A program made the position numbers and the translations under genes. The notes beneath the pieces are model-generated. The model was not told the origin of the DNA and did no database searches. It was given only the letters and a program-made list of their open reading frames with translations. A DNA stretch of 64,000 nt from an uncultured Bacilli bacterium (lineage in GTDB: Bacteria; Bacillota_I; Bacilli_A; RF39; UBA660): NCBI GenBank assembly GCA_934095865.1, contig CAKOKU010000004.1:18672-82671 (forward strand). The letters are read 5' to 3'. The first letter of the stretch is position 1. Every line of letters starts with the position of its first letter. Below, one piece after another: positions 1 through 64,000 of the stretch.

Positions 1-402
1 CCTGTTTTAAATGAAGCTGGTAAATACTACGGGATTGATAAAATATATTACTATAACATCAAAGAAATACGCAGTTCTTACTCTTTTGATAGTGATAATA
101 AATTAGTAAAACAAGAAGGTACCGAATTATACAATTATTTATTAACTAAATTAGATAGCTTTTTAGCTGATTATTCAGTTACTGATAATAATAACAAAAG
201 TGTTAAAACAGGCGAAAAAAGAATTTATGCTCCAACTGTTGTTTTCATAAAAGAAGGCGAGGTAAAAGGTATTGTTGAAGGTACCGTTGATTCTCAAAAA
301 GATCCATATATTCTATTAGATGAGACGCAAAGAAAAGAATTGTATGATAAATACTTAGAATGCTTCAATAAATTAGCAGAAGTTTGTGACGAGAAATGTT
401 AA
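1..402 (+). CDS. C-terminal fragment of a thioredoxin-fold protein (5' end lies outside the window)
   Basis: Frame 1 is open from base 1 to TAA at 400..402. The translation ends ...RIYAPTVVFIKEGEVKGIVEGTVDSQKDPYILLDETQRKELYDKYLECFNKLAEVCDEKC. The APTVVF-x-x-G-x-V segment resembles the beta3-beta4 region of thioredoxin-like proteins. The CxxC region, if any, is upstream of the window. Confidence 0.4.
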   Translation, partial: PVLNEAGKYYGIDKIYYYNIKEIRSSYSFDSDNKLVKQEGTELYNYLLTKLDSFLADYSVTDNNNKSVKTGEKRIYAPTVVFIKEGEVKGIVEGTVDSQKDPYILLDETQRKELYDKYLECFNKLAEVCDEKC

Positions 403-420
403 AAAAGCATTTCTTTTTTT
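393..420 (+). terminator. Weak intrinsic terminator after the partial CDS
   Basis: GAAATG (393..398) pairs with CATTTC (408..413), followed by a T-run at 414..420. The stem is short and AT-rich. Confidence 0.35.
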
Positions 421-458
421 AAACGTTTTTATTATAATAATATTTGGTGGGTGATTTT

Positions 459-1733
459 ATGGAGCAAAATTTATTACCAGCAGATACATACGTGGTAGTT
501 AATAAAACGATTTTAACTCTAGAAGATCGCGATAATCTAATAACTTTATATGAGCCTATCATCGGTGCTAGTGCCGTAAGCTTATATTTAACTTTGTGGC
601 ATGACCTAAAATATAATAACTTGAAAAGTAAAGAATATAATCATCACCATTTAATGTCTTTAATGCGTCTCGATTTAAAAAGTATTAAAATAGCTAGAAA
701 ATCCCTAGAGGCTATGGGGTTAATGAAAACCTTTGTCAAAGCCGGTGATGTATATAGTTATATTTATGAACTTTATTCTCCTTTAAGTTGCAAGGAGTTT
801 TTAAATCATCCAGTTTTAAATGTGATTTTATACAATAACATTGGTAAGGAAGAATATGATGTCATTAAAAAATCATACGAGCGTAAAAGTCTTTCTTTAA
901 CGGATTATGAAGATATAACTAATACTATGAATATGACTTTTGCTTCATCTAACACCATAGAAGAAGTTGAAACCATTGAACGTAATAAAATTGTTGCCAA
1001 TGCCAAAGGGGTAATTGATTTTGATATGTTACTAGCATCTATTCCTAAAGATATTTTACAAGAAAAAGCCTTTAATAAAAAGGTTAGAGAACTAATTGAA
1101 AATTTGGCATTTGTTTATAATTTAAGCACCATTGAATTTAGTGAAATTATTAAAAATGTAATTAATGAACGTGGCTTCATTGTTCAGGATGAACTTCGTA
1201 AATTAGCGCGCAATTATTATACTTTTCATAATAACGGCAAGTTACCAACTCTTGTTTATAAAGCCTCTAACAATAACCCATTAGACAACATGAGTAAACG
1301 AGATAAAATGATTTACGTCTTTGAAAATACTAAACCTTATGATTTTCTAAAGAGTAAAAATCATGGCATTAAACCAACTAGTAGAGATTTAAGACTAGTA
1401 GAGAGCTTACTTTGCGATTTAAATATGAAACCAGCCGTTGTTAATGTTTTAATAGATTACGTTTTAAAAAAGAATGACAATAAATTAAATAAAAACTTTG
1501 TAGAAGCCATTGCCGGCCAGTGGGTAAGAAGTAATGTAAAAACTGCTAAAGAAGCGATGGCTCTTGCTGAAAAAGAACAGAAAAAACTAATGAAAGCTGC
1601 CCCAGCCACTATTAAAACCCCAGAAGACGTACCATCTTGGTTTAAAACTGAAATCAAGAAAAACGAAGCTACTATTGAAGAACAAAAAGAATTAGAAGAA
1701 TTAATGAAAGGAATCGAGTATGACCATAGTTAA
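459..1733 (+). CDS. dnaB: Replication initiation and membrane attachment protein, Bacillus-type DnaB (DnaD-domain family)
   Basis: Track ORF 444..1733. ATG at 459 follows a GGTGGGTGA RBS, so it is the likelier start. The size, the DnaD-like C-terminal region (NFVEAIAGQWVRSNVKTAKEAMALAEKE) and its position directly upstream of, and overlapping, dnaI match the Firmicute dnaB-dnaI operon. Confidence 0.75.
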   Translation: MEQNLLPADTYVVVNKTILTLEDRDNLITLYEPIIGASAVSLYLTLWHDLKYNNLKSKEYNHHHLMSLMRLDLKSIKIARKSLEAMGLMKTFVKAGDVYSYIYELYSPLSCKEFLNHPVLNVILYNNIGKEEYDVIKKSYERKSLSLTDYEDITNTMNMTFASSNTIEEVETIERNKIVANAKGVIDFDMLLASIPKDILQEKAFNKKVRELIENLAFVYNLSTIEFSEIIKNVINERGFIVQDELRKLARNYYTFHNNGKLPTLVYKASNNNPLDNMSKRDKMIYVFENTKPYDFLKSKNHGIKPTSRDLRLVESLLCDLNMKPAVVNVLIDYVLKKNDNKLNKNFVEAIAGQWVRSNVKTAKEAMALAEKEQKKLMKAAPATIKTPEDVPSWFKTEIKKNEATIEEQKELEELMKGIEYDHS

Positions 1734-2595
1734 AAAAACAAGACTAATTGAAAACAGTCTAAGAGATAATTATATTCGTGCCTTAAATAATCCTGAATTT
1801 AAAGAATTAATTGCTTTATTGCAAATAAGTGATAAAGAAGCAATGAAATATACCTCTAAATTAGAAGATTACTTAAGTGAGCAAAAAAATTGCAGTGTTT
1901 GTCTAGGACTCGCCGAATGCCGTAATGCAATAAAAGGTTATACTAATTATCCTCATAAATATAACAATCATTTAATGTTTTCTTGTGAAGCGTGCATTTA
2001 TAAAGCCAGAGAGTTAAAGAAAAAAGAGGCCGCTATGAATTATAGTAAAGAACTAAATAGGGCTTCTTTCACTACGATTATTAAAGATGATAAAAATCGT
2101 TATAAACTTATTAAATGGGCAGCTAACTTTATTAAGACTTATGATTATAATAAAAATATGAAAGGACTATATTTACACGGTAGTTTTGGGGCGGGTAAAA
2201 CCTATATTTTAAGTGCTACATTTAACGAATTGCAAAAAAGAGGTTTTAGTACTGAAATCGTGTATTTTCCTGAATTGTTGCGCTCTCTAACTGGCAATTT
2301 TGAGTATAGTAATGATATGATTAGTACGCTTTGCCAAGTTGATTTACTTCTAATTGATGATATTGGGGCAGAAAAAGTAACCGAGTGGGGTCGTGATGAA
2401 ATTTTAGGAACCATCCTTCAAAGCAGAATGAATAATCAAAAAGCAACCTTTTTTACCTCTAATTTTACTATTAAAGAATTAGAGAATCACCTGTCTTGTG
2501 GCGGCCTTGCCAAGGTTAAAGCAAACAGAATTATTGAACGCATAAAACAACTAACCGAAGATATGGAAATAATTAGTGAGAATATGCGTAAATAA
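1720..2595 (+). CDS. dnaI: Primosomal helicase loader DnaI
   Basis: N-terminal Cys-rich zinc module (CSVCLGLAEC...CEAC). AAA+ Walker A GSFGAGKTY and Walker B LLLIDDIG. Overlaps the dnaB stop. Confidence 0.85.
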   Translation: MTIVKKTRLIENSLRDNYIRALNNPEFKELIALLQISDKEAMKYTSKLEDYLSEQKNCSVCLGLAECRNAIKGYTNYPHKYNNHLMFSCEACIYKARELKKKEAAMNYSKELNRASFTTIIKDDKNRYKLIKWAANFIKTYDYNKNMKGLYLHGSFGAGKTYILSATFNELQKRGFSTEIVYFPELLRSLTGNFEYSNDMISTLCQVDLLLIDDIGAEKVTEWGRDEILGTILQSRMNNQKATFFTSNFTIKELENHLSCGGLAKVKANRIIERIKQLTEDMEIISENMRK

Positions 2596-2615
2596 TGTAA
2601 ACTTAACTAAAGTCT

Positions 2616-2644
2616 TTGACTATATTAAACGTTATGTATATAAT
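2616..2644 (+). promoter_or_regulatory. SigA-type promoter for uppS-cdsA-rseP
   Basis: TTGACT (2616..2621), 17-nt spacer, TATAAT (2639..2644), about 22 nt upstream of the uppS RBS. Confidence 0.6.
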
Positions 2645-2666
2645 TAAGTAAGATGAAGGAGTATAT

Positions 2667-3374
2667 ATGGAAGATTTAAAAATACCTAATCATGTAGCTA
2701 TTATACTTGATGGTAATAGACGGTGGGCAAAAAAGCACTTGCTACCTAAGTTAGAAGGGCATAAAAGAGGGTTTAACAATATCAAGAATATTGCGAAATA
2801 TATATTTAATAAAGGGGTTTCATATTTATCAGTTTATTGTTTTTCTACTGAGAATTTTAAAAGAGAAGTTAGTGAAGTAAGCTACTTGATGGATTTATTT
2901 GTTAAAGAATTTAGAGAGTCTGCCCAAGAATTAGCAGATAACAATATAAAAGTTGTTTTTAGTGGGCGTTCGACTGGTTTAAGAGAAGATGTGCTAGAAG
3001 CCATTGAATACTTAAAAAATAAAACAGCTACTAAAACAGGAGGCATTCTAAATATTTGTCTTAATTATGGTGGTCAAACAGAAATTGTTGACGCTTGTAA
3101 GAAAATAGCTTTGCAAGTTAAAAATGATGATCTAAATCTAGAAGCCATTGATATTAATACTTTTAATAACTATTTATACCAAAATTTACCACCAGTTGAT
3201 TTAATGATTCGTACCGGTGGTGACTTAAGAGTTAGCAACTTTTTATTATGGCAAATTGCTTATGCAGAAATGTATTTCCCTGATGTATACTGGCCAGATT
3301 TTAATGAATTAGAATTTGACAATGCTATTCTTGCATATAATGGTAGAGAAAGAAGATTTGGAGGCGGTAAATAG
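2667..3374 (+). CDS. uppS: Undecaprenyl diphosphate synthase (cis-prenyltransferase)
   Basis: Motifs HVAIILDGNRRWA and RTGGDLRVSNFLLWQ; C-terminal RERRFG. Confidence 0.95.
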   Translation: MEDLKIPNHVAIILDGNRRWAKKHLLPKLEGHKRGFNNIKNIAKYIFNKGVSYLSVYCFSTENFKREVSEVSYLMDLFVKEFRESAQELADNNIKVVFSGRSTGLREDVLEAIEYLKNKTATKTGGILNICLNYGGQTEIVDACKKIALQVKNDDLNLEAIDINTFNNYLYQNLPPVDLMIRTGGDLRVSNFLLWQIAYAEMYFPDVYWPDFNELEFDNAILAYNGRERRFGGGK

Positions 3375-4159
3375 TGAAAAAAAGAATAATTAGTGGGGCT
3401 GTTATTGTTGCCATTTTTCTTCTTGGCTTTTTACTAGGACCAGTTGCCTTTAAAATTTTAGTAGGAGCAATCGCCCTTTTAGCTTTTAGAGAAATTATCA
3501 GTTTACCAAATATTAAAAATCATTTAAGCTTGCCTATAACAATACTAAGTTTTATAGCTTTCTTTGGCCTTATCTATATTGTTAATGATAATTACGGCTT
3601 ATATATTGGTATGTCTTATCAAATGTTGGCATTAGTACTGTTTGTTCATATTATTCCAACATTATTTTCTAAAAAATATGATTCTGAAACTTCTTTGTTT
3701 TTAACTAGTATTTTCTTATTGTTAGGAATTTCTTTAAATTCAAGTATTATGATTTATACATCTAACAAATGGATATTATTATATATAATTAGTGTAATAA
3801 CAGCCACTGACGTTTTTGCTCTTCTAATTGGATCTTATATTGGAAACCATAAATTATCTGCTATTTCTCCTAATAAAACGGTGGAAGGTGCCATAGGCGG
3901 CCTAGTTTGCGCTACTATTATTGGTACTTTTTACTATTTAGCTGTAATTGGTAACCAATCGGTATTAAGAGTAATAATAATGAGTATTCTAATAAGTGTA
4001 TTTGGTCAAATTGGAGATTTATTCTTTAGTAAGATAAAAAGAGAAAATAAAATAAAAGATTACTCCAATATTATTCCTGGCCATGGTGGTATTTTGGATA
4101 GAATTGATAGTTTATTATTTGGTGTACTTTTATACACTTTATTGTGTACAATTTTATAA
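3374..4159 (+). CDS. cdsA: Phosphatidate cytidylyltransferase
   Basis: Polytopic membrane protein with the C-terminal signature SKIKRENKIKDYSNIIPGHGGILDRIDS. Follows uppS as in most Firmicutes. Confidence 0.9.
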   Translation: MKKRIISGAVIVAIFLLGFLLGPVAFKILVGAIALLAFREIISLPNIKNHLSLPITILSFIAFFGLIYIVNDNYGLYIGMSYQMLALVLFVHIIPTLFSKKYDSETSLFLTSIFLLLGISLNSSIMIYTSNKWILLYIISVITATDVFALLIGSYIGNHKLSAISPNKTVEGAIGGLVCATIIGTFYYLAVIGNQSVLRVIIMSILISVFGQIGDLFFSKIKRENKIKDYSNIIPGHGGILDRIDSLLFGVLLYTLLCTIL

Positions 4160-4184
4160 TTAATTAAGAAAAAGAGGGAAAGAT

Positions 4185-5234
4185 ATGGTAATAATTAGTA
4201 TCATTGTATTAATTTTAATGTTGGGAGTTTTGGTTTTATTACATGAAACAGGGCACTTTTTAGTAGCCAGAGCCTTTGGCGTTCATGTCTATGAATTTTC
4301 TGTTGGTATGGGACCACTAGTTTTCAAGCATATAGCTAAAAGTGGTATTCAGTATTCGATTCGTGCTCTGCCAATCGGTGGGTATGTTCAGTTAGCAGGA
4401 GAAGTAGCCGAAGATGATAATAAGATACCAAAAGATAAATTTATGTGTAATAAACCTTGGTGGCAACGAATCTTAATTTTATCTGCTGGCGTTATAATGA
4501 ATTTTATTACAGCCTTTGTATTACTATTTTTAATCGGAATTGTATTTGGTTCTACTAGTACGACACCTAAAATTGCTAAAGTAATGGAAGAATCTTCCTT
4601 TGCAGAAGCTGGTGGCCATGATGGTGATGTAATCTTAAGTGTTGATGGTAAAACTACAAAAACTTGGGATCGTGCACAAGTTTTATTAACGCTAGATAAT
4701 AAAAAAGAATATTATGAAATTAAAGTTTGCCATGAAGACAATACCGAAGAAACATTAAAAGTAGCACCTAAAGAAACTACTGATGAAAATGGTAACAAGT
4801 CAAGAGTATTTGGAATAACTATTTATCAGGAAAAAACGCAAGGCTTCATGGCAGCTATTAAATATGCGGCCTCAAAATTCCAAAGTATTTATGAATCAAT
4901 GTTTACTATTCTTTATGGTTTATTTACTGGTCGTCTATCTGCTAATTCCTTATCAGGACCAGTTGGTATGTATAAAATAGTTAATGAGTCTCTAGCCTTA
5001 GGATTTGCCCAAATTTTATATTTAACAGCTTATATTTCTATAAATTTAGGCTTTATGAATTTCTTACCATTCCCAGCTTTTGATGGCGGTCATATTCTAT
5101 TTGTTGTCATTGAAAAAATTAGAGGTAAAAGAGTAGATGCTAATATAGAAGGGTATTTCCATATGGCTGGTTTCATAATACTATTCTTGCTAATGATAAT
5201 AATTACAATCAAAGACATAATCGGGTTATTCTGA
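4185..5234 (+). CDS. rseP: Site-2 zinc metalloprotease, M50 family (RseP/RasP)
   Basis: HETGHF in TM1, a central PDZ-like segment, a second motif NFLPFPAFDGGH, and TGA stop. Confidence 0.9.
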   Translation: MVIISIIVLILMLGVLVLLHETGHFLVARAFGVHVYEFSVGMGPLVFKHIAKSGIQYSIRALPIGGYVQLAGEVAEDDNKIPKDKFMCNKPWWQRILILSAGVIMNFITAFVLLFLIGIVFGSTSTTPKIAKVMEESSFAEAGGHDGDVILSVDGKTTKTWDRAQVLLTLDNKKEYYEIKVCHEDNTEETLKVAPKETTDENGNKSRVFGITIYQEKTQGFMAAIKYAASKFQSIYESMFTILYGLFTGRLSANSLSGPVGMYKIVNESLALGFAQILYLTAYISINLGFMNFLPFPAFDGGHILFVVIEKIRGKRVDANIEGYFHMAGFIILFLLMIIITIKDIIGLF

Positions 5235-5359
5235 TTATGCCTTTTTAAATTTTAAAAAATCTTAATTAAATGCAAAAATTTTCTTTGCCAAATTTAAAAA
5301 AATGCTTTATAATATGAATAATTTGCCCCTTTAGGAAATAATAAGAAATAAAGAAAGAA

Positions 5360-6355
5360 ATGTCAGTTGCTATGAAAAATGAATTAACATTAGAAAATTT
5401 TGTTAAAGGTTTAATCAAAACCTATACTAGCTGTAAAGTTACAATGTCAGCCCTAGGTCCCCAAGAGTCAACAATTATTAGGCTCTTATCAACTAAGCTT
5501 AAAAATTACTATGAAGTTAATGCTAGTGGCTTTAAAAAATATGTAAGTTTGATGCAAATTGAGTATTTTTTAATAACTGATTTTAGTGATATAGATTCTA
5601 CTGGTTTTAATATTGAAGATGTCTATGCTTTATTTGATAAGATAGATTGGGACTATCAAAATACAATTGATTATTTTTTTAACAGTGGTTATTTAGCATT
5701 TATGATGGAAAGAATAGTAGAAGAATACATTGAGAGTGATGGCTATTCCTATAATGCTTTAGCAAAAGCCTATGATTCTAAACAATGCCGTGAGATAATC
5801 GAACACCTACATCCGGATATCAAAGCTGAAGATAGAGCCATTGAAAGAAGAATCCAATTTCAAAATGCCGCTATTTTATTTGGCAAGTACAATATAGAAT
5901 GCCCACTTGAATATTATTTAGGCATTAAAGAATTATATACCCTTAGTGAAAGTACCCAATTAACATTACCTTATGCTAGAAAGCGCTTGCTTGAAATAAA
6001 ACAGCAAAATTATGGTCTATATTGTGATATTTTAGCTTCACTTTATAAAATATTTTATCCTTATGCCGTCGAAGAAACTTTTAATTATAATAAGAATGCC
6101 GCTGGCAGTGAATTTAATGCCGAAAAAGATCACGCTTCTAAGAATTTTATTCATGAATTAGAAACAAAAAGTATTGAAGATATCACTTCTGTTATTGCCG
6201 TTAATGAAGAAATTGATTTCTTACTAGAAGCCTACATAAGACATAATCCTGAAGAGTACGAGCAATTAGTAGCATCTCTACCAGCTAGTAAGAAACTGAT
6301 TTTAAAAAGATTATCTAAAGGAAAGGAAAATGCCGATGACCAAAAAAGTGCCTAG
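5360..6355 (+). CDS. Hypothetical cytoplasmic protein, 331 aa
   Basis: Long ORF on the dominant coding strand with an upstream TTGCCA-N18-TATAAT promoter-like element. No family recognised. Its 3' end overlaps the next gene by 26 nt. Confidence 0.6.
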   Translation: MSVAMKNELTLENFVKGLIKTYTSCKVTMSALGPQESTIIRLLSTKLKNYYEVNASGFKKYVSLMQIEYFLITDFSDIDSTGFNIEDVYALFDKIDWDYQNTIDYFFNSGYLAFMMERIVEEYIESDGYSYNALAKAYDSKQCREIIEHLHPDIKAEDRAIERRIQFQNAAILFGKYNIECPLEYYLGIKELYTLSESTQLTLPYARKRLLEIKQQNYGLYCDILASLYKIFYPYAVEETFNYNKNAAGSEFNAEKDHASKNFIHELETKSIEDITSVIAVNEEIDFLLEAYIRHNPEEYEQLVASLPASKKLILKRLSKGKENADDQKSA

Positions 6356-7664
6356 AAAAATTTATTTTTTCCTTTTCTCTTTTTTAGTTATAATTTTCCT
6401 TCTTTTTTTATTGCTTAAATCCTATTATCATAGTAAATCTAAAGAAGAAGTAGTACCAGAAGTTAATAATTTGCCTAATTATTTAGTTATTTATCAAGAT
6501 GAAGCATCTACTTATCTTACTGATACTACTAATAATATTTATAAATATAATAATCTTGATTTGACTTTGGGCCAAACTTATAAAATCAAGTTTAATGATG
6601 ATTCCAAAGCAAATATTACCGAGATTACTAGAAATGATGCCGAGTTTCATTTAGACAGTTTATTTAATAAATACATATCAAACGCTGAGGAAATAGTGGC
6701 TAAAATGAGCCTAGAAGAAGCTATTGGGCAACTCTTATTAGTTCATTATGACCAAGCTACTGTTAATGACCTTAATAAATATTATTTTGGAGGTTTTGTT
6801 TTATTTGCAGATGCTTTTAAAGATAAGTCGAAAGAGGCTGTAATCAAAATGACTAGCACCTTACAATCTCAAGCAAATATCCCTTTATTATTGGCAGTTG
6901 ATGAAGAGGGTGGAAATGTTGTAAGAGTAAGCAGTAATAAAGCCCTAAATGCAGAAAAATTTTTATCCCCACGTAATCTATATCAAAAAGGCGGAATGGA
7001 ATTAATTATTGCAGATAACAAGACTAAAAACACTTTACTAGCATCATTAGGTCTAAACATTAACTTAGCACCCGTTTTAGATATATCAACTAATAATAAA
7101 GACTATATTTATTCCCGTTCAATCGGACTTAGTCCAGAAGAAACAGGCTATTTTGCTAAAGCTATAATTGAATCAAGTCAAGGTAGTGCGATCTCTAATG
7201 TTTTAAAACATTTTCCGGGTTATGGTGCTAACCTTGACACTCATAAAAACACCTCTATTGATAATCGAAGTTTAGATGATATAAAAACAGGCTTAATACC
7301 TTTTCAAATGGGAATTGATGCCGGCACTGAGGCCATCATGGTATGTCATAATGTTGTAACTGCCTTTGATAGCGAAAACCCTGCCTCTATTTCCTTAAAT
7401 ATTCACAATTATCTTCATAAAGACATGGCCTTTCAAGGTATTATCATGACCGATGATCTTTCTATGAGTGCAACTAAAAGTATCAAAAATATTGGCGTCC
7501 AAGCTCTGCTGGCGGGTAATAATATTTTAATAGTAAAAGATTATGTAAAAATAACTAAAGAAATAATTTTGGCAATCAATAAAGGCCATTTAAGCGAACG
7601 TTATATAAGAGAGTTGGCTATCAAGAATATTAGTTGGAAGATGTATAAAGGCTTAATAAATTAA
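6330..7664 (+). CDS. Membrane-anchored glycoside hydrolase family 3 beta-N-acetylhexosaminidase (NagZ-like)
   Basis: N-terminal TM anchor (IYFFLFSFLVIIFLLFLLL). GH3 motifs KHFPGYG and MTDDLSM. Confidence 0.8.
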   Translation: MPMTKKVPRKIYFFLFSFLVIIFLLFLLLKSYYHSKSKEEVVPEVNNLPNYLVIYQDEASTYLTDTTNNIYKYNNLDLTLGQTYKIKFNDDSKANITEITRNDAEFHLDSLFNKYISNAEEIVAKMSLEEAIGQLLLVHYDQATVNDLNKYYFGGFVLFADAFKDKSKEAVIKMTSTLQSQANIPLLLAVDEEGGNVVRVSSNKALNAEKFLSPRNLYQKGGMELIIADNKTKNTLLASLGLNINLAPVLDISTNNKDYIYSRSIGLSPEETGYFAKAIIESSQGSAISNVLKHFPGYGANLDTHKNTSIDNRSLDDIKTGLIPFQMGIDAGTEAIMVCHNVVTAFDSENPASISLNIHNYLHKDMAFQGIIMTDDLSMSATKSIKNIGVQALLAGNNILIVKDYVKITKEIILAINKGHLSERYIRELAIKNISWKMYKGLIN

Positions 7665-7723
7665 TTTTTGCCAACAAATTAACTGCCTTTTATTTAATTA
7701 ATCAAAAAATTTCCAGGTTTTAG

Positions 7724-7752
7724 TTGCGAACTGATATGGAGTTTGATACAAT
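7724..7752 (+). promoter_or_regulatory. SigA-type promoter for rpsB-tsf
   Basis: TTGCGA (7724..7729), 17-nt spacer, TACAAT (7747..7752) with an upstream TGa extended -10. Leaves a leader of about 110 nt. Confidence 0.55.
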
Positions 7753-7869
7753 ATTGCTGGCTTTAAAAGTCAAATATTCATATTTATCCAGGTGTTTAAT
7801 CGAGTGCCGAAGAGGTGATTAATACCGTTTTAAAGATAAATAGAAGACATAACGAAGGAGGGATTTTTA

Positions 7870-8757
7870 ATGGCTGTGGTTTCTATTAGTAATTTATTAG
7901 AAGCTGGGGTTCATTTTGGTCATCAAACCAAAAGATGGAATCCAAAAATGAAGGAATATATCTTCACAACAAGAGATGATATTTATATCATTGACTTACA
8001 AAAAACACTAAACTGTATGGAAGAAGCATATGCAAAGATTAGTGATATTGCCAAAAATGGTGGTACTTTCTTATTTGTTGGTACTAAAAAACAAGCTCAA
8101 GAAGCTAGTGTTGAATGTGCAAATCGTTCTAAATCATTCTATGTAACTGAAAGATGGTTAGGTGGAACTTTAACAAACTTCAGAACAATCAGAAGAAGAG
8201 TTAAAAGATTAGAAGAAATTGAAAAAATGGAAGAAAACGGTACATTTGATGTATTACCTAAAAAAGAAGTTATTCAAATCAAGAAGGAATATGAAAAACT
8301 TAATAAATTATTAGGTGGTATTAGAGAAATGGTAAAATTACCAGATGCTATGATTATCGTTGATCCTAAAAAAGAATATAATGCAATTAGAGAAGCAAGA
8401 AAACTAAATATTCCTGTATTTGGTATTGTTGATACTAACTGTGATCCAGATGACGTTGATTATGTTATTCCAGGTAATGATGATGCTGTTCGTTCAGTTA
8501 AAATCGTTCTAGGAGCTCTAACTAACGCTATTTGTGAAGCAAATGGTTTAGAAGTAATTGATTATGTTACAGAAGAAAAAGATAAACCAAAAACTGAAGT
8601 TAAAGAAGAAAAAGATTCTGAATTAGAAGAAATGCGTAAGGCTGATGAATTAGAATCTAAATCAATTCAAGAATTAAAATCTATGGCTAAAGCTCGTAAA
8701 GTAAAAGGCTATACTAATATGAAAAAAGATGAATTAATTGCATCTTTAAATAAATAA
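7870..8757 (+). CDS. rpsB: 30S ribosomal protein S2 with an approximately 55-aa C-terminal extension
   Basis: [23 protein letters not shown] and the rest of the S2 core. The tail is [15 protein letters not shown]...[36 protein letters not shown]. Confidence 0.97.
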
Positions 8758-8771
8758 TATAAGGAGTATTT

Positions 8772-9650
8772 ATGGTTACTGCACAATTAGTAAAAGAATT
8801 AAGAGATGCTACTAATTTAGGCATCTTAGATTGTAAAAAAGCTTTAGAAGCAACTAATGGCGACATCGACGCTGCGATGGAATGGTTAAGAGAAAAAGGT
8901 ATCTCTAAAGCTGCTAAGAAAGAATCAAGAATTGCCGCAGAAGGTCTTACAAATATTTATGCCAATGACACTAAAGCTGTTATTGTTGAAGTAAATGCTG
9001 AAACTGATTTTGTTGCTAAAAATGATGATTTCAAAAAATTAGTTGATGATATTGGTAATGCTATATTAAATAGTGATGTTACTACTATGGAAGAAGCTAA
9101 TAATTTAACAGTAAATGGAACAACTATCAGTGATTATGTTGTTGCTATGACTGCTAAAATTGGTGAAAAACTATCATTCAGAAGAATGGAAGTTATTACT
9201 AAAAATGCTGACGAAGTAATCGGAAGTTATTTACATATGGGTGGTAGAATTGCTGCTGTATGCCTTGTAAAAGGTAACAACGCTGAAGTTGCTAAAGATG
9301 TAGCAATGCAAGCTGCTGCTATGAAACCAGAATTTACTTTTGAAGCTGATGTTCCAGCTGATAGAGTAGCCAAAGAAAAAGAATTATTAAAAGAAGAAGC
9401 AATGAAAGAAGGCAAACCTGCTGAAATTGCTGAAAAAATGGTTGCTGGTAGACTTAAAAAATTCTTTAAAGAAATTTGCTTAGTTGATCAAGAATTTATT
9501 AAAGATGGCGACGTTGATGTTAAGACTTATTTAAAAAATAACAACTGCGAATTAGTTAAAATGGTTCGTTATGAAGTAGGCGAAGGAATCGAAAAGAAAC
9601 AAGAAAACTTTGCTGAAGAAGTTATGAGCCAAATTAATGCTGCTAACTAA
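8772..9650 (+). CDS. tsf: Elongation factor Ts
   Basis: UBA-like N-terminus LVKELRDATNLGILDCKKALEATNGDIDAAMEWLREKG. Full-length EF-Ts directly after rpsB. Confidence 0.97.
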   Translation: MVTAQLVKELRDATNLGILDCKKALEATNGDIDAAMEWLREKGISKAAKKESRIAAEGLTNIYANDTKAVIVEVNAETDFVAKNDDFKKLVDDIGNAILNSDVTTMEEANNLTVNGTTISDYVVAMTAKIGEKLSFRRMEVITKNADEVIGSYLHMGGRIAAVCLVKGNNAEVAKDVAMQAAAMKPEFTFEADVPADRVAKEKELLKEEAMKEGKPAEIAEKMVAGRLKKFFKEICLVDQEFIKDGDVDVKTYLKNNNCELVKMVRYEVGEGIEKKQENFAEEVMSQINAAN

Positions 9651-9668
9651 TATTTAGTCAAACTAAAA

Positions 9669-9716
9669 GGAACTGCCTAGGAATTAATCAATTAATTTCA
9701 AGCAGTTCTTTTTTAT
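9669..9716 (+). terminator. Intrinsic terminator after tsf
   Basis: GAACTGC (9670..9676) pairs with GCAGTTC (9702..9708), with partially self-pairing AT-rich interior sequence, followed by a T-run. Confidence 0.55.
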
Positions 9717-9833
9717 AAAAATTGTGCTAAAACTAAAATAGTTAGCATTTATCAAAGGATACAATATTTTAAAATGAGAATGTATAAACTTTCTACAAAT
9801 ATGTCCAGTTTTACATAATTAGGAGTATAGAAT

Positions 9834-10763
9834 ATGAGATTAAAAATAGTTAAAAAAATTGCAAAAGAACACCCATTTAATTCTAGAAATTGGAATTATC
9901 AAAGAATAATTAGATATTTGCTAGGTGATGAAAATAACCGTATTATTGAAGCAATGGTAATATGGCATATAAAAGATGGTAAAGTTGTTGAATTTCTTTT
10001 AGAACTAAGTAACATGTATAATTGCCCAGTAGGATGTCAATTCTGTGCTTCAGGAGCATTGGAAAAAACGCCGTACATTTTAAATGTAGAAGATTTTTGG
10101 GAGCAAGTTAATATTATGCTTAATGATAATAAAATTGATCCAAATGACTATACAAAATTTTGTATAAGCTTTACTGGCATAGGAGAACCGTCAATTGTTT
10201 ATAAACAAATTGGCCAATTTATGAGTGAAGCTCAAAAAAAATATTCTCATGTAACCTTTATAATTGGAACTTTTGGTTATGATATCAGATGTTTTGATTA
10301 TTGGAAAAATTTAAACTTAAGAATTAAAACATTACAATTGCCATTTTATTCTTCTGATGGCGCCAAGTTAAAAGAAATTGTAAAAAATCTTCCTGATAAT
10401 TATTCTTTTTATAATAATGTATTAGAAGCTATAAGATATAAAGAAAATGCTAAGTATAATAAATGTAGAGTTAAAATAAATATGCTTGGAATGTGTGGAA
10501 TTAATGATAGTGATAAACAGGTTGATGAATTTATAAGAATATTGGAAACAATTAAAGACAAAATAGAAGTGAGAATATCATTTTTAAATTATACTAAGCA
10601 AGCAGAAAAATATGGTTACATATCTCCTACATTTACTAGGTTAAGAGAAATAGAAAAAAAGTTAAAGGAAAATGGCTTCGAGTGTTATTCTTTTGGGAAT
10701 ATTTCTAATGAAGAAATTGGCTGTGGTCAATTGGTTCAAAATAAAATATCAAGTGAAAAGTAG
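9834..10763 (+). CDS. Radical SAM protein, distantly RlmN/Cfr-like
   Basis: CX3CX2C cluster motif NCPVGCQFCASG, FTGIGEPS (compare GMGEP in RlmN/Cfr) and C-terminal GCGQL (compare ACGQL). Monocistronic, between two terminators. Confidence 0.75.
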   Translation: MRLKIVKKIAKEHPFNSRNWNYQRIIRYLLGDENNRIIEAMVIWHIKDGKVVEFLLELSNMYNCPVGCQFCASGALEKTPYILNVEDFWEQVNIMLNDNKIDPNDYTKFCISFTGIGEPSIVYKQIGQFMSEAQKKYSHVTFIIGTFGYDIRCFDYWKNLNLRIKTLQLPFYSSDGAKLKEIVKNLPDNYSFYNNVLEAIRYKENAKYNKCRVKINMLGMCGINDSDKQVDEFIRILETIKDKIEVRISFLNYTKQAEKYGYISPTFTRLREIEKKLKENGFECYSFGNISNEEIGCGQLVQNKISSEK

Positions 10764-10808
10764 TTTTATAAAAAATTGCACTGGCTAAAAGTATGTTGTA
10801 TTTATTAT

Positions 10809-10838
10809 AGCTTTAGAGATTATCTTCTAAAGCTTTTT
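10809..10838 (+). terminator. Intrinsic terminator after the radical SAM gene
   Basis: AGCTTTAGA (10809..10817) pairs with TCTAAAGCT (10826..10834), followed by a T-run. Confidence 0.6.
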
Positions 10839-10879
10839 AAGTTCTAAAACAGCAAAAATGTCCAAATAGAAATTCATTT

Positions 10880-11245
10880 TTACTTAGTCTTCTTGTCATC
10901 TTTAACAACTTTACTAGCGCATTCCATATATGCTCTAAAAAGCCCGCCAGCTCCCAGTTTAACGCCACCGAAATAACGAATAACAATAATTAGACAATTA
11001 TTTAAATTATTTTTTTCTAAAACTGTATAAATGGGCATTCCAGCGGTACCAGATGGCTCCTTATCATCTGATTTTTTAGCAGTATTCATAAATTTATAAG
11101 CATAGGGAAGGTGCCTAGCTTTTTTATGTTCTTTTTTTAGATTATCAATAATTATATCAACATCGTCAATATCTTCTAATTCATAATAAAATCCTAAAAA
11201 GCGTGATTTTTTGATAATAATTTCATTTGTATTAATAAGTTTCAT
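10880..11245 (-). CDS. IMPACT/YigZ-family N-terminal domain protein (UPF0029), short form
   Basis: PYAYKF...DDKEPSGTAGMPI...VIRYFGGVKLGAGGLFRAY. Track ORF runs to 11257; ATG at 11245 follows GGGTG. No C-terminal DUF1949-like domain. Confidence 0.75.
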   Translation of the reverse strand: MKLINTNEIIIKKSRFLGFYYELEDIDDVDIIIDNLKKEHKKARHLPYAYKFMNTAKKSDDKEPSGTAGMPIYTVLEKNNLNNCLIIVIRYFGGVKLGAGGLFRAYMECASKVVKDDKKTK

Positions 11246-11313
11246 AAAAACACCCATAATAATTATAGCAAAAATAGTTAAAATACTCTATAATTAACAA
11301 AGAAGAGGGAAAT

Positions 11314-13101
11314 ATGGAAAATTTAATTAGAGAAAAATTACATTTAGTGCCTAACTTGCCAGGTTCATATCAAATGCTTGATAAAAACGGCACCATAATA
11401 TATGTTGGCAAAGCCAAAAACTTACATCGTCGTTTATCATCCTATTTTAATCGTGAACAAACCGGAAAAACTAAAAAATTGGTAGAAAATATAGCAGATT
11501 TTAAATATATAGTTGCAACTAGTGAGACTGAAGCTTTTTTAATTGAAATAAATTTAATAAAAAAATATAACCCAAAATATAATATTATGCTTCGTGATGA
11601 CAAAAGTTATCCTTACATTGAGTACATCTCTAAGCCATATCCTAAATTAAAAATATCTCGTTATTTGAATATTAAAAAGAAAGATGGCCGCTATTTATTT
11701 GGACCTTATCCTAATAGCTATGCTGCTAGAAGAATTGTAAATTTAATAAATCGCTTATATCCATTAAAAAAATGTGAAGGCAATCCAAAAGAAGTATGCT
11801 TGTATTATCATATCCATGAATGCTTAGGTTATTGTTCTAAGAATTTAGATATGGAAGCCGTTAATAAAATGGAACAAGAAATTTTATCCTTTTTAAGAGG
11901 CAACACGGAAATTATTAAGAATAAAATTAAAGAAAAAATGCTAACTTATTCCAAAGATTTGAATTTTGAAATGGCTTTAGAATTAAAACAAGAACTAGAA
12001 TATATAGACTATATTGCTGAAAAACAGAAAGTTGATTTACCAGATTTAGTTAATCGTGACATTATTAATTATTATACTAGAAACGGTTATGCTTCCATTA
12101 CCATATTTTATATTCGAAACGGGAAATTAATGGGAAACAAGAATAAAGTACTTGCTATTGCTAGTTTGGATGACATTTTATCTTATATTGCCAATTTTTA
12201 TTTACGAAGCGAGATTCCTAAAGAAATTCTTGTTCCTGATAGCCTTGATAAAGAGCTTCTTGCCAATACTCTGAATGCTAAATTTTTAACGCCTGAAAAA
12301 GGAATAAAAAAAGAATTGCTAGAAATGGCCTTAACTAATGCTAAAATAAGTTTTGAAAACGAATTTAAATTAATTGAAAAAGATAAAGAGCGAACAGAAA
12401 AAGCCAATGAAGAACTTGCTTTTGTTCTAAATATGGAAGACATTCATCGGATTGATGTCTTTGATAACTCCAATCTTTTTGGCACTTTTGCTGTCAGTGG
12501 AATGGTAGTTTTTATAGATGGCAAGCCAGCTAAATCAGAATACCGCAAATACAAAATCTTAGTAGATAAAAATGATGATTATCATACAATGCAAGAAGTT
12601 ATTTACCGCCGTTATAATCGTGCCATGATTGAAAATCTTAACTTACCCGACTTAATAATAACTGATGGTGGTGAAAATCAAATTCGCGCAGCCAAAGAAA
12701 TTTTAGATGACCTAGGCTTAAATATTAAAGTAGTAGGTCTTAAAAAGGATGACCATCATCGTACCAATGTCTTAGTTGATAGTACTCTAAAATGTATAAC
12801 CATTGATCCAACATCTAATTTATTTCATTATCTAACAAGAATGCAAGATAAAGTTCATAGATATACCATTAATTATCACCGTGAAATAAGATCTAAAGGT
12901 TCAATTAGTAGTGTTTTAGATAACATTGAAGGAATTGGCCCCAAAAGAAAAAAAGAATTGATAAAAAAATATGGCAGTCTTAAAAATATTAGTGGTGCTT
13001 CCGAAGAGGAATTAGCTACTATTTTACCTAATAAAGTTGCCGAAGAATTAAAAGCCTATTTAACCTCATATTTGGAAAATAAAGAAAAAAAGAACGATTA
13101 A
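11314..13101 (+). CDS. uvrC: Excinuclease ABC subunit C
   Basis: GIY-YIG N-terminus (GSYQMLDKNGTIIYVGKAKNLHRR), UvrBC domain, and C-terminal HhH (IEGIGPKRKKELIKKYGS). Confidence 0.97.
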   Translation: MENLIREKLHLVPNLPGSYQMLDKNGTIIYVGKAKNLHRRLSSYFNREQTGKTKKLVENIADFKYIVATSETEAFLIEINLIKKYNPKYNIMLRDDKSYPYIEYISKPYPKLKISRYLNIKKKDGRYLFGPYPNSYAARRIVNLINRLYPLKKCEGNPKEVCLYYHIHECLGYCSKNLDMEAVNKMEQEILSFLRGNTEIIKNKIKEKMLTYSKDLNFEMALELKQELEYIDYIAEKQKVDLPDLVNRDIINYYTRNGYASITIFYIRNGKLMGNKNKVLAIASLDDILSYIANFYLRSEIPKEILVPDSLDKELLANTLNAKFLTPEKGIKKELLEMALTNAKISFENEFKLIEKDKERTEKANEELAFVLNMEDIHRIDVFDNSNLFGTFAVSGMVVFIDGKPAKSEYRKYKILVDKNDDYHTMQEVIYRRYNRAMIENLNLPDLIITDGGENQIRAAKEILDDLGLNIKVVGLKKDDHHRTNVLVDSTLKCITIDPTSNLFHYLTRMQDKVHRYTINYHREIRSKGSISSVLDNIEGIGPKRKKELIKKYGSLKNISGASEEELATILPNKVAEELKAYLTSYLENKEKKND

Positions 13102-13124
13102 GTCATCATACCCAGGAGAATTAA

Positions 13125-14126
13125 ATGATTAATATTAAAAAAGAACTGCAAATAATACCAACTAAAACTTGTAAAGAATATTTTAATCCTGCTATGGTGT
13201 ATATTCCTGTCAAAAATAATTCTAAGTTTCTATGTAAGCCAGTTGTAAAAGGCGAAATGATTGAGGATAAAATAGTACCCGTATCCGGTCAGATAATAGC
13301 CGTAGCTGTTGATAATAAAAGTAATTATCTAGTCATAAAAAATGATTTTAAAGAACAAAATTCCAACTTAAAACCAATTTTAATATCTATCAACTGTCAA
13401 ATTTTGTATATCAATTGTTTAAATAAAGATCCCTTAAATAATAATGCATACCATCTTCTAAAAAGAGATTTTGAAAAAATAAATACCGCTATCCATTATT
13501 TATTAGACGCTAATATTAGTAAAGTTGTCTTTTTAGTAGCCTCGACCGAAGAAGAAATGATAAAGAAATTAAATGAAATAACAACAGATAAAATAAATAT
13601 TCAAATCATAAATGATGTCTATCCCTTAGGATATAGTTCTTTATTAAAAAAATATCTCCATCTTCCGGCCAACGTACAATTGATCAGTCTAGATTATTTA
13701 TTGCAAATTTATTATTCTAATATCAAACACAGTTTTAAGACTACCCATTATATTACTTGCGCTGGAACGGCCCTTCAGGAATCTTTAGTAATTGAACTTA
13801 AAAATTATACTATTTTAAACGACATATTACCATTTTTAAAATTTCAAACCAATGATTATACGATTTTGTTAAACAATAGTTTATGTGGTCAAGAAATAGA
13901 TATAAAAACAGTAATTACTAATGATATAAAAACTATTATTTTTAATAAAAAAGAGGTTAAAAGAGAAGAAGTATGCCTTAATTGTGGACTTTGTTACCGA
14001 GTTTGTCCATGGCACATTAATCCTTTAAATAATGTTAAATGTCCCAATTGTGGTTTATGTAATTACGTTTGTCCTAGCAAAATAAATATAAAAGTTATAG
14101 ATAAAGAGGTACAACACGATGAGTAA
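13125..14126 (+). CDS. RnfC-like protein with two 4Fe-4S ferredoxin motifs; nucleotide-binding motif absent
   Basis: The N-terminal barrel-sandwich-like region (VVKGEMIEDKIVPVSGQIIAV), LYINCLNKDP (compare IINGAECEPY) and C-terminal CLNCGLCYRVCP plus CPNCGLCNYVCP align with RnfC. There is no GG dipeptide anywhere, so the GGAGFP motif is missing. Confidence 0.6.
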   Translation: MINIKKELQIIPTKTCKEYFNPAMVYIPVKNNSKFLCKPVVKGEMIEDKIVPVSGQIIAVAVDNKSNYLVIKNDFKEQNSNLKPILISINCQILYINCLNKDPLNNNAYHLLKRDFEKINTAIHYLLDANISKVVFLVASTEEEMIKKLNEITTDKINIQIINDVYPLGYSSLLKKYLHLPANVQLISLDYLLQIYYSNIKHSFKTTHYITCAGTALQESLVIELKNYTILNDILPFLKFQTNDYTILLNNSLCGQEIDIKTVITNDIKTIIFNKKEVKREEVCLNCGLCYRVCPWHINPLNNVKCPNCGLCNYVCPSKINIKVIDKEVQHDE

Positions 14127-14982
14127 TTATTTAAAACGACCAACTACAAATAAAAAGTATGCTTTATTTTTCGTGCTTTCTTTATTGCCAATGTTCTTTT
14201 ACAGCATTTATAAATATAGTATTATGCCTTGGCTACAAGGTTTTAATAATTATTTAGAACTACTAAAAGTACCAAGTTTATTATTAATTAATATAATAAT
14301 AGTATTTTTATATAATTTTCATAATCATAAACCTAATTATTACTTATATTATGAAACATCAGTACTAGTTTTATTGCTGCCAATCACAGTATCTTATTAC
14401 TTAAGTGCTATTTTATGTTTGCTTTATTTGCTTTTTAATAGATTACTAGCAGGAAAGAAAATAAACTGTCTAGCCTTGAGCCTGCTAATTGGCTATTTTG
14501 GCCTATTTTTTCTAAACCAGTTAAATTATTTAGCCGTTTATGAAAGTTCTATACCTAATGCCTTTACTACCATAGATATGTTTTTTGGCCATAGCATCGC
14601 CCCCATAGGAGCCTCTAGTCCTTTTTTAATTATTATTACATACTTTCTTTTAAGCTTAAATAATCTCTATAAAAAGGATATTCCGTGGCATTTATTTATC
14701 TTTTATTTGTTTTTAGTATTTAGTATTGGTATATATTCTGGTACTGCCATAAACATAATTAAAAACACTTTAAATAGTAATATTCTTTTAAGTTTTGTTT
14801 GTTTAATTCCATTAAACTATGCTAGTCCAATCACTAAAAAAGGTGAACTTTGGTATTGTTTTTTCATTAGTGCATTAACCTTCTTTTTACTACCCATAGT
14901 GTCATATTTTGCAAGCTTTATAGCAAGTATTTTATGCAGTCTAGTATATAGTCTAATAAGTTTTATAAAAAAGCCTAGATAG
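14119..14982 (+). CDS. RnfD/NqrB-like polytopic membrane protein
   Basis: About 8 TM segments. C-terminal ASPITKKGELWYCFFISALT resembles the TDPVTSPxTxxG region of RnfD/NqrB. Its start overlaps the RnfC-like stop by 8 nt. Confidence 0.5.
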   Translation: MSNYLKRPTTNKKYALFFVLSLLPMFFYSIYKYSIMPWLQGFNNYLELLKVPSLLLINIIIVFLYNFHNHKPNYYLYYETSVLVLLLPITVSYYLSAILCLLYLLFNRLLAGKKINCLALSLLIGYFGLFFLNQLNYLAVYESSIPNAFTTIDMFFGHSIAPIGASSPFLIIITYFLLSLNNLYKKDIPWHLFIFYLFLVFSIGIYSGTAINIIKNTLNSNILLSFVCLIPLNYASPITKKGELWYCFFISALTFFLLPIVSYFASFIASILCSLVYSLISFIKKPR

Positions 14983-15055
14983 CCTTGATTTTATTTTTAA
15001 AATAAGCTATTATCTTTAAGTAAATAAATTTTGTTTTTTAGAAAAGAGTAGTAAT

Positions 15056-16084
15056 ATGAATATAAATGAATTTGATTATGATTTACCTAAAAATTTAATT
15101 GCTCAAACACCATTAAAGGTTCGTAGTGATTCCAAACTTTTAGTTCTTGATAAAGTAACGGGGGCGGTTGAACATTCTAAATTTTATGATATCAAAAAAT
15201 ATTTAGAGCCATCTGATGTTTTAGTTTTAAATGATACTAAAGTTATCCCTGCCAGATTAATTGGTGAAAAGGAAGACACTCACGCCCATATAGAACTTTT
15301 ATTATTACATACACTAAATGATGATGTCTGGGAATGCTTAGCCAAACCTCAAAAAAGATTGCATTTGGATACAATAATATCATTTGGTGAAGGTTTGCTA
15401 AAAGCTCAAGTTATTAAAATTCTTGCTGACGGTTTAGTCCATGTTAAATTAATTTATGATGGTATTTTAATGGAGATATTAGATAAATTAGGAACTATGC
15501 CATTACCTCCCTATATCCATGAACAATTAGAAGATAAAGATCGTTATCAAACTGTTTATGCTAAAAATCTAGGTAGTGCCGCTGCGCCAACTGCTGGCCT
15601 TCATTTTACGAAAGAATTATTAAAAGAAATTGAAGCTATGGGAGTTACTATTTGTTATGTTACCCTACACGTTGGTTTAGGAACCTTTAGGCCTGTTGCT
15701 GAAGAAAATGTTTTAGAACATAAAATGCACAGCGAATATTATCATATGGATGAGGCAACAGCCAATATTTTAAATCAAGCAAAGCAAGAACATCGTCGTA
15801 TTATTTCTGTTGGTACCACATCTTGCAGAACTTTAGAAACCATCGCTCATAATAATAAGGGTAAATTCGTTGCTTGTAATGGCAATACAGATATCTTTAT
15901 ATATCCTGGTTATAAATTTATGGCCATTGATGCTTTAATTACTAATTTCCATTTGCCAAAATCAACTCTTGTTATGTTAGTATCAGCCCTAGCCGGAAAA
16001 GATAATATTTTAAATGCCTATAAAATTGCCATTGCCAACAATTACCGTTTCTTTTCTTTTGGCGATGCCATGTTTATTAAATAG
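15056..16084 (+). CDS. queA: S-adenosylmethionine:tRNA ribosyltransferase-isomerase
   Basis: Full-length QueA ([15 protein letters not shown]..., [19 protein letters not shown]). Confidence 0.97.
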
Positions 16085-16106
16085 AGAATTAATTTTCTCT
16101 TTTTTA
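16083..16106. terminator. Bidirectional hairpin between convergent queA and the flippase gene
   Basis: AGAGAA (16083..16088) pairs with TTCTCT (16095..16100), followed by a T-run. Confidence 0.5.
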
Positions 16107-17405
16107 TTTTGCTTCTTTTAAGACTTTCTTTAATTTTTGACTATTTCGACCAACGACATAAAATATATCTACTGCTTCGCTAATAACCAAACCATATAAG
16201 CCAATTTTTAATAAACTACATAAGAAAAGAACTAACAATTTAATAAAGATACCAATCGTAGTGGTTTTAAGAGTATACGTTCCATAGCCAATTCCTTGAA
16301 GAATGCTAGAAATAGGGGCTTCTAAATAATAAAAAGTAAAGAAGGGACTTAAGGCTAAAATATAGTTGCCACCCATAGGTGTATTATAGATAAGTTTCAA
16401 TAAAAAATTGCGAAAAATAGTAACGAAAACAACAGTTATTAAACCAATAATTCCCGAAATCAGTACCGCTTCTTTTGTCCTTTTTCTTACTAAATCAAAC
16501 TTTCTTTGACTATAAAATTTAGAAACTTCTGGAATAATGGAGGTGCAAATTGCTTGAATTAAAAAAGCTGGCATTAATAAGAGAGCTAAAGAGTAACTAT
16601 TATAAATACCATATTCTAAAATAAAATATTTTGAACTATAACCGACATATAAAAGTGTAGAGGAAAGAATGATTGGCTCAAAAAAATAACCAATATTGCC
16701 AATTATCCGACTGGAAACTAGCGGCAAAGAAACATTAAATAATTCATTGAAAACAACTTTATCATACTTTATTTGACCAAGATTAATTTCTGTTTTTTTA
16801 GGTAATAATAAAAGAAAAGTAAAAATACTTGCAGCTTCTGTTAAAATATTTAAAAGTAGATAAGATAAAATACCAAGTACTAATGATTTTTTAACTAGAT
16901 GTGGTAAGATAAAAATAATAAAAAGTAGTCTAATTGTCTGTTCAATAACATTTGACACATTATTTGGAAGCATCTTTTGCTTACCATAAAAATATCCTTT
17001 AAGAACACAAGCTAAAGCCATATTCGGCATTGCAAGAGCACTCCCAATAATTAAAACCTTAACTCGCGGTTCGTGTAATAGATAGGTACTTATAAAATCA
17101 CTACTTAAAATAATCGCTACTACGGCTATAAAATTTAACAACAATAAAAAAATAATACCTTGCTCCATCACTTTTCGACTGCGAATTTTTCCCTCAGCAA
17201 TAACTTTAGAAATCGCTTGGGGCATACCGAATCCCGCAATAGTAACCATAAGTGAAAAAAAGGGCATAATTAAACTATAAAGACCAATACCTTCAGGGCC
17301 AAGAATACGTGTATATAAAATCTTGATAATAAAACTTAAAATTTTAACAACAAAACCTCCAAGACATAATATCAATGTACTCAAAAGGAATTGATTTTTT
17401 TGCAT
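16104..17405 (-). CDS. MOP-superfamily flippase (SpoVB/MurJ-like polysaccharide biosynthesis protein)
   Basis: 433 aa with about 12 TM segments. Its position next to the comN-like gene and relA mirrors B. subtilis spoVB. Confidence 0.65.
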   Translation of the reverse strand: MQKNQFLLSTLILCLGGFVVKILSFIIKILYTRILGPEGIGLYSLIMPFFSLMVTIAGFGMPQAISKVIAEGKIRSRKVMEQGIIFLLLLNFIAVVAIILSSDFISTYLLHEPRVKVLIIGSALAMPNMALACVLKGYFYGKQKMLPNNVSNVIEQTIRLLFIIFILPHLVKKSLVLGILSYLLLNILTEAASIFTFLLLLPKKTEINLGQIKYDKVVFNELFNVSLPLVSSRIIGNIGYFFEPIILSSTLLYVGYSSKYFILEYGIYNSYSLALLLMPAFLIQAICTSIIPEVSKFYSQRKFDLVRKRTKEAVLISGIIGLITVVFVTIFRNFLLKLIYNTPMGGNYILALSPFFTFYYLEAPISSILQGIGYGTYTLKTTTIGIFIKLLVLFLCSLLKIGLYGLVISEAVDIFYVVGRNSQKLKKVLKEAK

Positions 17406-17567
17406 AAAGTCTCACCTAATTAATAATATGAATCCTAAAATAAATAATTAGTTAAAAATTTACTTTTAAGTCCTTATCTCGTTAAATAGATAAATATTAA
17501 ACTCTATTAATAAGTTTCATCTGACTAAATTAATATTTAAAAAATCATAGAAAAAAGCGCTTTCAAC

Positions 17568-17596
17568 TTCACTAACGACTAAATTTAGTTTATAAT
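17568..17596 (+). promoter_or_regulatory. Candidate SigA promoter for comN-like, relA and dtd
   Basis: TTCACT, 17-nt spacer, TATAAT (17591..17596). Confidence 0.4.
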
Positions 17597-17622
17597 ATTA
17601 GAGAAAGAAGGCGGGTGTTTGG

Positions 17623-17880
17623 ATGAACGACTTAGAATTTACCAGTGTCTTAGAATTAAAGGCTCATATAAAACCAGCCTTGGACTGTCGAGTAAAAGAA
17701 TTAACTCGTAAAAATATAAAATATGTTAGTCAAGATGATATTTTTGAGTATTTACGTATTAATGTTTGGCCAACTAAAACTAATCTAACTTTATATAATA
17801 TAGTTGATGATGTCTTAAACGTTGATGACAAGTTATTATGTGATTACGTCATATCTAAATTAAATAAGAACAATAAATAG
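17623..17880 (+). CDS. Post-transcriptional regulator ComN/YrzD-like small protein
   Basis: 85 aa. The pattern LKAHIKPALDCRVKEL...VSQDDIFEYLRINVWP...LYNIVDDVLNV, and the position between the spoVB-like gene and relA, fit my recollection of ComN. Confidence 0.5.
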   Translation: MNDLEFTSVLELKAHIKPALDCRVKELTRKNIKYVSQDDIFEYLRINVWPTKTNLTLYNIVDDVLNVDDKLLCDYVISKLNKNNK

Positions 17881-17903
17881 AAAATTTATAGAAAGGCCGA
17901 AAA

Positions 17904-20069
17904 ATGGAAGAAACACTAAAGAAAAGATATAAACAAGTTGATTATGCAACTTTAATGGCAAAAATAAAGACTTATATAACTGATGAAAAGGAACTAGAAA
18001 CAATTAACCGAGCTTATGAATATGCCGCTGCTGCTCACGAAGGCCGTTACCGTAAGAGTGGTGATGCTTACATAATACATCCTATAAACGTCTGCTATAT
18101 TTTAACATCTTTAAACGCTGATTATGTAACTTTATCTGCCGCTATGATGCACGAAGTAGTAAATCATGCTGGTAAAACCGTGGCCGAGATTCGAAAATTA
18201 TTTGGTGATGACATTGCCAACATAGTTGATAATATCTCTAAAATAAATCGCTTAGCTCTAAGTGATGACAAAGAAACGACTGCTATCAATTTGCGTAAAG
18301 TTTTAGTAGGCTTATCTAGTGATGTTCGTGTTTTATTTGTCAAATTAGCAGATAGGCTTCATAATATGCAAACTATTTGGGCACTTGATCCCGAAGCTCA
18401 AAAAAGTAAAGCTAACGAAACTGTTTCTGTTTTAATTCCTATTGCCCACCGTCTAGGTATTAATAAGATAAAAGCTGAACTAGAAGATTTGTCTTTATAC
18501 TATACAAAGCCTGATGTCTATAAAGATATTGAAGAAAAATTAAATAATGAGAGCACTAAATTAAATGAAGAATTAGAACTAATGAAACAAGAATTAGTTG
18601 ATATTTTAAATGAAAATAATATTAACTTTCACATTAAAGCCCGTGTCAAAAGTGTCCATAGTATTTATGAAAAAATGGCTAAAGGTAAAAAATGGAATGA
18701 AATTTATGATATTTTAGCACTTAGAATTATTGTTGATACCGTAAGTGATTGTTATTTAACAATTGGCTTAATTCATGCTAAATTTAGACCGCTTCCAAAG
18801 CGCTTTAAAGATTATATAGCGATGCCAAAAGAAAATATGTACCAATCTTTACATACATCAATCTTTGGTGTTGATGGCTACGTTTACGAAGTTCAAATTC
18901 GTACCAATGAAATGGATGAAATTGCTGAAAAAGGTATTGCCAGTCACTGGTCTTATAAAGAACATTCAAAAGGCGGCGTTACAAACGTTTTTGAACAAAA
19001 ATTAGAAATGTTTAGAAATTTAATTGAACAACACAGTGATAATTTAAGTGATACCGACTTAAAGCAAGAACTTAATCAAGAAGCCCTATCAAAAATGATT
19101 TATTGCTTCACACCTAAAGGAGATGTTGTTGAACTACCAGTCAATTCAACCCCAATCGATTTCGCTTACCGTATTCACTCTAAAGTAGGAGATACTACCG
19201 TGGGCGCTATTGTTAATGAAGTGATGGTACCCTTAAATAGTCCTTTGCAAGATGGGGATATTATTGAAATAAAAACTAATAAAGATAGCACGCCAAATAA
19301 AGAATGGCTAACTTTCGTTAAAACTAGTCAAGCCAAAAACAAAATAAAGTCTTATTTTTCTAAAATCGACCGTGAAGAGTATATTAAAAAAGGTCAAAGC
19401 CTATTAGAAAAAGAAATAAGAAGAAGAAAGCTTACTATTAGCGATGTCCTAAGTCAAGAACGTATAAATAAAGTATGTAAAGACTTAAAATTAGATGACT
19501 TAGAAGATATTTACTTATCAATTGGTTCCCTAAGATTTACACCAACTTACATTATTAACATTGCTTATGAAGACAAGAAAAATGTTCATGATATTCTTTT
19601 AGATCGTATAGGAAAATCAGAAGAAAATATCAATTATAAGAGTGATATAATAGTAGCCGGCAGTGGCGACATTAAAGTAAATATAGCGAAATGTTGTAAA
19701 CCGGTCAAAGGGGATAAAATAATTGGCTATATTACCAAAGGTGAAGGCATTACCGTTCATAAAGCTGACTGTAAAAATGTATCTAATACTAATCGTCTTA
19801 TTGAAGTTGCATGGAATGCTAAAAATGATACTTTTTACTATACAGATATAATCATTACCACGCTAAGTAATAAAAATTACTTATATGATATTGTAAGCCT
19901 TGCTAAAGAAAAAGAAATATATGTCGAAGCAGTAAGTACTAAGAATAACTTTAATAATACTGAATATAAAATTACTTTAAAAATTAAAAATGTTCAAGAA
20001 TTGGATAATTTAATAATAGCCTTAAATAATGCAAATTATGTTTTGAATGTAGAAAGAGTTAAAAACTAA
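17904..20069 (+). CDS. relA: Bifunctional (p)ppGpp synthetase/hydrolase
   Basis: HD domain (HEGRYRKSGDAYIIHP), synthetase domain (MYQSLHTSI, YEVQIRT), TGS and ACT-like C-terminus. Confidence 0.95.
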   Translation: MEETLKKRYKQVDYATLMAKIKTYITDEKELETINRAYEYAAAAHEGRYRKSGDAYIIHPINVCYILTSLNADYVTLSAAMMHEVVNHAGKTVAEIRKLFGDDIANIVDNISKINRLALSDDKETTAINLRKVLVGLSSDVRVLFVKLADRLHNMQTIWALDPEAQKSKANETVSVLIPIAHRLGINKIKAELEDLSLYYTKPDVYKDIEEKLNNESTKLNEELELMKQELVDILNENNINFHIKARVKSVHSIYEKMAKGKKWNEIYDILALRIIVDTVSDCYLTIGLIHAKFRPLPKRFKDYIAMPKENMYQSLHTSIFGVDGYVYEVQIRTNEMDEIAEKGIASHWSYKEHSKGGVTNVFEQKLEMFRNLIEQHSDNLSDTDLKQELNQEALSKMIYCFTPKGDVVELPVNSTPIDFAYRIHSKVGDTTVGAIVNEVMVPLNSPLQDGDIIEIKTNKDSTPNKEWLTFVKTSQAKNKIKSYFSKIDREEYIKKGQSLLEKEIRRRKLTISDVLSQERINKVCKDLKLDDLEDIYLSIGSLRFTPTYIINIAYEDKKNVHDILLDRIGKSEENINYKSDIIVAGSGDIKVNIAKCCKPVKGDKIIGYITKGEGITVHKADCKNVSNTNRLIEVAWNAKNDTFYYTDIIITTLSNKNYLYDIVSLAKEKEIYVEAVSTKNNFNNTEYKITLKIKNVQELDNLIIALNNANYVLNVERVKN

Positions 20070-20518
20070 TGCGGGTTGTAGTACAAAGAAGTGGTTTATC
20101 TACCGTCAGCGTTGATAATAAAGTAGTTGGTAAAATAGATTCTGGATTAGTATTACTAGTTGGGTTTAAAACCGATGATACCACCAAAGACATCTACTAC
20201 ATGGTAAGAAAAGTCTTGAATTTAAGAATATTTCCTGATGAGGCTGGCGTTATGAATAAGAGTATCTTAGATTATGGTGGCGAAATTTTAAGTATTTCTC
20301 AGTTTACTTTATATGGCAATACCAAAAATGGAAATCGGCCTAGTTATATAATGGCTGCTAAACCAGATGTAGCTAGAGTAATGTATGAGGAATTTAATAC
20401 TAAATTAAAAGAATACGTTAAAGTTGCCACGGGTATATTTCAAACAGATATGGAAGTAAAAATAACTAATATTGGACCAACAACAATTATTATTGATAGT
20501 GATATAAAAAAAGAATAA
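20069..20518 (+). CDS. dtd: D-aminoacyl-tRNA deacylase
   Basis: MRVVVQR..., SQFTLYG, NIGPTT. Confidence 0.95.
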   Translation: MRVVVQRSGLSTVSVDNKVVGKIDSGLVLLVGFKTDDTTKDIYYMVRKVLNLRIFPDEAGVMNKSILDYGGEILSISQFTLYGNTKNGNRPSYIMAAKPDVARVMYEEFNTKLKEYVKVATGIFQTDMEVKITNIGPTTIIIDSDIKKE

Positions 20519-20560
20519 AAGAAAGTATTCAATTGTTACAATTGATAGAAGAGGTATTTT

Positions 20561-21889
20561 ATGTACGATGATTCAGCGGGGGCTATGTATGAGCAAGAAG
20601 AACAATTGCGAAAGGAACAATTAAGAAAAAAAAGATTATTAATAAGAAGAATTACGGTTGTATCCGTTTTATCCATTATTGCTATATATACTATTTTCTT
20701 TTTAATTGATCAAAGTCGGTTTAAAAAAGGCTTAAAGCCCATCATTACCTTCAAAGAAACAACTAAAACATATAATGATGGCACAGTAACATCTAGATAT
20801 GGTTTAGGCTGGGTTTTTAGAGAATATAATCGAGAATCACTAATTGATACCGAAATGGTACCAATATGGCGCAAAATAAGACAAGATTATGATGCTGCTA
20901 CTACGGTTGAGACTAATCTTCCTAAAGTAAATAAAGATTATACAATTCCAGATAATCCAGATGAATTAGAAAAAGTAGATGGGGTCTTATTCTTATATGA
21001 TAGTGGTAAATTATTAGATACTTATAAATGTATTTTATCAGAAAATGATTGCCAAATAGCGCCTTCTTATTTATATGCTGATGAAACAGCAGGCTTCTAT
21101 GATGTTAAAATGGATATTGTAGATAAAAGATATGCTTTTATTAAAGAATATCAAGACAAAGGCACTGAAGATGAACTAAGTATCATCTACTTATATGATA
21201 TAAAAAATAAACAAATAATTGCTAAATATGATGATGTTCACTATTCTAAAATAGAAAATGGTAAAGGAATAATTGATTCCTCTAAATATATTATTAAAAA
21301 AGATGGCTTATGGGGAATAGATCAAGTTATTAATGGTCGAATTTCTAATATCTTAAAGTATAGTTATTACGGCATTAATTTCAGCTTCACGAGCAAAAAA
21401 TATATTTTAAAAAGTGATAATGGCTATCAAATATATGATACCAACACTGATATTTATAGCGATTATATAACAGATAAAATTGAAGATGTTGTAACAGTAA
21501 ATAATACCGTATTCTATACAACAAAAATTGTTAACAGTACTGGTGTCTTTTATAAAATTTTCAACGCCAGTAACCTTGAAGATATTCTTGGTGATAATAT
21601 ATCTTATATCCAATTAGGTAATGGTTATATTACTTATGTAAAAGATAATAAGCTTTATCTAAGTGACTTTACTGGCAAAGATTTATTAAATATGGAAATA
21701 CCACTTTACTTCAATAATTATAATGGTGCCGGTCTTAAAGCATTTAGCATTGATGAATTTGACGGAAAATTATGTATCTCAACACCAAAAAGTGCTGATA
21801 AAACGCATTATTTAATCGAATATTATTTTGATTCAATTACATATTCATTTTTAAAAACAAGAGATAATGTTCGAGAAACAACTGAATAG
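20561..21889 (+). CDS. Membrane-anchored extracytoplasmic protein, possibly WG-repeat-like
   Basis: A charged N-terminus, one TM segment (ITVVSVLSIIAIYTIFFLI), then a beta-rich region with KKDGLWGID. Confidence 0.4.
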   Translation: MYDDSAGAMYEQEEQLRKEQLRKKRLLIRRITVVSVLSIIAIYTIFFLIDQSRFKKGLKPIITFKETTKTYNDGTVTSRYGLGWVFREYNRESLIDTEMVPIWRKIRQDYDAATTVETNLPKVNKDYTIPDNPDELEKVDGVLFLYDSGKLLDTYKCILSENDCQIAPSYLYADETAGFYDVKMDIVDKRYAFIKEYQDKGTEDELSIIYLYDIKNKQIIAKYDDVHYSKIENGKGIIDSSKYIIKKDGLWGIDQVINGRISNILKYSYYGINFSFTSKKYILKSDNGYQIYDTNTDIYSDYITDKIEDVVTVNNTVFYTTKIVNSTGVFYKIFNASNLEDILGDNISYIQLGNGYITYVKDNKLYLSDFTGKDLLNMEIPLYFNNYNGAGLKAFSIDEFDGKLCISTPKSADKTHYLIEYYFDSITYSFLKTRDNVRETTE

Positions 21890-21950
21890 CCCTAAAAAAG
21901 CTATTTTTTGTTTTTTTAACGAAAAAGAGTATTTGTTCTGTTAAGTTAAT

Positions 21951-21979
21951 TTGACTAAATTCCATAAAATTATTATAAT
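21951..21979 (+). promoter_or_regulatory. Near-consensus SigA promoter for the hisS-gatCAB operon
   Basis: TTGACT (21951..21956), 17-nt spacer, TATAAT (21974..21979). Confidence 0.6.
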
Positions 21980-22005
21980 AATGGTTGTATTTATTATGTA
22001 GTAGT

Positions 22006-22040
22006 AAATCTAGTAGATAATAATACTAGATTTATTTTTT
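22006..22040 (+). promoter_or_regulatory. Terminator-like hairpin in the short hisS leader
   Basis: AAATCTAGTA (22006..22015) pairs perfectly with TACTAGATTT (22024..22033), followed by ATTTTTT. It lies between the promoter and the hisS RBS. Confidence 0.4.
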
Positions 22041-22057
22041 AGAAAAGAGGATTTAAA

Positions 22058-23323
22058 ATGATTGCAAAACAAAAGGGAACTATTGATATATATGGTTTAG
22101 ATGCTAAAAAATGGCAGTATGTAACTAAACTAATAGAAGATTTGTGTCAAAGCTATAATTATGGTTGGGTTAGAACTCCTGTTTTTGAAGCAACTGAATT
22201 GTTCCACCGTGGGGTTGGGGAAACAACTGATATTGTAACTAAAGAAACCTACGATTTTCAAGATCGCGGTAATAGAAGCATAACCTTAAGACCAGAGGGA
22301 ACAGCTGGAGTAGTCAGAAGTTACATTGAAAATAAAATGTATGGCGATGCCACTCAACCAATAAAATTATTTTATATTGAGCCAATGTATCGCTATGAAA
22401 GACCCCAAAGTGGCCGCTTAAGAGAATTTAGTCAATTTGGCTGTGAAGTAATCGGTAGCGATGATGCCTTAATTGATGCTGAAGTAATTTCAATTCCCGT
22501 TAATCTTTTTAAAACTCTTGGCCTTCGTAATGTTCGCGTGAATATTAATACCTTGGGAGATAGAGAATCGAGAGAAAATTACCGAACAAATCTAATTAAT
22601 TATTTTAAACCACATATTGATGAATTATGTGAAGATTGTAAAGTCAGATTAGAAAAAAATCCTCTTCGTATTTTAGATTGCAAAGTTGATGCTGAAAGTA
22701 AACTAATAAAAGAAGCTCCTAAAACAATAGATTATTTAAATGAAGAATCTAAAAAACGTTTTGAAGCAGTTAAACACTACTTAGAAGTCATGGATATTGA
22801 CTATGTTGTTAATCCTAAAATAGTTCGTGGTCTAGACTATTATAACCATACTGTTTTTGAAATTATGGCGGATATTGATGACATGGGCAGTCAAAGTACT
22901 TTAGCAGCTGGTGGTAGATACAATGGTATGATAGAGTCATTAGGAGGCCCAGCAACGCCAGCTATTGGTTTTGCTTGTGGTCTTGATCGCTTAATGCTTG
23001 CCCTTGAAAAAGAAGATATTGAATTGCCAATTAAAAACTGGATAGATGCCTACATTATGTATGTTTCGGACACGGAAAAAGATTATGCTGCTAGTATTTG
23101 TCAAAACCTTCGTCTTAGTGGCTTTGATATTGAAATGGAAAATATGCAACGTAGTTTAAAGGCTCAATTTAAACAAGCTGACAGATTAAATTCTAAATTC
23201 TTGATTATTTTAAATGACGAGGATATTAAAAATAAAGTAATTAAAATTAAAGATAATGTTACTAAAGAAGAAGTTAGTATCAATGAAGAAGAATTAATAG
23301 ACTACTTAAATATGAATATGTAA
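22058..23323 (+). CDS. hisS: Histidine--tRNA ligase
   Basis: Class II motifs (YRYERPQSGRLREFSQFG, GGRYNGM) and an anticodon-binding C-terminus. Confidence 0.97.
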   Translation: MIAKQKGTIDIYGLDAKKWQYVTKLIEDLCQSYNYGWVRTPVFEATELFHRGVGETTDIVTKETYDFQDRGNRSITLRPEGTAGVVRSYIENKMYGDATQPIKLFYIEPMYRYERPQSGRLREFSQFGCEVIGSDDALIDAEVISIPVNLFKTLGLRNVRVNINTLGDRESRENYRTNLINYFKPHIDELCEDCKVRLEKNPLRILDCKVDAESKLIKEAPKTIDYLNEESKKRFEAVKHYLEVMDIDYVVNPKIVRGLDYYNHTVFEIMADIDDMGSQSTLAAGGRYNGMIESLGGPATPAIGFACGLDRLMLALEKEDIELPIKNWIDAYIMYVSDTEKDYAASICQNLRLSGFDIEMENMQRSLKAQFKQADRLNSKFLIILNDEDIKNKVIKIKDNVTKEEVSINEEELIDYLNMNM

Positions 23324-23333
23324 AGGTGATAAC

Positions 23334-23630
23334 ATGAGTAAATTTACTAAACAAATGGTTGATTGTTATGCTGATAAATTGCTTATTGGCTTAACCGAAG
23401 AAGAAAATAAAATGGTTTTAGATGAATTTGAACAAATAGATAAAGATATTGCAATTATAAACGAAATTCCTAATATTAGTGATGTCGAACCAATGAGTTA
23501 TTGTCTAGATAATATGGAATGCCGCTTAAATGAAGATAAAACTACATCTACCCCTCCAATTGAAGAATTGCTAAGAAATAGTGGTCAAAAAGTGGGTAGA
23601 GAAGTTCAAATAGTAAAGGTTGTTGGATAA
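23334..23630 (+). CDS. gatC: Asp/Glu-tRNA amidotransferase subunit C
   Basis: 98 aa, directly upstream of gatA-gatB. Confidence 0.9.
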   Translation: MSKFTKQMVDCYADKLLIGLTEEENKMVLDEFEQIDKDIAIINEIPNISDVEPMSYCLDNMECRLNEDKTTSTPPIEELLRNSGQKVGREVQIVKVVG

Positions 23631-23631
23631 G

Positions 23632-25092
23632 ATGTATAATAAATTGAGTATAGAAGAACTACATAAATTACTTGTTAGTGGTCAAGTTAGCTCTGAAGAA
23701 CTAATCAAAGAATCTTTAGAATTATCAAAAGAAGTTCAAAAAAATTGTAATGCCTTTGCCTTAATTTTAGATAATGCTGTCGCAATGCCAATAACTGATA
23801 ATTTATTAAGTGGCATTCCTTATGGCATAAAAGATAATTACTCGACTAAAGATATAGAGTCATGTGCATCAAGTAATACTTTAACAGGCTATGTCCCTTT
23901 CTTTGATGCCACTGTAATTGCCAAGTTAAAAGCAGCCGGTGCTGTTGCTGTAAACAAAACTGCTATGGATGAATTCGGAATGGGTGGTACTGGTACAACC
24001 GCTAAAACAGGTTTTATTCATAATCCTTGGGACACTAGTAGAATGTGTGGTGGTTCCTCAAGTGGTTCCGCCGCTGCCGTAGCTGCTGGAGTGTATCCAT
24101 ATGCCTTAGGTAGTGATACTGGCGACTCTATTCGTAAACCAGCTGCATATTGTGGTATTGTTGGCTATAAACCAACATATGGAATGATATCAAGATATGG
24201 TTTGTTTCCTTTTGCTTCCAGTCTTGACCATTGTGGAGTTCTAACAAGAAGTGTTGCTGATGCTGCCATTGTCGTTGATAATATCAAAGGCCTTGATGAG
24301 GCTGATATGACATCATGGGATAGTAGTAAGATAAATCTTTATGCTAATCTTAAAAATGATTTAAAGGCAAGAAAACTATGCTATATTAAGGAAATTGTTT
24401 CACTAGATAATTATGAAAATCCTAGTGAAGAATTAAAAAAACATTTAACAAATTTTATGAATGTTATTAATAATTTAAAAGAGCATGGTGTTGAAATTGA
24501 AGAAGTTAGCGTTGATAAGACACTACTTAATGCCGTTGCTTCTTGTTATGTAGTTATTTCTTGTGCTGAAGCTACCTCAAATATGTCAAACTTAACGGGT
24601 ATTAATTTCGGACCTCGTGGCCAAGCAGATAATATCTATGCAGCTATGAAAGATCATCGTACAAAAGGATTTTCACCATTAATTAAAAGAAGATTTATCA
24701 TTGGTTCCTATGTTTTGCAAAGAGAAAATCAAGAACGTTATTTCAATAATGCTAAACGAGTAAGAAGACTAATAGTAGATGAATGGAAGAAGTTATTTCA
24801 AACTTATGATGCTGTTATTTTGCCTGTGGGAAGTGGCCCAGCCCCTTTCTTGGAAGGCTCTAAAAATACCTTAGCTGGCGGCGCAAAAATTCTAGAAGAA
24901 CACTTACAAATAGGCAATTTTGGTGGCTTCCCATCTATAACCGTTCCTGATGGTTTTGTAAATGGCTTACCAGTTGGCCTAAATATTACTGGTAATTGTT
25001 ATAATGACCAAACCGTACTTAATATAGCTTATGGTATTGAATCAACTATGACTTATAAAAATCAAATTGCTAAGGAGGTTTCTCATGAATAA
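23632..25092 (+). CDS. gatA: Asp/Glu-tRNA amidotransferase subunit A
   Basis: Amidase signature GGSSSGSAAAVAAG. The track ORF starts at TTG 23620 inside gatC; ATG at 23632, just after the gatC stop, is likelier. Confidence 0.95.
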   Translation: MYNKLSIEELHKLLVSGQVSSEELIKESLELSKEVQKNCNAFALILDNAVAMPITDNLLSGIPYGIKDNYSTKDIESCASSNTLTGYVPFFDATVIAKLKAAGAVAVNKTAMDEFGMGGTGTTAKTGFIHNPWDTSRMCGGSSSGSAAAVAAGVYPYALGSDTGDSIRKPAAYCGIVGYKPTYGMISRYGLFPFASSLDHCGVLTRSVADAAIVVDNIKGLDEADMTSWDSSKINLYANLKNDLKARKLCYIKEIVSLDNYENPSEELKKHLTNFMNVINNLKEHGVEIEEVSVDKTLLNAVASCYVVISCAEATSNMSNLTGINFGPRGQADNIYAAMKDHRTKGFSPLIKRRFIIGSYVLQRENQERYFNNAKRVRRLIVDEWKKLFQTYDAVILPVGSGPAPFLEGSKNTLAGGAKILEEHLQIGNFGGFPSITVPDGFVNGLPVGLNITGNCYNDQTVLNIAYGIESTMTYKNQIAKEVSHE

Positions 25093-26521
25093 TGAATTAG
25101 AACTAGTAGTCGGCATTGAAATGCACTGCGAACTAAAAAGTAAGGCTAAAGCTTTCTCAACTGGTATTAATGGTTTTAGTGATACAGCTAATGTCTTTGT
25201 TTCACCAGTTGATATGGCATTTCCAGGAACCTTACCAATTGTTAATAAGACTTGTGTAAAGCACGCTGTTAAAATGGCTAAAATCTTAAATTGCCAAATA
25301 GCAGATATAATGCAATTTGACCGTAAAAATTATTATTATCCAGATCTTCCTAAAGGTTATCAAATTACCCAATGTACTAATCCGGTTGGTATCAATGGTA
25401 AATTAGAAATCCCTGTGGGTGAAAGAACGATTACTGTTTCTATTCATGATATCCATTTGGAAGAAGATACTGCTAGTTTGGACCATTTTGCAAAAATGAC
25501 GACGATTGATTATAATCGTGCTGGCGTACCGCTACTTGAAATTGTTACCGAACCATGTTTTAATTCTGCTAAAGAAGTAATGGCTTTTCTAGAGTATATT
25601 CGTGATTGTTACCGTTATTGTGATATTTCTGATGCTGATACTAGAAAAGGTCAAATCAGATGTGATGTTAATATCAATCTAAAGAAAGATGGTAAGTATG
25701 TAACACCAAGAGTAGAAGTAAAAGGTGTCGATTTTCAAAACATTGAAGCTACTATTAAATACGAAGAGGAAAGACAAAGAAAAACTTATTTAAACAATGA
25801 AGCTGATAAATTAGTTCAAGAAACAAGAAGATTTGATGAAGCTACCAGTACAACTATTAGCATGCGTACCAAAGAAGATGCCATTGATTATAAGTATTTC
25901 TTAGATCCAAACATTCCACCATATAAACTAACTAAGGAATTTATTGAAGATGTCATTCATGAAATTCCTGTCTTACCACTTGAACGTAAGAAACTTTATA
26001 TGGAAACTTATGATTTAAATGAGTATGATAGTAATATTTTAATAAAAAATAAAGAAATTGCTGATTATTTTGAAGAGTGTGTTAAAATAGGCATCGATGC
26101 TAAAACGGCTGCCAACTGGATAACCGTAAATATAGTAACTGAACTAAATAAAGATAACGGTTCTATTAAAGATTTCTATATTAAACCATTCATGTTAAAA
26201 GAAATAACAGATGCTATTCATAAAGGTACTATTTCTAGTAAACAAGCTAAAGAAGTATTTACTAAAGCCTTAGAAAATAAAAAAGAACCAAAAGAGTTTA
26301 TTTCTAAAGAAAATGCCCAGATTTCCGATGAAGATACTATTCGCACTTTAATCAAAGAAATAATCGTGCATAATGAGCCACAAAAAAGAGCATACTTAAA
26401 TGGAAAAACAAATTTATTTGATTACTTTGTGGGTCAAGTAATGAAAGAAACAAAGGGTAAAGCTAATCCAGTGATTACAAAAGCAATTTTAAAAGCAGAA
26501 TTAGAAAGTAAAGAAGATTAA
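25085..26521 (+). CDS. gatB: Asp/Glu-tRNA amidotransferase subunit B
   Basis: VVGIEMHCEL..., YDRAGVPLLEIVTEP-type core, YqeY-like tail. ATG at 25085 follows AGGAGG (the track ORF begins at 25067). Confidence 0.95.
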   Translation: MNNELELVVGIEMHCELKSKAKAFSTGINGFSDTANVFVSPVDMAFPGTLPIVNKTCVKHAVKMAKILNCQIADIMQFDRKNYYYPDLPKGYQITQCTNPVGINGKLEIPVGERTITVSIHDIHLEEDTASLDHFAKMTTIDYNRAGVPLLEIVTEPCFNSAKEVMAFLEYIRDCYRYCDISDADTRKGQIRCDVNINLKKDGKYVTPRVEVKGVDFQNIEATIKYEEERQRKTYLNNEADKLVQETRRFDEATSTTISMRTKEDAIDYKYFLDPNIPPYKLTKEFIEDVIHEIPVLPLERKKLYMETYDLNEYDSNILIKNKEIADYFEECVKIGIDAKTAANWITVNIVTELNKDNGSIKDFYIKPFMLKEITDAIHKGTISSKQAKEVFTKALENKKEPKEFISKENAQISDEDTIRTLIKEIIVHNEPQKRAYLNGKTNLFDYFVGQVMKETKGKANPVITKAILKAELESKED

Positions 26522-26564
26522 TATAAATAAGGGGGATTATAAGACTAGGAGGTCTTTTAAGTAG

Positions 26565-27353
26565 ATGAGAAAAAAAGTAATATTAATAAGCACGATTATT
26601 ATGTGCCTAACTATTATTACTGCCGTAGCTGTCAAAAAAAGACAATACAAAAGTATAATAAATGTCCCAAATATGGATTCTTATATAACTTTATCCGCTA
26701 AAGATATAGTTAATAATCAAATAGAAGAAAGTATTGAAAATAATCAAGAAACATATGCGTTCTTTGCTAATATGTTTGGTATTGATATTAACAACTTAAA
26801 ACAAGAAATAAGCGAAAGTGTAGATAATCAATTCAACGAATTAGATATTTTAAATACTGGTGAGAATAAGAAAAATATTGATTTAGCCTTAATAGAATAT
26901 TTAACAGCCCTAGAAAATAAGAAACCAGAATTATTTAATCGTAAATATTCTTATAAAGAAACAAATAAACAATACGTTTATAATTTAATTGAATATTTTG
27001 TTTCTCTTTATCCAAGTGTTGATGTTAGAACTGCTAAAGCTATTACTTGGATTGAAACTGGTAATTTAGAAGCCAATAGTATGTTAAGAAAAAATAATAT
27101 TTTTGGAGGAATGAGTAATGGTAAATTAACTGAATATTCTTCCATTGAGTATGGCGTATATAAATACATATCACTATTAAAAAATAATTATTTTGACAAT
27201 GGCTTAGTAACTATTGAACAAATTGGTTATAAATATAACCCAACCATCATTGATGGTGTTAAACAAGCCAATCCGACGTGGGTAAATAATGTCAATGTTT
27301 ACCGCAATAAATTTGCCAGTGATATTAAAATTACATCTGTAAGTCAACTATAA
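26565..27353 (+). CDS. Signal-anchored protein with a glucosaminidase-like (LytD/FlgJ-type) C-terminal domain
   Basis: N-terminal TM segment. WIETGNLEANSMLRKNNIFGG resembles the ESGxG...NNxFG motif of PF01832-type muramidase/glucosaminidase domains. Confidence 0.45.
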   Translation: MRKKVILISTIIMCLTIITAVAVKKRQYKSIINVPNMDSYITLSAKDIVNNQIEESIENNQETYAFFANMFGIDINNLKQEISESVDNQFNELDILNTGENKKNIDLALIEYLTALENKKPELFNRKYSYKETNKQYVYNLIEYFVSLYPSVDVRTAKAITWIETGNLEANSMLRKNNIFGGMSNGKLTEYSSIEYGVYKYISLLKNNYFDNGLVTIEQIGYKYNPTIIDGVKQANPTWVNNVNVYRNKFASDIKITSVSQL

Positions 27354-27465
27354 AAAGTAATTAAAGATATGCTTAAACAAAATAGCATCGTCTAAAATTG
27401 CTTTTTTTATTTCAAAATTTTTAGCATCCAATAAGTAAATAATTACTCAGATAATTAGAAAACAA

Positions 27466-27494
27466 TTAACTTTTATAGTTTAGAATGGTATAAT
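27466..27494 (+). promoter_or_regulatory. Candidate SigA promoter for the HerA-like gene
   Basis: TTAACT, 17-nt spacer, TATAAT (27489..27494) with TGg extended -10. Confidence 0.5.
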
Positions 27495-27523
27495 TACTTT
27501 ATAAGAATAAGGAGAGTTTTAAG

Positions 27524-29287
27524 ATGTTTGGAAAAATAAAATACATTACTGAAGGAGAAGCACATGTTGAGTCTCTTTTACAGCCTGGTCAAGATGTTGA
27601 CTTGATGAATAATAATGTTGTCTTTGAAGCTGAAAATCAACGAATACTTGGTGAAATTGAAGAAGTAAATGATAATGTCATTAAAATAAGATTTTTAGGA
27701 GAATTCATTGGAGATAAATATATAAGTGGTGTTATCAGAAAACCAGTCATGTCATCAACTATAAGACAAATTAATAATGACGAATTAAAAAGTCTAATGG
27801 GAATTTATAGTGATAAAACATTTATCTTAGGCCAATCAGCTATCTATAAAGGCAATACTGTATATGTAGATATAAATGATCTTTTATCTAATCACATGGC
27901 CATTTTTGGTAACTCTGGTTCCGGCAAATCATGTGGAGTAGCTAGAATGGTGCAAAATCTATTTTCAAATCCTAATTTTATTGCCTATAATGCTAATATT
28001 TTTATTTTTGACGCTTATGGTGAATATAAAACTGCTTTTAGTAAATTAAATGAACTAAACCCTAATTATAGTTATAAATTTATTACAACTAATCCAACGG
28101 ATGCTACCGACCAAAGATTAGCTATTCCAGTTCATTTATTGACATTAGATGATATGACTCTTTTGTTACAAGTTTCAAGTCATACCCAAATTCCTATAAT
28201 AGAAAGAGCATTAAAATTAGCTAAAATCTTTGCGGATATTTCCGATGAAGCGGCAATGTATAAAAACCACTTAATTGCCAAAGCCTTACTAGCCATTTTA
28301 TTTAGTAATGAAACAACAAAAGAAAAGAAAAATGAAATATTTCAAGTAATTCAAGTATGCCATACTAATGAATTTAATTTTGATACAGATATTCCTGGTG
28401 TCGGTTATACTCGTAAATTCAGCGAATGTTTTGAAATCGATTCTCATGGTAATTTTGGCGAATCAGTTTTAATAAATGAATACATTTTAAAATTTATTAA
28501 TGATGATCTTGAAGGTAAAATAATTACCAAACCAGTTTATTATACCTTAAAAGACTTTGCAAGTGCTCTAGAATTCACTTTAATTTCCGAAGGATTTTTA
28601 CATAATGATGCCATCAGAGACGATGCTAGTATTTTAAAAGTAAGACTAAATTCTATTCTAAATAGTAGTGTTGGAACATACTTTAATTATCCTAACTATA
28701 TTACACTAGAACAGTATATTGCATCCTTAGTAGCAACCGGTGAAAGAAGAAAAGCCCAGATTATTAACATAAATCTAGAAGATATGGATGATACTTATGC
28801 AAAAGTAATAGTAAAGATATACGCTAGAATGTTCTTTGAATTTGCTAAAACTCGTACTCAAAGAGCCAGTATTCCATTCCATCTATTTTTAGAAGAAGCC
28901 CATAGATATGTTTCTAAAGATATGGATACTTTCTTATTAGGTTATAATATCTTTGAACGTATTGCCAAAGAAGGTCGTAAATATGGTGTCTTATTAAATA
29001 TTATATCTCAGCGTCCAGTTGAAATAAGTGATACTGTTATATCTCAATGTAGTAACTTTTTAATCTTTAAAATGACACACCCAAAAGATATTGAATATAT
29101 CAGAACAATGCTTCCCAATATTAGTCAAGATGTTATTGAAAAGCAAAAAGTTTTACAACCAGGTAACTGTGTAGGGTTCGGTGGGGCCTTTAAATTACCA
29201 ATGATTATAAAACTAGAAATGCCAAATCCAATGCCATATTCAACAAACTGCGATGTAAATCAAAGATGGCGTATTCATACAAATTAA
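27524..29287 (+). CDS. HerA/FtsK-clade ATPase (DUF87-type)
   Basis: N-terminal HAS-barrel-like region, Walker A GNSGSGKSCG, Walker B-like HLFLEEAHRY, and SQRPVEISDTVISQCSNFLIFKM. Confidence 0.75.
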   Translation: MFGKIKYITEGEAHVESLLQPGQDVDLMNNNVVFEAENQRILGEIEEVNDNVIKIRFLGEFIGDKYISGVIRKPVMSSTIRQINNDELKSLMGIYSDKTFILGQSAIYKGNTVYVDINDLLSNHMAIFGNSGSGKSCGVARMVQNLFSNPNFIAYNANIFIFDAYGEYKTAFSKLNELNPNYSYKFITTNPTDATDQRLAIPVHLLTLDDMTLLLQVSSHTQIPIIERALKLAKIFADISDEAAMYKNHLIAKALLAILFSNETTKEKKNEIFQVIQVCHTNEFNFDTDIPGVGYTRKFSECFEIDSHGNFGESVLINEYILKFINDDLEGKIITKPVYYTLKDFASALEFTLISEGFLHNDAIRDDASILKVRLNSILNSSVGTYFNYPNYITLEQYIASLVATGERRKAQIININLEDMDDTYAKVIVKIYARMFFEFAKTRTQRASIPFHLFLEEAHRYVSKDMDTFLLGYNIFERIAKEGRKYGVLLNIISQRPVEISDTVISQCSNFLIFKMTHPKDIEYIRTMLPNISQDVIEKQKVLQPGNCVGFGGAFKLPMIIKLEMPNPMPYSTNCDVNQRWRIHTN

Positions 29288-29363
29288 TAAAAAAATTATT
29301 AATATCATTAAAATTGTTGCTTAAAAGTTTAATACTATTTTAAACAAAATTAAAGTAAAATTA

Positions 29364-29392
29364 TTGCTTATATCAAAGTAATATGATAAACT
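29364..29392 (+). promoter_or_regulatory. Candidate promoter for the 6S RNA
   Basis: TTGCTT, 17-nt spacer, TAAACT preceded by TGa. It would start transcription at about 29398..29400, where the closing helix begins. Confidence 0.45.
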
Positions 29393-29397
29393 TAAAT

Positions 29398-29572
29398 TAC
29401 CAAAGGGAAATTAATCTATTTACATAAAACCGAGTAAGTGATTATAAGGGAATCTAATTAAATTGTGGTGTAGAAAGTCTAGGCTACGGCTCTAGAAATC
29501 CTAAAGCAGTTTATGTGATGCCCACCTGCGTGGAGCGGGTTTTTATCACAGTAGATTAATCCTTTGGTTTTT
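29398..29572 (+). ncRNA. ssrS: 6S RNA (ssrS-like), about 175 nt
   Basis: The long closing helix CCAAAGGGAAATTAATCTA (29400..) pairs with TAGATTAATCCTTTGG (..29567), then a T-run. It has a GC-enriched interior, an apical stem around GTCTAGGC-TACG-GCTCTAGA, and a small CCAC-CTGC-GTGG hairpin on the 3' side of the internal loop. The position immediately upstream of tcdA(yrvM)/rarA(yrvN) matches where I recall B. subtilis bsrA (6S-1). Confidence 0.6.
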
Positions 29573-29596
29573 AATTGTAAAAAATAAGGTGATATC

Positions 29597-30277
29597 ATGG
29601 AACAATATAGTAGAATATTAAAATTAATAGATAATAACACATTAAGTTGTATTCAAGAAAAAAGTGTTGTCATTGTTGGTATTGGTGGAGTTGGTGGCTA
29701 TGCCTTAGAAATGTTATGTCGTTTCGGCCTTAAAAAAATAACCATTATTGATGCCGATGTTGTTGATATTTCTAATCTTAATAGACAAGTAATCGCCTTG
29801 CATAGTAATATTGGTGTGTCCAAAGTAGAAATAGCTAAAAAGAGAATTTTAGATATTAATCCATCATGTCAAGTTACTGATATTTGTGTATTTTTAAATG
29901 CCAATAATATAAATGATTACATACCTAAAAATGTTGATTATATTATAGATTGCTGCGACACAGTTACTACTAAAATGGAATTAATTAAATATGCTAAAAA
30001 GAATAATATTCCAGTAATTTCTTCTATGGGTACCGGTAATAGATTAGACGCTACTAAACTTATGATAACTGATATATACAAAACGAAAAACGACCCATTA
30101 GCTAAAGTAATGCGTAAATTATGTAAAGAAAATAATATAAAACATTTAGATGTTTTAGTAAGTAGTGAATTACCAATAAAAACTCATGATCATACACCTG
30201 GTTCAACACCATTCGTTCCAAGTACCGCTGGTATTTATATAGCAAATTACATTGTTAGAAAATGGCTCCAAAATTAA
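29597..30277 (+). CDS. tcdA: tRNA threonylcarbamoyladenosine dehydratase (ThiF/MoeB family, YrvM-like)
   Basis: Rossmann motif VVIVGIGGVGGYA...IIDAD. Size and neighbourhood match yrvM. Confidence 0.8.
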   Translation: MEQYSRILKLIDNNTLSCIQEKSVVIVGIGGVGGYALEMLCRFGLKKITIIDADVVDISNLNRQVIALHSNIGVSKVEIAKKRILDINPSCQVTDICVFLNANNINDYIPKNVDYIIDCCDTVTTKMELIKYAKKNNIPVISSMGTGNRLDATKLMITDIYKTKNDPLAKVMRKLCKENNIKHLDVLVSSELPIKTHDHTPGSTPFVPSTAGIYIANYIVRKWLQN

Positions 30278-30302
30278 ACCTCTCTTAATAGACAAGAGAG
30301 GT
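30278..30302. terminator. Bidirectional terminator between tcdA and rarA
   Basis: ACCTCTCTT (30278..30286) pairs with AAGAGAGGT (30294..30302), flanked by A/T runs. Confidence 0.7.
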
Positions 30303-30307
30303 CGTTT

Positions 30308-31504
30308 TTATTTCTTCATTTCTTGATTGCCAAAATTTAAAGAATCTTCATACTTACTATGTTTAGCATAATAATAGTGTTTATTTTTAACATTATCAGG
30401 TAAATATTGCTGTTTAACCCAATATTTAGGATAATCATGAGGATATTTATAATTTGGAGAACTAGTTTTAATATGTTCAGGAACTTCGCCTGTATTGCCC
30501 ATTCTAATATCATTTAAAGCATTATCAATTGCATTTTCACTAGAATTACTTTTAGGTGACAGAGCCATTTCTAAGACTACTTGGGCTAAGGGAATCCGAG
30601 CTTCTGGTAAGCCTAAAAGTTCTGCAGCTGAAATCGCTGCCATAACCTTAGGGCCAATCGAAGGATTGGCTAAGCCAATATCTTCATAAGCAATTACACT
30701 CATACGTCTATAAATAATATCTAGATCTTCTGCCTCAATTAAACGGCCCAAGTAATAGATAGCCGCATCGGCATCACTACCACGAATCGATTTTTGGAAT
30801 GCTGAAATAATATCATAATGGCCATCATCATTCTTATCAAAAAAAATAGCCGGTTTAGAACTAATATTTTTAATTGTATCTAACGTTATATTTTTATCTA
30901 ATACACACATCGAAGCAACATCTAAAGTATTAATTGCCGTTCTAACGTCGCCACTGCTTAATTTAGCAATCGCAAATAAAGTTTCGTCATCAACCGTAAA
31001 GTTTTCTTTAATAGCTACCTTTCTTAAGCATTCAACAACATCGTCTAGCACTAATGGTTTAAGCTCAAAAATTTGGCATCTACTCCTAATAGCTGGATTA
31101 ATTTTATGGTAAGGATTACTAGTTGTTAAGCCAATTAATATTATAATTCCCGTTTCAATATATGGTAATAAAATATCTTGTTTATCTTTATTCATGCGAT
31201 GAATTTCATCAATAACCAAAATTAAATCTCCATACATCTTCGCTTCTTCAATGGCTATAATAAAGTCTTCTTTCTTCGATGATGTAGCATTTAAAAACTT
31301 ATATTTTTTATCATAAGAATTAACTAGAGCCCAAGCTATTGAGGTTTTGCCAATACCAGGTTTACCATATAAAATCATTGAAAAAAGCTTCTTGTTTTGA
31401 ACCATATTTGAAAGAATCTTATTGGGACCAATCAAATGCTTTTGGCCAACAACATCATCTAAGCTAGTAGGCCGATATTTATTAGCTAATAATTCCATAC
31501 TCAT
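30308..31504 (-). CDS. rarA: Replication-associated recombination protein A (MgsA/RarA AAA+ ATPase)
   Basis: YRPTSLDDVVGQKHL, Walker A GKPGIGKTS, Walker B LVIDEIHR, and the MgsA C-terminal domain (FQKSIRGSDADAAIYYL). Confidence 0.93.
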   Translation of the reverse strand: MSMELLANKYRPTSLDDVVGQKHLIGPNKILSNMVQNKKLFSMILYGKPGIGKTSIAWALVNSYDKKYKFLNATSSKKEDFIIAIEEAKMYGDLILVIDEIHRMNKDKQDILLPYIETGIIILIGLTTSNPYHKINPAIRSRCQIFELKPLVLDDVVECLRKVAIKENFTVDDETLFAIAKLSSGDVRTAINTLDVASMCVLDKNITLDTIKNISSKPAIFFDKNDDGHYDIISAFQKSIRGSDADAAIYYLGRLIEAEDLDIIYRRMSVIAYEDIGLANPSIGPKVMAAISAAELLGLPEARIPLAQVVLEMALSPKSNSSENAIDNALNDIRMGNTGEVPEHIKTSSPNYKYPHDYPKYWVKQQYLPDNVKNKHYYYAKHSKYEDSLNFGNQEMKK

Positions 31505-31621
31505 CTCCCTAAACTTTCTTTAGATATTATAACATAATGCTTGTTATTTAATAAATTTAATTTTATAATCAACTTAGAATAAACGAAAAAATATTAATTT
31601 TAAGAAAGGAAATTTAACTAA

Positions 31622-32512
31622 ATGGCCGATTTTTTACAAGATAAATACATAAATGTTTACCTAGATTATTTAAAATATGAAAAAAAATTATCAGAAAATA
31701 CTATAATGTCTTATTCTAATGATTTAAAGCATTTTTTTATAAAAAACATTAATTATTTAAATTTAAAGGAAAAAGATCTAAGTAATTATATCAGAAGTTT
31801 AAACAACTTAGATAGGCGTAGCTTAGCTCATCATCTAACTGTTTTAAACTCTTTTTATTCTTTTTTACTATCCGAAGAAATAATCAGTTATAATCCCTGT
31901 GCTAACTTAAAAATGCCGAAAATAACCCCTAAATTGCCAGATTATTTAACCAGAGAAGAAATAAATAAACTATTAGATATAAAATTAGAAAAGCCTAATG
32001 ATTACCGTAATAAAGCCATGTTAGAACTAGCCTTTGCCAGTGGTCTGCGTGTTAGTGAATTAACTAATTTAAAAATAAGTGATATTAATTTTGACGATTG
32101 TTATGTAAGAGTACTAGGGAAGGGGAGTAAAGAAAGAATTGTTCCTATCATTGATACGGCTCTAAATTATGTAAAACTATATATTGATTTATACCGAAAT
32201 TCTTTATTAAAACAACATGACAGTGAATATATTTTTATCTCTAGTTATGGTACAAAAATCACTCGTCAAGCATTCTTTAAATTTATTAAAGAAGAATGTA
32301 GTAGAAAAAATATTAAAAAGGAAATCTCACCTCATACCCTTCGTCATTCTTTTGCTTCAACCCTTTTAAAAGGTGGCGCTAATATCAGGGTAATTCAAGA
32401 ACTTCTAGGTCATGAAGATTTAAAGACCACTCAAATATATACGCATTTAATAGATGAAAAATTAAAAAAAGACTACGAAGAATTTCACCCTCGTAGTCAT
32501 AAAGTGAGCTAA
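31622..32512 (+). CDS. xerD: Tyrosine site-specific recombinase, XerC/XerD family
   Basis: SAM-like N-domain. Catalytic region GLRVSEL...HTLRHSFASTLLKGGANIRVIQELLGHEDLKTTQIYTH, ending ...EEFHPR as in RipX/XerD. The assignment to XerD rather than XerC is not secure. Confidence 0.8.
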   Translation: MADFLQDKYINVYLDYLKYEKKLSENTIMSYSNDLKHFFIKNINYLNLKEKDLSNYIRSLNNLDRRSLAHHLTVLNSFYSFLLSEEIISYNPCANLKMPKITPKLPDYLTREEINKLLDIKLEKPNDYRNKAMLELAFASGLRVSELTNLKISDINFDDCYVRVLGKGSKERIVPIIDTALNYVKLYIDLYRNSLLKQHDSEYIFISSYGTKITRQAFFKFIKEECSRKNIKKEISPHTLRHSFASTLLKGGANIRVIQELLGHEDLKTTQIYTHLIDEKLKKDYEEFHPRSHKVS

Positions 32513-32517
32513 CAATA

Positions 32518-32652
32518 TTATTCTTCGTTAGCACGGGCATGACATTTGCTATTATTTTTAGCACTGTTATGACATTTTGCATTATTTCTTGCGTTATTAC
32601 GTGCTGATGACGTATTTTTTGCATTATTTCTTGCATTGTTCTTTGAATTCAT
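32518..32652 (-). CDS. Unannotated 44-aa Asn/Lys/Arg-rich peptide with two KCH motifs (minor SASP-like?)
   Basis: AGGAGG, then TAATT, then ATG at 32652. Translation: MNSKNNARNNAKNTSSARNNARNNAKCHNSAKNNSKCHARANEE, stopping at TAA 32518..32520. It falls below the ORF-track size cutoff, and the track ORF 32385..32636 is in a different frame. Confidence 0.55.
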   Translation of the reverse strand: MNSKNNARNNAKNTSSARNNARNNAKCHNSAKNNSKCHARANEE

Positions 32653-32753
32653 AATTACCTCCTAATAATATTGTTGACAGAAAAAATATTTTCATACCCA
32701 ATTTAATTGCCAATTTCTGGTTTTAACTGAAATTTATTATCATATTATTTATT

Positions 32754-33485
32754 GTGATATTTATGAATGATTTAAACGCCTTATTACTAGCTTTCATTGC
32801 GGGTTTTGCTACTAATATTGGAATTTTATTTACCTACCTAGGTCACAAAAAAGTAGGGGAGATAATTGTGGTATCCCTTTCTTTTGCTTTTGGTGTAATG
32901 ACACTTATTAGTATTAAGGAACTAATTCCCCAGCCTTTAAATTATATTTTCCATACCTTAAATTTTGGAGCTGGAATAATTATTTTGTTTCTTTGTCCAT
33001 TACTAGCTTTTATAATTGTTAAACTATCAAAAGCCAAAATAAAAGAGGGAAGTAGTTTATATAAAGTAGGAGTATTAAATATGTTGTCATTATTAATTCA
33101 TAACATCCCTGAAGGTATAGTTGTTTTTACTTCCAGCATTGCCAGTCCTACTTTAGGGTTAAAGATAGCATTATCTATAATGGCTCATAATTTACCAGAA
33201 GGAATTTGTATAGCAGTACCAATATATTATAGTACTAATAATAGAAAAAAAGCATTATTATACACATTTATATCTGGAATTGCTGAACCAATTGGAGCTT
33301 TATTAACGTATTTATTTTTAAAACCATTTATTAGTTTGATATTCTTAAGTATTATTTTATATTTTGTCGGTTGTTTAATGTTAATAATTGCTATTACGGA
33401 AATTCTTCCAGAAATCTTGTCATATCATAAAAAAATATGCTTTTGTTTAGGCATATTATGTTCATTATTGATTTTATTAATATAA
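32754..33485 (+). CDS. zupT: ZIP-family divalent metal transporter (ZupT-like)
   Basis: HNIPEGI and HNLPEGI motifs and about 8 TM segments. The start is either GTG 32754 or ATG 32763. Confidence 0.85.
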   Translation: MIFMNDLNALLLAFIAGFATNIGILFTYLGHKKVGEIIVVSLSFAFGVMTLISIKELIPQPLNYIFHTLNFGAGIIILFLCPLLAFIIVKLSKAKIKEGSSLYKVGVLNMLSLLIHNIPEGIVVFTSSIASPTLGLKIALSIMAHNLPEGICIAVPIYYSTNNRKKALLYTFISGIAEPIGALLTYLFLKPFISLIFLSIILYFVGCLMLIIAITEILPEILSYHKKICFCLGILCSLLILLI

Positions 33486-33565
33486 TCTTGTAATAATATA
33501 ATATTGATATAAAGTAAGCAATTAAATATATAATTTATCATAGCCTAAATATAGCTAAAATAAAA

Positions 33566-33593
33566 TGTTAACATAATATATATTATGCGAAGT
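33566..33593 (-). other. dif: Chromosome dimer resolution site dif (XerC/D target)
   Basis: The minus strand reads ACTTCGCATAA-TATATA-TTATGTTAACA. It matches E. coli dif (GGTGCGCATAATGTATATTATGTTAAAT) at 22/28 positions and B. subtilis dif (ACTTCCTAGAATATATATTATGTAAACT) at 23/28. It is noncoding, lies between convergent genes, and sits at the strand-polarity switch. Confidence 0.75.
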
Positions 33594-34069
33594 GAGATTT
33601 ATCTAATCTTAGTCTTAAAATATTATTATATCTATCTAAATAATAACTTTTATATTCAATAATATTTATATTATCTTTATTATTAATCATATAGAAAGCT
33701 TAATTTTATGAAAAACAATCATTAATCATATATTTTATATAAGTTAAAATTAATTATTCGTTTACTCATTTATTTTTCATTTAATTGTATAATTATATCC
33801 ATTTGTTAATTAATTTAGATGAATCGAGATGAATAATTATCCATCTCAAAACATTTCGATGTACGAAAATTTAAGTCTTTTTTAGTATTTTATCACATAG
33901 AAAAACCAACATTAAAAAATAGATAATCAATGAAAAATTAAAACATTTAAATATATCATTTCGTGCTTCCCCTTCTCCATCAAATGACAAATAAATAGGG
34001 GACTTGCATTTCAAAAATATATAAAAGAACATCATATTTTATTTTCTATTCAAAAATTGAAATTAATAT

Positions 34070-34840
34070 TTAATTTTTTCTAGCTAAAATTTCTAATATT
34101 TTTTCAATAACTTCATTACCATTAGAGTTATCCATTTTTGAATAATTTAATTCTTTTAAAGCTTGGATTTTAACAGCACTTAATTCCTGAGTACGGGATA
34201 TTTTTTCTTCTTTTTTAGCTTCAATTTCAGCCAACCAACGACGATGTGCCAGCTGTAACTTGCTTCGCGATGAGCCACCATTATTATATAATCCTAAAGC
34301 CGTATATAATATTCCTTCCAAAATAAACTGTTTATCTTCCTGTAATTTATATTCTTCAGGATCTGTATAGCCACCAGTTTTACTCATATAACCAAAAATA
34401 TATCTAATTTCAGGAATGCTATCCATCATTAATAGTGTATGATAAAGATAAGTTAACGTATAAAAATTTTCTTTTTTATTATTATCTTCACTCAAACGAT
34501 CTTTTAATAAAGATGTAATATTGCTTAAAAGTTTCTGACTATCTGAATTTAAACCTTTCATATCAATAAAGCTATCACTTTCATCATGACCTTTAGTACC
34601 TTTATTGAGTCTTGATTCAACGCTCATTAAATAATCAGTAGTTATCTTTATATTTTCAATTTCTGTACCATCACTAATATCTAAGAGTTTATATAACATA
34701 ATTTTCTTTTCTTTAGGCCATTTATTTATATCATCTAATTCTAAATAGTTGTAAACCATCTGTCTAGATACGCCAAGGTATTTTGCCAACCTTACTTTTG
34801 AAATCCCTAATTCTTGAAAAAGATCATTTAGCTTTTGCAT
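34070..34840 (-). CDS. XRE-type helix-turn-helix protein with an uncharacterised C-terminal domain
   Basis: N-terminal HTH ISKVRLAKYLGVSRQMVYNYL. Upstream RBS GGTAGTGGAG. No family recognised for residues 60-256. Confidence 0.7.
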   Translation of the reverse strand: MQKLNDLFQELGISKVRLAKYLGVSRQMVYNYLELDDINKWPKEKKIMLYKLLDISDGTEIENIKITTDYLMSVESRLNKGTKGHDESDSFIDMKGLNSDSQKLLSNITSLLKDRLSEDNNKKENFYTLTYLYHTLLMMDSIPEIRYIFGYMSKTGGYTDPEEYKLQEDKQFILEGILYTALGLYNNGGSSRSKLQLAHRRWLAEIEAKKEEKISRTQELSAVKIQALKELNYSKMDNSNGNEVIEKILEILARKN

Positions 34841-34944
34841 CTACTCCACTACCTTTCAGCCTTTACATAATAATTATATCATTTGTAGTTTACATGTCAA
34901 TTAAAAAAGCAACTTTACAGTTACTTTGTTGCGTGATTTCAAAT

Positions 34945-36051
34945 TTATAAATACCACAATTTATTATCTTCTTTATATATTTCTTTAATAATTCCAGAAC
35001 CAATACATTCTTCACCGAGATACATAACACATGCTTGTCCGGGAGTAACTGCCTTCACTCCTTCCGGATATTTAACTAACATTTCTCCTGAATCTAAGTA
35101 TTCTAATTCAACAGCAAAATCTTCGCCGCGGTATCTAAATTTAGCCGTAGCTTTCGTTGGTAATTCGTCAATTAAAAGATTAACATCTTCTATCAAACAA
35201 GACGTACTTATTAGATATTTACTATCATCACCAAAGGCTACATACAATATATTTTTTTCAACATCTTTGCCACACACATAATGGCGTTGTAAATTACCAG
35301 ATATTCCAACATTACGTCTCTGACCAATTGTATAATTCATTAATCCTGTATGGCGGCCAATTACTTTCTTCGTTTCAACATCAACAATATCACCAGGATT
35401 AGGTTTTAAGTAATTATGAATAAACTTTTGATAATTTCGTTCGCCAATAAAGCAAATACCTGTCGAATCTTTTTTATTAGCGGTCTCAAGGTTTAATTCA
35501 GCGGCTATTTTTCTTACTTCCGGTTTTTCTAAACCACCTACTGGGAACAATACATTTTCTAAGGCTTTTCTATTAACCTGTGCTAAAAAATAGGTTTGAT
35601 CTTTATTCTTATCAATTCCTCTTAAAAGATGACCATTAACCATTCTAGCATAATGACCTGTTGCAATATAGTCAGCTCCTAGCTTTTTAGCTTCCTTAAT
35701 GAATAAATCAAATTTTATGTATTTATTACACATTAAATCAGGATTGGGAGTTCTCCCCTTCTCTAACTCTGTCAAAAAATACTTAAAAACGTTATCCCAA
35801 TATTCTTTAATAAAATCGACTCTATGAAGAGGAATATCTAATTGTTCGCAGACCTTTTTGGCATCATTATAATCTTGCTCTTGAGGACAAATGTTTTCGC
35901 CAAAAGTTGGATTTCCCTCAATATCATTGTTTAAAGCCGCATCCCAATTGCGCATAAAAAGGCCTATAACATTATAACCTTGTTGTTTTAAAAGATAAGC
36001 AGAAACTGAAGAATCAACTCCCCCACTCATGCCAACTACAACTGTTTTCAT
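34945..36051 (-). CDS. mnmA: tRNA-specific 2-thiouridylase
   Basis: PP-loop VVVGMSGGVDSS and a full-length MnmA. ATG at 36051 follows GGAAGTGA (the track ORF extends to 36084). Confidence 0.95.
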   Translation of the reverse strand: MKTVVVGMSGGVDSSVSAYLLKQQGYNVIGLFMRNWDAALNNDIEGNPTFGENICPQEQDYNDAKKVCEQLDIPLHRVDFIKEYWDNVFKYFLTELEKGRTPNPDLMCNKYIKFDLFIKEAKKLGADYIATGHYARMVNGHLLRGIDKNKDQTYFLAQVNRKALENVLFPVGGLEKPEVRKIAAELNLETANKKDSTGICFIGERNYQKFIHNYLKPNPGDIVDVETKKVIGRHTGLMNYTIGQRRNVGISGNLQRHYVCGKDVEKNILYVAFGDDSKYLISTSCLIEDVNLLIDELPTKATAKFRYRGEDFAVELEYLDSGEMLVKYPEGVKAVTPGQACVMYLGEECIGSGIIKEIYKEDNKLWYL

Positions 36052-36137
36052 AAAGTACATCACTTCCACAAAATATTTTATCAAATTAAGTCTTTAAAGT
36101 CTATTAAAATACATTTTTAAATAGCCAATTATCCATT

Positions 36138-36719
36138 TTAATTGAGTAAAAATAATAATTTAGTTAATATCTCTTTGCTAAAAAAATATACAATTATATC
36201 ATTTAACAAAATTATCATCGCAATAATGCCAATTGCAGAACAAATTCTCTTTATTTGCCTTTTTCGCATATCTTGATCATCAAAAAGCATTCCTAAAACA
36301 GCTTTAGATAAATCAAAACATTTTAAGAGAATAAATAAAAGACAAACTATATATACAAGTTGCAAAACAAAAGAATATAAAAAACCACTAACTAAGCCTT
36401 GAATGCCAAAAGTCAAAGTTAATAAATAAATGCTAAAGCCAATACACATTCCCTTAGAAAATAAATAAAGTACATTAAAGATATATAAAGGAGCCAAAAA
36501 AGAGTTAACAATTAATATCATACAGATAACTACATGTATTATAATCAAATTAATTCTTTTATTTAGTAGCGTTTCTTTAATGTTTTTAAAGCTATAAACT
36601 ACATCATTTTTAAAAATAATATCTTGTTTAATTCCCAAAATAATGCCAAAAATAAGTCCAACAATAAAAATACTTATTAAGAATGCTACTATAACCTTAT
36701 GCTTCGACCAATATTTCAA
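36138..36719 (-). CDS. spoIIM: SpoIIM-like integral membrane protein (stage II sporulation protein M family)
   Basis: 193 aa with 5-6 TM segments. The topology and size resemble SpoIIM. In B. subtilis, spoIIM lies near ripX (xerD). Confidence 0.5.
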   Translation of the reverse strand: MKYWSKHKVIVAFLISIFIVGLIFGIILGIKQDIIFKNDVVYSFKNIKETLLNKRINLIIIHVVICMILIVNSFLAPLYIFNVLYLFSKGMCIGFSIYLLTLTFGIQGLVSGFLYSFVLQLVYIVCLLFILLKCFDLSKAVLGMLFDDQDMRKRQIKRICSAIGIIAMIILLNDIIVYFFSKEILTKLLFLLN

Positions 36720-36800
36720 TTTTCTTCACCTACATAAGTATATTGGCAAATAAATAAATTTATGCTAAAATTATCTTAAGTAAGAAAGAAGGATAACAAA

Positions 36801-36899
36801 ATGTCAAAGAAAGCACAAAAAATCATTGTATGGACGATGTTAATTGTTATGGTAGCTGGTATTGTTGCTTCCTATGCTGCAATGTTTATATCAAGATAA
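36801..36899 (+). CDS. Unannotated 32-aa single-TM peptide (DUF4044-like)
   Basis: GAAGGA RBS, then ATG at 36801. Translation: MSKKAQKIIVWTMLIVMVAGIVASYAAMFISR, stopping at TAA 36897..36899. A strong terminator follows immediately. Confidence 0.55.
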   Translation: MSKKAQKIIVWTMLIVMVAGIVASYAAMFISR

Positions 36900-36936
36900 A
36901 ACCCATTTAGAAAATCAACTCTCTAAATGGGTTTTT
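36899..36936. terminator. Bidirectional intrinsic terminator (small peptide gene / mscL)
   Basis: AAACCCATTTAG pairs with CTAAATGGGTTT (12 bp), flanked by A/T runs. Confidence 0.75.
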
Positions 36937-36942
36937 ATTAAT

Positions 36943-37332
36943 CTATTTTTTTAAACTATCTCTAATTTCTCGTAATAATAATACTTCTTCACTAACTTCT
37001 TTAGCTTTATCTTTCTTAGTATCTTCTTTTTCTTTCTTTTTAGTTATGGTATTTATTATTTTAATAAATATAAAAATCGAAAACGCAATTATTAGAAAAT
37101 CTATTACATTTTGAATAAATGAGCCATACATTATACTAGCAGAACCAACTTTAATTGAAAGGTTGCTAAAATCATGGCCACCAATTATAACTCCTATAAA
37201 TGGCATCATAATATCATTTACTAATGAACTAACTATTTTAGAAAAAGCATTACCCATAACAACACCAACAGCTAAATCTAAAACATTACCACGCATAATA
37301 AATTTTTTGAATTCTTCAATCAACTTCTTCAT
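36943..37332 (-). CDS. mscL: Large-conductance mechanosensitive channel
   Basis: [26 protein letters not shown] at 37332 follows GGAAGGTGA. Confidence 0.93.
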
Positions 37333-37371
37333 AAAAATCACCTTCCACTACTTCTTATCATATCAAAGAAT

Positions 37372-38046
37372 TTAACAGTTTTCAATCTTCGTATCATTGC
37401 CACCATCAAGATATGCTAAATATTCATTATCACGTTTCTTAATATTTAAAAAATAGTATTCTAAATCTTTAAAATTATCCAAATATTTTTTCTTATCAGC
37501 AAACGAGATATTATCATTAACTAAATTGCCATCAAAACGATCCAACATCAACATTTTATTTTCAATATAACGTTCCGTTATTAAATTATCAACTAGCTTT
37601 AAACGTAACATTTTATTATTAGCAAGTAGTGTATAAGCACCATAAACACTATCCATCATTGCATATGCTACCACGTTAACAGCATATTCACCGGAAAAAT
37701 CAACTAAATTTCTGCCTTGTTTTATATCATCATACTCCTGATAAGTAACGGCAAAATCTTCATCTTTAATACCAAATGATTCCATAGCATATTTTGCCAA
37801 TATTTCAATTAAATCTATTTTTGTTAAGTCTTTAGCTTTTTGGCGTCCATCTCTTCTAGCACTAATAAATTCATATTTATTATTAAACTTAATACCATCT
37901 GGTAATACCGACTCATCATCAAATAAAACAAATTTTATAGCGTTAGTGGCATTTCTAATACCTTGTGATTCTTTTGTACCTATAAAAATATCATCCAACC
38001 ATTGCATCTTGCATTCTATAATATCATTAATACTATTATCTATCAT
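37372..38046 (-). CDS. Hypothetical cytoplasmic protein, 224 aa
   Basis: Long ORF on the locally dominant strand. No family recognised. Confidence 0.55.
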   Translation of the reverse strand: MIDNSINDIIECKMQWLDDIFIGTKESQGIRNATNAIKFVLFDDESVLPDGIKFNNKYEFISARRDGRQKAKDLTKIDLIEILAKYAMESFGIKDEDFAVTYQEYDDIKQGRNLVDFSGEYAVNVVAYAMMDSVYGAYTLLANNKMLRLKLVDNLITERYIENKMLMLDRFDGNLVNDNISFADKKKYLDNFKDLEYYFLNIKKRDNEYLAYLDGGNDTKIENC

Positions 38047-38133
38047 ATCTACCTCTATTTATATAATAGCATATTTTTATTCTTTATTTAAAAGTTTTAT
38101 CTATTTTTAACTAACTTAATTAAAAAAAGAGCC

Positions 38134-39108
38134 TTACTTTTCGCCCTCTTCTAACATATTTATAATACTAATACCGTAACCATATTTAACATTATCAATC
38201 GTAACATGGGTAACAGCGCCAATAAGTTTGTTGTTTTGAATAATTGGTGAGCCACTCATACCTTGAACAACACCGCCAGCTTGTTTAATCAAATCTTCAT
38301 CAGTAATTTCAAAATATATATTTTTAATTTTATTATTTTTTTCTACTCTTAATATATTTATTTCATATTCTTTTTTTTCGTTATTGGCAAGTGATGTTAC
38401 AATCAAAGCAGGTCCCGGATTTATTTTGCTTGCTTCAGCTATTTCAATTAAATTATCATTATCTATATCACTTGTAAACTTTCCAAATATTCCAGCTTCA
38501 CTATTTTTATTAATATCTCCATAAATAGTATCTTTAAAGAATTTAGTATTAATACTTCCAGGATTACCATTACTACTTTTAGTTATACTAGTTATTATAC
38601 TTTTAAAAATTTTACCATCTTTAATAGCAAAGGCTTCATTACTACTACTATCAATAATATAATGGCCCAGTGCTCCATAAATCTTAGTTTCTGGATCAAT
38701 ATAAGTTAAAGTACCATTTCCTAACATACTATCTTTAACATAAACGCCAGTCTTATAACTGCCATTATTATTTTCTAAGTTTAATGTAGTAGTATATTCT
38801 TTATTATCACGAATAAAGGTAATATCAACTTTATTATCTTTAGCTAATTTATCTACTTTTTGGACTAATTCTTTAATAGAGTTTACTTCTTCCCCACCTA
38901 CTTTAATTATATAGTCACCCGATAATAAATGGCTTGGATTATAAACATTATTAACTTTGTAGAAGCCAACTACTAAAACACCTTTACTATTAATGGTTAT
39001 TCCTATATTTTGACCTCCTAAAATTACTTTATTTGAATAAGCCAATACAGATAATGGAAAACTAAGAAGTACTAAGGATACTGATAATTTTTTTATTATT
39101 TTATTCAT
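38134..39108 (-). CDS. spoIVB: SpoIVB signalling serine peptidase (S55) with a PDZ domain
   Basis: Signal anchor, PDZ (GDYIIKVGGEEV), catalytic regions YGALGH and GMSGSPII. ATG at 39108 avoids overlap with xseB (the track ORF extends to 39204). Confidence 0.85.
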   Translation of the reverse strand: MNKIIKKLSVSLVLLSFPLSVLAYSNKVILGGQNIGITINSKGVLVVGFYKVNNVYNPSHLLSGDYIIKVGGEEVNSIKELVQKVDKLAKDNKVDITFIRDNKEYTTTLNLENNNGSYKTGVYVKDSMLGNGTLTYIDPETKIYGALGHYIIDSSSNEAFAIKDGKIFKSIITSITKSSNGNPGSINTKFFKDTIYGDINKNSEAGIFGKFTSDIDNDNLIEIAEASKINPGPALIVTSLANNEKKEYEINILRVEKNNKIKNIYFEITDEDLIKQAGGVVQGMSGSPIIQNNKLIGAVTHVTIDNVKYGYGISIINMLEEGEK

Positions 39109-39181
39109 ACTATCACCATTTATAGTATGGTTCCAATTATTTTTAATATAGTGGAAATATCTGGCAAAAGAAAAAAAGACT

Positions 39182-39418
39182 TTAATTTGTCTTATCAGTA
39201 GCAAGAGTAAAGTCTTCTAAAGTATTGTTTTCTGTTAAAATTTTATTAATGCTTTCTTTGGCATTGTTTAGTTTATCACCACAAGTTTTAGCTAGCTGCA
39301 TTGCTTCACTATATTTTTTTATTGCCTCATCTAAATCAACATTGCCACTTTCTAATTCTTTAATAATAGCCTCTAATTCTTGTAATTCTTGTTCAAATGT
39401 TTTATTTGCTTTCGCCAT
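39182..39418 (-). CDS. xseB: Exodeoxyribonuclease VII small subunit
   Basis: 78 aa, FEQELQELEAIIKELESGNVDLDEAIKKYSEAMQL. Overlaps the xseA stop. Confidence 0.9.
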   Translation of the reverse strand: MAKANKTFEQELQELEAIIKELESGNVDLDEAIKKYSEAMQLAKTCGDKLNNAKESINKILTENNTLEDFTLATDKTN

Positions 39419-40685
39419 TTTTCTTCTCCTTACTTATTACTTTGGCATTTACTGTCCCATTTTTTAAATCAACATATAATATGTCGTCTATATTGACTTT
39501 ATCAATATTTGTAATTACCCCATTTTTAGTTCGTGTAATACTGTAACCACTTTCTAATAACCGCATTGGATTTAATACTGTAACGGTCTTTAAAAGAATA
39601 TTATATTGATATTGTTTACGTTCTAATAATCTTTCTGGCTCTCTAATGAGCTTATTATCCATTATTTTTTGAAATCTTAAATTATTTTGATTTAAATTAT
39701 TTTTGATTAAAAGATTAACTCTATCAATAAGGCTATCTAATTTTTGCTCTTTTATTTCATAAATATTTAATGGATTTTTTAGTATTTGTTTATTTTTTAG
39801 CCAATCTAATCGCGTTGCATAATTATTATATTGAGTTTTAATAGCTTTGGTAGCTCGTAATTTATATTGGTTTAACATACTATTTAAATCAGTTATATTA
39901 GGAACTGCCATTTCTGCTGCTCCAGTTGGCGTAGGTGCTCGTAAATCAGCAACAAAATCAGCAATGGTAAAGTCAATCTCATGACCAACAGCACTGATAA
40001 CTGGTATTTTACTATTATAAATTGCTCGAGCAACGATTTCTTCATTAAATGCCCACAAATCTTCAATTGAGCCGCCGCCACGACCACAGATAATAACATC
40101 AATATCATAATTTTGAGCCGTTTCTAATTGCTTAACAACTGACTCTTTGGCGCCTTCTCCTTGTACTAAAGCTGGAAATAATATGGTTTCACAAATAGGA
40201 AATCTTCGTTTAATCGTACTCAAAATATCTCTGATAGCTGCGCCGGTTGGGGCCGTTATAATACCTATTCGACGTGGATATTTAGGAATAGGTCTTTTAT
40301 GCTCAGGAGAGAATAAACCTTCAGTAGCCAATTTCTTTTTTAATTTTTCATATTCTAAATATAAATTACCAACGCCATCTACTTCCATCGTATTAACATA
40401 AATTTGATAGCCCCCAGTTGCCTCATAAACACTTATACGGCCACTAACTAAAACTTTCATTCCATCTTCAGGCTCAAAAGTTATTTTGGAAGCATTAAAA
40501 TTGAACATAACGGCAGCTATTCTCGAAGCTTCGTCTTTTAAGGTAAAATAGAAATGTCCTCTACTATGATGTTTAAAATTAGAAATCTCACCTTTTAAGA
40601 AAACTTCATTTAAATTAGAATCAATATCAAATTTAGCTTTTATATAACGATTTAAACTAGATACAGTTATATATTTATCATCCAT
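39402..40685 (-). CDS. xseA: Exodeoxyribonuclease VII large subunit
   Basis: OB-fold N-terminus (VFLKGEISNFKHHSRGHFYFTLKD) and catalytic core (GRGGGSIEDLWAFNEE). Confidence 0.95.
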   Translation of the reverse strand: MDDKYITVSSLNRYIKAKFDIDSNLNEVFLKGEISNFKHHSRGHFYFTLKDEASRIAAVMFNFNASKITFEPEDGMKVLVSGRISVYEATGGYQIYVNTMEVDGVGNLYLEYEKLKKKLATEGLFSPEHKRPIPKYPRRIGIITAPTGAAIRDILSTIKRRFPICETILFPALVQGEGAKESVVKQLETAQNYDIDVIICGRGGGSIEDLWAFNEEIVARAIYNSKIPVISAVGHEIDFTIADFVADLRAPTPTGAAEMAVPNITDLNSMLNQYKLRATKAIKTQYNNYATRLDWLKNKQILKNPLNIYEIKEQKLDSLIDRVNLLIKNNLNQNNLRFQKIMDNKLIREPERLLERKQYQYNILLKTVTVLNPMRLLESGYSITRTKNGVITNIDKVNIDDILYVDLKNGTVNAKVISKEKKNGESK

Positions 40686-40689
40686 ATAC

Positions 40690-41082
40690 TCACTCTTTTA
40701 TCATTTTATCTAAAATTGCATTTATCATTTTTCTTACTGATTCATCAGAATATTTCTTAGCTAGCTCAACTGCTTCATCAATAACAACAATATGAGGTGT
40801 ATCTGTGTATTTTAATTCATAAATTGCCATTTTTAAAATAGCAGCACCCGTTTTATCTATTCTACTAATATCCCAATCTTTCATATAGTTATTAGCTGTT
40901 TCAATTATGTCTGATTCATAGGTAATAACTCCATAAACTATATCTCTAACAAACTCATTATCAATATCTAAATTATCATTAATGATTTCTTCAACATTAA
41001 ATTCTATATTTTGGCTTCTATTTATATCAATTTGATATAAAATTATCATTATTTTTTCTCTTAATTCACTTCTTTTTTTCAT
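40690..41082 (-). CDS. nusB: Transcription antitermination factor NusB
   Basis: 130 aa with a NusB fold pattern (ELREKIMIILYQID..., AILKMAIYEL). Confidence 0.88.
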   Translation of the reverse strand: MKKRSELREKIMIILYQIDINRSQNIEFNVEEIINDNLDIDNEFVRDIVYGVITYESDIIETANNYMKDWDISRIDKTGAAILKMAIYELKYTDTPHIVVIDEAVELAKKYSDESVRKMINAILDKMIKE

Positions 41083-41087
41083 CGTAC

Positions 41088-43676
41088 TTACCTTTCTTCT
41101 TCAATTTTATCACTAATTTCTTGTTTTAGTTTATAAAGTTCATTTAATGCATCTATTGGTCTTAAATTATCCAAGTTTAATTTTTCTAATTCTTCAATTA
41201 TCTTATTTTTTTCTGGATTCATTTCTACATTTTTGGGATTTGGTTCTTCTTCAGCAACAGCAAAGTCAAATAGACTTACTTGCTTAGTACTATTTTTATA
41301 TTCTTTATCTTCATAATTTTTTAAAATATTACTAGCTCTTTGTAACAATTCTTCTGGCATTCTAGCTAATCTAGCTACATGAATACCGTATGATTTATCA
41401 ATTGGCCCGTTAATAACTTTGTGTAAGAAAGTTACTGTGCCATTTTCTTCGTGGGCTTCGACATGAACGTTCTTAATTGTTTTAATTTCACTGGCCAAGC
41501 TTGTTAATTCATGATAGTGAGTAGAAAATAAAGTCTTACACTTAATGTGCTTACTAATATATTCCAAAATTGCTTGAGCTAAACTCATCCCATCATAGGT
41601 AGCAGTTCCACGACCTAATTCATCAAATAAAATTAAGGAATTTGGGGTGGCATTACAAATGGCATTACAAGCTTCTTTCATTTCTACCATAAATGTTGAT
41701 TCTCCACTAACTAAATCATCCGATGCTCCTATACGGGTGAATATCTTATCAACAATCGGCAACACAGCCTTCTTAGCCGGTACAAAAGAACCCGTTTGTG
41801 CCATTATTACAATTATAGCTAATTGACGCATAAATGTTGATTTACCACTCATATTAGGTCCTGTAATTAAAAGCGTATTAACTCCATCAAGCATCATGCA
41901 ATCATTTGGTACATACATTCCCTTACTAACAGCTTCAACAACTGGATGTCTTCCCTCTTTTATTTTAATTTCATTAGCATCAGTTAATACGGGACGAACT
42001 AAATTATATTCTTCTGCGCAAACGGCTAGTGAAATTAAAGCATCTATTTCACTTAACATTTCGGCATCTTTCTTTAAACTAAATAGATGTTTTTTAATTG
42101 TTTCTTTAATTTCATTAAATAAATTATATTCTAATTCAATAATTTTTTCTTCAGCATTCAAAATTAAAGCTTCTTTTTCCTTCAAAGCTGGCGAAATAAA
42201 TCTTTCACAATTAGTCAAGGTCTGTCTTCTTTCCCAACCAAACTCTTCCATAACCATTTTACTTTGGCCTTTTGATACTTCAATATAATAACCAAATATC
42301 TTATTATAGCCAACTTTCAAATTTTTAATTCCTGTTTGTTCTTTAAGGCTTTCTTCAAAGGAAGCAATAAATTCCTTACCGCCACTTCTAATACTCCTTA
42401 ATTCATCTAATTCAGCATTATAACCGCTCTTTATTAAAGAGCCTTCTCTAATAGTTACTGGTGGATTGTCAAATATAGATTTCTCTAATAACTCATAAAC
42501 TTCAGTATTAGGATCTAATTCATAATCAAAACCCAATTTTTTAACATCAATAATAATATTTGGTAAAATTTCTAAGCTTTTTTTAATTTGTAATAAATCT
42601 CTAGCATTTAAATTGCCTGATGTAAGTTTCCCACATAATCTTTGTAAGTCATAAACTTGATATAAATATTCTCGAAGTTCGTCTTTAATGATAAATTCTG
42701 TATTAATTTTTTCAATTGCATCATATCTCTTATTTAATTGGTCTTTATCTTTAAGTGGATGTAATAACCACGATTTTAATTTGCGTGATCCCATTGCCGT
42801 CTTACATTTATCAAGTAACCACAATAAGCTATATGTTCTTTCTTTTAATCTTAAGGTTTCAAAAATTTCTAAGTTGCGAACTGTATGAATATCCATATTT
42901 AAATATTTATCTTTGTCTATTATTGTTATTTCTCTAATATTTGATATATCTTTCATATTAGTTACAACCAGATAATAGAATAAGTGTTTAATTCCCATTG
43001 CAAAGACATCATCTAAATCTTTAATTAAGTTTTTAACCGTATCATCGTCTAAATAATTATTACTGATAGTTATTTCAATGCCATAATTGTTTTTTAACAC
43101 TTGAATTAAAGAAATGTTACTATTATCTGGAAGAACGACTTCTTTGATTCCTAAATTAATAACTTCGTTTAAAATTGCCTCATTAGTATGTTTTATTAAA
43201 CTAACCATACATTCTCCAGTTGAAATATCAGCATATGTTAAAGTATAGTTATTTCCATAGTCTAAAATACTAGCAATATAATTATTATCTTTAGGACGCA
43301 TCATTTCATAATCAGTAATAGTTCCTTTACTAATTACTTGAACAACGCCTCTTTTTACCATTCCTTTAGTTGATTTAGGATCTTCTAATTGCTCACAAAT
43401 GGCTACTTTATACCCTTTTTCAACTAATTTTTCTAAATAAGGTCTTACCGAATGGAATGGTACCCCACACATAGGAATTCTCTCACTTATACCAGCATTT
43501 TTACCTGTTAAAGTTAATTCTAATTCACGAGCTGCTGTCTCCCCGTCTTCAAAAAACAACTCATAAAAATCCCCAATACGATAAAAAAGCAACTCATCTA
43601 GATGTTTATTTTTAATATCTAAATATTGTTGCATCATGGGACTTAAATCTTCATACTTTACTTCATTTCTTTTCAT
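41088..43676 (-). CDS. mutS: DNA mismatch repair protein MutS
   Basis: TPMMQQYLDIK, FYELFFEDG, Walker A GPNMSGKST, STF..E and the remaining MutS domains I-V. Confidence 0.97.
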   Translation of the reverse strand: MKRNEVKYEDLSPMMQQYLDIKNKHLDELLFYRIGDFYELFFEDGETAARELELTLTGKNAGISERIPMCGVPFHSVRPYLEKLVEKGYKVAICEQLEDPKSTKGMVKRGVVQVISKGTITDYEMMRPKDNNYIASILDYGNNYTLTYADISTGECMVSLIKHTNEAILNEVINLGIKEVVLPDNSNISLIQVLKNNYGIEITISNNYLDDDTVKNLIKDLDDVFAMGIKHLFYYLVVTNMKDISNIREITIIDKDKYLNMDIHTVRNLEIFETLRLKERTYSLLWLLDKCKTAMGSRKLKSWLLHPLKDKDQLNKRYDAIEKINTEFIIKDELREYLYQVYDLQRLCGKLTSGNLNARDLLQIKKSLEILPNIIIDVKKLGFDYELDPNTEVYELLEKSIFDNPPVTIREGSLIKSGYNAELDELRSIRSGGKEFIASFEESLKEQTGIKNLKVGYNKIFGYYIEVSKGQSKMVMEEFGWERRQTLTNCERFISPALKEKEALILNAEEKIIELEYNLFNEIKETIKKHLFSLKKDAEMLSEIDALISLAVCAEEYNLVRPVLTDANEIKIKEGRHPVVEAVSKGMYVPNDCMMLDGVNTLLITGPNMSGKSTFMRQLAIIVIMAQTGSFVPAKKAVLPIVDKIFTRIGASDDLVSGESTFMVEMKEACNAICNATPNSLILFDELGRGTATYDGMSLAQAILEYISKHIKCKTLFSTHYHELTSLASEIKTIKNVHVEAHEENGTVTFLHKVINGPIDKSYGIHVARLARMPEELLQRASNILKNYEDKEYKNSTKQVSLFDFAVAEEEPNPKNVEMNPEKNKIIEELEKLNLDNLRPIDALNELYKLKQEISDKIEEER

Positions 43677-43694
43677 TTGTACATCACACGGACT

Positions 43695-43723
43695 ATTGTA
43701 CCAAATTTGCTATTTAAAGTCTA
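43695..43723 (-). promoter_or_regulatory. Candidate SigA promoter for mutS
   Basis: The minus strand reads TAGACT, 17-nt spacer, TACAAT, with TGg extended -10. Confidence 0.45.
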
Positions 43724-43796
43724 CTTAAGATAACTAATTATTCTTTATATTTTTACGAAAAAAGACAGCAATTAAGCCATCTTATTATACTGGTAA

Positions 43797-44141
43797 TTAT
43801 TTCTTTTTCTTAGCATCTTCATAATCGCTAGTAATTACTTTTTTTCTGGTAGGATCTTTTATAGCTCTCTCATTATCATCAGCAATTGCTTTTTCTTCGG
43901 TAGGCTTTTTTACAGCTGGCTCATCATCAGTATCATACGCCGTAAAACATTCTTCTTCAAAAATCGCATTCAAAATAAAAACTTCGTCATCATTTAAAAC
44001 TCTATTATGTCCCATCATGTAATTAAGCATATCACCTAATGATACTGCATTATCATCATTAGTTATCAAGCCTTGAATTTCTCTTCCAGACATTGGGCTG
44101 TATTTAGTAATAAATGTGCCAATTTCTATATCTATTCCCAT
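43797..44141 (-). CDS. Hypothetical acidic protein, 114 aa, with a Lys-rich repeat-containing tail
   Basis: ORF on the dominant strand. No Shine-Dalgarno sequence upstream of ATG 44141. The tail has the repeat KKPTEEKAI / KDPTRKKVI. Confidence 0.45.
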   Translation of the reverse strand: MGIDIEIGTFITKYSPMSGREIQGLITNDDNAVSLGDMLNYMMGHNRVLNDDEVFILNAIFEEECFTAYDTDDEPAVKKPTEEKAIADDNERAIKDPTRKKVITSDYEDAKKKK

Positions 44142-44240
44142 ATTTATTAAATCTTTTAAGTCTTTATCAAGCTAGCGCAAATGAATATATTGTGAAAAAC
44201 TAATAAAAGCTGGAACAATTACATAAGCAGCCTTCAAAAC

Positions 44241-44567
44241 TTAATTATCCCTTTTTTCATTAACGAAGTGAATCTTAACATAATTTTCATGAGTATTTTC
44301 TAATACTTCACTCGCAGCTGCTTGCAGTTTTAGAATATCATCTGGTACCGGATGCCTAAAGATATTACAAATAATCCTATTCATTGTATCATAATGATAA
44401 CCTAATGCTTCAACCAATCGGCCAGATTCATCGACGCCTGGTATATTATAAGTTCTAATAAATTGTTTTGGTGTTATAAGGCCTGATGCATTAAGCGAAT
44501 AATTACCATTCGCACTAAGTGTTACACTAGGTTCCCCATAAAATTCTTTTAAATCTAATTTACGCAT
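44241..44567 (-). CDS. Hypothetical protein, 108 aa
   Basis: Good RBS (GGAAGTGGG) upstream of ATG 44567. No family recognised. Confidence 0.55.
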   Translation of the reverse strand: MRKLDLKEFYGEPSVTLSANGNYSLNASGLITPKQFIRTYNIPGVDESGRLVEALGYHYDTMNRIICNIFRHPVPDDILKLQAAASEVLENTHENYVKIHFVNEKRDN

Positions 44568-44683
44568 ATATTCCCACTTCCTGTAAAAATACCAAAACTC
44601 ACTTATAGCTCTATATTATTACACATTACTTATTTGAATACAATAAAAAGAGTATTGATTTAAAATTTTTTCTAGAAATTTAT

Positions 44684-45346
44684 CTAATATTTATTTACAT
44701 CCTTATTTAAAATAACATAAACTTTATGTTTCTTATAAAAAGCATAAAAAACATCATCAATTCGTAAACTTTGAGAACGCAACTCATCTAATAACCAATT
44801 GTAATCTTTCTTAATATTTAATAATGTTTCTTTTTGAATAACACCATCAATGATAAGTGCCATTGGATAACTACTTTTTAATTTTAAGATATTATAAGGA
44901 AATATTGATAGCTTTCCATTTGTCTCCAAAAAAGCATATTCAATCTCTTCAATACTCTTAATACTATTCTGTCTTAATTGAAACAATAAATCATCAATAG
45001 AGTATCTTGCTTTGACCATTTCTTTATAATTAATTTTTCCTTCATTTATAATTAATGAAGGTCTACCATCTAAAAAATATCTAACTTTCTTCGACTTAAT
45101 AGATAAAAACGCTAATAAAATTTCTAATATAACTAATACACTTATAGGAATAATTGTATTTAAAATCGTGTCATTAAAATTCTCAATAGAAATAGCTACT
45201 AATTCAGCAATTAAAATAGAAACTATTAAGTCAGTAGTACCCAATTGACCGATTTCTCTTTTTCCCATTAAACGGTAAGAAATAAGAATAAAAAAGTAAA
45301 AAAATACCGTTTTACCAGTAATAACCAACAAGTCCATAATAATCAC
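44684..45346 (-). CDS. DUF421/UPF0702 membrane protein (YetF/YrbG family)
   Basis: Three N-terminal TM segments, the motif MGKREIGQLGTTDLIVSILIAE, and a soluble C-terminal domain. Confidence 0.75.
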   Translation of the reverse strand: MIIMDLLVITGKTVFFYFFILISYRLMGKREIGQLGTTDLIVSILIAELVAISIENFNDTILNTIIPISVLVILEILLAFLSIKSKKVRYFLDGRPSLIINEGKINYKEMVKARYSIDDLLFQLRQNSIKSIEEIEYAFLETNGKLSIFPYNILKLKSSYPMALIIDGVIQKETLLNIKKDYNWLLDELRSQSLRIDDVFYAFYKKHKVYVILNKDVNKY

Positions 45347-45397
45347 CTACCTATATTATGAGTAATTAACTTCCATTTTAAACATATATTTAGTTAG

Positions 45398-45769
45398 GTG
45401 ATAATTTTGAATAATTGGTTTTCTTCTTTTAAAAGGATATTAATCTTTTTTGGCTATCTTATTTTAATTACCTTAATAAGTTCAATTTTTTACTTATACA
45501 CTAACATTTCTTATAATGTCAATTGTACTTTCTTATTGATTAGTGTTATGTTAGGGGTATTTGCTATTAACTTCTATAATGGACGTAAGGCTAGTAAAAA
45601 AGGATACTTAGAAGGCTTAAAACTCGGTGGAATAATAATTACAGTCTTCTTTATAATTAGTTTATTTAGTGGTAATATTATTAGTTTATCTAAAGTCATT
45701 TATTATTTGTTATTATTATTAGTTTCTGTTGTTGCATCTTCCTTGGGTATAAATATGAAAAAAAACTAA
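45398..45769 (+). CDS. Small four-TM membrane protein, YrzE-like
   Basis: 123 aa. The central GRKASKKGYLEGLKLGG between TM pairs is typical of the TIGR04086/YrzE family as I recall it. Confidence 0.4.
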   Translation: MIILNNWFSSFKRILIFFGYLILITLISSIFYLYTNISYNVNCTFLLISVMLGVFAINFYNGRKASKKGYLEGLKLGGIIITVFFIISLFSGNIISLSKVIYYLLLLLVSVVASSLGINMKKN

Positions 45770-46083
45770 CGTAATACAATAAAACTGTTAGTTTCTAAAT
45801 CTACATATGAATCATAGTTTATAATTTCTTTGGTTTTTGGGTCAATTATTTTAGTTAAATATTCATTATCAAGTAAATATTTTAAAGTTACAGTTTTATT
45901 CGTACATTTATTATCTAAAACACAATCTTTAGCTTTTTCTGTAACTTTCTTATTAATTACTATCCATGATTTTTCTAAACGGTCTTCGCTAATGATTTTA
46001 TAGCTCTTATAGCCAATAAGAACATTTAAACCTAAAATAATCATAATTAGAGCAAAGGATAAAAAATTACTAATTTTGGCCAT
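45766..46083 (-). CDS. Hypothetical N-terminally anchored protein, 105 aa
   Basis: One TM segment, then a soluble domain with two Cys. It occupies the position of yajC downstream of tgt but lacks the YajC RPQxKR motif. Confidence 0.5.
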
Positions 46084-47191
46084 AATAATTTTTAATAAAT
46101 TCCTCTCTATATTGTAATAGGCGATCTTCTTTAATTGCTAATCTTAATTCTTCAGTTAAATTAATTAAATAATGAATATTATGAATTGAAAGAAGACGAG
46201 CCCCAAATGTTTCTTCGCAGTTAATCAAGTGTTTAATATAGGCTTTAGTGTAATTTTGGCAAGCGTAGCAAGTACATCCCTCTTCAACCGGCGTAAAATC
46301 GGTTTTATATTTACTATTTTTCAAATTGATTTTGCCATATCTTGTTAAGGCATGACCATGTCTAGCTAAACGTGTTGGAGAAACACAATCGAAAATATCC
46401 ACACCATTACAAACATTTTCTACTATATCTATTGGATCACCAACTCCCATTAAATATCTAACTTTATCTTCTGGTAAATATTTAGTTGCATATCTAACCA
46501 TTTTATATTGGCATGGCTTATCTTCGCCAACACTAGTACCACCAATTGAATAACCATCAAAATCCATTTTGACAAGTTCTTCTACACAATGGCGACGTAA
46601 ATCTTCATATTCGCCACCTTGTACAATACCAAACAAGCTTTGATTAGGATTATTAAAAACGTCCTTACCTCTTTTGGCCCATCTTAAAGTACGTTCAACT
46701 GAATTTTTACAATACTCATAAGTAGCTGGATAGCCAATACATTCATCAAAACTCATCGCAATATCACTATCTAATTTATTTTGAATTTCAATTGATTTTT
46801 CTGGGGTCAAAAGAAGCTTATCCCCATTATATTGATTTTTGAATTTGACGCCTTCTTCACTTATGTCTTTTCGCTTTGCTAAAGAAAAAACTTGAAAGCC
46901 ACCACTATCTGTCAAAATCGGGCCATACCAATTCATAAACTTATGTAAACCACCGGCCATTTTAACAATATCTTCGCCAGGTCTTAGCCATAAGTGATAA
47001 GTATTAGCTAATATAATGCCTGCATGATTAGCTTTTAACTCTTCTGGAGATAAAGTTTTGACGGTTGCTTGCGTACCAACTGGCATAAACATTGGTGTTT
47101 CAAAAGTTCCGTAATTGGTATGAATTAAACCCAATCTTGCCATCGTATCTTTATCTTTTTTTAATAATTCATATTTAATTTTCATACTCAT
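46070..47191 (-). CDS. tgt: Queuine tRNA-ribosyltransferase
   Basis: [18 protein letters not shown], and zinc site CTCYAC...H. Confidence 0.97.
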
Positions 47192-47230
47192 TCCTCGCTT
47201 GTAAATTGTATCAAAAAAAAAGCCTAGTGT

Positions 47231-47779
47231 CTAGGCTTCATCATCAGTTTTCACAAGCTTACGATTTCTCGTTTGACTTTGTTCAATAAATAATTCATTA
47301 GTAGCATAAAGTCCTGCTAAATGCTCAATTAAACCATCATTTACATGTTTACCATGGCCATAAAATTCTTGAGCATAATCATATAATGCCGCCATCTCTT
47401 CTTTTGTTAAATCACGAACTTCACCATTACTAAATGTTTTTTGGGTTCTGTACCTTTCTAAAAAATATTCTTTATCAAACGACACTTTCAATGCTTGTGT
47501 ATCAGCCTGCTTTAGATGATTGAATTTTTGGCCCAAATCATTTTCTTGTTTTATGGGATTAGGAATTAAGCCGAATTTACGAGCTTGTGAAAAAAACAAG
47601 CTATAAGGATATGTTGTTATACGGTAATAATCCCATAAAGTAAATGGACGGTTGCCGTTTGATGTTGGCACTCCAAATATTACAAAAGGTGTAACTACAT
47701 CAGCCAAACTAAAAATAAAACTTTCTTGTAATTTCTTTTTCGGTAATGTTGTTACTCTTTTTACTTTAATTCTGTCCAT
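47231..47779 (-). CDS. Hypothetical protein, about 182 aa
   Basis: ATG at 47779 follows GGGGGAA (the track ORF extends to 47794). No family recognised. Confidence 0.55.
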   Translation of the reverse strand: MDRIKVKRVTTLPKKKLQESFIFSLADVVTPFVIFGVPTSNGNRPFTLWDYYRITTYPYSLFFSQARKFGLIPNPIKQENDLGQKFNHLKQADTQALKVSFDKEYFLERYRTQKTFSNGEVRDLTKEEMAALYDYAQEFYGHGKHVNDGLIEHLAGLYATNELFIEQSQTRNRKLVKTDDEA

Positions 47780-47840
47780 ATAAAATTCCCCCAAACATGG
47801 GCTCTATAATAGCATAATATTTCCATTTTGTGAATTTTTT

Positions 47841-49958
47841 TTAAGCTAAATTAAACGTTATTTGCTCTTCTGTAATCATGGAACCATAATTTAGTGAAGA
47901 AGAAACCACTTTACCATTGCCATTAATCTTAAAATTGATGTTTAGTAAATGACATAAGGCAATAAGTTCTGATTTTGTATATCCAGTTACATCAGGCAAA
48001 GTATAATTATTATCTTCAGTTTTTATAAATATCTTAGAGCCTACTAAAATCTTCGTATCTTTCTTTGGATATTGATTAACAACAGTTTTACCATTTCCAA
48101 GTACTATATACTTAATATTAACGTTTTTTAGCTTTTCTTCTGTCGTCACAACATCAGTATTAATATAATTATCTAGAACAAGGATATTATTATTAGTTGT
48201 ACTATTGTCTTTTTCTTCTAAGTTCTTATACTTAGCGATTTCATCAATAACATTAACAACCGCTTGGGCTGCATTTTTAAAAGCTCCTTTAAATTGTTTA
48301 GCTGAAAAGTAAATTATATATTGAGGATTTTCATAAGGAAATAAAGCAGCAAAGCTTCTAATATAATCATAATTACCAGTTAAATAACCACCGCCATTAG
48401 GATTAGCGATTTGAGCTGTACCTGTCTTACCCATAACTGTTACTAAATTAGACTTAAAAAATCTAGCATCAGTTTTTCCTGAATAAACAACATCATGCAT
48501 CATCGTCTTCATTTTATCTACTGTACTTTTACTTACGATTTGCCCCAATTCTTCTCTCTCGGCCGTATATTTAACTGTTTTCGTATTACCATCAACTATT
48601 TTAGAAACAATATAAGGTTTTACCATCACCCCATCATTAGCAAGCATAGTTAAAGCTTGAATATTTTGGATAGGTGTAGTAGTTATTCCTTGGCCAAAGG
48701 CAGCGGTGGCAATTTCAGTTGCGTAATTAAAATCAATTTTTCCTTCGGCTTCATCAGGCAAACTAATACCCGTCTTACTACCAAAGCCACACTTTTTATA
48801 AAAATCATAAAGTTTATCACGACCCAATCTTTGACTTAGAATCGTGGCTGCAACATTAGAAGAATAACTAAAACCTTCATCAAAGGTAATACGTCCCCAA
48901 CCAACATTATTAAAATCTTTAATCGTAGCATCACTTACTCTAATGGTACCTGATTGATATGTTTCTTCACCATCATATAATCCTTCTTCAATGGCATCCA
49001 TAAAAGAAAATATTTTCATAGTTGAACCAGGTTCATATTGATAAGATACTAGTGGATTTAAATAACTAGTAATATTTAATTTATTAGCATCAAAAGAAGG
49101 CGAACTACCACTAGCTAAAATAGCCCCACTCTTGGCATCGGCAACCGTAAAGGTTATCCATGAAAAGTCATTATTCTCTGTTAAAGTATTTAATTCTTGT
49201 TCAACAAACAACTGAATATTATTATCAATTGTTAAATAAATATCATCGCCAGCTTCAGCTTCTTTTCTATTTTCTTCGGCATAAGGAAGTTTATAACCAT
49301 AATTATCAGTTTGATATTCACTAAAGCCATTAGTACCCTTAAGAGTATCATTATATGCCTTTTCTATTCCCATTTCACCAGTGATATCACCATCACTATT
49401 TTTTTTCGAATAGCCAACTATATAAGAGGCAAAATTGCCCATTTGGTAATATCTTTTAGTGGAAGCAACAAAGTCAATTCCTGGTAAATTTAAATTTTGA
49501 ATTTGAATTTTTAAGGTTTCTGTGATATCCTTTGCTCCAGCAAATTCTACCTGATATTTACCAGTTAAATTAAGACGCTCTAAAATATAATCATAAGTCA
49601 TATCCTTATTGCCAGCTGCTAAAAAGACTTCGCTTAACTTTTGAGCTGTCATCTCTTTATCAATAACGTGTTTAGGTTTATTAGGATTAGTCGTTCTTGA
49701 ATCACTTAAATACGCTATTAAAGTATAAGAATTAACGGTTTGAGCTAAATAATTACCATTAACATCATAAATTGAACCACGAGAGGCATAAAGTGTCTTC
49801 TTTGTTGTCGTAATCTGAGCCGCATAAGCTTTTAAATCAACTCCATCAATTGTTTTAGCCAAAGATATATAAGATAATTTAACAATACACGCTAGAAAAA
49901 ACGCTACAATTAATATAATTATTATACTATTTATTCTTACATTCTTTTTGTTCTTCAT
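47841..49958 (-). CDS. Class B penicillin-binding protein with two PASTA domains (PBP2B/SpoVD-like)
   Basis: SxxK (GSTMK), SxN (SSN), KTGTA. C-terminal PASTA repeats (LPDVTGYTKSELIALC). Located in the rsmH-ftsL-pbp order. Confidence 0.9.
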   Translation of the reverse strand: MKNKKNVRINSIIIILIVAFFLACIVKLSYISLAKTIDGVDLKAYAAQITTTKKTLYASRGSIYDVNGNYLAQTVNSYTLIAYLSDSRTTNPNKPKHVIDKEMTAQKLSEVFLAAGNKDMTYDYILERLNLTGKYQVEFAGAKDITETLKIQIQNLNLPGIDFVASTKRYYQMGNFASYIVGYSKKNSDGDITGEMGIEKAYNDTLKGTNGFSEYQTDNYGYKLPYAEENRKEAEAGDDIYLTIDNNIQLFVEQELNTLTENNDFSWITFTVADAKSGAILASGSSPSFDANKLNITSYLNPLVSYQYEPGSTMKIFSFMDAIEEGLYDGEETYQSGTIRVSDATIKDFNNVGWGRITFDEGFSYSSNVAATILSQRLGRDKLYDFYKKCGFGSKTGISLPDEAEGKIDFNYATEIATAAFGQGITTTPIQNIQALTMLANDGVMVKPYIVSKIVDGNTKTVKYTAEREELGQIVSKSTVDKMKTMMHDVVYSGKTDARFFKSNLVTVMGKTGTAQIANPNGGGYLTGNYDYIRSFAALFPYENPQYIIYFSAKQFKGAFKNAAQAVVNVIDEIAKYKNLEEKDNSTTNNNILVLDNYINTDVVTTEEKLKNVNIKYIVLGNGKTVVNQYPKKDTKILVGSKIFIKTEDNNYTLPDVTGYTKSELIALCHLLNINFKINGNGKVVSSSLNYGSMITEEQITFNLA

Positions 49959-50253
49959 TAGCTTTTCTTCTTTCTGAATCTATTGAGGTAATATTATTGT
50001 TTTTATAAGATAGACCATTTTCTTCAGCAATCTTCCTTATTTTGTCTAAAGAAGCTAACTCATTAATCTGCATATTAATCGATTCATTTAATTTTTGCTG
50101 ATCTTCAATATCATCTTTTAATTTTTCAACATCAATATTTATTTCACTCAATCTAGCTTTAGTAACAACTTGTAACAATGGAGATACCATTAATAATATC
50201 AGAATAAAAATAAATAATTTTTTTCCTTTTTTATTCTTTTTAGCACTCGTCAT
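49927..50253 (-). CDS. ftsL: Cell division protein FtsL
   Basis: 108 aa. A basic N-terminus, one TM segment, a coiled coil, and LDKIRKIAEENGLS. Lies between rsmH and the PBP gene. Confidence 0.7.
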   Translation of the reverse strand: MTSAKKNKKGKKLFIFILILLMVSPLLQVVTKARLSEINIDVEKLKDDIEDQQKLNESINMQINELASLDKIRKIAEENGLSYKNNNITSIDSERRKANEEQKECKNK

Positions 50254-51169
50254 TTATAATCCTTTCTGCTACTCTTAATTTGGCACTGTTGCTTCTAGTA
50301 TTGGCCGCTAGTTCTTCTTTACTCGGTAAAATTGGCTTTTTGGTTATTAGTTTTAATTTTGGTTTATATGCATCAGGAATTTCTGGCAAACCTCTTAGAG
50401 CTTCCATAACTTCACTATTTTCTTTAAAGAATTTTTTTACTATTCTATCTTCTAAGGAATGAAATGTAATAATAACAACACGGCCTTTATCATTAAGCAT
50501 ATCTACAACATCCGGTAAAACCTGACTTAAAACACTTAGTTCCTTGTTCACTTCAATTCTAATAGCTTGAAAAATATTACGTTCAGGATGTTTTTTATAA
50601 AAATAGTTAGCGCCCACCGCCCTTTTAATAACATCTACTAATTCTAAAGTAGTATTTATTGGACGATTTTCCATTATTTTCTTAGCTATTAAACGACTTT
50701 TTTCTTCTTCACCATAACTAAAGAAAATATTTACTAGTTCGTTATTAGGGTATGTATTAACAACATCAAAGGCACTAAAATTACTATCTTGATCCATCCG
50801 CATATCTAATTTGGCATCCCTACTAAAGCTAAAACCGCGACTTGCTGTATCTATTTGTGGTGAGGAAACACCTAAATCAAAGACAATACCATCTATTTTT
50901 TTGACTCCCAATTTTATTAATTCTTCCTTTAAGTTAACGAAGTTACTTTTAATAAGTGTAAAATTATTACTAATCTTTCGCAGACGTTCTTCGGATTTTT
51001 CAATAGCCAATCTGTCTTCATCAAAACTATAAAGATGGCCAGTCGTTAACTTTTCTAATATCTTGCTAGAATGTCCTCCCATTCCTAAAGTGGCATCTAC
51101 ATAAATACCATCCGGCTTAATATTAAGATTTTCAATTGCTTCATTTAGTAATACACTGTAATGTTCCAT
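50240..51169 (-). CDS. rsmH: 16S rRNA (cytosine1402-N4)-methyltransferase
   Basis: HYSVLLNEAI, DATLGMGGHS, FDLGVSSPQ. Confidence 0.97.
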   Translation of the reverse strand: MEHYSVLLNEAIENLNIKPDGIYVDATLGMGGHSSKILEKLTTGHLYSFDEDRLAIEKSEERLRKISNNFTLIKSNFVNLKEELIKLGVKKIDGIVFDLGVSSPQIDTASRGFSFSRDAKLDMRMDQDSNFSAFDVVNTYPNNELVNIFFSYGEEEKSRLIAKKIMENRPINTTLELVDVIKRAVGANYFYKKHPERNIFQAIRIEVNKELSVLSQVLPDVVDMLNDKGRVVIITFHSLEDRIVKKFFKENSEVMEALRGLPEIPDAYKPKLKLITKKPILPSKEELAANTRSNSAKLRVAERIINDEC

Positions 51170-51321
51170 AAATATGCCTCTAGCTTTCTTCTTAAATTAA
51201 TCTTACTATAAAAATTTTTTTTTGTAAATAAACACCCACTGCTGTTTGACACTTTCTCCAGAACTTTTCTTTTATCTCCAAAGAAAAAACGAATGAATAA
51301 ATCACTCGTCTCTTTATATTT

Positions 51322-51882
51322 TTACGCTCTTGATGAATATTTACCATCTTTAGTAGAAATGATAATATGTTCACCTTGATTAATAAACATAGGTACTTTA
51401 ACAACGTAACCAGTTTCAATAGTAGCATCCTTAAGGGCATTATTAGTAGTATTTCCTTTAGTTGCTTCAGTTGTTTCTACTATTTCAAATTCAATCTTTT
51501 CTGGTAAGTCAATACCAATTATTTCTCCTTCATAGAAGTTAATTACAATTTCTAAATTTTCTTTTAGATATTTTCTTTCTTCTTCTAGACGAGATGCTGG
51601 TACTTCAATTTGTTCATAAGTAGTTGTATCCATAAATACATAATTATCACCACTACTGTATAAATATTGCATTGGTTTTCTATCAATATGAGCTTTTTCT
51701 ACTTTAATATTAGTATTATAAGTATCTTCAACAATTGAACCAGTCTTTAAGTTTCTTAATTTCATTTTAACGAAAGCAGCACCTTTTCCTGGTTTTACGT
51801 GTTGAAACTCAACAATTTGACATAACTTACCATCCATGATAATTGTCATACCATTTTTAATATCATTAATATTAATTTGCAT
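51322..51882 (-). CDS. efp: Elongation factor P
   Basis: VEFQHVKPGKGAAFVKMKLRNL; 186 aa. Confidence 0.97.
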   Translation of the reverse strand: MQININDIKNGMTIIMDGKLCQIVEFQHVKPGKGAAFVKMKLRNLKTGSIVEDTYNTNIKVEKAHIDRKPMQYLYSSGDNYVFMDTTTYEQIEVPASRLEEERKYLKENLEIVINFYEGEIIGIDLPEKIEFEIVETTEATKGNTTNNALKDATIETGYVVKVPMFINQGEHIIISTKDGKYSSRA

Positions 51883-51899
51883 ATGTTAGCCTTTCTATC

Positions 51900-52064
51900 T
51901 TATTTCTTTTCTTTATGGTTTGTTCTTTTACCACAGTTACTACAATATTTCTTATTTTCTAACTTTTCTGGAGTATTTTTCTTATTTTTACTTGTATTGT
52001 AGTTTTCATGTTTACATTCTGTGCAAGCTAAAGTAACGTAATTTCTATTTTCATTCTTTGCCAT
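51900..52064 (-). CDS. rpmG: 50S ribosomal protein L33 (zinc-ribbon form); below the ORF-track cutoff
   Basis: AGGAGG RBS, then ATG at 52064. Translation: [54 protein letters not shown], stopping at TAA 51900..51902. Confidence 0.92.
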
Positions 52065-52112
52065 AAGTTTTGCCCTCCTTTGTTCACTCTTATGTATTTT
52101 ATCATAAATTAT

Positions 52113-54005
52113 CTATTTTGCAAACAAATAATTTGCCAATTTTATACTAATCATACGAGTTATTGGGGCATTATATCTATTATCATCATTTTCAAAAGAA
52201 ATATTAGGATTTAAAATAACATATGAATACTTAGGTTCATCATAGGGAGCAAAGCCAGCGAATGACGTATTAATAGTCGTAGTTTTGCCATCGTAGTAGC
52301 TCTGGGCAGTACCAGTTTTCCCGACACCTTTATATTTAAGAGGAATATAATTATTAGCCGTACCGCCCTTAATAACTTCATAAAAGCCTTTAATAATTCG
52401 TTCCATCTTATCTTGTTCAAGGCCAACTTCATCTATTAATGTTGCCTCACGTTGCAAAAACGACAAACTATATCTTTTACCACGATTAGCAATTGTATTT
52501 ATGTAAGATACGAGCTGTAAGGGGGTATAAGTATCATATTGGCCAATAGCTAAATTCAAATATAAATCACTAGATATTTTAGAGCCAGTAATTCCTAAAT
52601 TTTCTTTAGGAAAGTCAATACCCGTAGCATTGCCTAAGCCAAACTTTTTAAAAACCCTTCTATATTTATCAAAATCAGCATTAGTAACTTTTAACTTCAT
52701 ATTATATTTATAACTATTGCCACTGACTCTAATAGCTGTTAAAAATTGATAATAATTGCTAGAATATTTTAAGGCAGTGATATCATTTAAAGAACCTAAA
52801 CTTCTGTAAGAACATTTTTTAGGAACCCCATAAATTTTAACGCAAGCATCTTTATAGTATTTTCCCGTATCAATAGCATCATTTAAATAGCCAACTGTAT
52901 TTGAAGCCCCTTTAATAACTGAACCAACTGTATAACTAGTTAGCATAATATTACTAGAAACATCATAAAAATTATCATTTTCATATTTAAGACCACTAAG
53001 AGCTAAAATACCACCAGTATTAGGGTCAGTAACAATTGCATATGTCGTATTATAATACTTAGTATTTTTCATTGTGATAGCTTGCTTCATTGCATCTTTT
53101 TGAATAGATTCTAATTCTTTTTGAAGAGTGATATCAATATTTAAAGTTATATCCTCGCCCTTTCTACCAGCCTCGACTAATTGAAGAGAATTATCTTTAT
53201 TTAAAACATATTTATCTTTCGTGCCATGTAGGGTATCTTCATAATACAATTCTAGACCAGACACGCCAACTAGCTCATCATCTAAATAGCCTAAACTTTT
53301 ATATTTATCATAATCTTCTTTTCTAATGGTGCTAACACGGCCAAAAATAGAATCTAGGCTAGCATACTCATTTGATCTCGTGTATCTATACGAACAAGCA
53401 AGACCTGCAATGTTACTATTACTAACCATCTGACAAACATCATCACTAACATTATCATCAAGAATTTTTGTATCATAATAATAGCCTTCATTCATTAAAT
53501 AATATAAATGAATAGCAATTCTATCTTTTAAGGTATATTTTTTTATTTCATCAGTTATTTTATTATATTTTATAGTTTCTAAATCATCATAAGTTATATA
53601 ACGGTATTTTAAGTTATCATTATCTTCTCTTGTAACTAAATAATCAGTATTTTCTGTTAGCAAGAAAAATTTTTTCAGTTCATCAGTACTTGCTTCCTCG
53701 CTAACATCTAAAATATTAATTAATTTATAAGCTAATTCAATTAAATAAGAAGTATTAGGATTATTAATTAACCGAAATGTAATTATATTTACTTTTTTAT
53801 TATCTACTAAGACATTGCCATTAATATCCAGTATTTTTCCTCTTTCTTGAGTTAAGCCATAAACATATCTTGTACTTTTCTTATCATAAAGGTCTAAATA
53901 ATAAGCATTATCAACAATTCTAAGTTTATAAAAACGCATACTAAAAATAGCAAAAACTATAATAACACTACTCATAAAAATAATTTTCTTTTTCATAAAC
54001 ATCAC
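52113..54005 (-). CDS. Class B penicillin-binding protein (PBP2/PbpA-like transpeptidase)
   Basis: N-terminal TM segment, SxxK (GSVIK), SxN (SSN), KTGTA. Confidence 0.85.
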   Translation of the reverse strand: MMFMKKKIIFMSSVIIVFAIFSMRFYKLRIVDNAYYLDLYDKKSTRYVYGLTQERGKILDINGNVLVDNKKVNIITFRLINNPNTSYLIELAYKLINILDVSEEASTDELKKFFLLTENTDYLVTREDNDNLKYRYITYDDLETIKYNKITDEIKKYTLKDRIAIHLYYLMNEGYYYDTKILDDNVSDDVCQMVSNSNIAGLACSYRYTRSNEYASLDSIFGRVSTIRKEDYDKYKSLGYLDDELVGVSGLELYYEDTLHGTKDKYVLNKDNSLQLVEAGRKGEDITLNIDITLQKELESIQKDAMKQAITMKNTKYYNTTYAIVTDPNTGGILALSGLKYENDNFYDVSSNIMLTSYTVGSVIKGASNTVGYLNDAIDTGKYYKDACVKIYGVPKKCSYRSLGSLNDITALKYSSNYYQFLTAIRVSGNSYKYNMKLKVTNADFDKYRRVFKKFGLGNATGIDFPKENLGITGSKISSDLYLNLAIGQYDTYTPLQLVSYINTIANRGKRYSLSFLQREATLIDEVGLEQDKMERIIKGFYEVIKGGTANNYIPLKYKGVGKTGTAQSYYDGKTTTINTSFAGFAPYDEPKYSYVILNPNISFENDDNRYNAPITRMISIKLANYLFAK

Positions 54006-54028
54006 TAATATTAGTATTTATAAATTAA

Positions 54029-54322
54029 GTTAAATCATACAATTTATGGGGTGATTTTATATATAATTTAGTTGAAAATTTTATTAGTAAATTATCTTTA
54101 AATGATATTTTTCGGTTTGCTAATCTTAAAAATGTAAATTTATCTAACGATGAAGCTATTTTTATTTTAAATTTTATTAAAAAGAATTGGTTAACATTGT
54201 TAAAAAATCAAGATATTAGCATTATTGATAAATACAAGGATAATTTTAGTGATGATAATTATTCCAAGATTAAAACAACGTTAATTGAATACAAAAATAA
54301 GTATGGTAAGATGTTTAGATAA
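54029..54322 (+). CDS. Open frame for a small helical protein (DUF2624/YqfT-like?) lacking a canonical start codon
   Basis: The frame is open from 54029 to TAA 54320..54322. Translation: ...WGDFIYNLVENFISKLSLNDIFRFANLKNVNLSNDEAIFILNFIKKNWLTLLKNQDISIIDKYKDNFSDDNYSKIKTTLIEYKNKYGKMFR. A GGGGTGA RBS-like element lies at 54048..54054, but the only nearby in-frame candidate is ATA at 54059. A strong terminator follows. Confidence 0.35.
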   Translation, partial: VKSYNLWGDFIYNLVENFISKLSLNDIFRFANLKNVNLSNDEAIFILNFIKKNWLTLLKNQDISIIDKYKDNFSDDNYSKIKTTLIEYKNKYGKMFR

Positions 54323-54353
54323 AAATAAGATGAGCCAAAACTCATCTTATTTT
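54322..54353. terminator. Bidirectional intrinsic terminator (small ORF / trxA)
   Basis: AAAATAAGATGAG pairs with CTCATCTTATTTT (13 bp) around the loop CCAAAA. Confidence 0.75.
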
Positions 54354-54634
54354 AGGAATTCTTCTAATTCTTCACGAGGCATAAAACCAATATTTTTTCT
54401 TAATTCTTTGCCATCTTCAAAAAGAATAATTGTTGGAATTGACATTACGCCAAACTTTTTCGCGATTTGGGGATGCATATCAACATTAACTTTCAAAATG
54501 TTAGCATCAATACTTTCTAAAACATTTCCCATCATTTTACATGGTCCACACCAGTCTGCGTAAAAATCAACTAATACTCTACCCGATTTTATTTCTTCTT
54601 CAAAAGAATCTTCTTCTTGTAAATACTTTATCAT
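54347..54634 (-). CDS. trxA: Thioredoxin
   Basis: WCGPC active site; 95 aa. Confidence 0.95.
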   Translation of the reverse strand: MIKYLQEEDSFEEEIKSGRVLVDFYADWCGPCKMMGNVLESIDANILKVNVDMHPQIAKKFGVMSIPTIILFEDGKELRKNIGFMPREELEEFLK

Positions 54635-54651
54635 TTTCTATCCTCTTTTCT

Positions 54652-55374
54652 TTAATTATTTTGATATTTATCTAAAATGTCTTTAGCTCCTGAAATCTTT
54701 ATTTTATCTTTTTCTAACAGTTTTGTAGCTTGTTCTTTAGAAATAACATTATACTTTATTAAAATTTCAAAAGCACTCTTATTATACGCTTCTTTATCAT
54801 CATTATACAACTCTGATAATTGTAATATTTCATCAATGGCTTTTTTTGGTTCTTCAAAATATTTAGTAAGAACCGGTGTGTTATTTAAAATATTTGTCGC
54901 TAAACTCGATTGACTTACCAAAGGTGCTGTATTACTAAAACAATTTAACATGAAAACTCCAGCAAAAACAATTATATAATATTCAATAAAGCCAAAAATT
55001 AAACCTAATATTTTCGAAAATAAACCAAAAACAATTGTCAATCTTAAAATGGATTCTAAAATGCCACTAGCAAAGACCACTATTTTTAAAAGAACTTCTA
55101 AAACGGCAAAAACAATTAAAAAAGCCAATCCCTCATAAATTAAAACATTAAATACACTAACCCCTGCTAGTTCTCCACTAAAATTAAAAAATGGTAAGTG
55201 CATATACATTAATTCTGAAATAGGATTTTTTAGTTTAAAACTTAAAAAAATTATCAGTAAAGTTCCTAAAAAAGAAACCGCGCTTTTTATTACTCCGGCT
55301 TTAAAGCCTACTACTGCCCCCAAAAGCAATAAAATAATGATAATACTATCAATAATGCTAACCACTATAATCAC
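54652..55374 (-). CDS. cvpA: CvpA-family membrane protein
   Basis: N-terminus IIDSIIIILLLLGAVVGFKAGVIKS and four TM segments. Adjacent and divergent to rnhC, as in the B. subtilis yshB/rnhC region. Confidence 0.75.
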   Translation of the reverse strand: MIIVVSIIDSIIIILLLLGAVVGFKAGVIKSAVSFLGTLLIIFLSFKLKNPISELMYMHLPFFNFSGELAGVSVFNVLIYEGLAFLIVFAVLEVLLKIVVFASGILESILRLTIVFGLFSKILGLIFGFIEYYIIVFAGVFMLNCFSNTAPLVSQSSLATNILNNTPVLTKYFEEPKKAIDEILQLSELYNDDKEAYNKSAFEILIKYNVISKEQATKLLEKDKIKISGAKDILDKYQNN

Positions 55375-55451
55375 TCCTTACTTTAAGTATATACTAATTA
55401 ATTTGAAAAAGAAAGACAAATATGTTAAAATTAGTGGCAAGCGAGGTACTT

Positions 55452-56375
55452 ATGACTATTGTATTTAAATTAAGTGATAACCTAAAAGATGCTGTTATCA
55501 AGCACTATGAAAGATATATGCCAACTAAAACACCACCTTATGCGGTTTTTCAAGTCAAAAACTATGATACGACAATCACTTTATATGAATCAGGCAAAAT
55601 TATGTTTCAAGGTCTTTCCGCTGATATTGAATCATCAATTTGGATAGAACAAGAACGTATCAAAAATAATCGTTATATTGATATCTCTGGTAAAGAAAAA
55701 GAAAGTAAAAAAGAGCCTAATAAGAAGTTTTATAATATTTCAACAATTGGCTCTGATGAAGTTGGAACTGGTGATTATTTTGGACCGATCGTCGTTACCG
55801 CTACATACGTTAGTAAAGAAAATATTCCCTTCTTGACTAGTTTAGGCGTACGTGATAGTAAAAAGATTACTGATGATAAAATCATTGAAATCGCTCCTCA
55901 AATCATCAAAAAAATACCATATGTAACTTATATCTTAGATAATGATTCTTATAATAAATTACCTAAAGAAGACCAAAATATGAATAAAATTAAAGCTATT
56001 TTACATAATAAGGTCTTAACTAGTCTTATTAAAAAAGATAATTATGCCTATGAAAAAATTGTGATAGATCAATTCGTCTATCCTAAAAAGTTTTATGAAC
56101 ATATCAGTCTTGCTAAAGAAAAAATTACTAATGTTACTTTTATGACTAAAGCCGAAGATCAAGTGCCTTCCGTTGCGGCCGCTTCAATTATCTCCCGTTA
56201 TATATTTTTAAAAGAAATCAAAAAACTAAGTAATGAATTAGGAGCTAAAATTATTTTAGGGGCTAGTGATAAAGTAGATGCCCTAGCTAAACAAATCTTA
56301 GAAAAAAATGGCTTTGAAACTCTACAACATTACGTTAAATTAAATTTTAAAAATACTGAAAAAATATGTAAGTAA
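55452..56375 (+). CDS. rnhC: Ribonuclease HIII
   Basis: N-terminal TBP-like domain and catalytic GSDEVGTGDYFGP. ATG at 55452 follows GAGGT (the track ORF begins at 55422). Confidence 0.93.
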   Translation: MTIVFKLSDNLKDAVIKHYERYMPTKTPPYAVFQVKNYDTTITLYESGKIMFQGLSADIESSIWIEQERIKNNRYIDISGKEKESKKEPNKKFYNISTIGSDEVGTGDYFGPIVVTATYVSKENIPFLTSLGVRDSKKITDDKIIEIAPQIIKKIPYVTYILDNDSYNKLPKEDQNMNKIKAILHNKVLTSLIKKDNYAYEKIVIDQFVYPKKFYEHISLAKEKITNVTFMTKAEDQVPSVAAASIISRYIFLKEIKKLSNELGAKIILGASDKVDALAKQILEKNGFETLQHYVKLNFKNTEKICK

Positions 56376-56401
56376 AAACACCTATTACGGTGCTTTTTTA
56401 A

Positions 56402-57904
56402 TTATCTAAATAAACTTCTGGTTAGTCTGCTAACAGAAACACTCATAGATAAGATTGAATTATAAACTTGTTCAGCAGTCAAAAGTTTAATACCTATAAC
56501 ACTTTTAGTATTAGGTAGTGTTTTTACTTCTAACCAATCTTCACCATTAAGACCAATTCCCGGATAAAAAAGATGATAAGTATCATAAATCCCCTCACTT
56601 TTAGGAGTTGCATTTGCTAAAAGACTAGGAAGTTCATGCCAATAAAACTCTTCAATATCCATGTTCAAATCAGAATTAAAACTATTTTGACTAATAAAAT
56701 CATACAAAGCTAGTTCGGAATCATTATCTAAAATATTCTCACCAACTACGGTATAATCACCAAGTTCTAAATCTTTAAAACCAATATTATGTTTTTTACT
56801 TAAATATAATAAGTAAGGAACTGCTTTTTGTTTTAAGAATATTGCTCCTTGTAATCTAAACAAAGAGTTAGCTGCCACCACAGCCTTAGCATCATCAAAA
56901 TAAATAGCACTTTTTATAGCATATAAATAGCCCTTAGAATATTTAGGACCAGCTTGCATGGCATGATCATATGCCTTCTCATATTTCCCAAGTTCATAAT
57001 ATACTTTAGCTAATAAATAATGAGGATAATTAAATTTCTTATATTTTCTATCTTTAAATTGATCACTTTTATCTTCAGCAATAATTTCTTCTAAAACGCT
57101 AACAGCTTCATTATATTGTTCTCTAATAATATAAATACAACCCATCTTTTCTTTAGCTGTCGTTCTTACTTTAAAATCTTTACTTTTAGCATTTATTTCT
57201 AAAAAGATTAAGACTTTATCCCAATCTTTTTCAAAAAAATAAATATTAGCCCAACTCTTATTTACTCTTTCTTTTTCCCAATTACTCTCTGGTTTAACTT
57301 TTCTTAAATATTCCTTAGCGGCCTCTATTTGCCCTAATTTAATGCAAGCATCGCACATCCCAATATAACCAATATTATCATTTTTTCTCTTAGCAACAAT
57401 ATTTTTAGTTCTTTCATTAAGTTCAATAACTTTATAATAACAATCAAAAGCCATGCCGGCATAAGTGATTTTAGACTCGTCATTTTTCTTTTCGGCTAAA
57501 CTTAAATAAGTAAGCCCCACATTAGTAATAATAACAATATCATTAGGTTTAATTTTTAAAGCTACATCATAATATGCTAAAGCCTCATCATATAAGCCAA
57601 AGCTACGGTAATATTCAGCTAAATCAAAACACGCATTAGCTCTTAGTATGGAGTAATTATCTTGTAAAATAGCTTCTCTTAAGACATTTTCAACGTTTTC
57701 TACGGGCTCATGTTTCTTAACATAACATTTTCCCATAAAATAATGAGCCATTACTCTTATTTCTTCTTCATAAGAATTAGTCATAAGCTGATCTAAAATA
57801 GCAATAGCATCATCCACTGCCTCATCTTTAAATAATTGTTTGGCCTTATCTAATTGTTGCCAATCATAAGTTGGTATTTCATATAAATCATCTAGTTCTA
57901 ACAT
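56402..57904 (-). CDS. Tetratricopeptide-repeat protein, 500 aa
   Basis: Multiple TPR-like units (e.g. ACFDLAEYYRSFGLYDEALAYYDVALKIKPND). The C-terminal ~120 aa are unassigned. Confidence 0.7.
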   Translation of the reverse strand: MLELDDLYEIPTYDWQQLDKAKQLFKDEAVDDAIAILDQLMTNSYEEEIRVMAHYFMGKCYVKKHEPVENVENVLREAILQDNYSILRANACFDLAEYYRSFGLYDEALAYYDVALKIKPNDIVIITNVGLTYLSLAEKKNDESKITYAGMAFDCYYKVIELNERTKNIVAKRKNDNIGYIGMCDACIKLGQIEAAKEYLRKVKPESNWEKERVNKSWANIYFFEKDWDKVLIFLEINAKSKDFKVRTTAKEKMGCIYIIREQYNEAVSVLEEIIAEDKSDQFKDRKYKKFNYPHYLLAKVYYELGKYEKAYDHAMQAGPKYSKGYLYAIKSAIYFDDAKAVVAANSLFRLQGAIFLKQKAVPYLLYLSKKHNIGFKDLELGDYTVVGENILDNDSELALYDFISQNSFNSDLNMDIEEFYWHELPSLLANATPKSEGIYDTYHLFYPGIGLNGEDWLEVKTLPNTKSVIGIKLLTAEQVYNSILSMSVSVSRLTRSLFR

Positions 57905-58020
57905 AATTAATTTCTTTCCTTAAAATCAGATTAAGACTTATTATCTTAATCAACGTAATTAGTAGTATACTTGCTTATCTTAACGCTTGTCAAGAAAAAA
58001 GCACCTAAAAGTATAGGGCT

Positions 58021-58539
58021 TTATTTTAAATATTCAGTATTGACTTTATCCACAGCACTATCTATTTCTTCATCACTATCAGATAAATCAATATAATCAT
58101 CATCTAAATCTTCTACCGGTACTTTTATTTTAGTATCTCCCACTATTTCAATTCCTAATTCTTTATTGATACTTAAATTAACAACACCATCTTTAATAAA
58201 AACATCACTTACAGTTGGTTGTTTAATACTTTTTACAATTACTTCATTACTACTATCTAAGTCACCATTTTTAAGACGCATGGTATCCGTATAATTAAAT
58301 TTCTTATTACTTACCGCCGTTTTACTATCATTATCATATGAATACCAAACATTAACATCAAAACTACCATTAACTAAAACACTATTGCCTAAATTAGTTC
58401 CATTAAAACTATGATTTATTACCCAACAACCTAAAATGGTATTAGGAACTTCTTCTGGTTCTAAAGTATAGGAATTAGTGCTATTTTTCTTACCCTTAGC
58501 AATTACTGCCTTGGTAACAATTTCTTTATAATTCATCAA
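58021..58539 (-). CDS. cotE: Spore coat morphogenetic protein CotE
   Basis: YKEIVTKAVIAKGKK..., ILGCWVINHSF..., DVNVWYSYDNDSKT, and an acidic C-terminal tail. This closely parallels B. subtilis CotE. Confidence 0.85.
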   Translation of the reverse strand: MMNYKEIVTKAVIAKGKKNSTNSYTLEPEEVPNTILGCWVINHSFNGTNLGNSVLVNGSFDVNVWYSYDNDSKTAVSNKKFNYTDTMRLKNGDLDSSNEVIVKSIKQPTVSDVFIKDGVVNLSINKELGIEIVGDTKIKVPVEDLDDDYIDLSDSDEEIDSAVDKVNTEYLK

Positions 58540-58611
58540 ATATCACCCTCTAAAATAATTTATGCTTAAATAGATTGTTAATGACTATTTTTAGAATTAT
58601 TAAAAAAGATC

Positions 58612-58836
58612 TTAATTTATTTTTAAAATGCCATCAAAATTTTTATTATACTCTCTTATAAAATCATTAATTAAAGCATTATCTTTTTTTAGTCTGGAAA
58701 TACGTAAATTTACCTTTTCTATATTATAATCTCTTAATATTTTAAATACTCTTTCTTGCAGTCTTGCCATATTATATTCATTTACTTCTTCATCTAAAGA
58801 TATAAAAAGGGTTTCTTCACTATAAAATATATTCAT
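58612..58836 (-). CDS. Hypothetical 74-aa protein upstream of cotE
   Basis: ORF on the dominant strand. It faintly resembles the first half of a STAS/SpoIIAA-like fold, but I could place no phosphorylatable Ser motif. Confidence 0.45.
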   Translation of the reverse strand: MNIFYSEETLFISLDEEVNEYNMARLQERVFKILRDYNIEKVNLRISRLKKDNALINDFIREYNKNFDGILKIN

Positions 58837-58942
58837 TCTATCACCAGATTAAATATAACAAATTTAATAAAATAATTATATAAATTCGACAAAACCTATC
58901 AAACATTTTAAAAATTAGTGTATAATGAATTTGGTGATTGAT

Positions 58943-60280
58943 ATGAAAATTTTTTTAGCTACTTTACTTAATAAATTTATTACTTTTGGTTGCAAGCTCT
59001 TTAGGCGCAACGGAACCCAATTGCCAGGATGGTTTGTTTTAAAATATTTTGGTGATGATATTATTAACTATGTAAATCTTCCTGATAAAGTAGTTGTCGT
59101 TACTGGTTCTTCTGGTAAAGGCACTACGTGCAGCTTAATTAAGCATATCTTAGAAGATGCCGGCTACTCTGTTTCTCTTAACTCAAATGGCTCTAACGGG
59201 CTTATTGGAGCAACGACTTTAATATTTAATAATTTATCTTTATCTGGCAAATTCAAAAAAGATGTACTTTTATTAGAATGTGATGAAAGATGGATAAAAT
59301 ACATTTTTAGCGTTAAAAAACCAACTCACTTAGTAATTACTAACATTACAAGAGACCAACCTACCCGTAACGGCTCGCCAGAGTTAGTTTTCAATGAAAT
59401 TAAGAAAGGCATTGATGATAGCGTTCATTTAATTATTAATGCCGATGACCCATTAGTTAGTCGTCTAAAGCTTAGTCATCATGGTAAAATAACTACTTAT
59501 GGGGTTCTTAAAACTGATAAGAGCTTTAAAAAGCCAACTTTAAATAATGTTGATTTTGCATATTGTCCAAAATGTCATACTAAATTACATTATAATTATT
59601 ATCATTATGGTCATTTAGGCGATTATTTTTGTCCTAATTGTGATTTTGCTAGAAATCCCCTAGATTATGCAGCTTCCAATGTTGATTTAAAAAAGAAAAC
59701 AATCAAAATAAATGACGTTCAAGTAAATCTTAACAAAAACGCTTTATATACCGTATATGCCACTACGGCGGCTTACAGTGTTGCTAAAACCCTTAATGTT
59801 TCCAAAGAAAAAATTAGCTATGCTCTAAATAAAGATACTATTTCTTCTAAAAGAGGTGAAGTATTAAAAATAGATAATCGTAATATTACGATGTTAGAAA
59901 CAAAAAACGAAAACAATTTAAGTTATTATCAAAGCTTAGAATATATCCGTGAACAAAGTGGCAAAAAAACGGTAATTTTGGGTTTTGAAAACGTTTCCCG
60001 TCGTTATAAAGAAAATGACTTATCTTGGTTATACGATGTCAATTTTGAGCTTCTACAAGATGATAACATTGATAAAATCTTCTGCATAGGTCGTTTCCGT
60101 TATGATGTTGCTACAAGACTAGACTACGCTAATATTCCCAAAAATAAATTAATTTTAGTAGACAATCTAGATAACTTATTAAATTTAGTCAAAGAAAAAT
60201 CACAAGGTGATATCTACACAATGGTTTGTTTTGATATGACAGCCATAATTAAAAAGATGATCAAGGAGGATAAAAAATAA
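58943..60280 (+). CDS. murT: Lipid II isoglutaminyl synthase subunit MurT (Mur ligase family with DUF1727)
   Basis: P-loop VTGSSGKGTT, Cys4 ribbon CPKCHTKL...CPNCDF, and a DUF1727-like C-terminus. ATG at 58943 follows GGTGA (the track ORF begins at 58925). Confidence 0.88.
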   Translation: MKIFLATLLNKFITFGCKLFRRNGTQLPGWFVLKYFGDDIINYVNLPDKVVVVTGSSGKGTTCSLIKHILEDAGYSVSLNSNGSNGLIGATTLIFNNLSLSGKFKKDVLLLECDERWIKYIFSVKKPTHLVITNITRDQPTRNGSPELVFNEIKKGIDDSVHLIINADDPLVSRLKLSHHGKITTYGVLKTDKSFKKPTLNNVDFAYCPKCHTKLHYNYYHYGHLGDYFCPNCDFARNPLDYAASNVDLKKKTIKINDVQVNLNKNALYTVYATTAAYSVAKTLNVSKEKISYALNKDTISSKRGEVLKIDNRNITMLETKNENNLSYYQSLEYIREQSGKKTVILGFENVSRRYKENDLSWLYDVNFELLQDDNIDKIFCIGRFRYDVATRLDYANIPKNKLILVDNLDNLLNLVKEKSQGDIYTMVCFDMTAIIKKMIKEDKK

Positions 60281-60963
60281 TGCTTAAAATATTACATTTA
60301 TATTATGACATCATGAATATGTATGGTGAGTCAGGTAACATAATGGCTCTTAAAGACGCGTTAGATAAAGAAAAAGTTAAATATAAAATTGACTGCAAAT
60401 CATTGCATGATAAAATTAATTTTTTAGAATATGATTTTATTTATATTGGTACTGGTCAAGAAGAATCATACAGTCTTGTATTAGAAGACTTAAAGAAATA
60501 TAAAGAAGATTTAAAAAAATATATAGAAAGTAATAAAATACTTTTAGCCACCGGTAATGCCCTTGATTTATTCAGTGACATTCAAATTTTAAAATTCAAA
60601 AGTAATAAAGAAGATTTTCGCATAATTGGGGAACAAACTTACACATCGAACTTAATAAAACATTATATTATTGGCTTTCAAAATCGTAATACCGTTATTA
60701 AAGAAAATCTAGAAACACCGCTTTTCAAGGTTACCACCGGTACCGGCTATACGCCAAATGAAAAAGAAGAAGGAATTAGAAAAAATAATTTTTATGGAAC
60801 ATACTTACTTGGTCCCTTACTTATTAGAAACCCCTATCTTCTAGAATACTTTGTCCGTACACTATTAGAAAATAAAAAAATGCCTTACAAGGCCTTACCA
60901 CATGATATAGCCTATAAAGCATATAATGAATATTTAAATAATTTTATTAATAAGGAACAGTAA
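60280..60963 (+). CDS. gatD: GatD-like glutamine amidotransferase subunit (CobQ/GATase_3 type), catalytic residues substituted
   Basis: Aligns along its whole length with S. aureus GatD as I recall it. LTICGGYQFLG corresponds to LLATGNALDLF here, and GTYLHGP corresponds to GTYLLGP here. Its start overlaps the murT stop (ATAATG). Confidence 0.8.
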   Translation: MLKILHLYYDIMNMYGESGNIMALKDALDKEKVKYKIDCKSLHDKINFLEYDFIYIGTGQEESYSLVLEDLKKYKEDLKKYIESNKILLATGNALDLFSDIQILKFKSNKEDFRIIGEQTYTSNLIKHYIIGFQNRNTVIKENLETPLFKVTTGTGYTPNEKEEGIRKNNFYGTYLLGPLLIRNPYLLEYFVRTLLENKKMPYKALPHDIAYKAYNEYLNNFINKEQ

Positions 60964-60974
60964 TGTTTCTTTTT

Positions 60975-61358
60975 TTAACGATTAGGATTAGTACGATTCA
61001 AGGCAATCCTTAATTTTCTATAATAATCACCGTTTTCCTTCGGACCATTCCAATCATTAAATTCCTCTTCACTAGTATCAAGCATATAAGCCGCTAGCTC
61101 CTCATCATCAATAACTTCTGTTTCTGGTATATTTAAGCCAAATGGTTCACTTTGTTTAACTGATTTTTCAGCTAGTTCTTGCTCTTCTAACAAGCCCATG
61201 ACTCTATGATATTTATTGTTCAAAGTTACATCCTTCCAATTACTTATTGTCCCAAAACTAGGCTTTTGTTGAAAAGGCCCATACAGTAAATCAATATTAT
61301 CATATATTGTATTAACATACAGCTCACGAGTTTTTTCATCTAAAAAATCTTCTGACAT
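60975..61358 (-). CDS. Hypothetical acidic protein, about 127 aa
   Basis: ATG at 61358 follows AAGGGTG (the track ORF extends to 61388). No family recognised. Confidence 0.5.
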   Translation of the reverse strand: MSEDFLDEKTRELYVNTIYDNIDLLYGPFQQKPSFGTISNWKDVTLNNKYHRVMGLLEEQELAEKSVKQSEPFGLNIPETEVIDDEELAAYMLDTSEEEFNDWNGPKENGDYYRKLRIALNRTNPNR

Positions 61359-61407
61359 ACATAAACACCCTTGAGTAAATATTAACACAAATAAAGTTTT
61401 TATTCAA

Positions 61408-61725
61408 TTAAAATAAGCTAGTAATTATCTTTAAAAAATCATCAATGCCACCATCCATAATTTTATCTAATGAAGTTCCAAGGCTGCTGCCAATTCTTGA
61501 TACCCCCGAAGAATAATCAACATAATCATCAGATAAATAATCTTTTAAATCAATTTCTTTGCCGTCTTTAACATCTTGCTCAAATTCTGCTAATTTTTCC
61601 TCAGTAATCGTTGCCTTTCTTCCCATCTTAACATCATAATACCCAGACTCTAAAGCAATATATAAAGCCATGAAAATAATAAATAAAACAAATAAAATAT
61701 TAAAAAAATAATTTTTCTTTTTCAT
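61408..61725 (-). CDS. Small N-terminally anchored protein, YqxA-like by position
   Basis: 105 aa with one TM segment. It lies immediately downstream of spoIIP, where B. subtilis has yqxA. Confidence 0.4.
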   Translation of the reverse strand: MKKKNYFFNILFVLFIIFMALYIALESGYYDVKMGRKATITEEKLAEFEQDVKDGKEIDLKDYLSDDYVDYSSGVSRIGSSLGTSLDKIMDGGIDDFLKIITSLF

Positions 61726-61794
61726 CTTTTAAAAATAAAAGCTCAATAAATTAACTTTTATTAAGTTTTAACCTCCTAATCATAATTATATGAA

Positions 61795-62745
61795 TCAATT
61801 TTCTTCATTAATTACCTCATAAATAATCTTGGATAAAATATCAATCGTATTAGAAACTTCCAAAATATTATTATACTGGCCACCCATTTCAATTAATAAA
61901 CAGTTTTCATTAAAATCTTGATTATAAATGCCATTAACCCCAGGCCCACTTTTCTTATATATACCTCTAGTAAGCGTAGGATATTTTGCCTTTATTTTAT
62001 CATTTATCTTCGTTGCTAAATCTAAGTTTGCTTGATAATTATCATGCTCTAAGCCAATTAAAAACATCACTTTAGCGTAGTCTTTACCATCTATTGTAGT
62101 CGTAGTCCTTGATTTTACCGACGAATCACGATGAAAATCTATAAAATACTTAAGCGTAGGATTATTTTTATAAGTATCCTCTAAATATATTCTAGAAGCT
62201 TTATATGAATAACGGTATGCCCAGTCATTAGCTTTTAAAATATCACTTATTTTACGACTCTCAACAATTGTATTTACCCCCAAATCATTAAGTTTTTCCT
62301 TCAAATACATACTCCCAATTTTAACATCAGGCTTTATATTATAAACATTTAAATAACTAGTAGCGTACCCTTCCGTATCATGAGTACTATAAATATAAAC
62401 AAGAGGTTTGTCTGTTTTAACCACGTTATCACCATCATTAGAAACGTTATTTTCTATCAAACTAACATCCTTATCAGAATTTATATTTACAATAGACGAA
62501 GTAATAAAAGTTCTGTCAATTTGATTATTAAAACCCGTCTTTAATAAGTAATTAAGATACTCTTCACTAGTTAAATTATTCTTAATCCTATAATATAAGA
62601 ATAAATAGCTTAAGAAAAAACCAACTAAAGCAAATAAAAGAAACATTATTCTCTTTATTTTTTTCATTTCTTTTTTGGTTTTAAATCTTTTTTTCATAAT
62701 CATCACACAAACAGTATATCTTTCTTTAATTAAATATATTGTCAA
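61795..62745 (-). CDS. spoIIP: Stage II sporulation protein P (amidase-fold engulfment hydrolase)
   Basis: N-terminal TM segment, VYIYSTHDTEGY, FIDFHRDS, LIEMGG. The true start is probably an internal Met around 62697..62703. Confidence 0.85.
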   Translation of the reverse strand: MTIYLIKERYTVCVMIMKKRFKTKKEMKKIKRIMFLLFALVGFFLSYLFLYYRIKNNLTSEEYLNYLLKTGFNNQIDRTFITSSIVNINSDKDVSLIENNVSNDGDNVVKTDKPLVYIYSTHDTEGYATSYLNVYNIKPDVKIGSMYLKEKLNDLGVNTIVESRKISDILKANDWAYRYSYKASRIYLEDTYKNNPTLKYFIDFHRDSSVKSRTTTTIDGKDYAKVMFLIGLEHDNYQANLDLATKINDKIKAKYPTLTRGIYKKSGPGVNGIYNQDFNENCLLIEMGGQYNNILEVSNTIDILSKIIYEVINEEN

Positions 62746-62909
62746 AAAAAGAAAGAAATTAACAATTGTAAACTAAAAATTAACTTACGTTGGCCTAATA
62801 AGTAAAAACCTAAAAAATCTTAATATCATTAAAAATATAATAAGTTCCTAAGAATAATTAACAATTAGAAAATTAAAATCTGGAATTAGAGGAAAATCAG
62901 TCAAACACC

Positions 62910-62938
62910 TTGAAAACTAACAAAATATTTGATAAAAT
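62910..62938 (+). promoter_or_regulatory. SigA-type promoter for rpsT
   Basis: TTGAAA (62910..62915), 17-nt spacer, TAAAAT (62933..62938) with TGa extended -10. Confidence 0.55.
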
Positions 62939-62968
62939 CATATAGACATTTAAGGAAGGAGCGAAAGT

Positions 62969-63232
62969 ATGGCTAACATTAAAAGTTCTAAGAAAGCGAT
63001 TAAACAAATCTCTAAAACTACTGCTAATAATCATGAATTAAAAGCAAGAGTTAAGAATACTATTAAGGCTTGTGAAAAAGCAATCGCCGCTAAGAACAAG
63101 GAAGAAGCGACTTCTTTAGTTAAAGAAGTACAAACTACTATTGATAGAGCTGCTGCTAAGGGTCTTGTTAAAAAGAATACAGCTGCTAGACAAAAATCAA
63201 GATTAAATAACAAAGTTAAAGAAATGAACTAG
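62969..63232 (+). CDS. rpsT: 30S ribosomal protein S20
   Basis: MANIKSSKKAIKQ..., 87 aa, basic and helical. Confidence 0.97.
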   Translation: MANIKSSKKAIKQISKTTANNHELKARVKNTIKACEKAIAAKNKEEATSLVKEVQTTIDRAAAKGLVKKNTAARQKSRLNNKVKEMN

Positions 63233-63250
63233 TTGATGTTCATTTTTTTT
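63223..63250 (+). terminator. Intrinsic terminator after rpsT
   Basis: AATGAAC pairs with GTTCATT, followed by T8. The 5' arm overlaps the rpsT stop. Confidence 0.7.
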
Positions 63251-63283
63251 AATATATTTGTTATACTTAATAAGGTGATTTTG

Positions 63284-64000
63284 ATGAAAAAACTTTTAAT
63301 GCCGGCTATTTTAGCCTGTATTGGTGCCTTAATATACTTAAACGTTGATAAAATAACTAATTATATAGTTAATATAATAAATAATAATCATGAATTAATA
63401 ATTTTAGATAGTAATAAATATAAAAAAGATTTTTCTTATGACTTTGTTCAAGTGAGTACTGATTATGTTCCTTACAGTTATCATGACATTGTTAATATAT
63501 TCTATAATATTATTAATAATGGTTGGAATTCATTTACCTTTTATTGTCCTGTTGAATATGAAGAATGTATTGGTGATATCAAAAGCATATCTAATAATGA
63601 CACTTTATTAACCGAAGTTAATAATTATGCTAATCCCTTTAATTCTTTTGAATCAATTGAAACTTTATACGATGATACTGGAGAAGTTACAGTAACTTTA
63701 AAGAAAACATATTCTTCTGATGATATTGCTCTAATAAATCAAAAAATAGATGAAATGTTTGCTAAAGTAATAAAAGATGACATGAGCTTAAAAGATAAAT
63801 TATTAGCGGCCCATGACTATATAGTAAATAATACTAAGTATGATACTGAAAAAAACAATAATGGTTCTAGTAAATATCATAGTAATACAGCTTATGGTGT
63901 TTTTTTAGAAGGTTATGCCACTTGCAATGGATATGCGGATGCCTATGCCCTTGTCTTAGACCGATTAGGAGTTAAAAATTATAAAGTATCAAGTAAGACC
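63284..64000 (+). CDS. Membrane-anchored transglutaminase-like (cysteine protease fold) protein; 3' end outside the window
   Basis: GGTGA RBS, then ATG at 63284. The frame stays open to the window end (239 codons). N-terminal TM segment. GYATCNGYADAYALVLDRLGV matches the transglutaminase-core Cys motif. Confidence 0.65.
   Translation, partial: MKKLLMPAILACIGALIYLNVDKITNYIVNIINNNHELIILDSNKYKKDFSYDFVQVSTDYVPYSYHDIVNIFYNIINNGWNSFTFYCPVEYEECIGDIKSISNNDTLLTEVNNYANPFNSFESIETLYDDTGEVTVTLKKTYSSDDIALINQKIDEMFAKVIKDDMSLKDKLLAAHDYIVNNTKYDTEKNNNGSSKYHSNTAYGVFLEGYATCNGYADAYALVLDRLGVKNYKVSSKT

Follow-up and report, generated by a model that had tools for sequence, protein, structure and literature searches.

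The closest described counterparts of the site reported here are the dif sites of the canonical XerCD systems of Escherichia coli and Bacillus subtilis (CodV/RipX in the latter), and the mechanism proposed below is based on homology with these two Xer systems (PMC5357621). The dif sequences of E. coli (GGTGCGCATAATGTATATTATGTTAAAT) and B. subtilis (ACTTCCTAGAATATATATTATGTAAACT), used as references throughout, are printed in Kono et al. 2011 (PMC3025954), where dif sites were predicted in Firmicutes and Tenericutes and where Firmicutes-type dif profiles retrieved sites across many phyla. XerC and XerD have been reported to be ancient and widespread in Firmicutes, and in most Bacilli the xerD gene lies beside scpA/scpB (PMC8136486). 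A different arrangement is found in the atypical single-recombinase systems, XerS/difSL of streptococci and lactococci and XerH/difH of Helicobacter and Campylobacter, of which the linkage of the recombinase gene to its site is a hallmark (PMC5357621).

We analyzed a window of 64 kb, by which we mean the whole stretch of DNA studied, from an uncultured low-GC member of the Bacilli; its GC content is 29%. A 28-mer on its minus strand (33593..33566, ACTTCGCATAATATATATTATGTTAACA) is very probably the chromosomal dif of this bacterium, located where the replication forks meet. Direct reading of positions 33566..33593 bore out the preliminary description of this 28-mer as an 11-6-11 site, with two 11-bp arms and a 6-bp center (Table 1). 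The arms show partial dyad symmetry; when aligned as an inverted repeat, they agree at 7 of 11 positions, including the inner CATAA/TTATG. We recounted the identities to the two experimentally validated sites and obtained the same values as had been given before, 22 of 28 positions for E. coli dif and 23 of 28 for B. subtilis dif, and the reference sequences quoted at the time agree with the published ones (PMC3025954). The mismatches had also been described as confined to the outer arm ends and a single central base. This was true of E. coli dif (positions 1, 2, 4, 13, 27, and 28), but not of B. subtilis dif, for which the mismatches fall in mid-arm (positions 6, 7, 9, 24, and 28).

Table 1. 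Coordinates of the dif site and of neighboring features in the 64-kb window.
Feature	Position	Strand	Basis or remark
dif site, 28 bp	33566..33593	-	direct read: ACTTCGCATAA / TATATA / TTATGTTAACA
XerD-type arm (plus-strand coordinates)	33566-33576		
6-bp central region (plus-strand coordinates)	33577-33582		
XerC-type arm (plus-strand coordinates)	33583-33593		
Skew and gene-orientation switch zone, terminus direction	29700..33900	.	cumulative skews, ORF strands
rarA	30308..31504	-	
xerD-type tyrosine recombinase gene, 296 aa	31622..32512	+	NCBIfam, Pfam, structure matches
zupT, ZIP zinc transporter	32754..33485	+	NCBIfam ZupT E = 5e-53; Pfam Zip
HTH256, 256-aa clade-specific protein	34070..34840	-	N-terminal XRE-like helix-turn-helix
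HTH256 consensus promoter	34900..34873		
Sporulation genes (SpoIVB-type peptidase S55, CotE, SpoIIP)	38134..39204, 58021..58539, 61795..62745		

The site lies in noncoding DNA between convergent genes, as had been claimed: zupT, on the plus strand, terminates at 33485, and the nearest real gene beyond the site is on the minus strand and has its end at 34070. The former is the last plus-strand gene, with its stop codon 80 bp before dif; the latter, which encodes a protein that we call HTH256, comes first among the minus-strand genes, its stop codon being 476 bp away from dif on the XerC-arm side. No second dif-like position was found in the 64-kb window, all other positions having at least 9 mismatches to any dif reference. 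The identification as dif made in the preliminary description is supported by the terminus switch around the site, its conservation in relatives, the presence of its core in other genomes, and the adjacent gene for a XerD-type recombinase, each of which is described below.

Nearly all ORFs are on the plus strand to the left of 33.5 kb and on the minus strand to the right, and the GC skew passes from about +0.15 to about -0.25 across this switch. The cumulative G-C curve peaked at 30167, remained on a plateau up to about 33.9 kb, and then fell steadily; the cumulative A-T curve peaked at 32515. Convergent genes at a switch from positive to negative skew correspond to a replication terminus and not to an origin, and both the skew and the gene strand switch at 30-34 kb, as would be expected of a terminus located within the window. 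The maximum of cumulative G-C lies about 3.4 kb to the left of dif; this offset is due to rarA, the only gene left of the switch that is read from the minus strand. Ter-like repeats were sought around the terminus (29-38 kb), and the matches obtained were weak, no better than chance would produce in AT-rich DNA.

The window carries numerous core housekeeping genes, among them dnaB/dnaI-like genes, uppS, cdsA, rseP, rpsB, tsf, uvrC, queA, relA, dtd, and hisS, as well as gatCAB, mutS, nusB, xseAB, tgt, efp, mraW, and the genes of two PBPs, and is therefore chromosomal rather than plasmid DNA. Given the sporulation genes listed in Table 1, this 'Tenericutes/Mycoplasma-like' lineage appears to have a cell wall, to form spores, and to possess a small, AT-rich genome.

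Several further features of the neighborhood were recorded. The genes relA, dtd, hisS, tcdA (yrvM), rarA (yrvN), and mnmA, distributed over positions 17904..36084, resemble a single block of the B. subtilis chromosome, which we take to be relA-dtd-hisS-aspS-yrvM-yrvN-cymR-iscS-mnmA. If this comparison holds, an ancestral synteny block of the Bacilli contains the terminus and dif at the place that cymR-iscS occupies in B. subtilis. At 27524..29287, on the plus strand and 4-6 kb from dif, a gene encodes a 587-aa ATPase of the HerA/FtsK superfamily, with a DUF87 domain and a weak match to the FtsK_SpoIIIE P-loop. Its synteny is conserved, and its product is 94-95% identical in relatives in which XerD is about 70% and the rarA product about 85% identical. 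The scores of this ATPase were far under the cutoffs of the HerA models for anti-phage systems, and it had no visible NurA-like partner. Between this gene and tcdA, a 6S RNA gene (SsrS) was detected on the plus strand at 29394..29574 (Rfam RF00013, 54.8 bits for a gathering score of 46.4). Between xerD and zupT, a short conserved ORF (32518..32652, minus strand) encodes a repetitive, basic peptide of 44-49 aa (MNSKNNARNNAKN...CH...), which might be a small spore or regulatory peptide; the ORF was also called at the equivalent place in four related loci (L007-L009 and L012), and two 24-nt direct repeats (32575-32598 and 32617-32640) are located inside it.

To describe the site in relatives, we compared the loci of XerD homologues with identities from 74% down to 56%; eight loci were found via XerD or synteny, and the dif pattern was not used to find them. 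The relatives are labeled as uncultured Bacilli, Tenericutes, Mycoplasma sp. CAG:956, or Candidatus Coprovivens(-like). Gene order was kept (rarA < xerD > (zupT >) ... < 256-aa gene < mnmA), and each locus contained one dif-like site in the convergent gap. These sites read ACTTCACATAA..., GCTTCACATAA..., ACTGCACATAA..., GGTTCGTATAA..., ACTTCGTATAA..., TAAGCAAATAATATATATTATGTAAACC, and TAAGAATATAATATATATTATGTTAACC. Overall, the site was conserved in relatives L001-L013. Positions 8-23 and 25-27 were invariant in the eight loci and the outer part of the XerC arm drifted; this invariant island (ATAATATATATTATGT.AAC) is embedded in intergenic DNA that is unalignable among the relatives. A fixed island next to a drifting XerC arm is the pattern expected of a protein-recognized site whose XerD arm would be held tightly and whose XerC arm would be held loosely. 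In three of the relatives (L007-L009), the cumulative skew maximum was located within 0.6 kb of dif.

The 23-base core of the site (CRCATAATATATATTATGTTAAC) was then scanned in one genome per species for 185,579 species, among which the species of the window itself seemingly is not represented. The core was found in 89 stretches of DNA from 88 species belonging to many phyla, with one match per stretch; the sole genome with two stretches carries the same site on two overlapping contig ends. The core is thus present once per genome in these 88 other species; the site itself is unique within the 64 kb of the window. The species concerned include Rhodobacteraceae, SAR86, Krumholzibacteriota, Bacteroidia, and Omnitrophota, several of them with 57-75% GC, a composition in which a 23-mer made of this AT-rich core cannot be due to chance. 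The finding of the core in many phyla agrees with the broad retrieval of sites by Firmicutes-type profiles (PMC3025954). For 47 core loci, at least 1.5 kb of sequence was available on each side, and the skew was higher on the left than on the right in 45 of them; it switched from positive to negative in 36, and the reverse switch was never observed. As it is both terminus-associated and single-copy across bacteria, the core behaves as dif.

About 38 of the 89 core loci were syntenic with the window, the closest having 82% nucleotide identity. At the core loci from other phyla, neither a xerD homologue nor the 256-aa gene was found. The genome with two stretches, the Krumholzibacteriota MAG CSMAG_2137, was a particular case: both contigs (L050 and L070) end in the same 141 bp, which contain dif. 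As the assembly is thus broken at dif, the population concerned may harbor strain variation or an insertion at this site.

On the XerD-arm side of dif in the window, a gene transcribed towards the site and ending 1054 bp before it encodes a 296-aa tyrosine recombinase, so that a XerD recombinase is encoded by this genome. Among the NCBIfam models, the protein scored highest with XerD (TIGR02225, 313 bits, just under the equivalog cutoff of 329.6), followed by XerC (284 bits) and XerS (118 bits). It passes the PRK00283 tyrosine recombinase model and contains the Pfam Phage_integrase and SAM-like N domains. E. coli XerD (1a0p) was its best match among solved structures, with 175 bits, ahead of XerA (127 bits) and XerH (66 bits), and PGAP names its relatives XerD. 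Matches to this protein came solely from metagenome contigs and metagenome-assembled genomes.

The proximity of this gene to dif is shared by the related lineages. Among the low-GC loci bearing the core, 26 had a xerD homologue (39-73% identity), located 0.7-5 kb from the site, on the XerD-arm side and directed towards dif. The arrangement is compact in L065, in which the xerD stop codon lies 17 bp before dif and the stop codon of the 256-aa gene 271 bp after it. Since xerD is found beside scpA/scpB in most Bacilli (PMC8136486), the gene has moved in this low-GC clade. As a separate observation, the linkage (seen, for example, in L065 at 1567..2523, and in L044 and L080) extends across the low-GC Bacilli clade and apparently also to Acholeplasmataceae genomes.

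A linked gene and site raise the question of a self-contained module in which the XerD-type enzyme alone would act on both arms, with no XerC. The displacement of xerD from its usual neighborhood and the recurrence of its position near dif are in favor of such a module, as is the typical occurrence of gene-site linkage in XerS and XerH systems (PMC5357621); moreover, a tblastn search found no second tyrosine recombinase within the 64-kb window. The site itself, however, has the standard 6-bp spacer and two unlike arms, one of them of the XerC type (CGCATAA), which sets it apart from difSL and difH. The locus thus shares with the single-recombinase systems the gene adjacent to the site, but neither the atypical site nor a XerS/XerH-type enzyme, the protein being much closer to XerD than to either of these in the scores given above. 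XerC could be encoded elsewhere in the genome, and both XerC and XerD are widespread and ancient in Firmicutes (PMC8136486). In addition, no xer gene was present among the genes called within about 5 kb of dif in L109, a divergent relative described below. A single-recombinase system is therefore improbable, and we retain the reading of the 28-mer as a canonical dif.

The gene on the other side of dif encodes HTH256, whose N-terminal 45 residues are invariant across homologues and whose C-terminal part is all-helical. Searches against Pfam and NCBIfam assigned it to no family and returned sub-threshold helix-turn-helix matches only, and a PDB sequence search gave no match. Its AlphaFold model was of low confidence (pLDDT 66, pTM 0.34), and a Foldseek search with this model returned only non-significant XRE-type helix-turn-helix matches (E > 0.7). 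The family is narrow and clade-restricted: a profile search of 1.84 billion representatives yielded 348 clusters, with about nine near-full-length clusters among the 150 matches listed. None of these searches connected HTH256 to a characterized protein.

HTH256 adjoins dif in 30 related loci (45-85% identity), reading towards it, and is located on the XerC-arm side in 29 of these; the exception is L085, where the gene is 5.3 kb away on the XerD-arm side. In 17 of the 30 loci, the gene lies next to mnmA. In the most divergent member, L109, it overlaps mnmA in an operon-like manner, and a dif-like site (ACTTCCTATAATCTATATTATGTCAACT) is present 670 bp downstream of it, exactly at the convergent junction, with the cumulative skew maximum 1 bp from the edge of dif.

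Conserved gene order around a stable terminus is the simplest reading of the neighborhood formed by HTH256 and dif; a functional tie between the two is conceivable. Terminus factors encoded beside their sites are known: rtp adjoins Ter in B. subtilis, and tus adjoins TerB in E. coli. By analogy, xerD > dif < HTH256 could constitute a compact, co-inherited terminus module, in which either XerD would act without XerC or HTH256 would be an accessory factor of the terminus or of dif. We consider such a module unlikely. The overlap between the HTH256 gene and mnmA in L109 weakens the idea of a dif factor.

The core was also present in six viral contigs of IMG/VR (33-56% GC), in which the outer arm is different. 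The six include L103, L105, L106, L107, and L108; four of the six share the 28-mer TATTCGCATAATATATATTATGTTAACA and have 45-56% GC, and two (L103 and L108) carry the site no more than about 150 bp from a contig end. These viral sites may be the borders of prophages or of Xer-integrating elements (IMEX) inserted at dif in unrelated hosts. Because several of the viral copies are near a contig end, the site of the window could, in principle, likewise belong to a mobile element, as an IMEX junction or a plasmid site of the cer/psi type, instead of being the dif of the host. However, the GC contents and the different outer arm indicate that the viral contigs are unrelated to the window organism, and the window has chromosomal core genes. 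The site is adjoined by housekeeping genes in conserved synteny and not by phage or mobile genes; no second dif-like site was found in the 64-kb window. Across strains L001-L006, a duplicated or pseudo-dif flanking an insertion was absent. It is thus highly improbable that the 28-mer is a mobile-element site.

A transcription-factor operator that happens to resemble dif, bound either by HTH256 or by a Fur-family metal regulator acting on zupT, would account for the palindromic core (CATAATATATATTATG) and for the position of the site between a zinc transporter gene and the gene of a DNA-binding protein with an invariant helix-turn-helix. The site is, however, at the 3' ends of both genes and not at a promoter, the promoter of HTH256 being separate (Table 1), and termini in phyla without HTH256 carry this core as well, so that the 28-mer can hardly be an operator.

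Finally, chance was assessed using 300 simulated windows generated with a third-order Markov model of the AT-rich window sequence. Only 1 of the 300 windows (about 0.3%) contained a position that matched either single reference as well as the real site does, and the match to one reference is therefore weak evidence when a whole AT-rich genome is considered. The joint match to both references is not: the summed mismatch was 11 for the real site and never fell below 16 in the 300 simulations. That the site is a functionless, AT-rich quasi-palindrome, as a genome of 1-2 Mb with such a composition (29% GC) could hold one match to a single reference, is a most unlikely explanation and is in practice refuted by the conservation data, namely the invariance of the site in relatives with unalignable flanks and the single-copy core at skew switches in high-GC genomes of other phyla, to which its location exactly at the convergent junction can be added.

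We therefore return to the 28-mer as a chromosomal dif, at which Xer recombinases would resolve chromosomes that have become joined in the course of replication. An odd number of crossovers after replication would produce a chromosome dimer, and the two copies of dif would be brought together at the division septum. There, XerD would occupy the invariant TGTTAACATAA arm and its partner, presumably XerC, the variable ACTTCGCATAA arm, with strand exchange probably occurring at the edges of the 6-bp TATATA spacer. A translocase of the FtsK/SpoIIIE type, steered to dif by polar motifs, would activate the reaction at the septum. The site, its place at the terminus, its conservation, and the adjacent xerD-type gene are observed here; from homology to the Xer systems of E. 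coli and B. subtilis, we infer that a partner recombinase exists, that a translocase is required, and that catalysis takes place.

As for the polar motifs, the most skewed oligomers of the window were purine-rich and of the GAAGAA type, and their polarity reverses at dif. [quoted passage not shown] This polarity fits a KOPS-like model but is not independent evidence for it, because nearly all genes are co-oriented with replication. No FtsK/SpoIIIE gene was found within the 64-kb window.

As a marker of the replication terminus in a genome known solely from metagenome assemblies, the site can be used to orient and check such assemblies, and to locate origin and terminus when growth rates are estimated from peak-to-trough read coverage; its annotation also adds a feature that gene callers miss. 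The site is nevertheless an ordinary, canonical dif of a well-known class, which brings nothing new on Xer recombination. The only mildly new point is the clade-wide linkage of xerD to dif (and to HTH256), as a lineage-wide association of xerD with a fully canonical dif is unusual, gene-site linkage having so far been described for the atypical, single-recombinase systems; the small HTH256 family accompanies this linkage in every case.

Compared with the canonical XerCD/dif systems of E. coli and B. subtilis, the locus exhibits the same length of 28 bp, the same 11-6-11 layout, the same location at the terminus, and a genome-encoded XerD-type recombinase; here too, conservation is higher in the XerD arm than in the XerC arm. 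With B. subtilis dif, the site also shares an identical TATATA spacer. The XerC arm is a hybrid, its outer part (ACTTC) being that of B. subtilis and its inner part (CGCATAA) that of E. coli. The main difference from the canonical systems is the position of xerD, 1 kb from dif here and beside scpA/scpB in most Bacilli (PMC8136486).

With XerS/difSL and XerH/difH, the locus has in common a recombinase gene linked to the terminus site. However, difSL is 31 bp long with an 11-bp center, whereas the present site has the standard length of 28 bp and a 6-bp spacer; the recombinase reaches 118 bits with the XerS model, for a cutoff of 267, and 66 bits with the XerH structure versus 175 for XerD. Finally, the site belongs to the same class as the dif sites predicted in Firmicutes and Tenericutes by Kono et al. 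2011 (PMC3025954), from which it differs in lineage, as it comes from uncultured gut bacteria known solely from MAGs, the genomes of which were absent in 2011.
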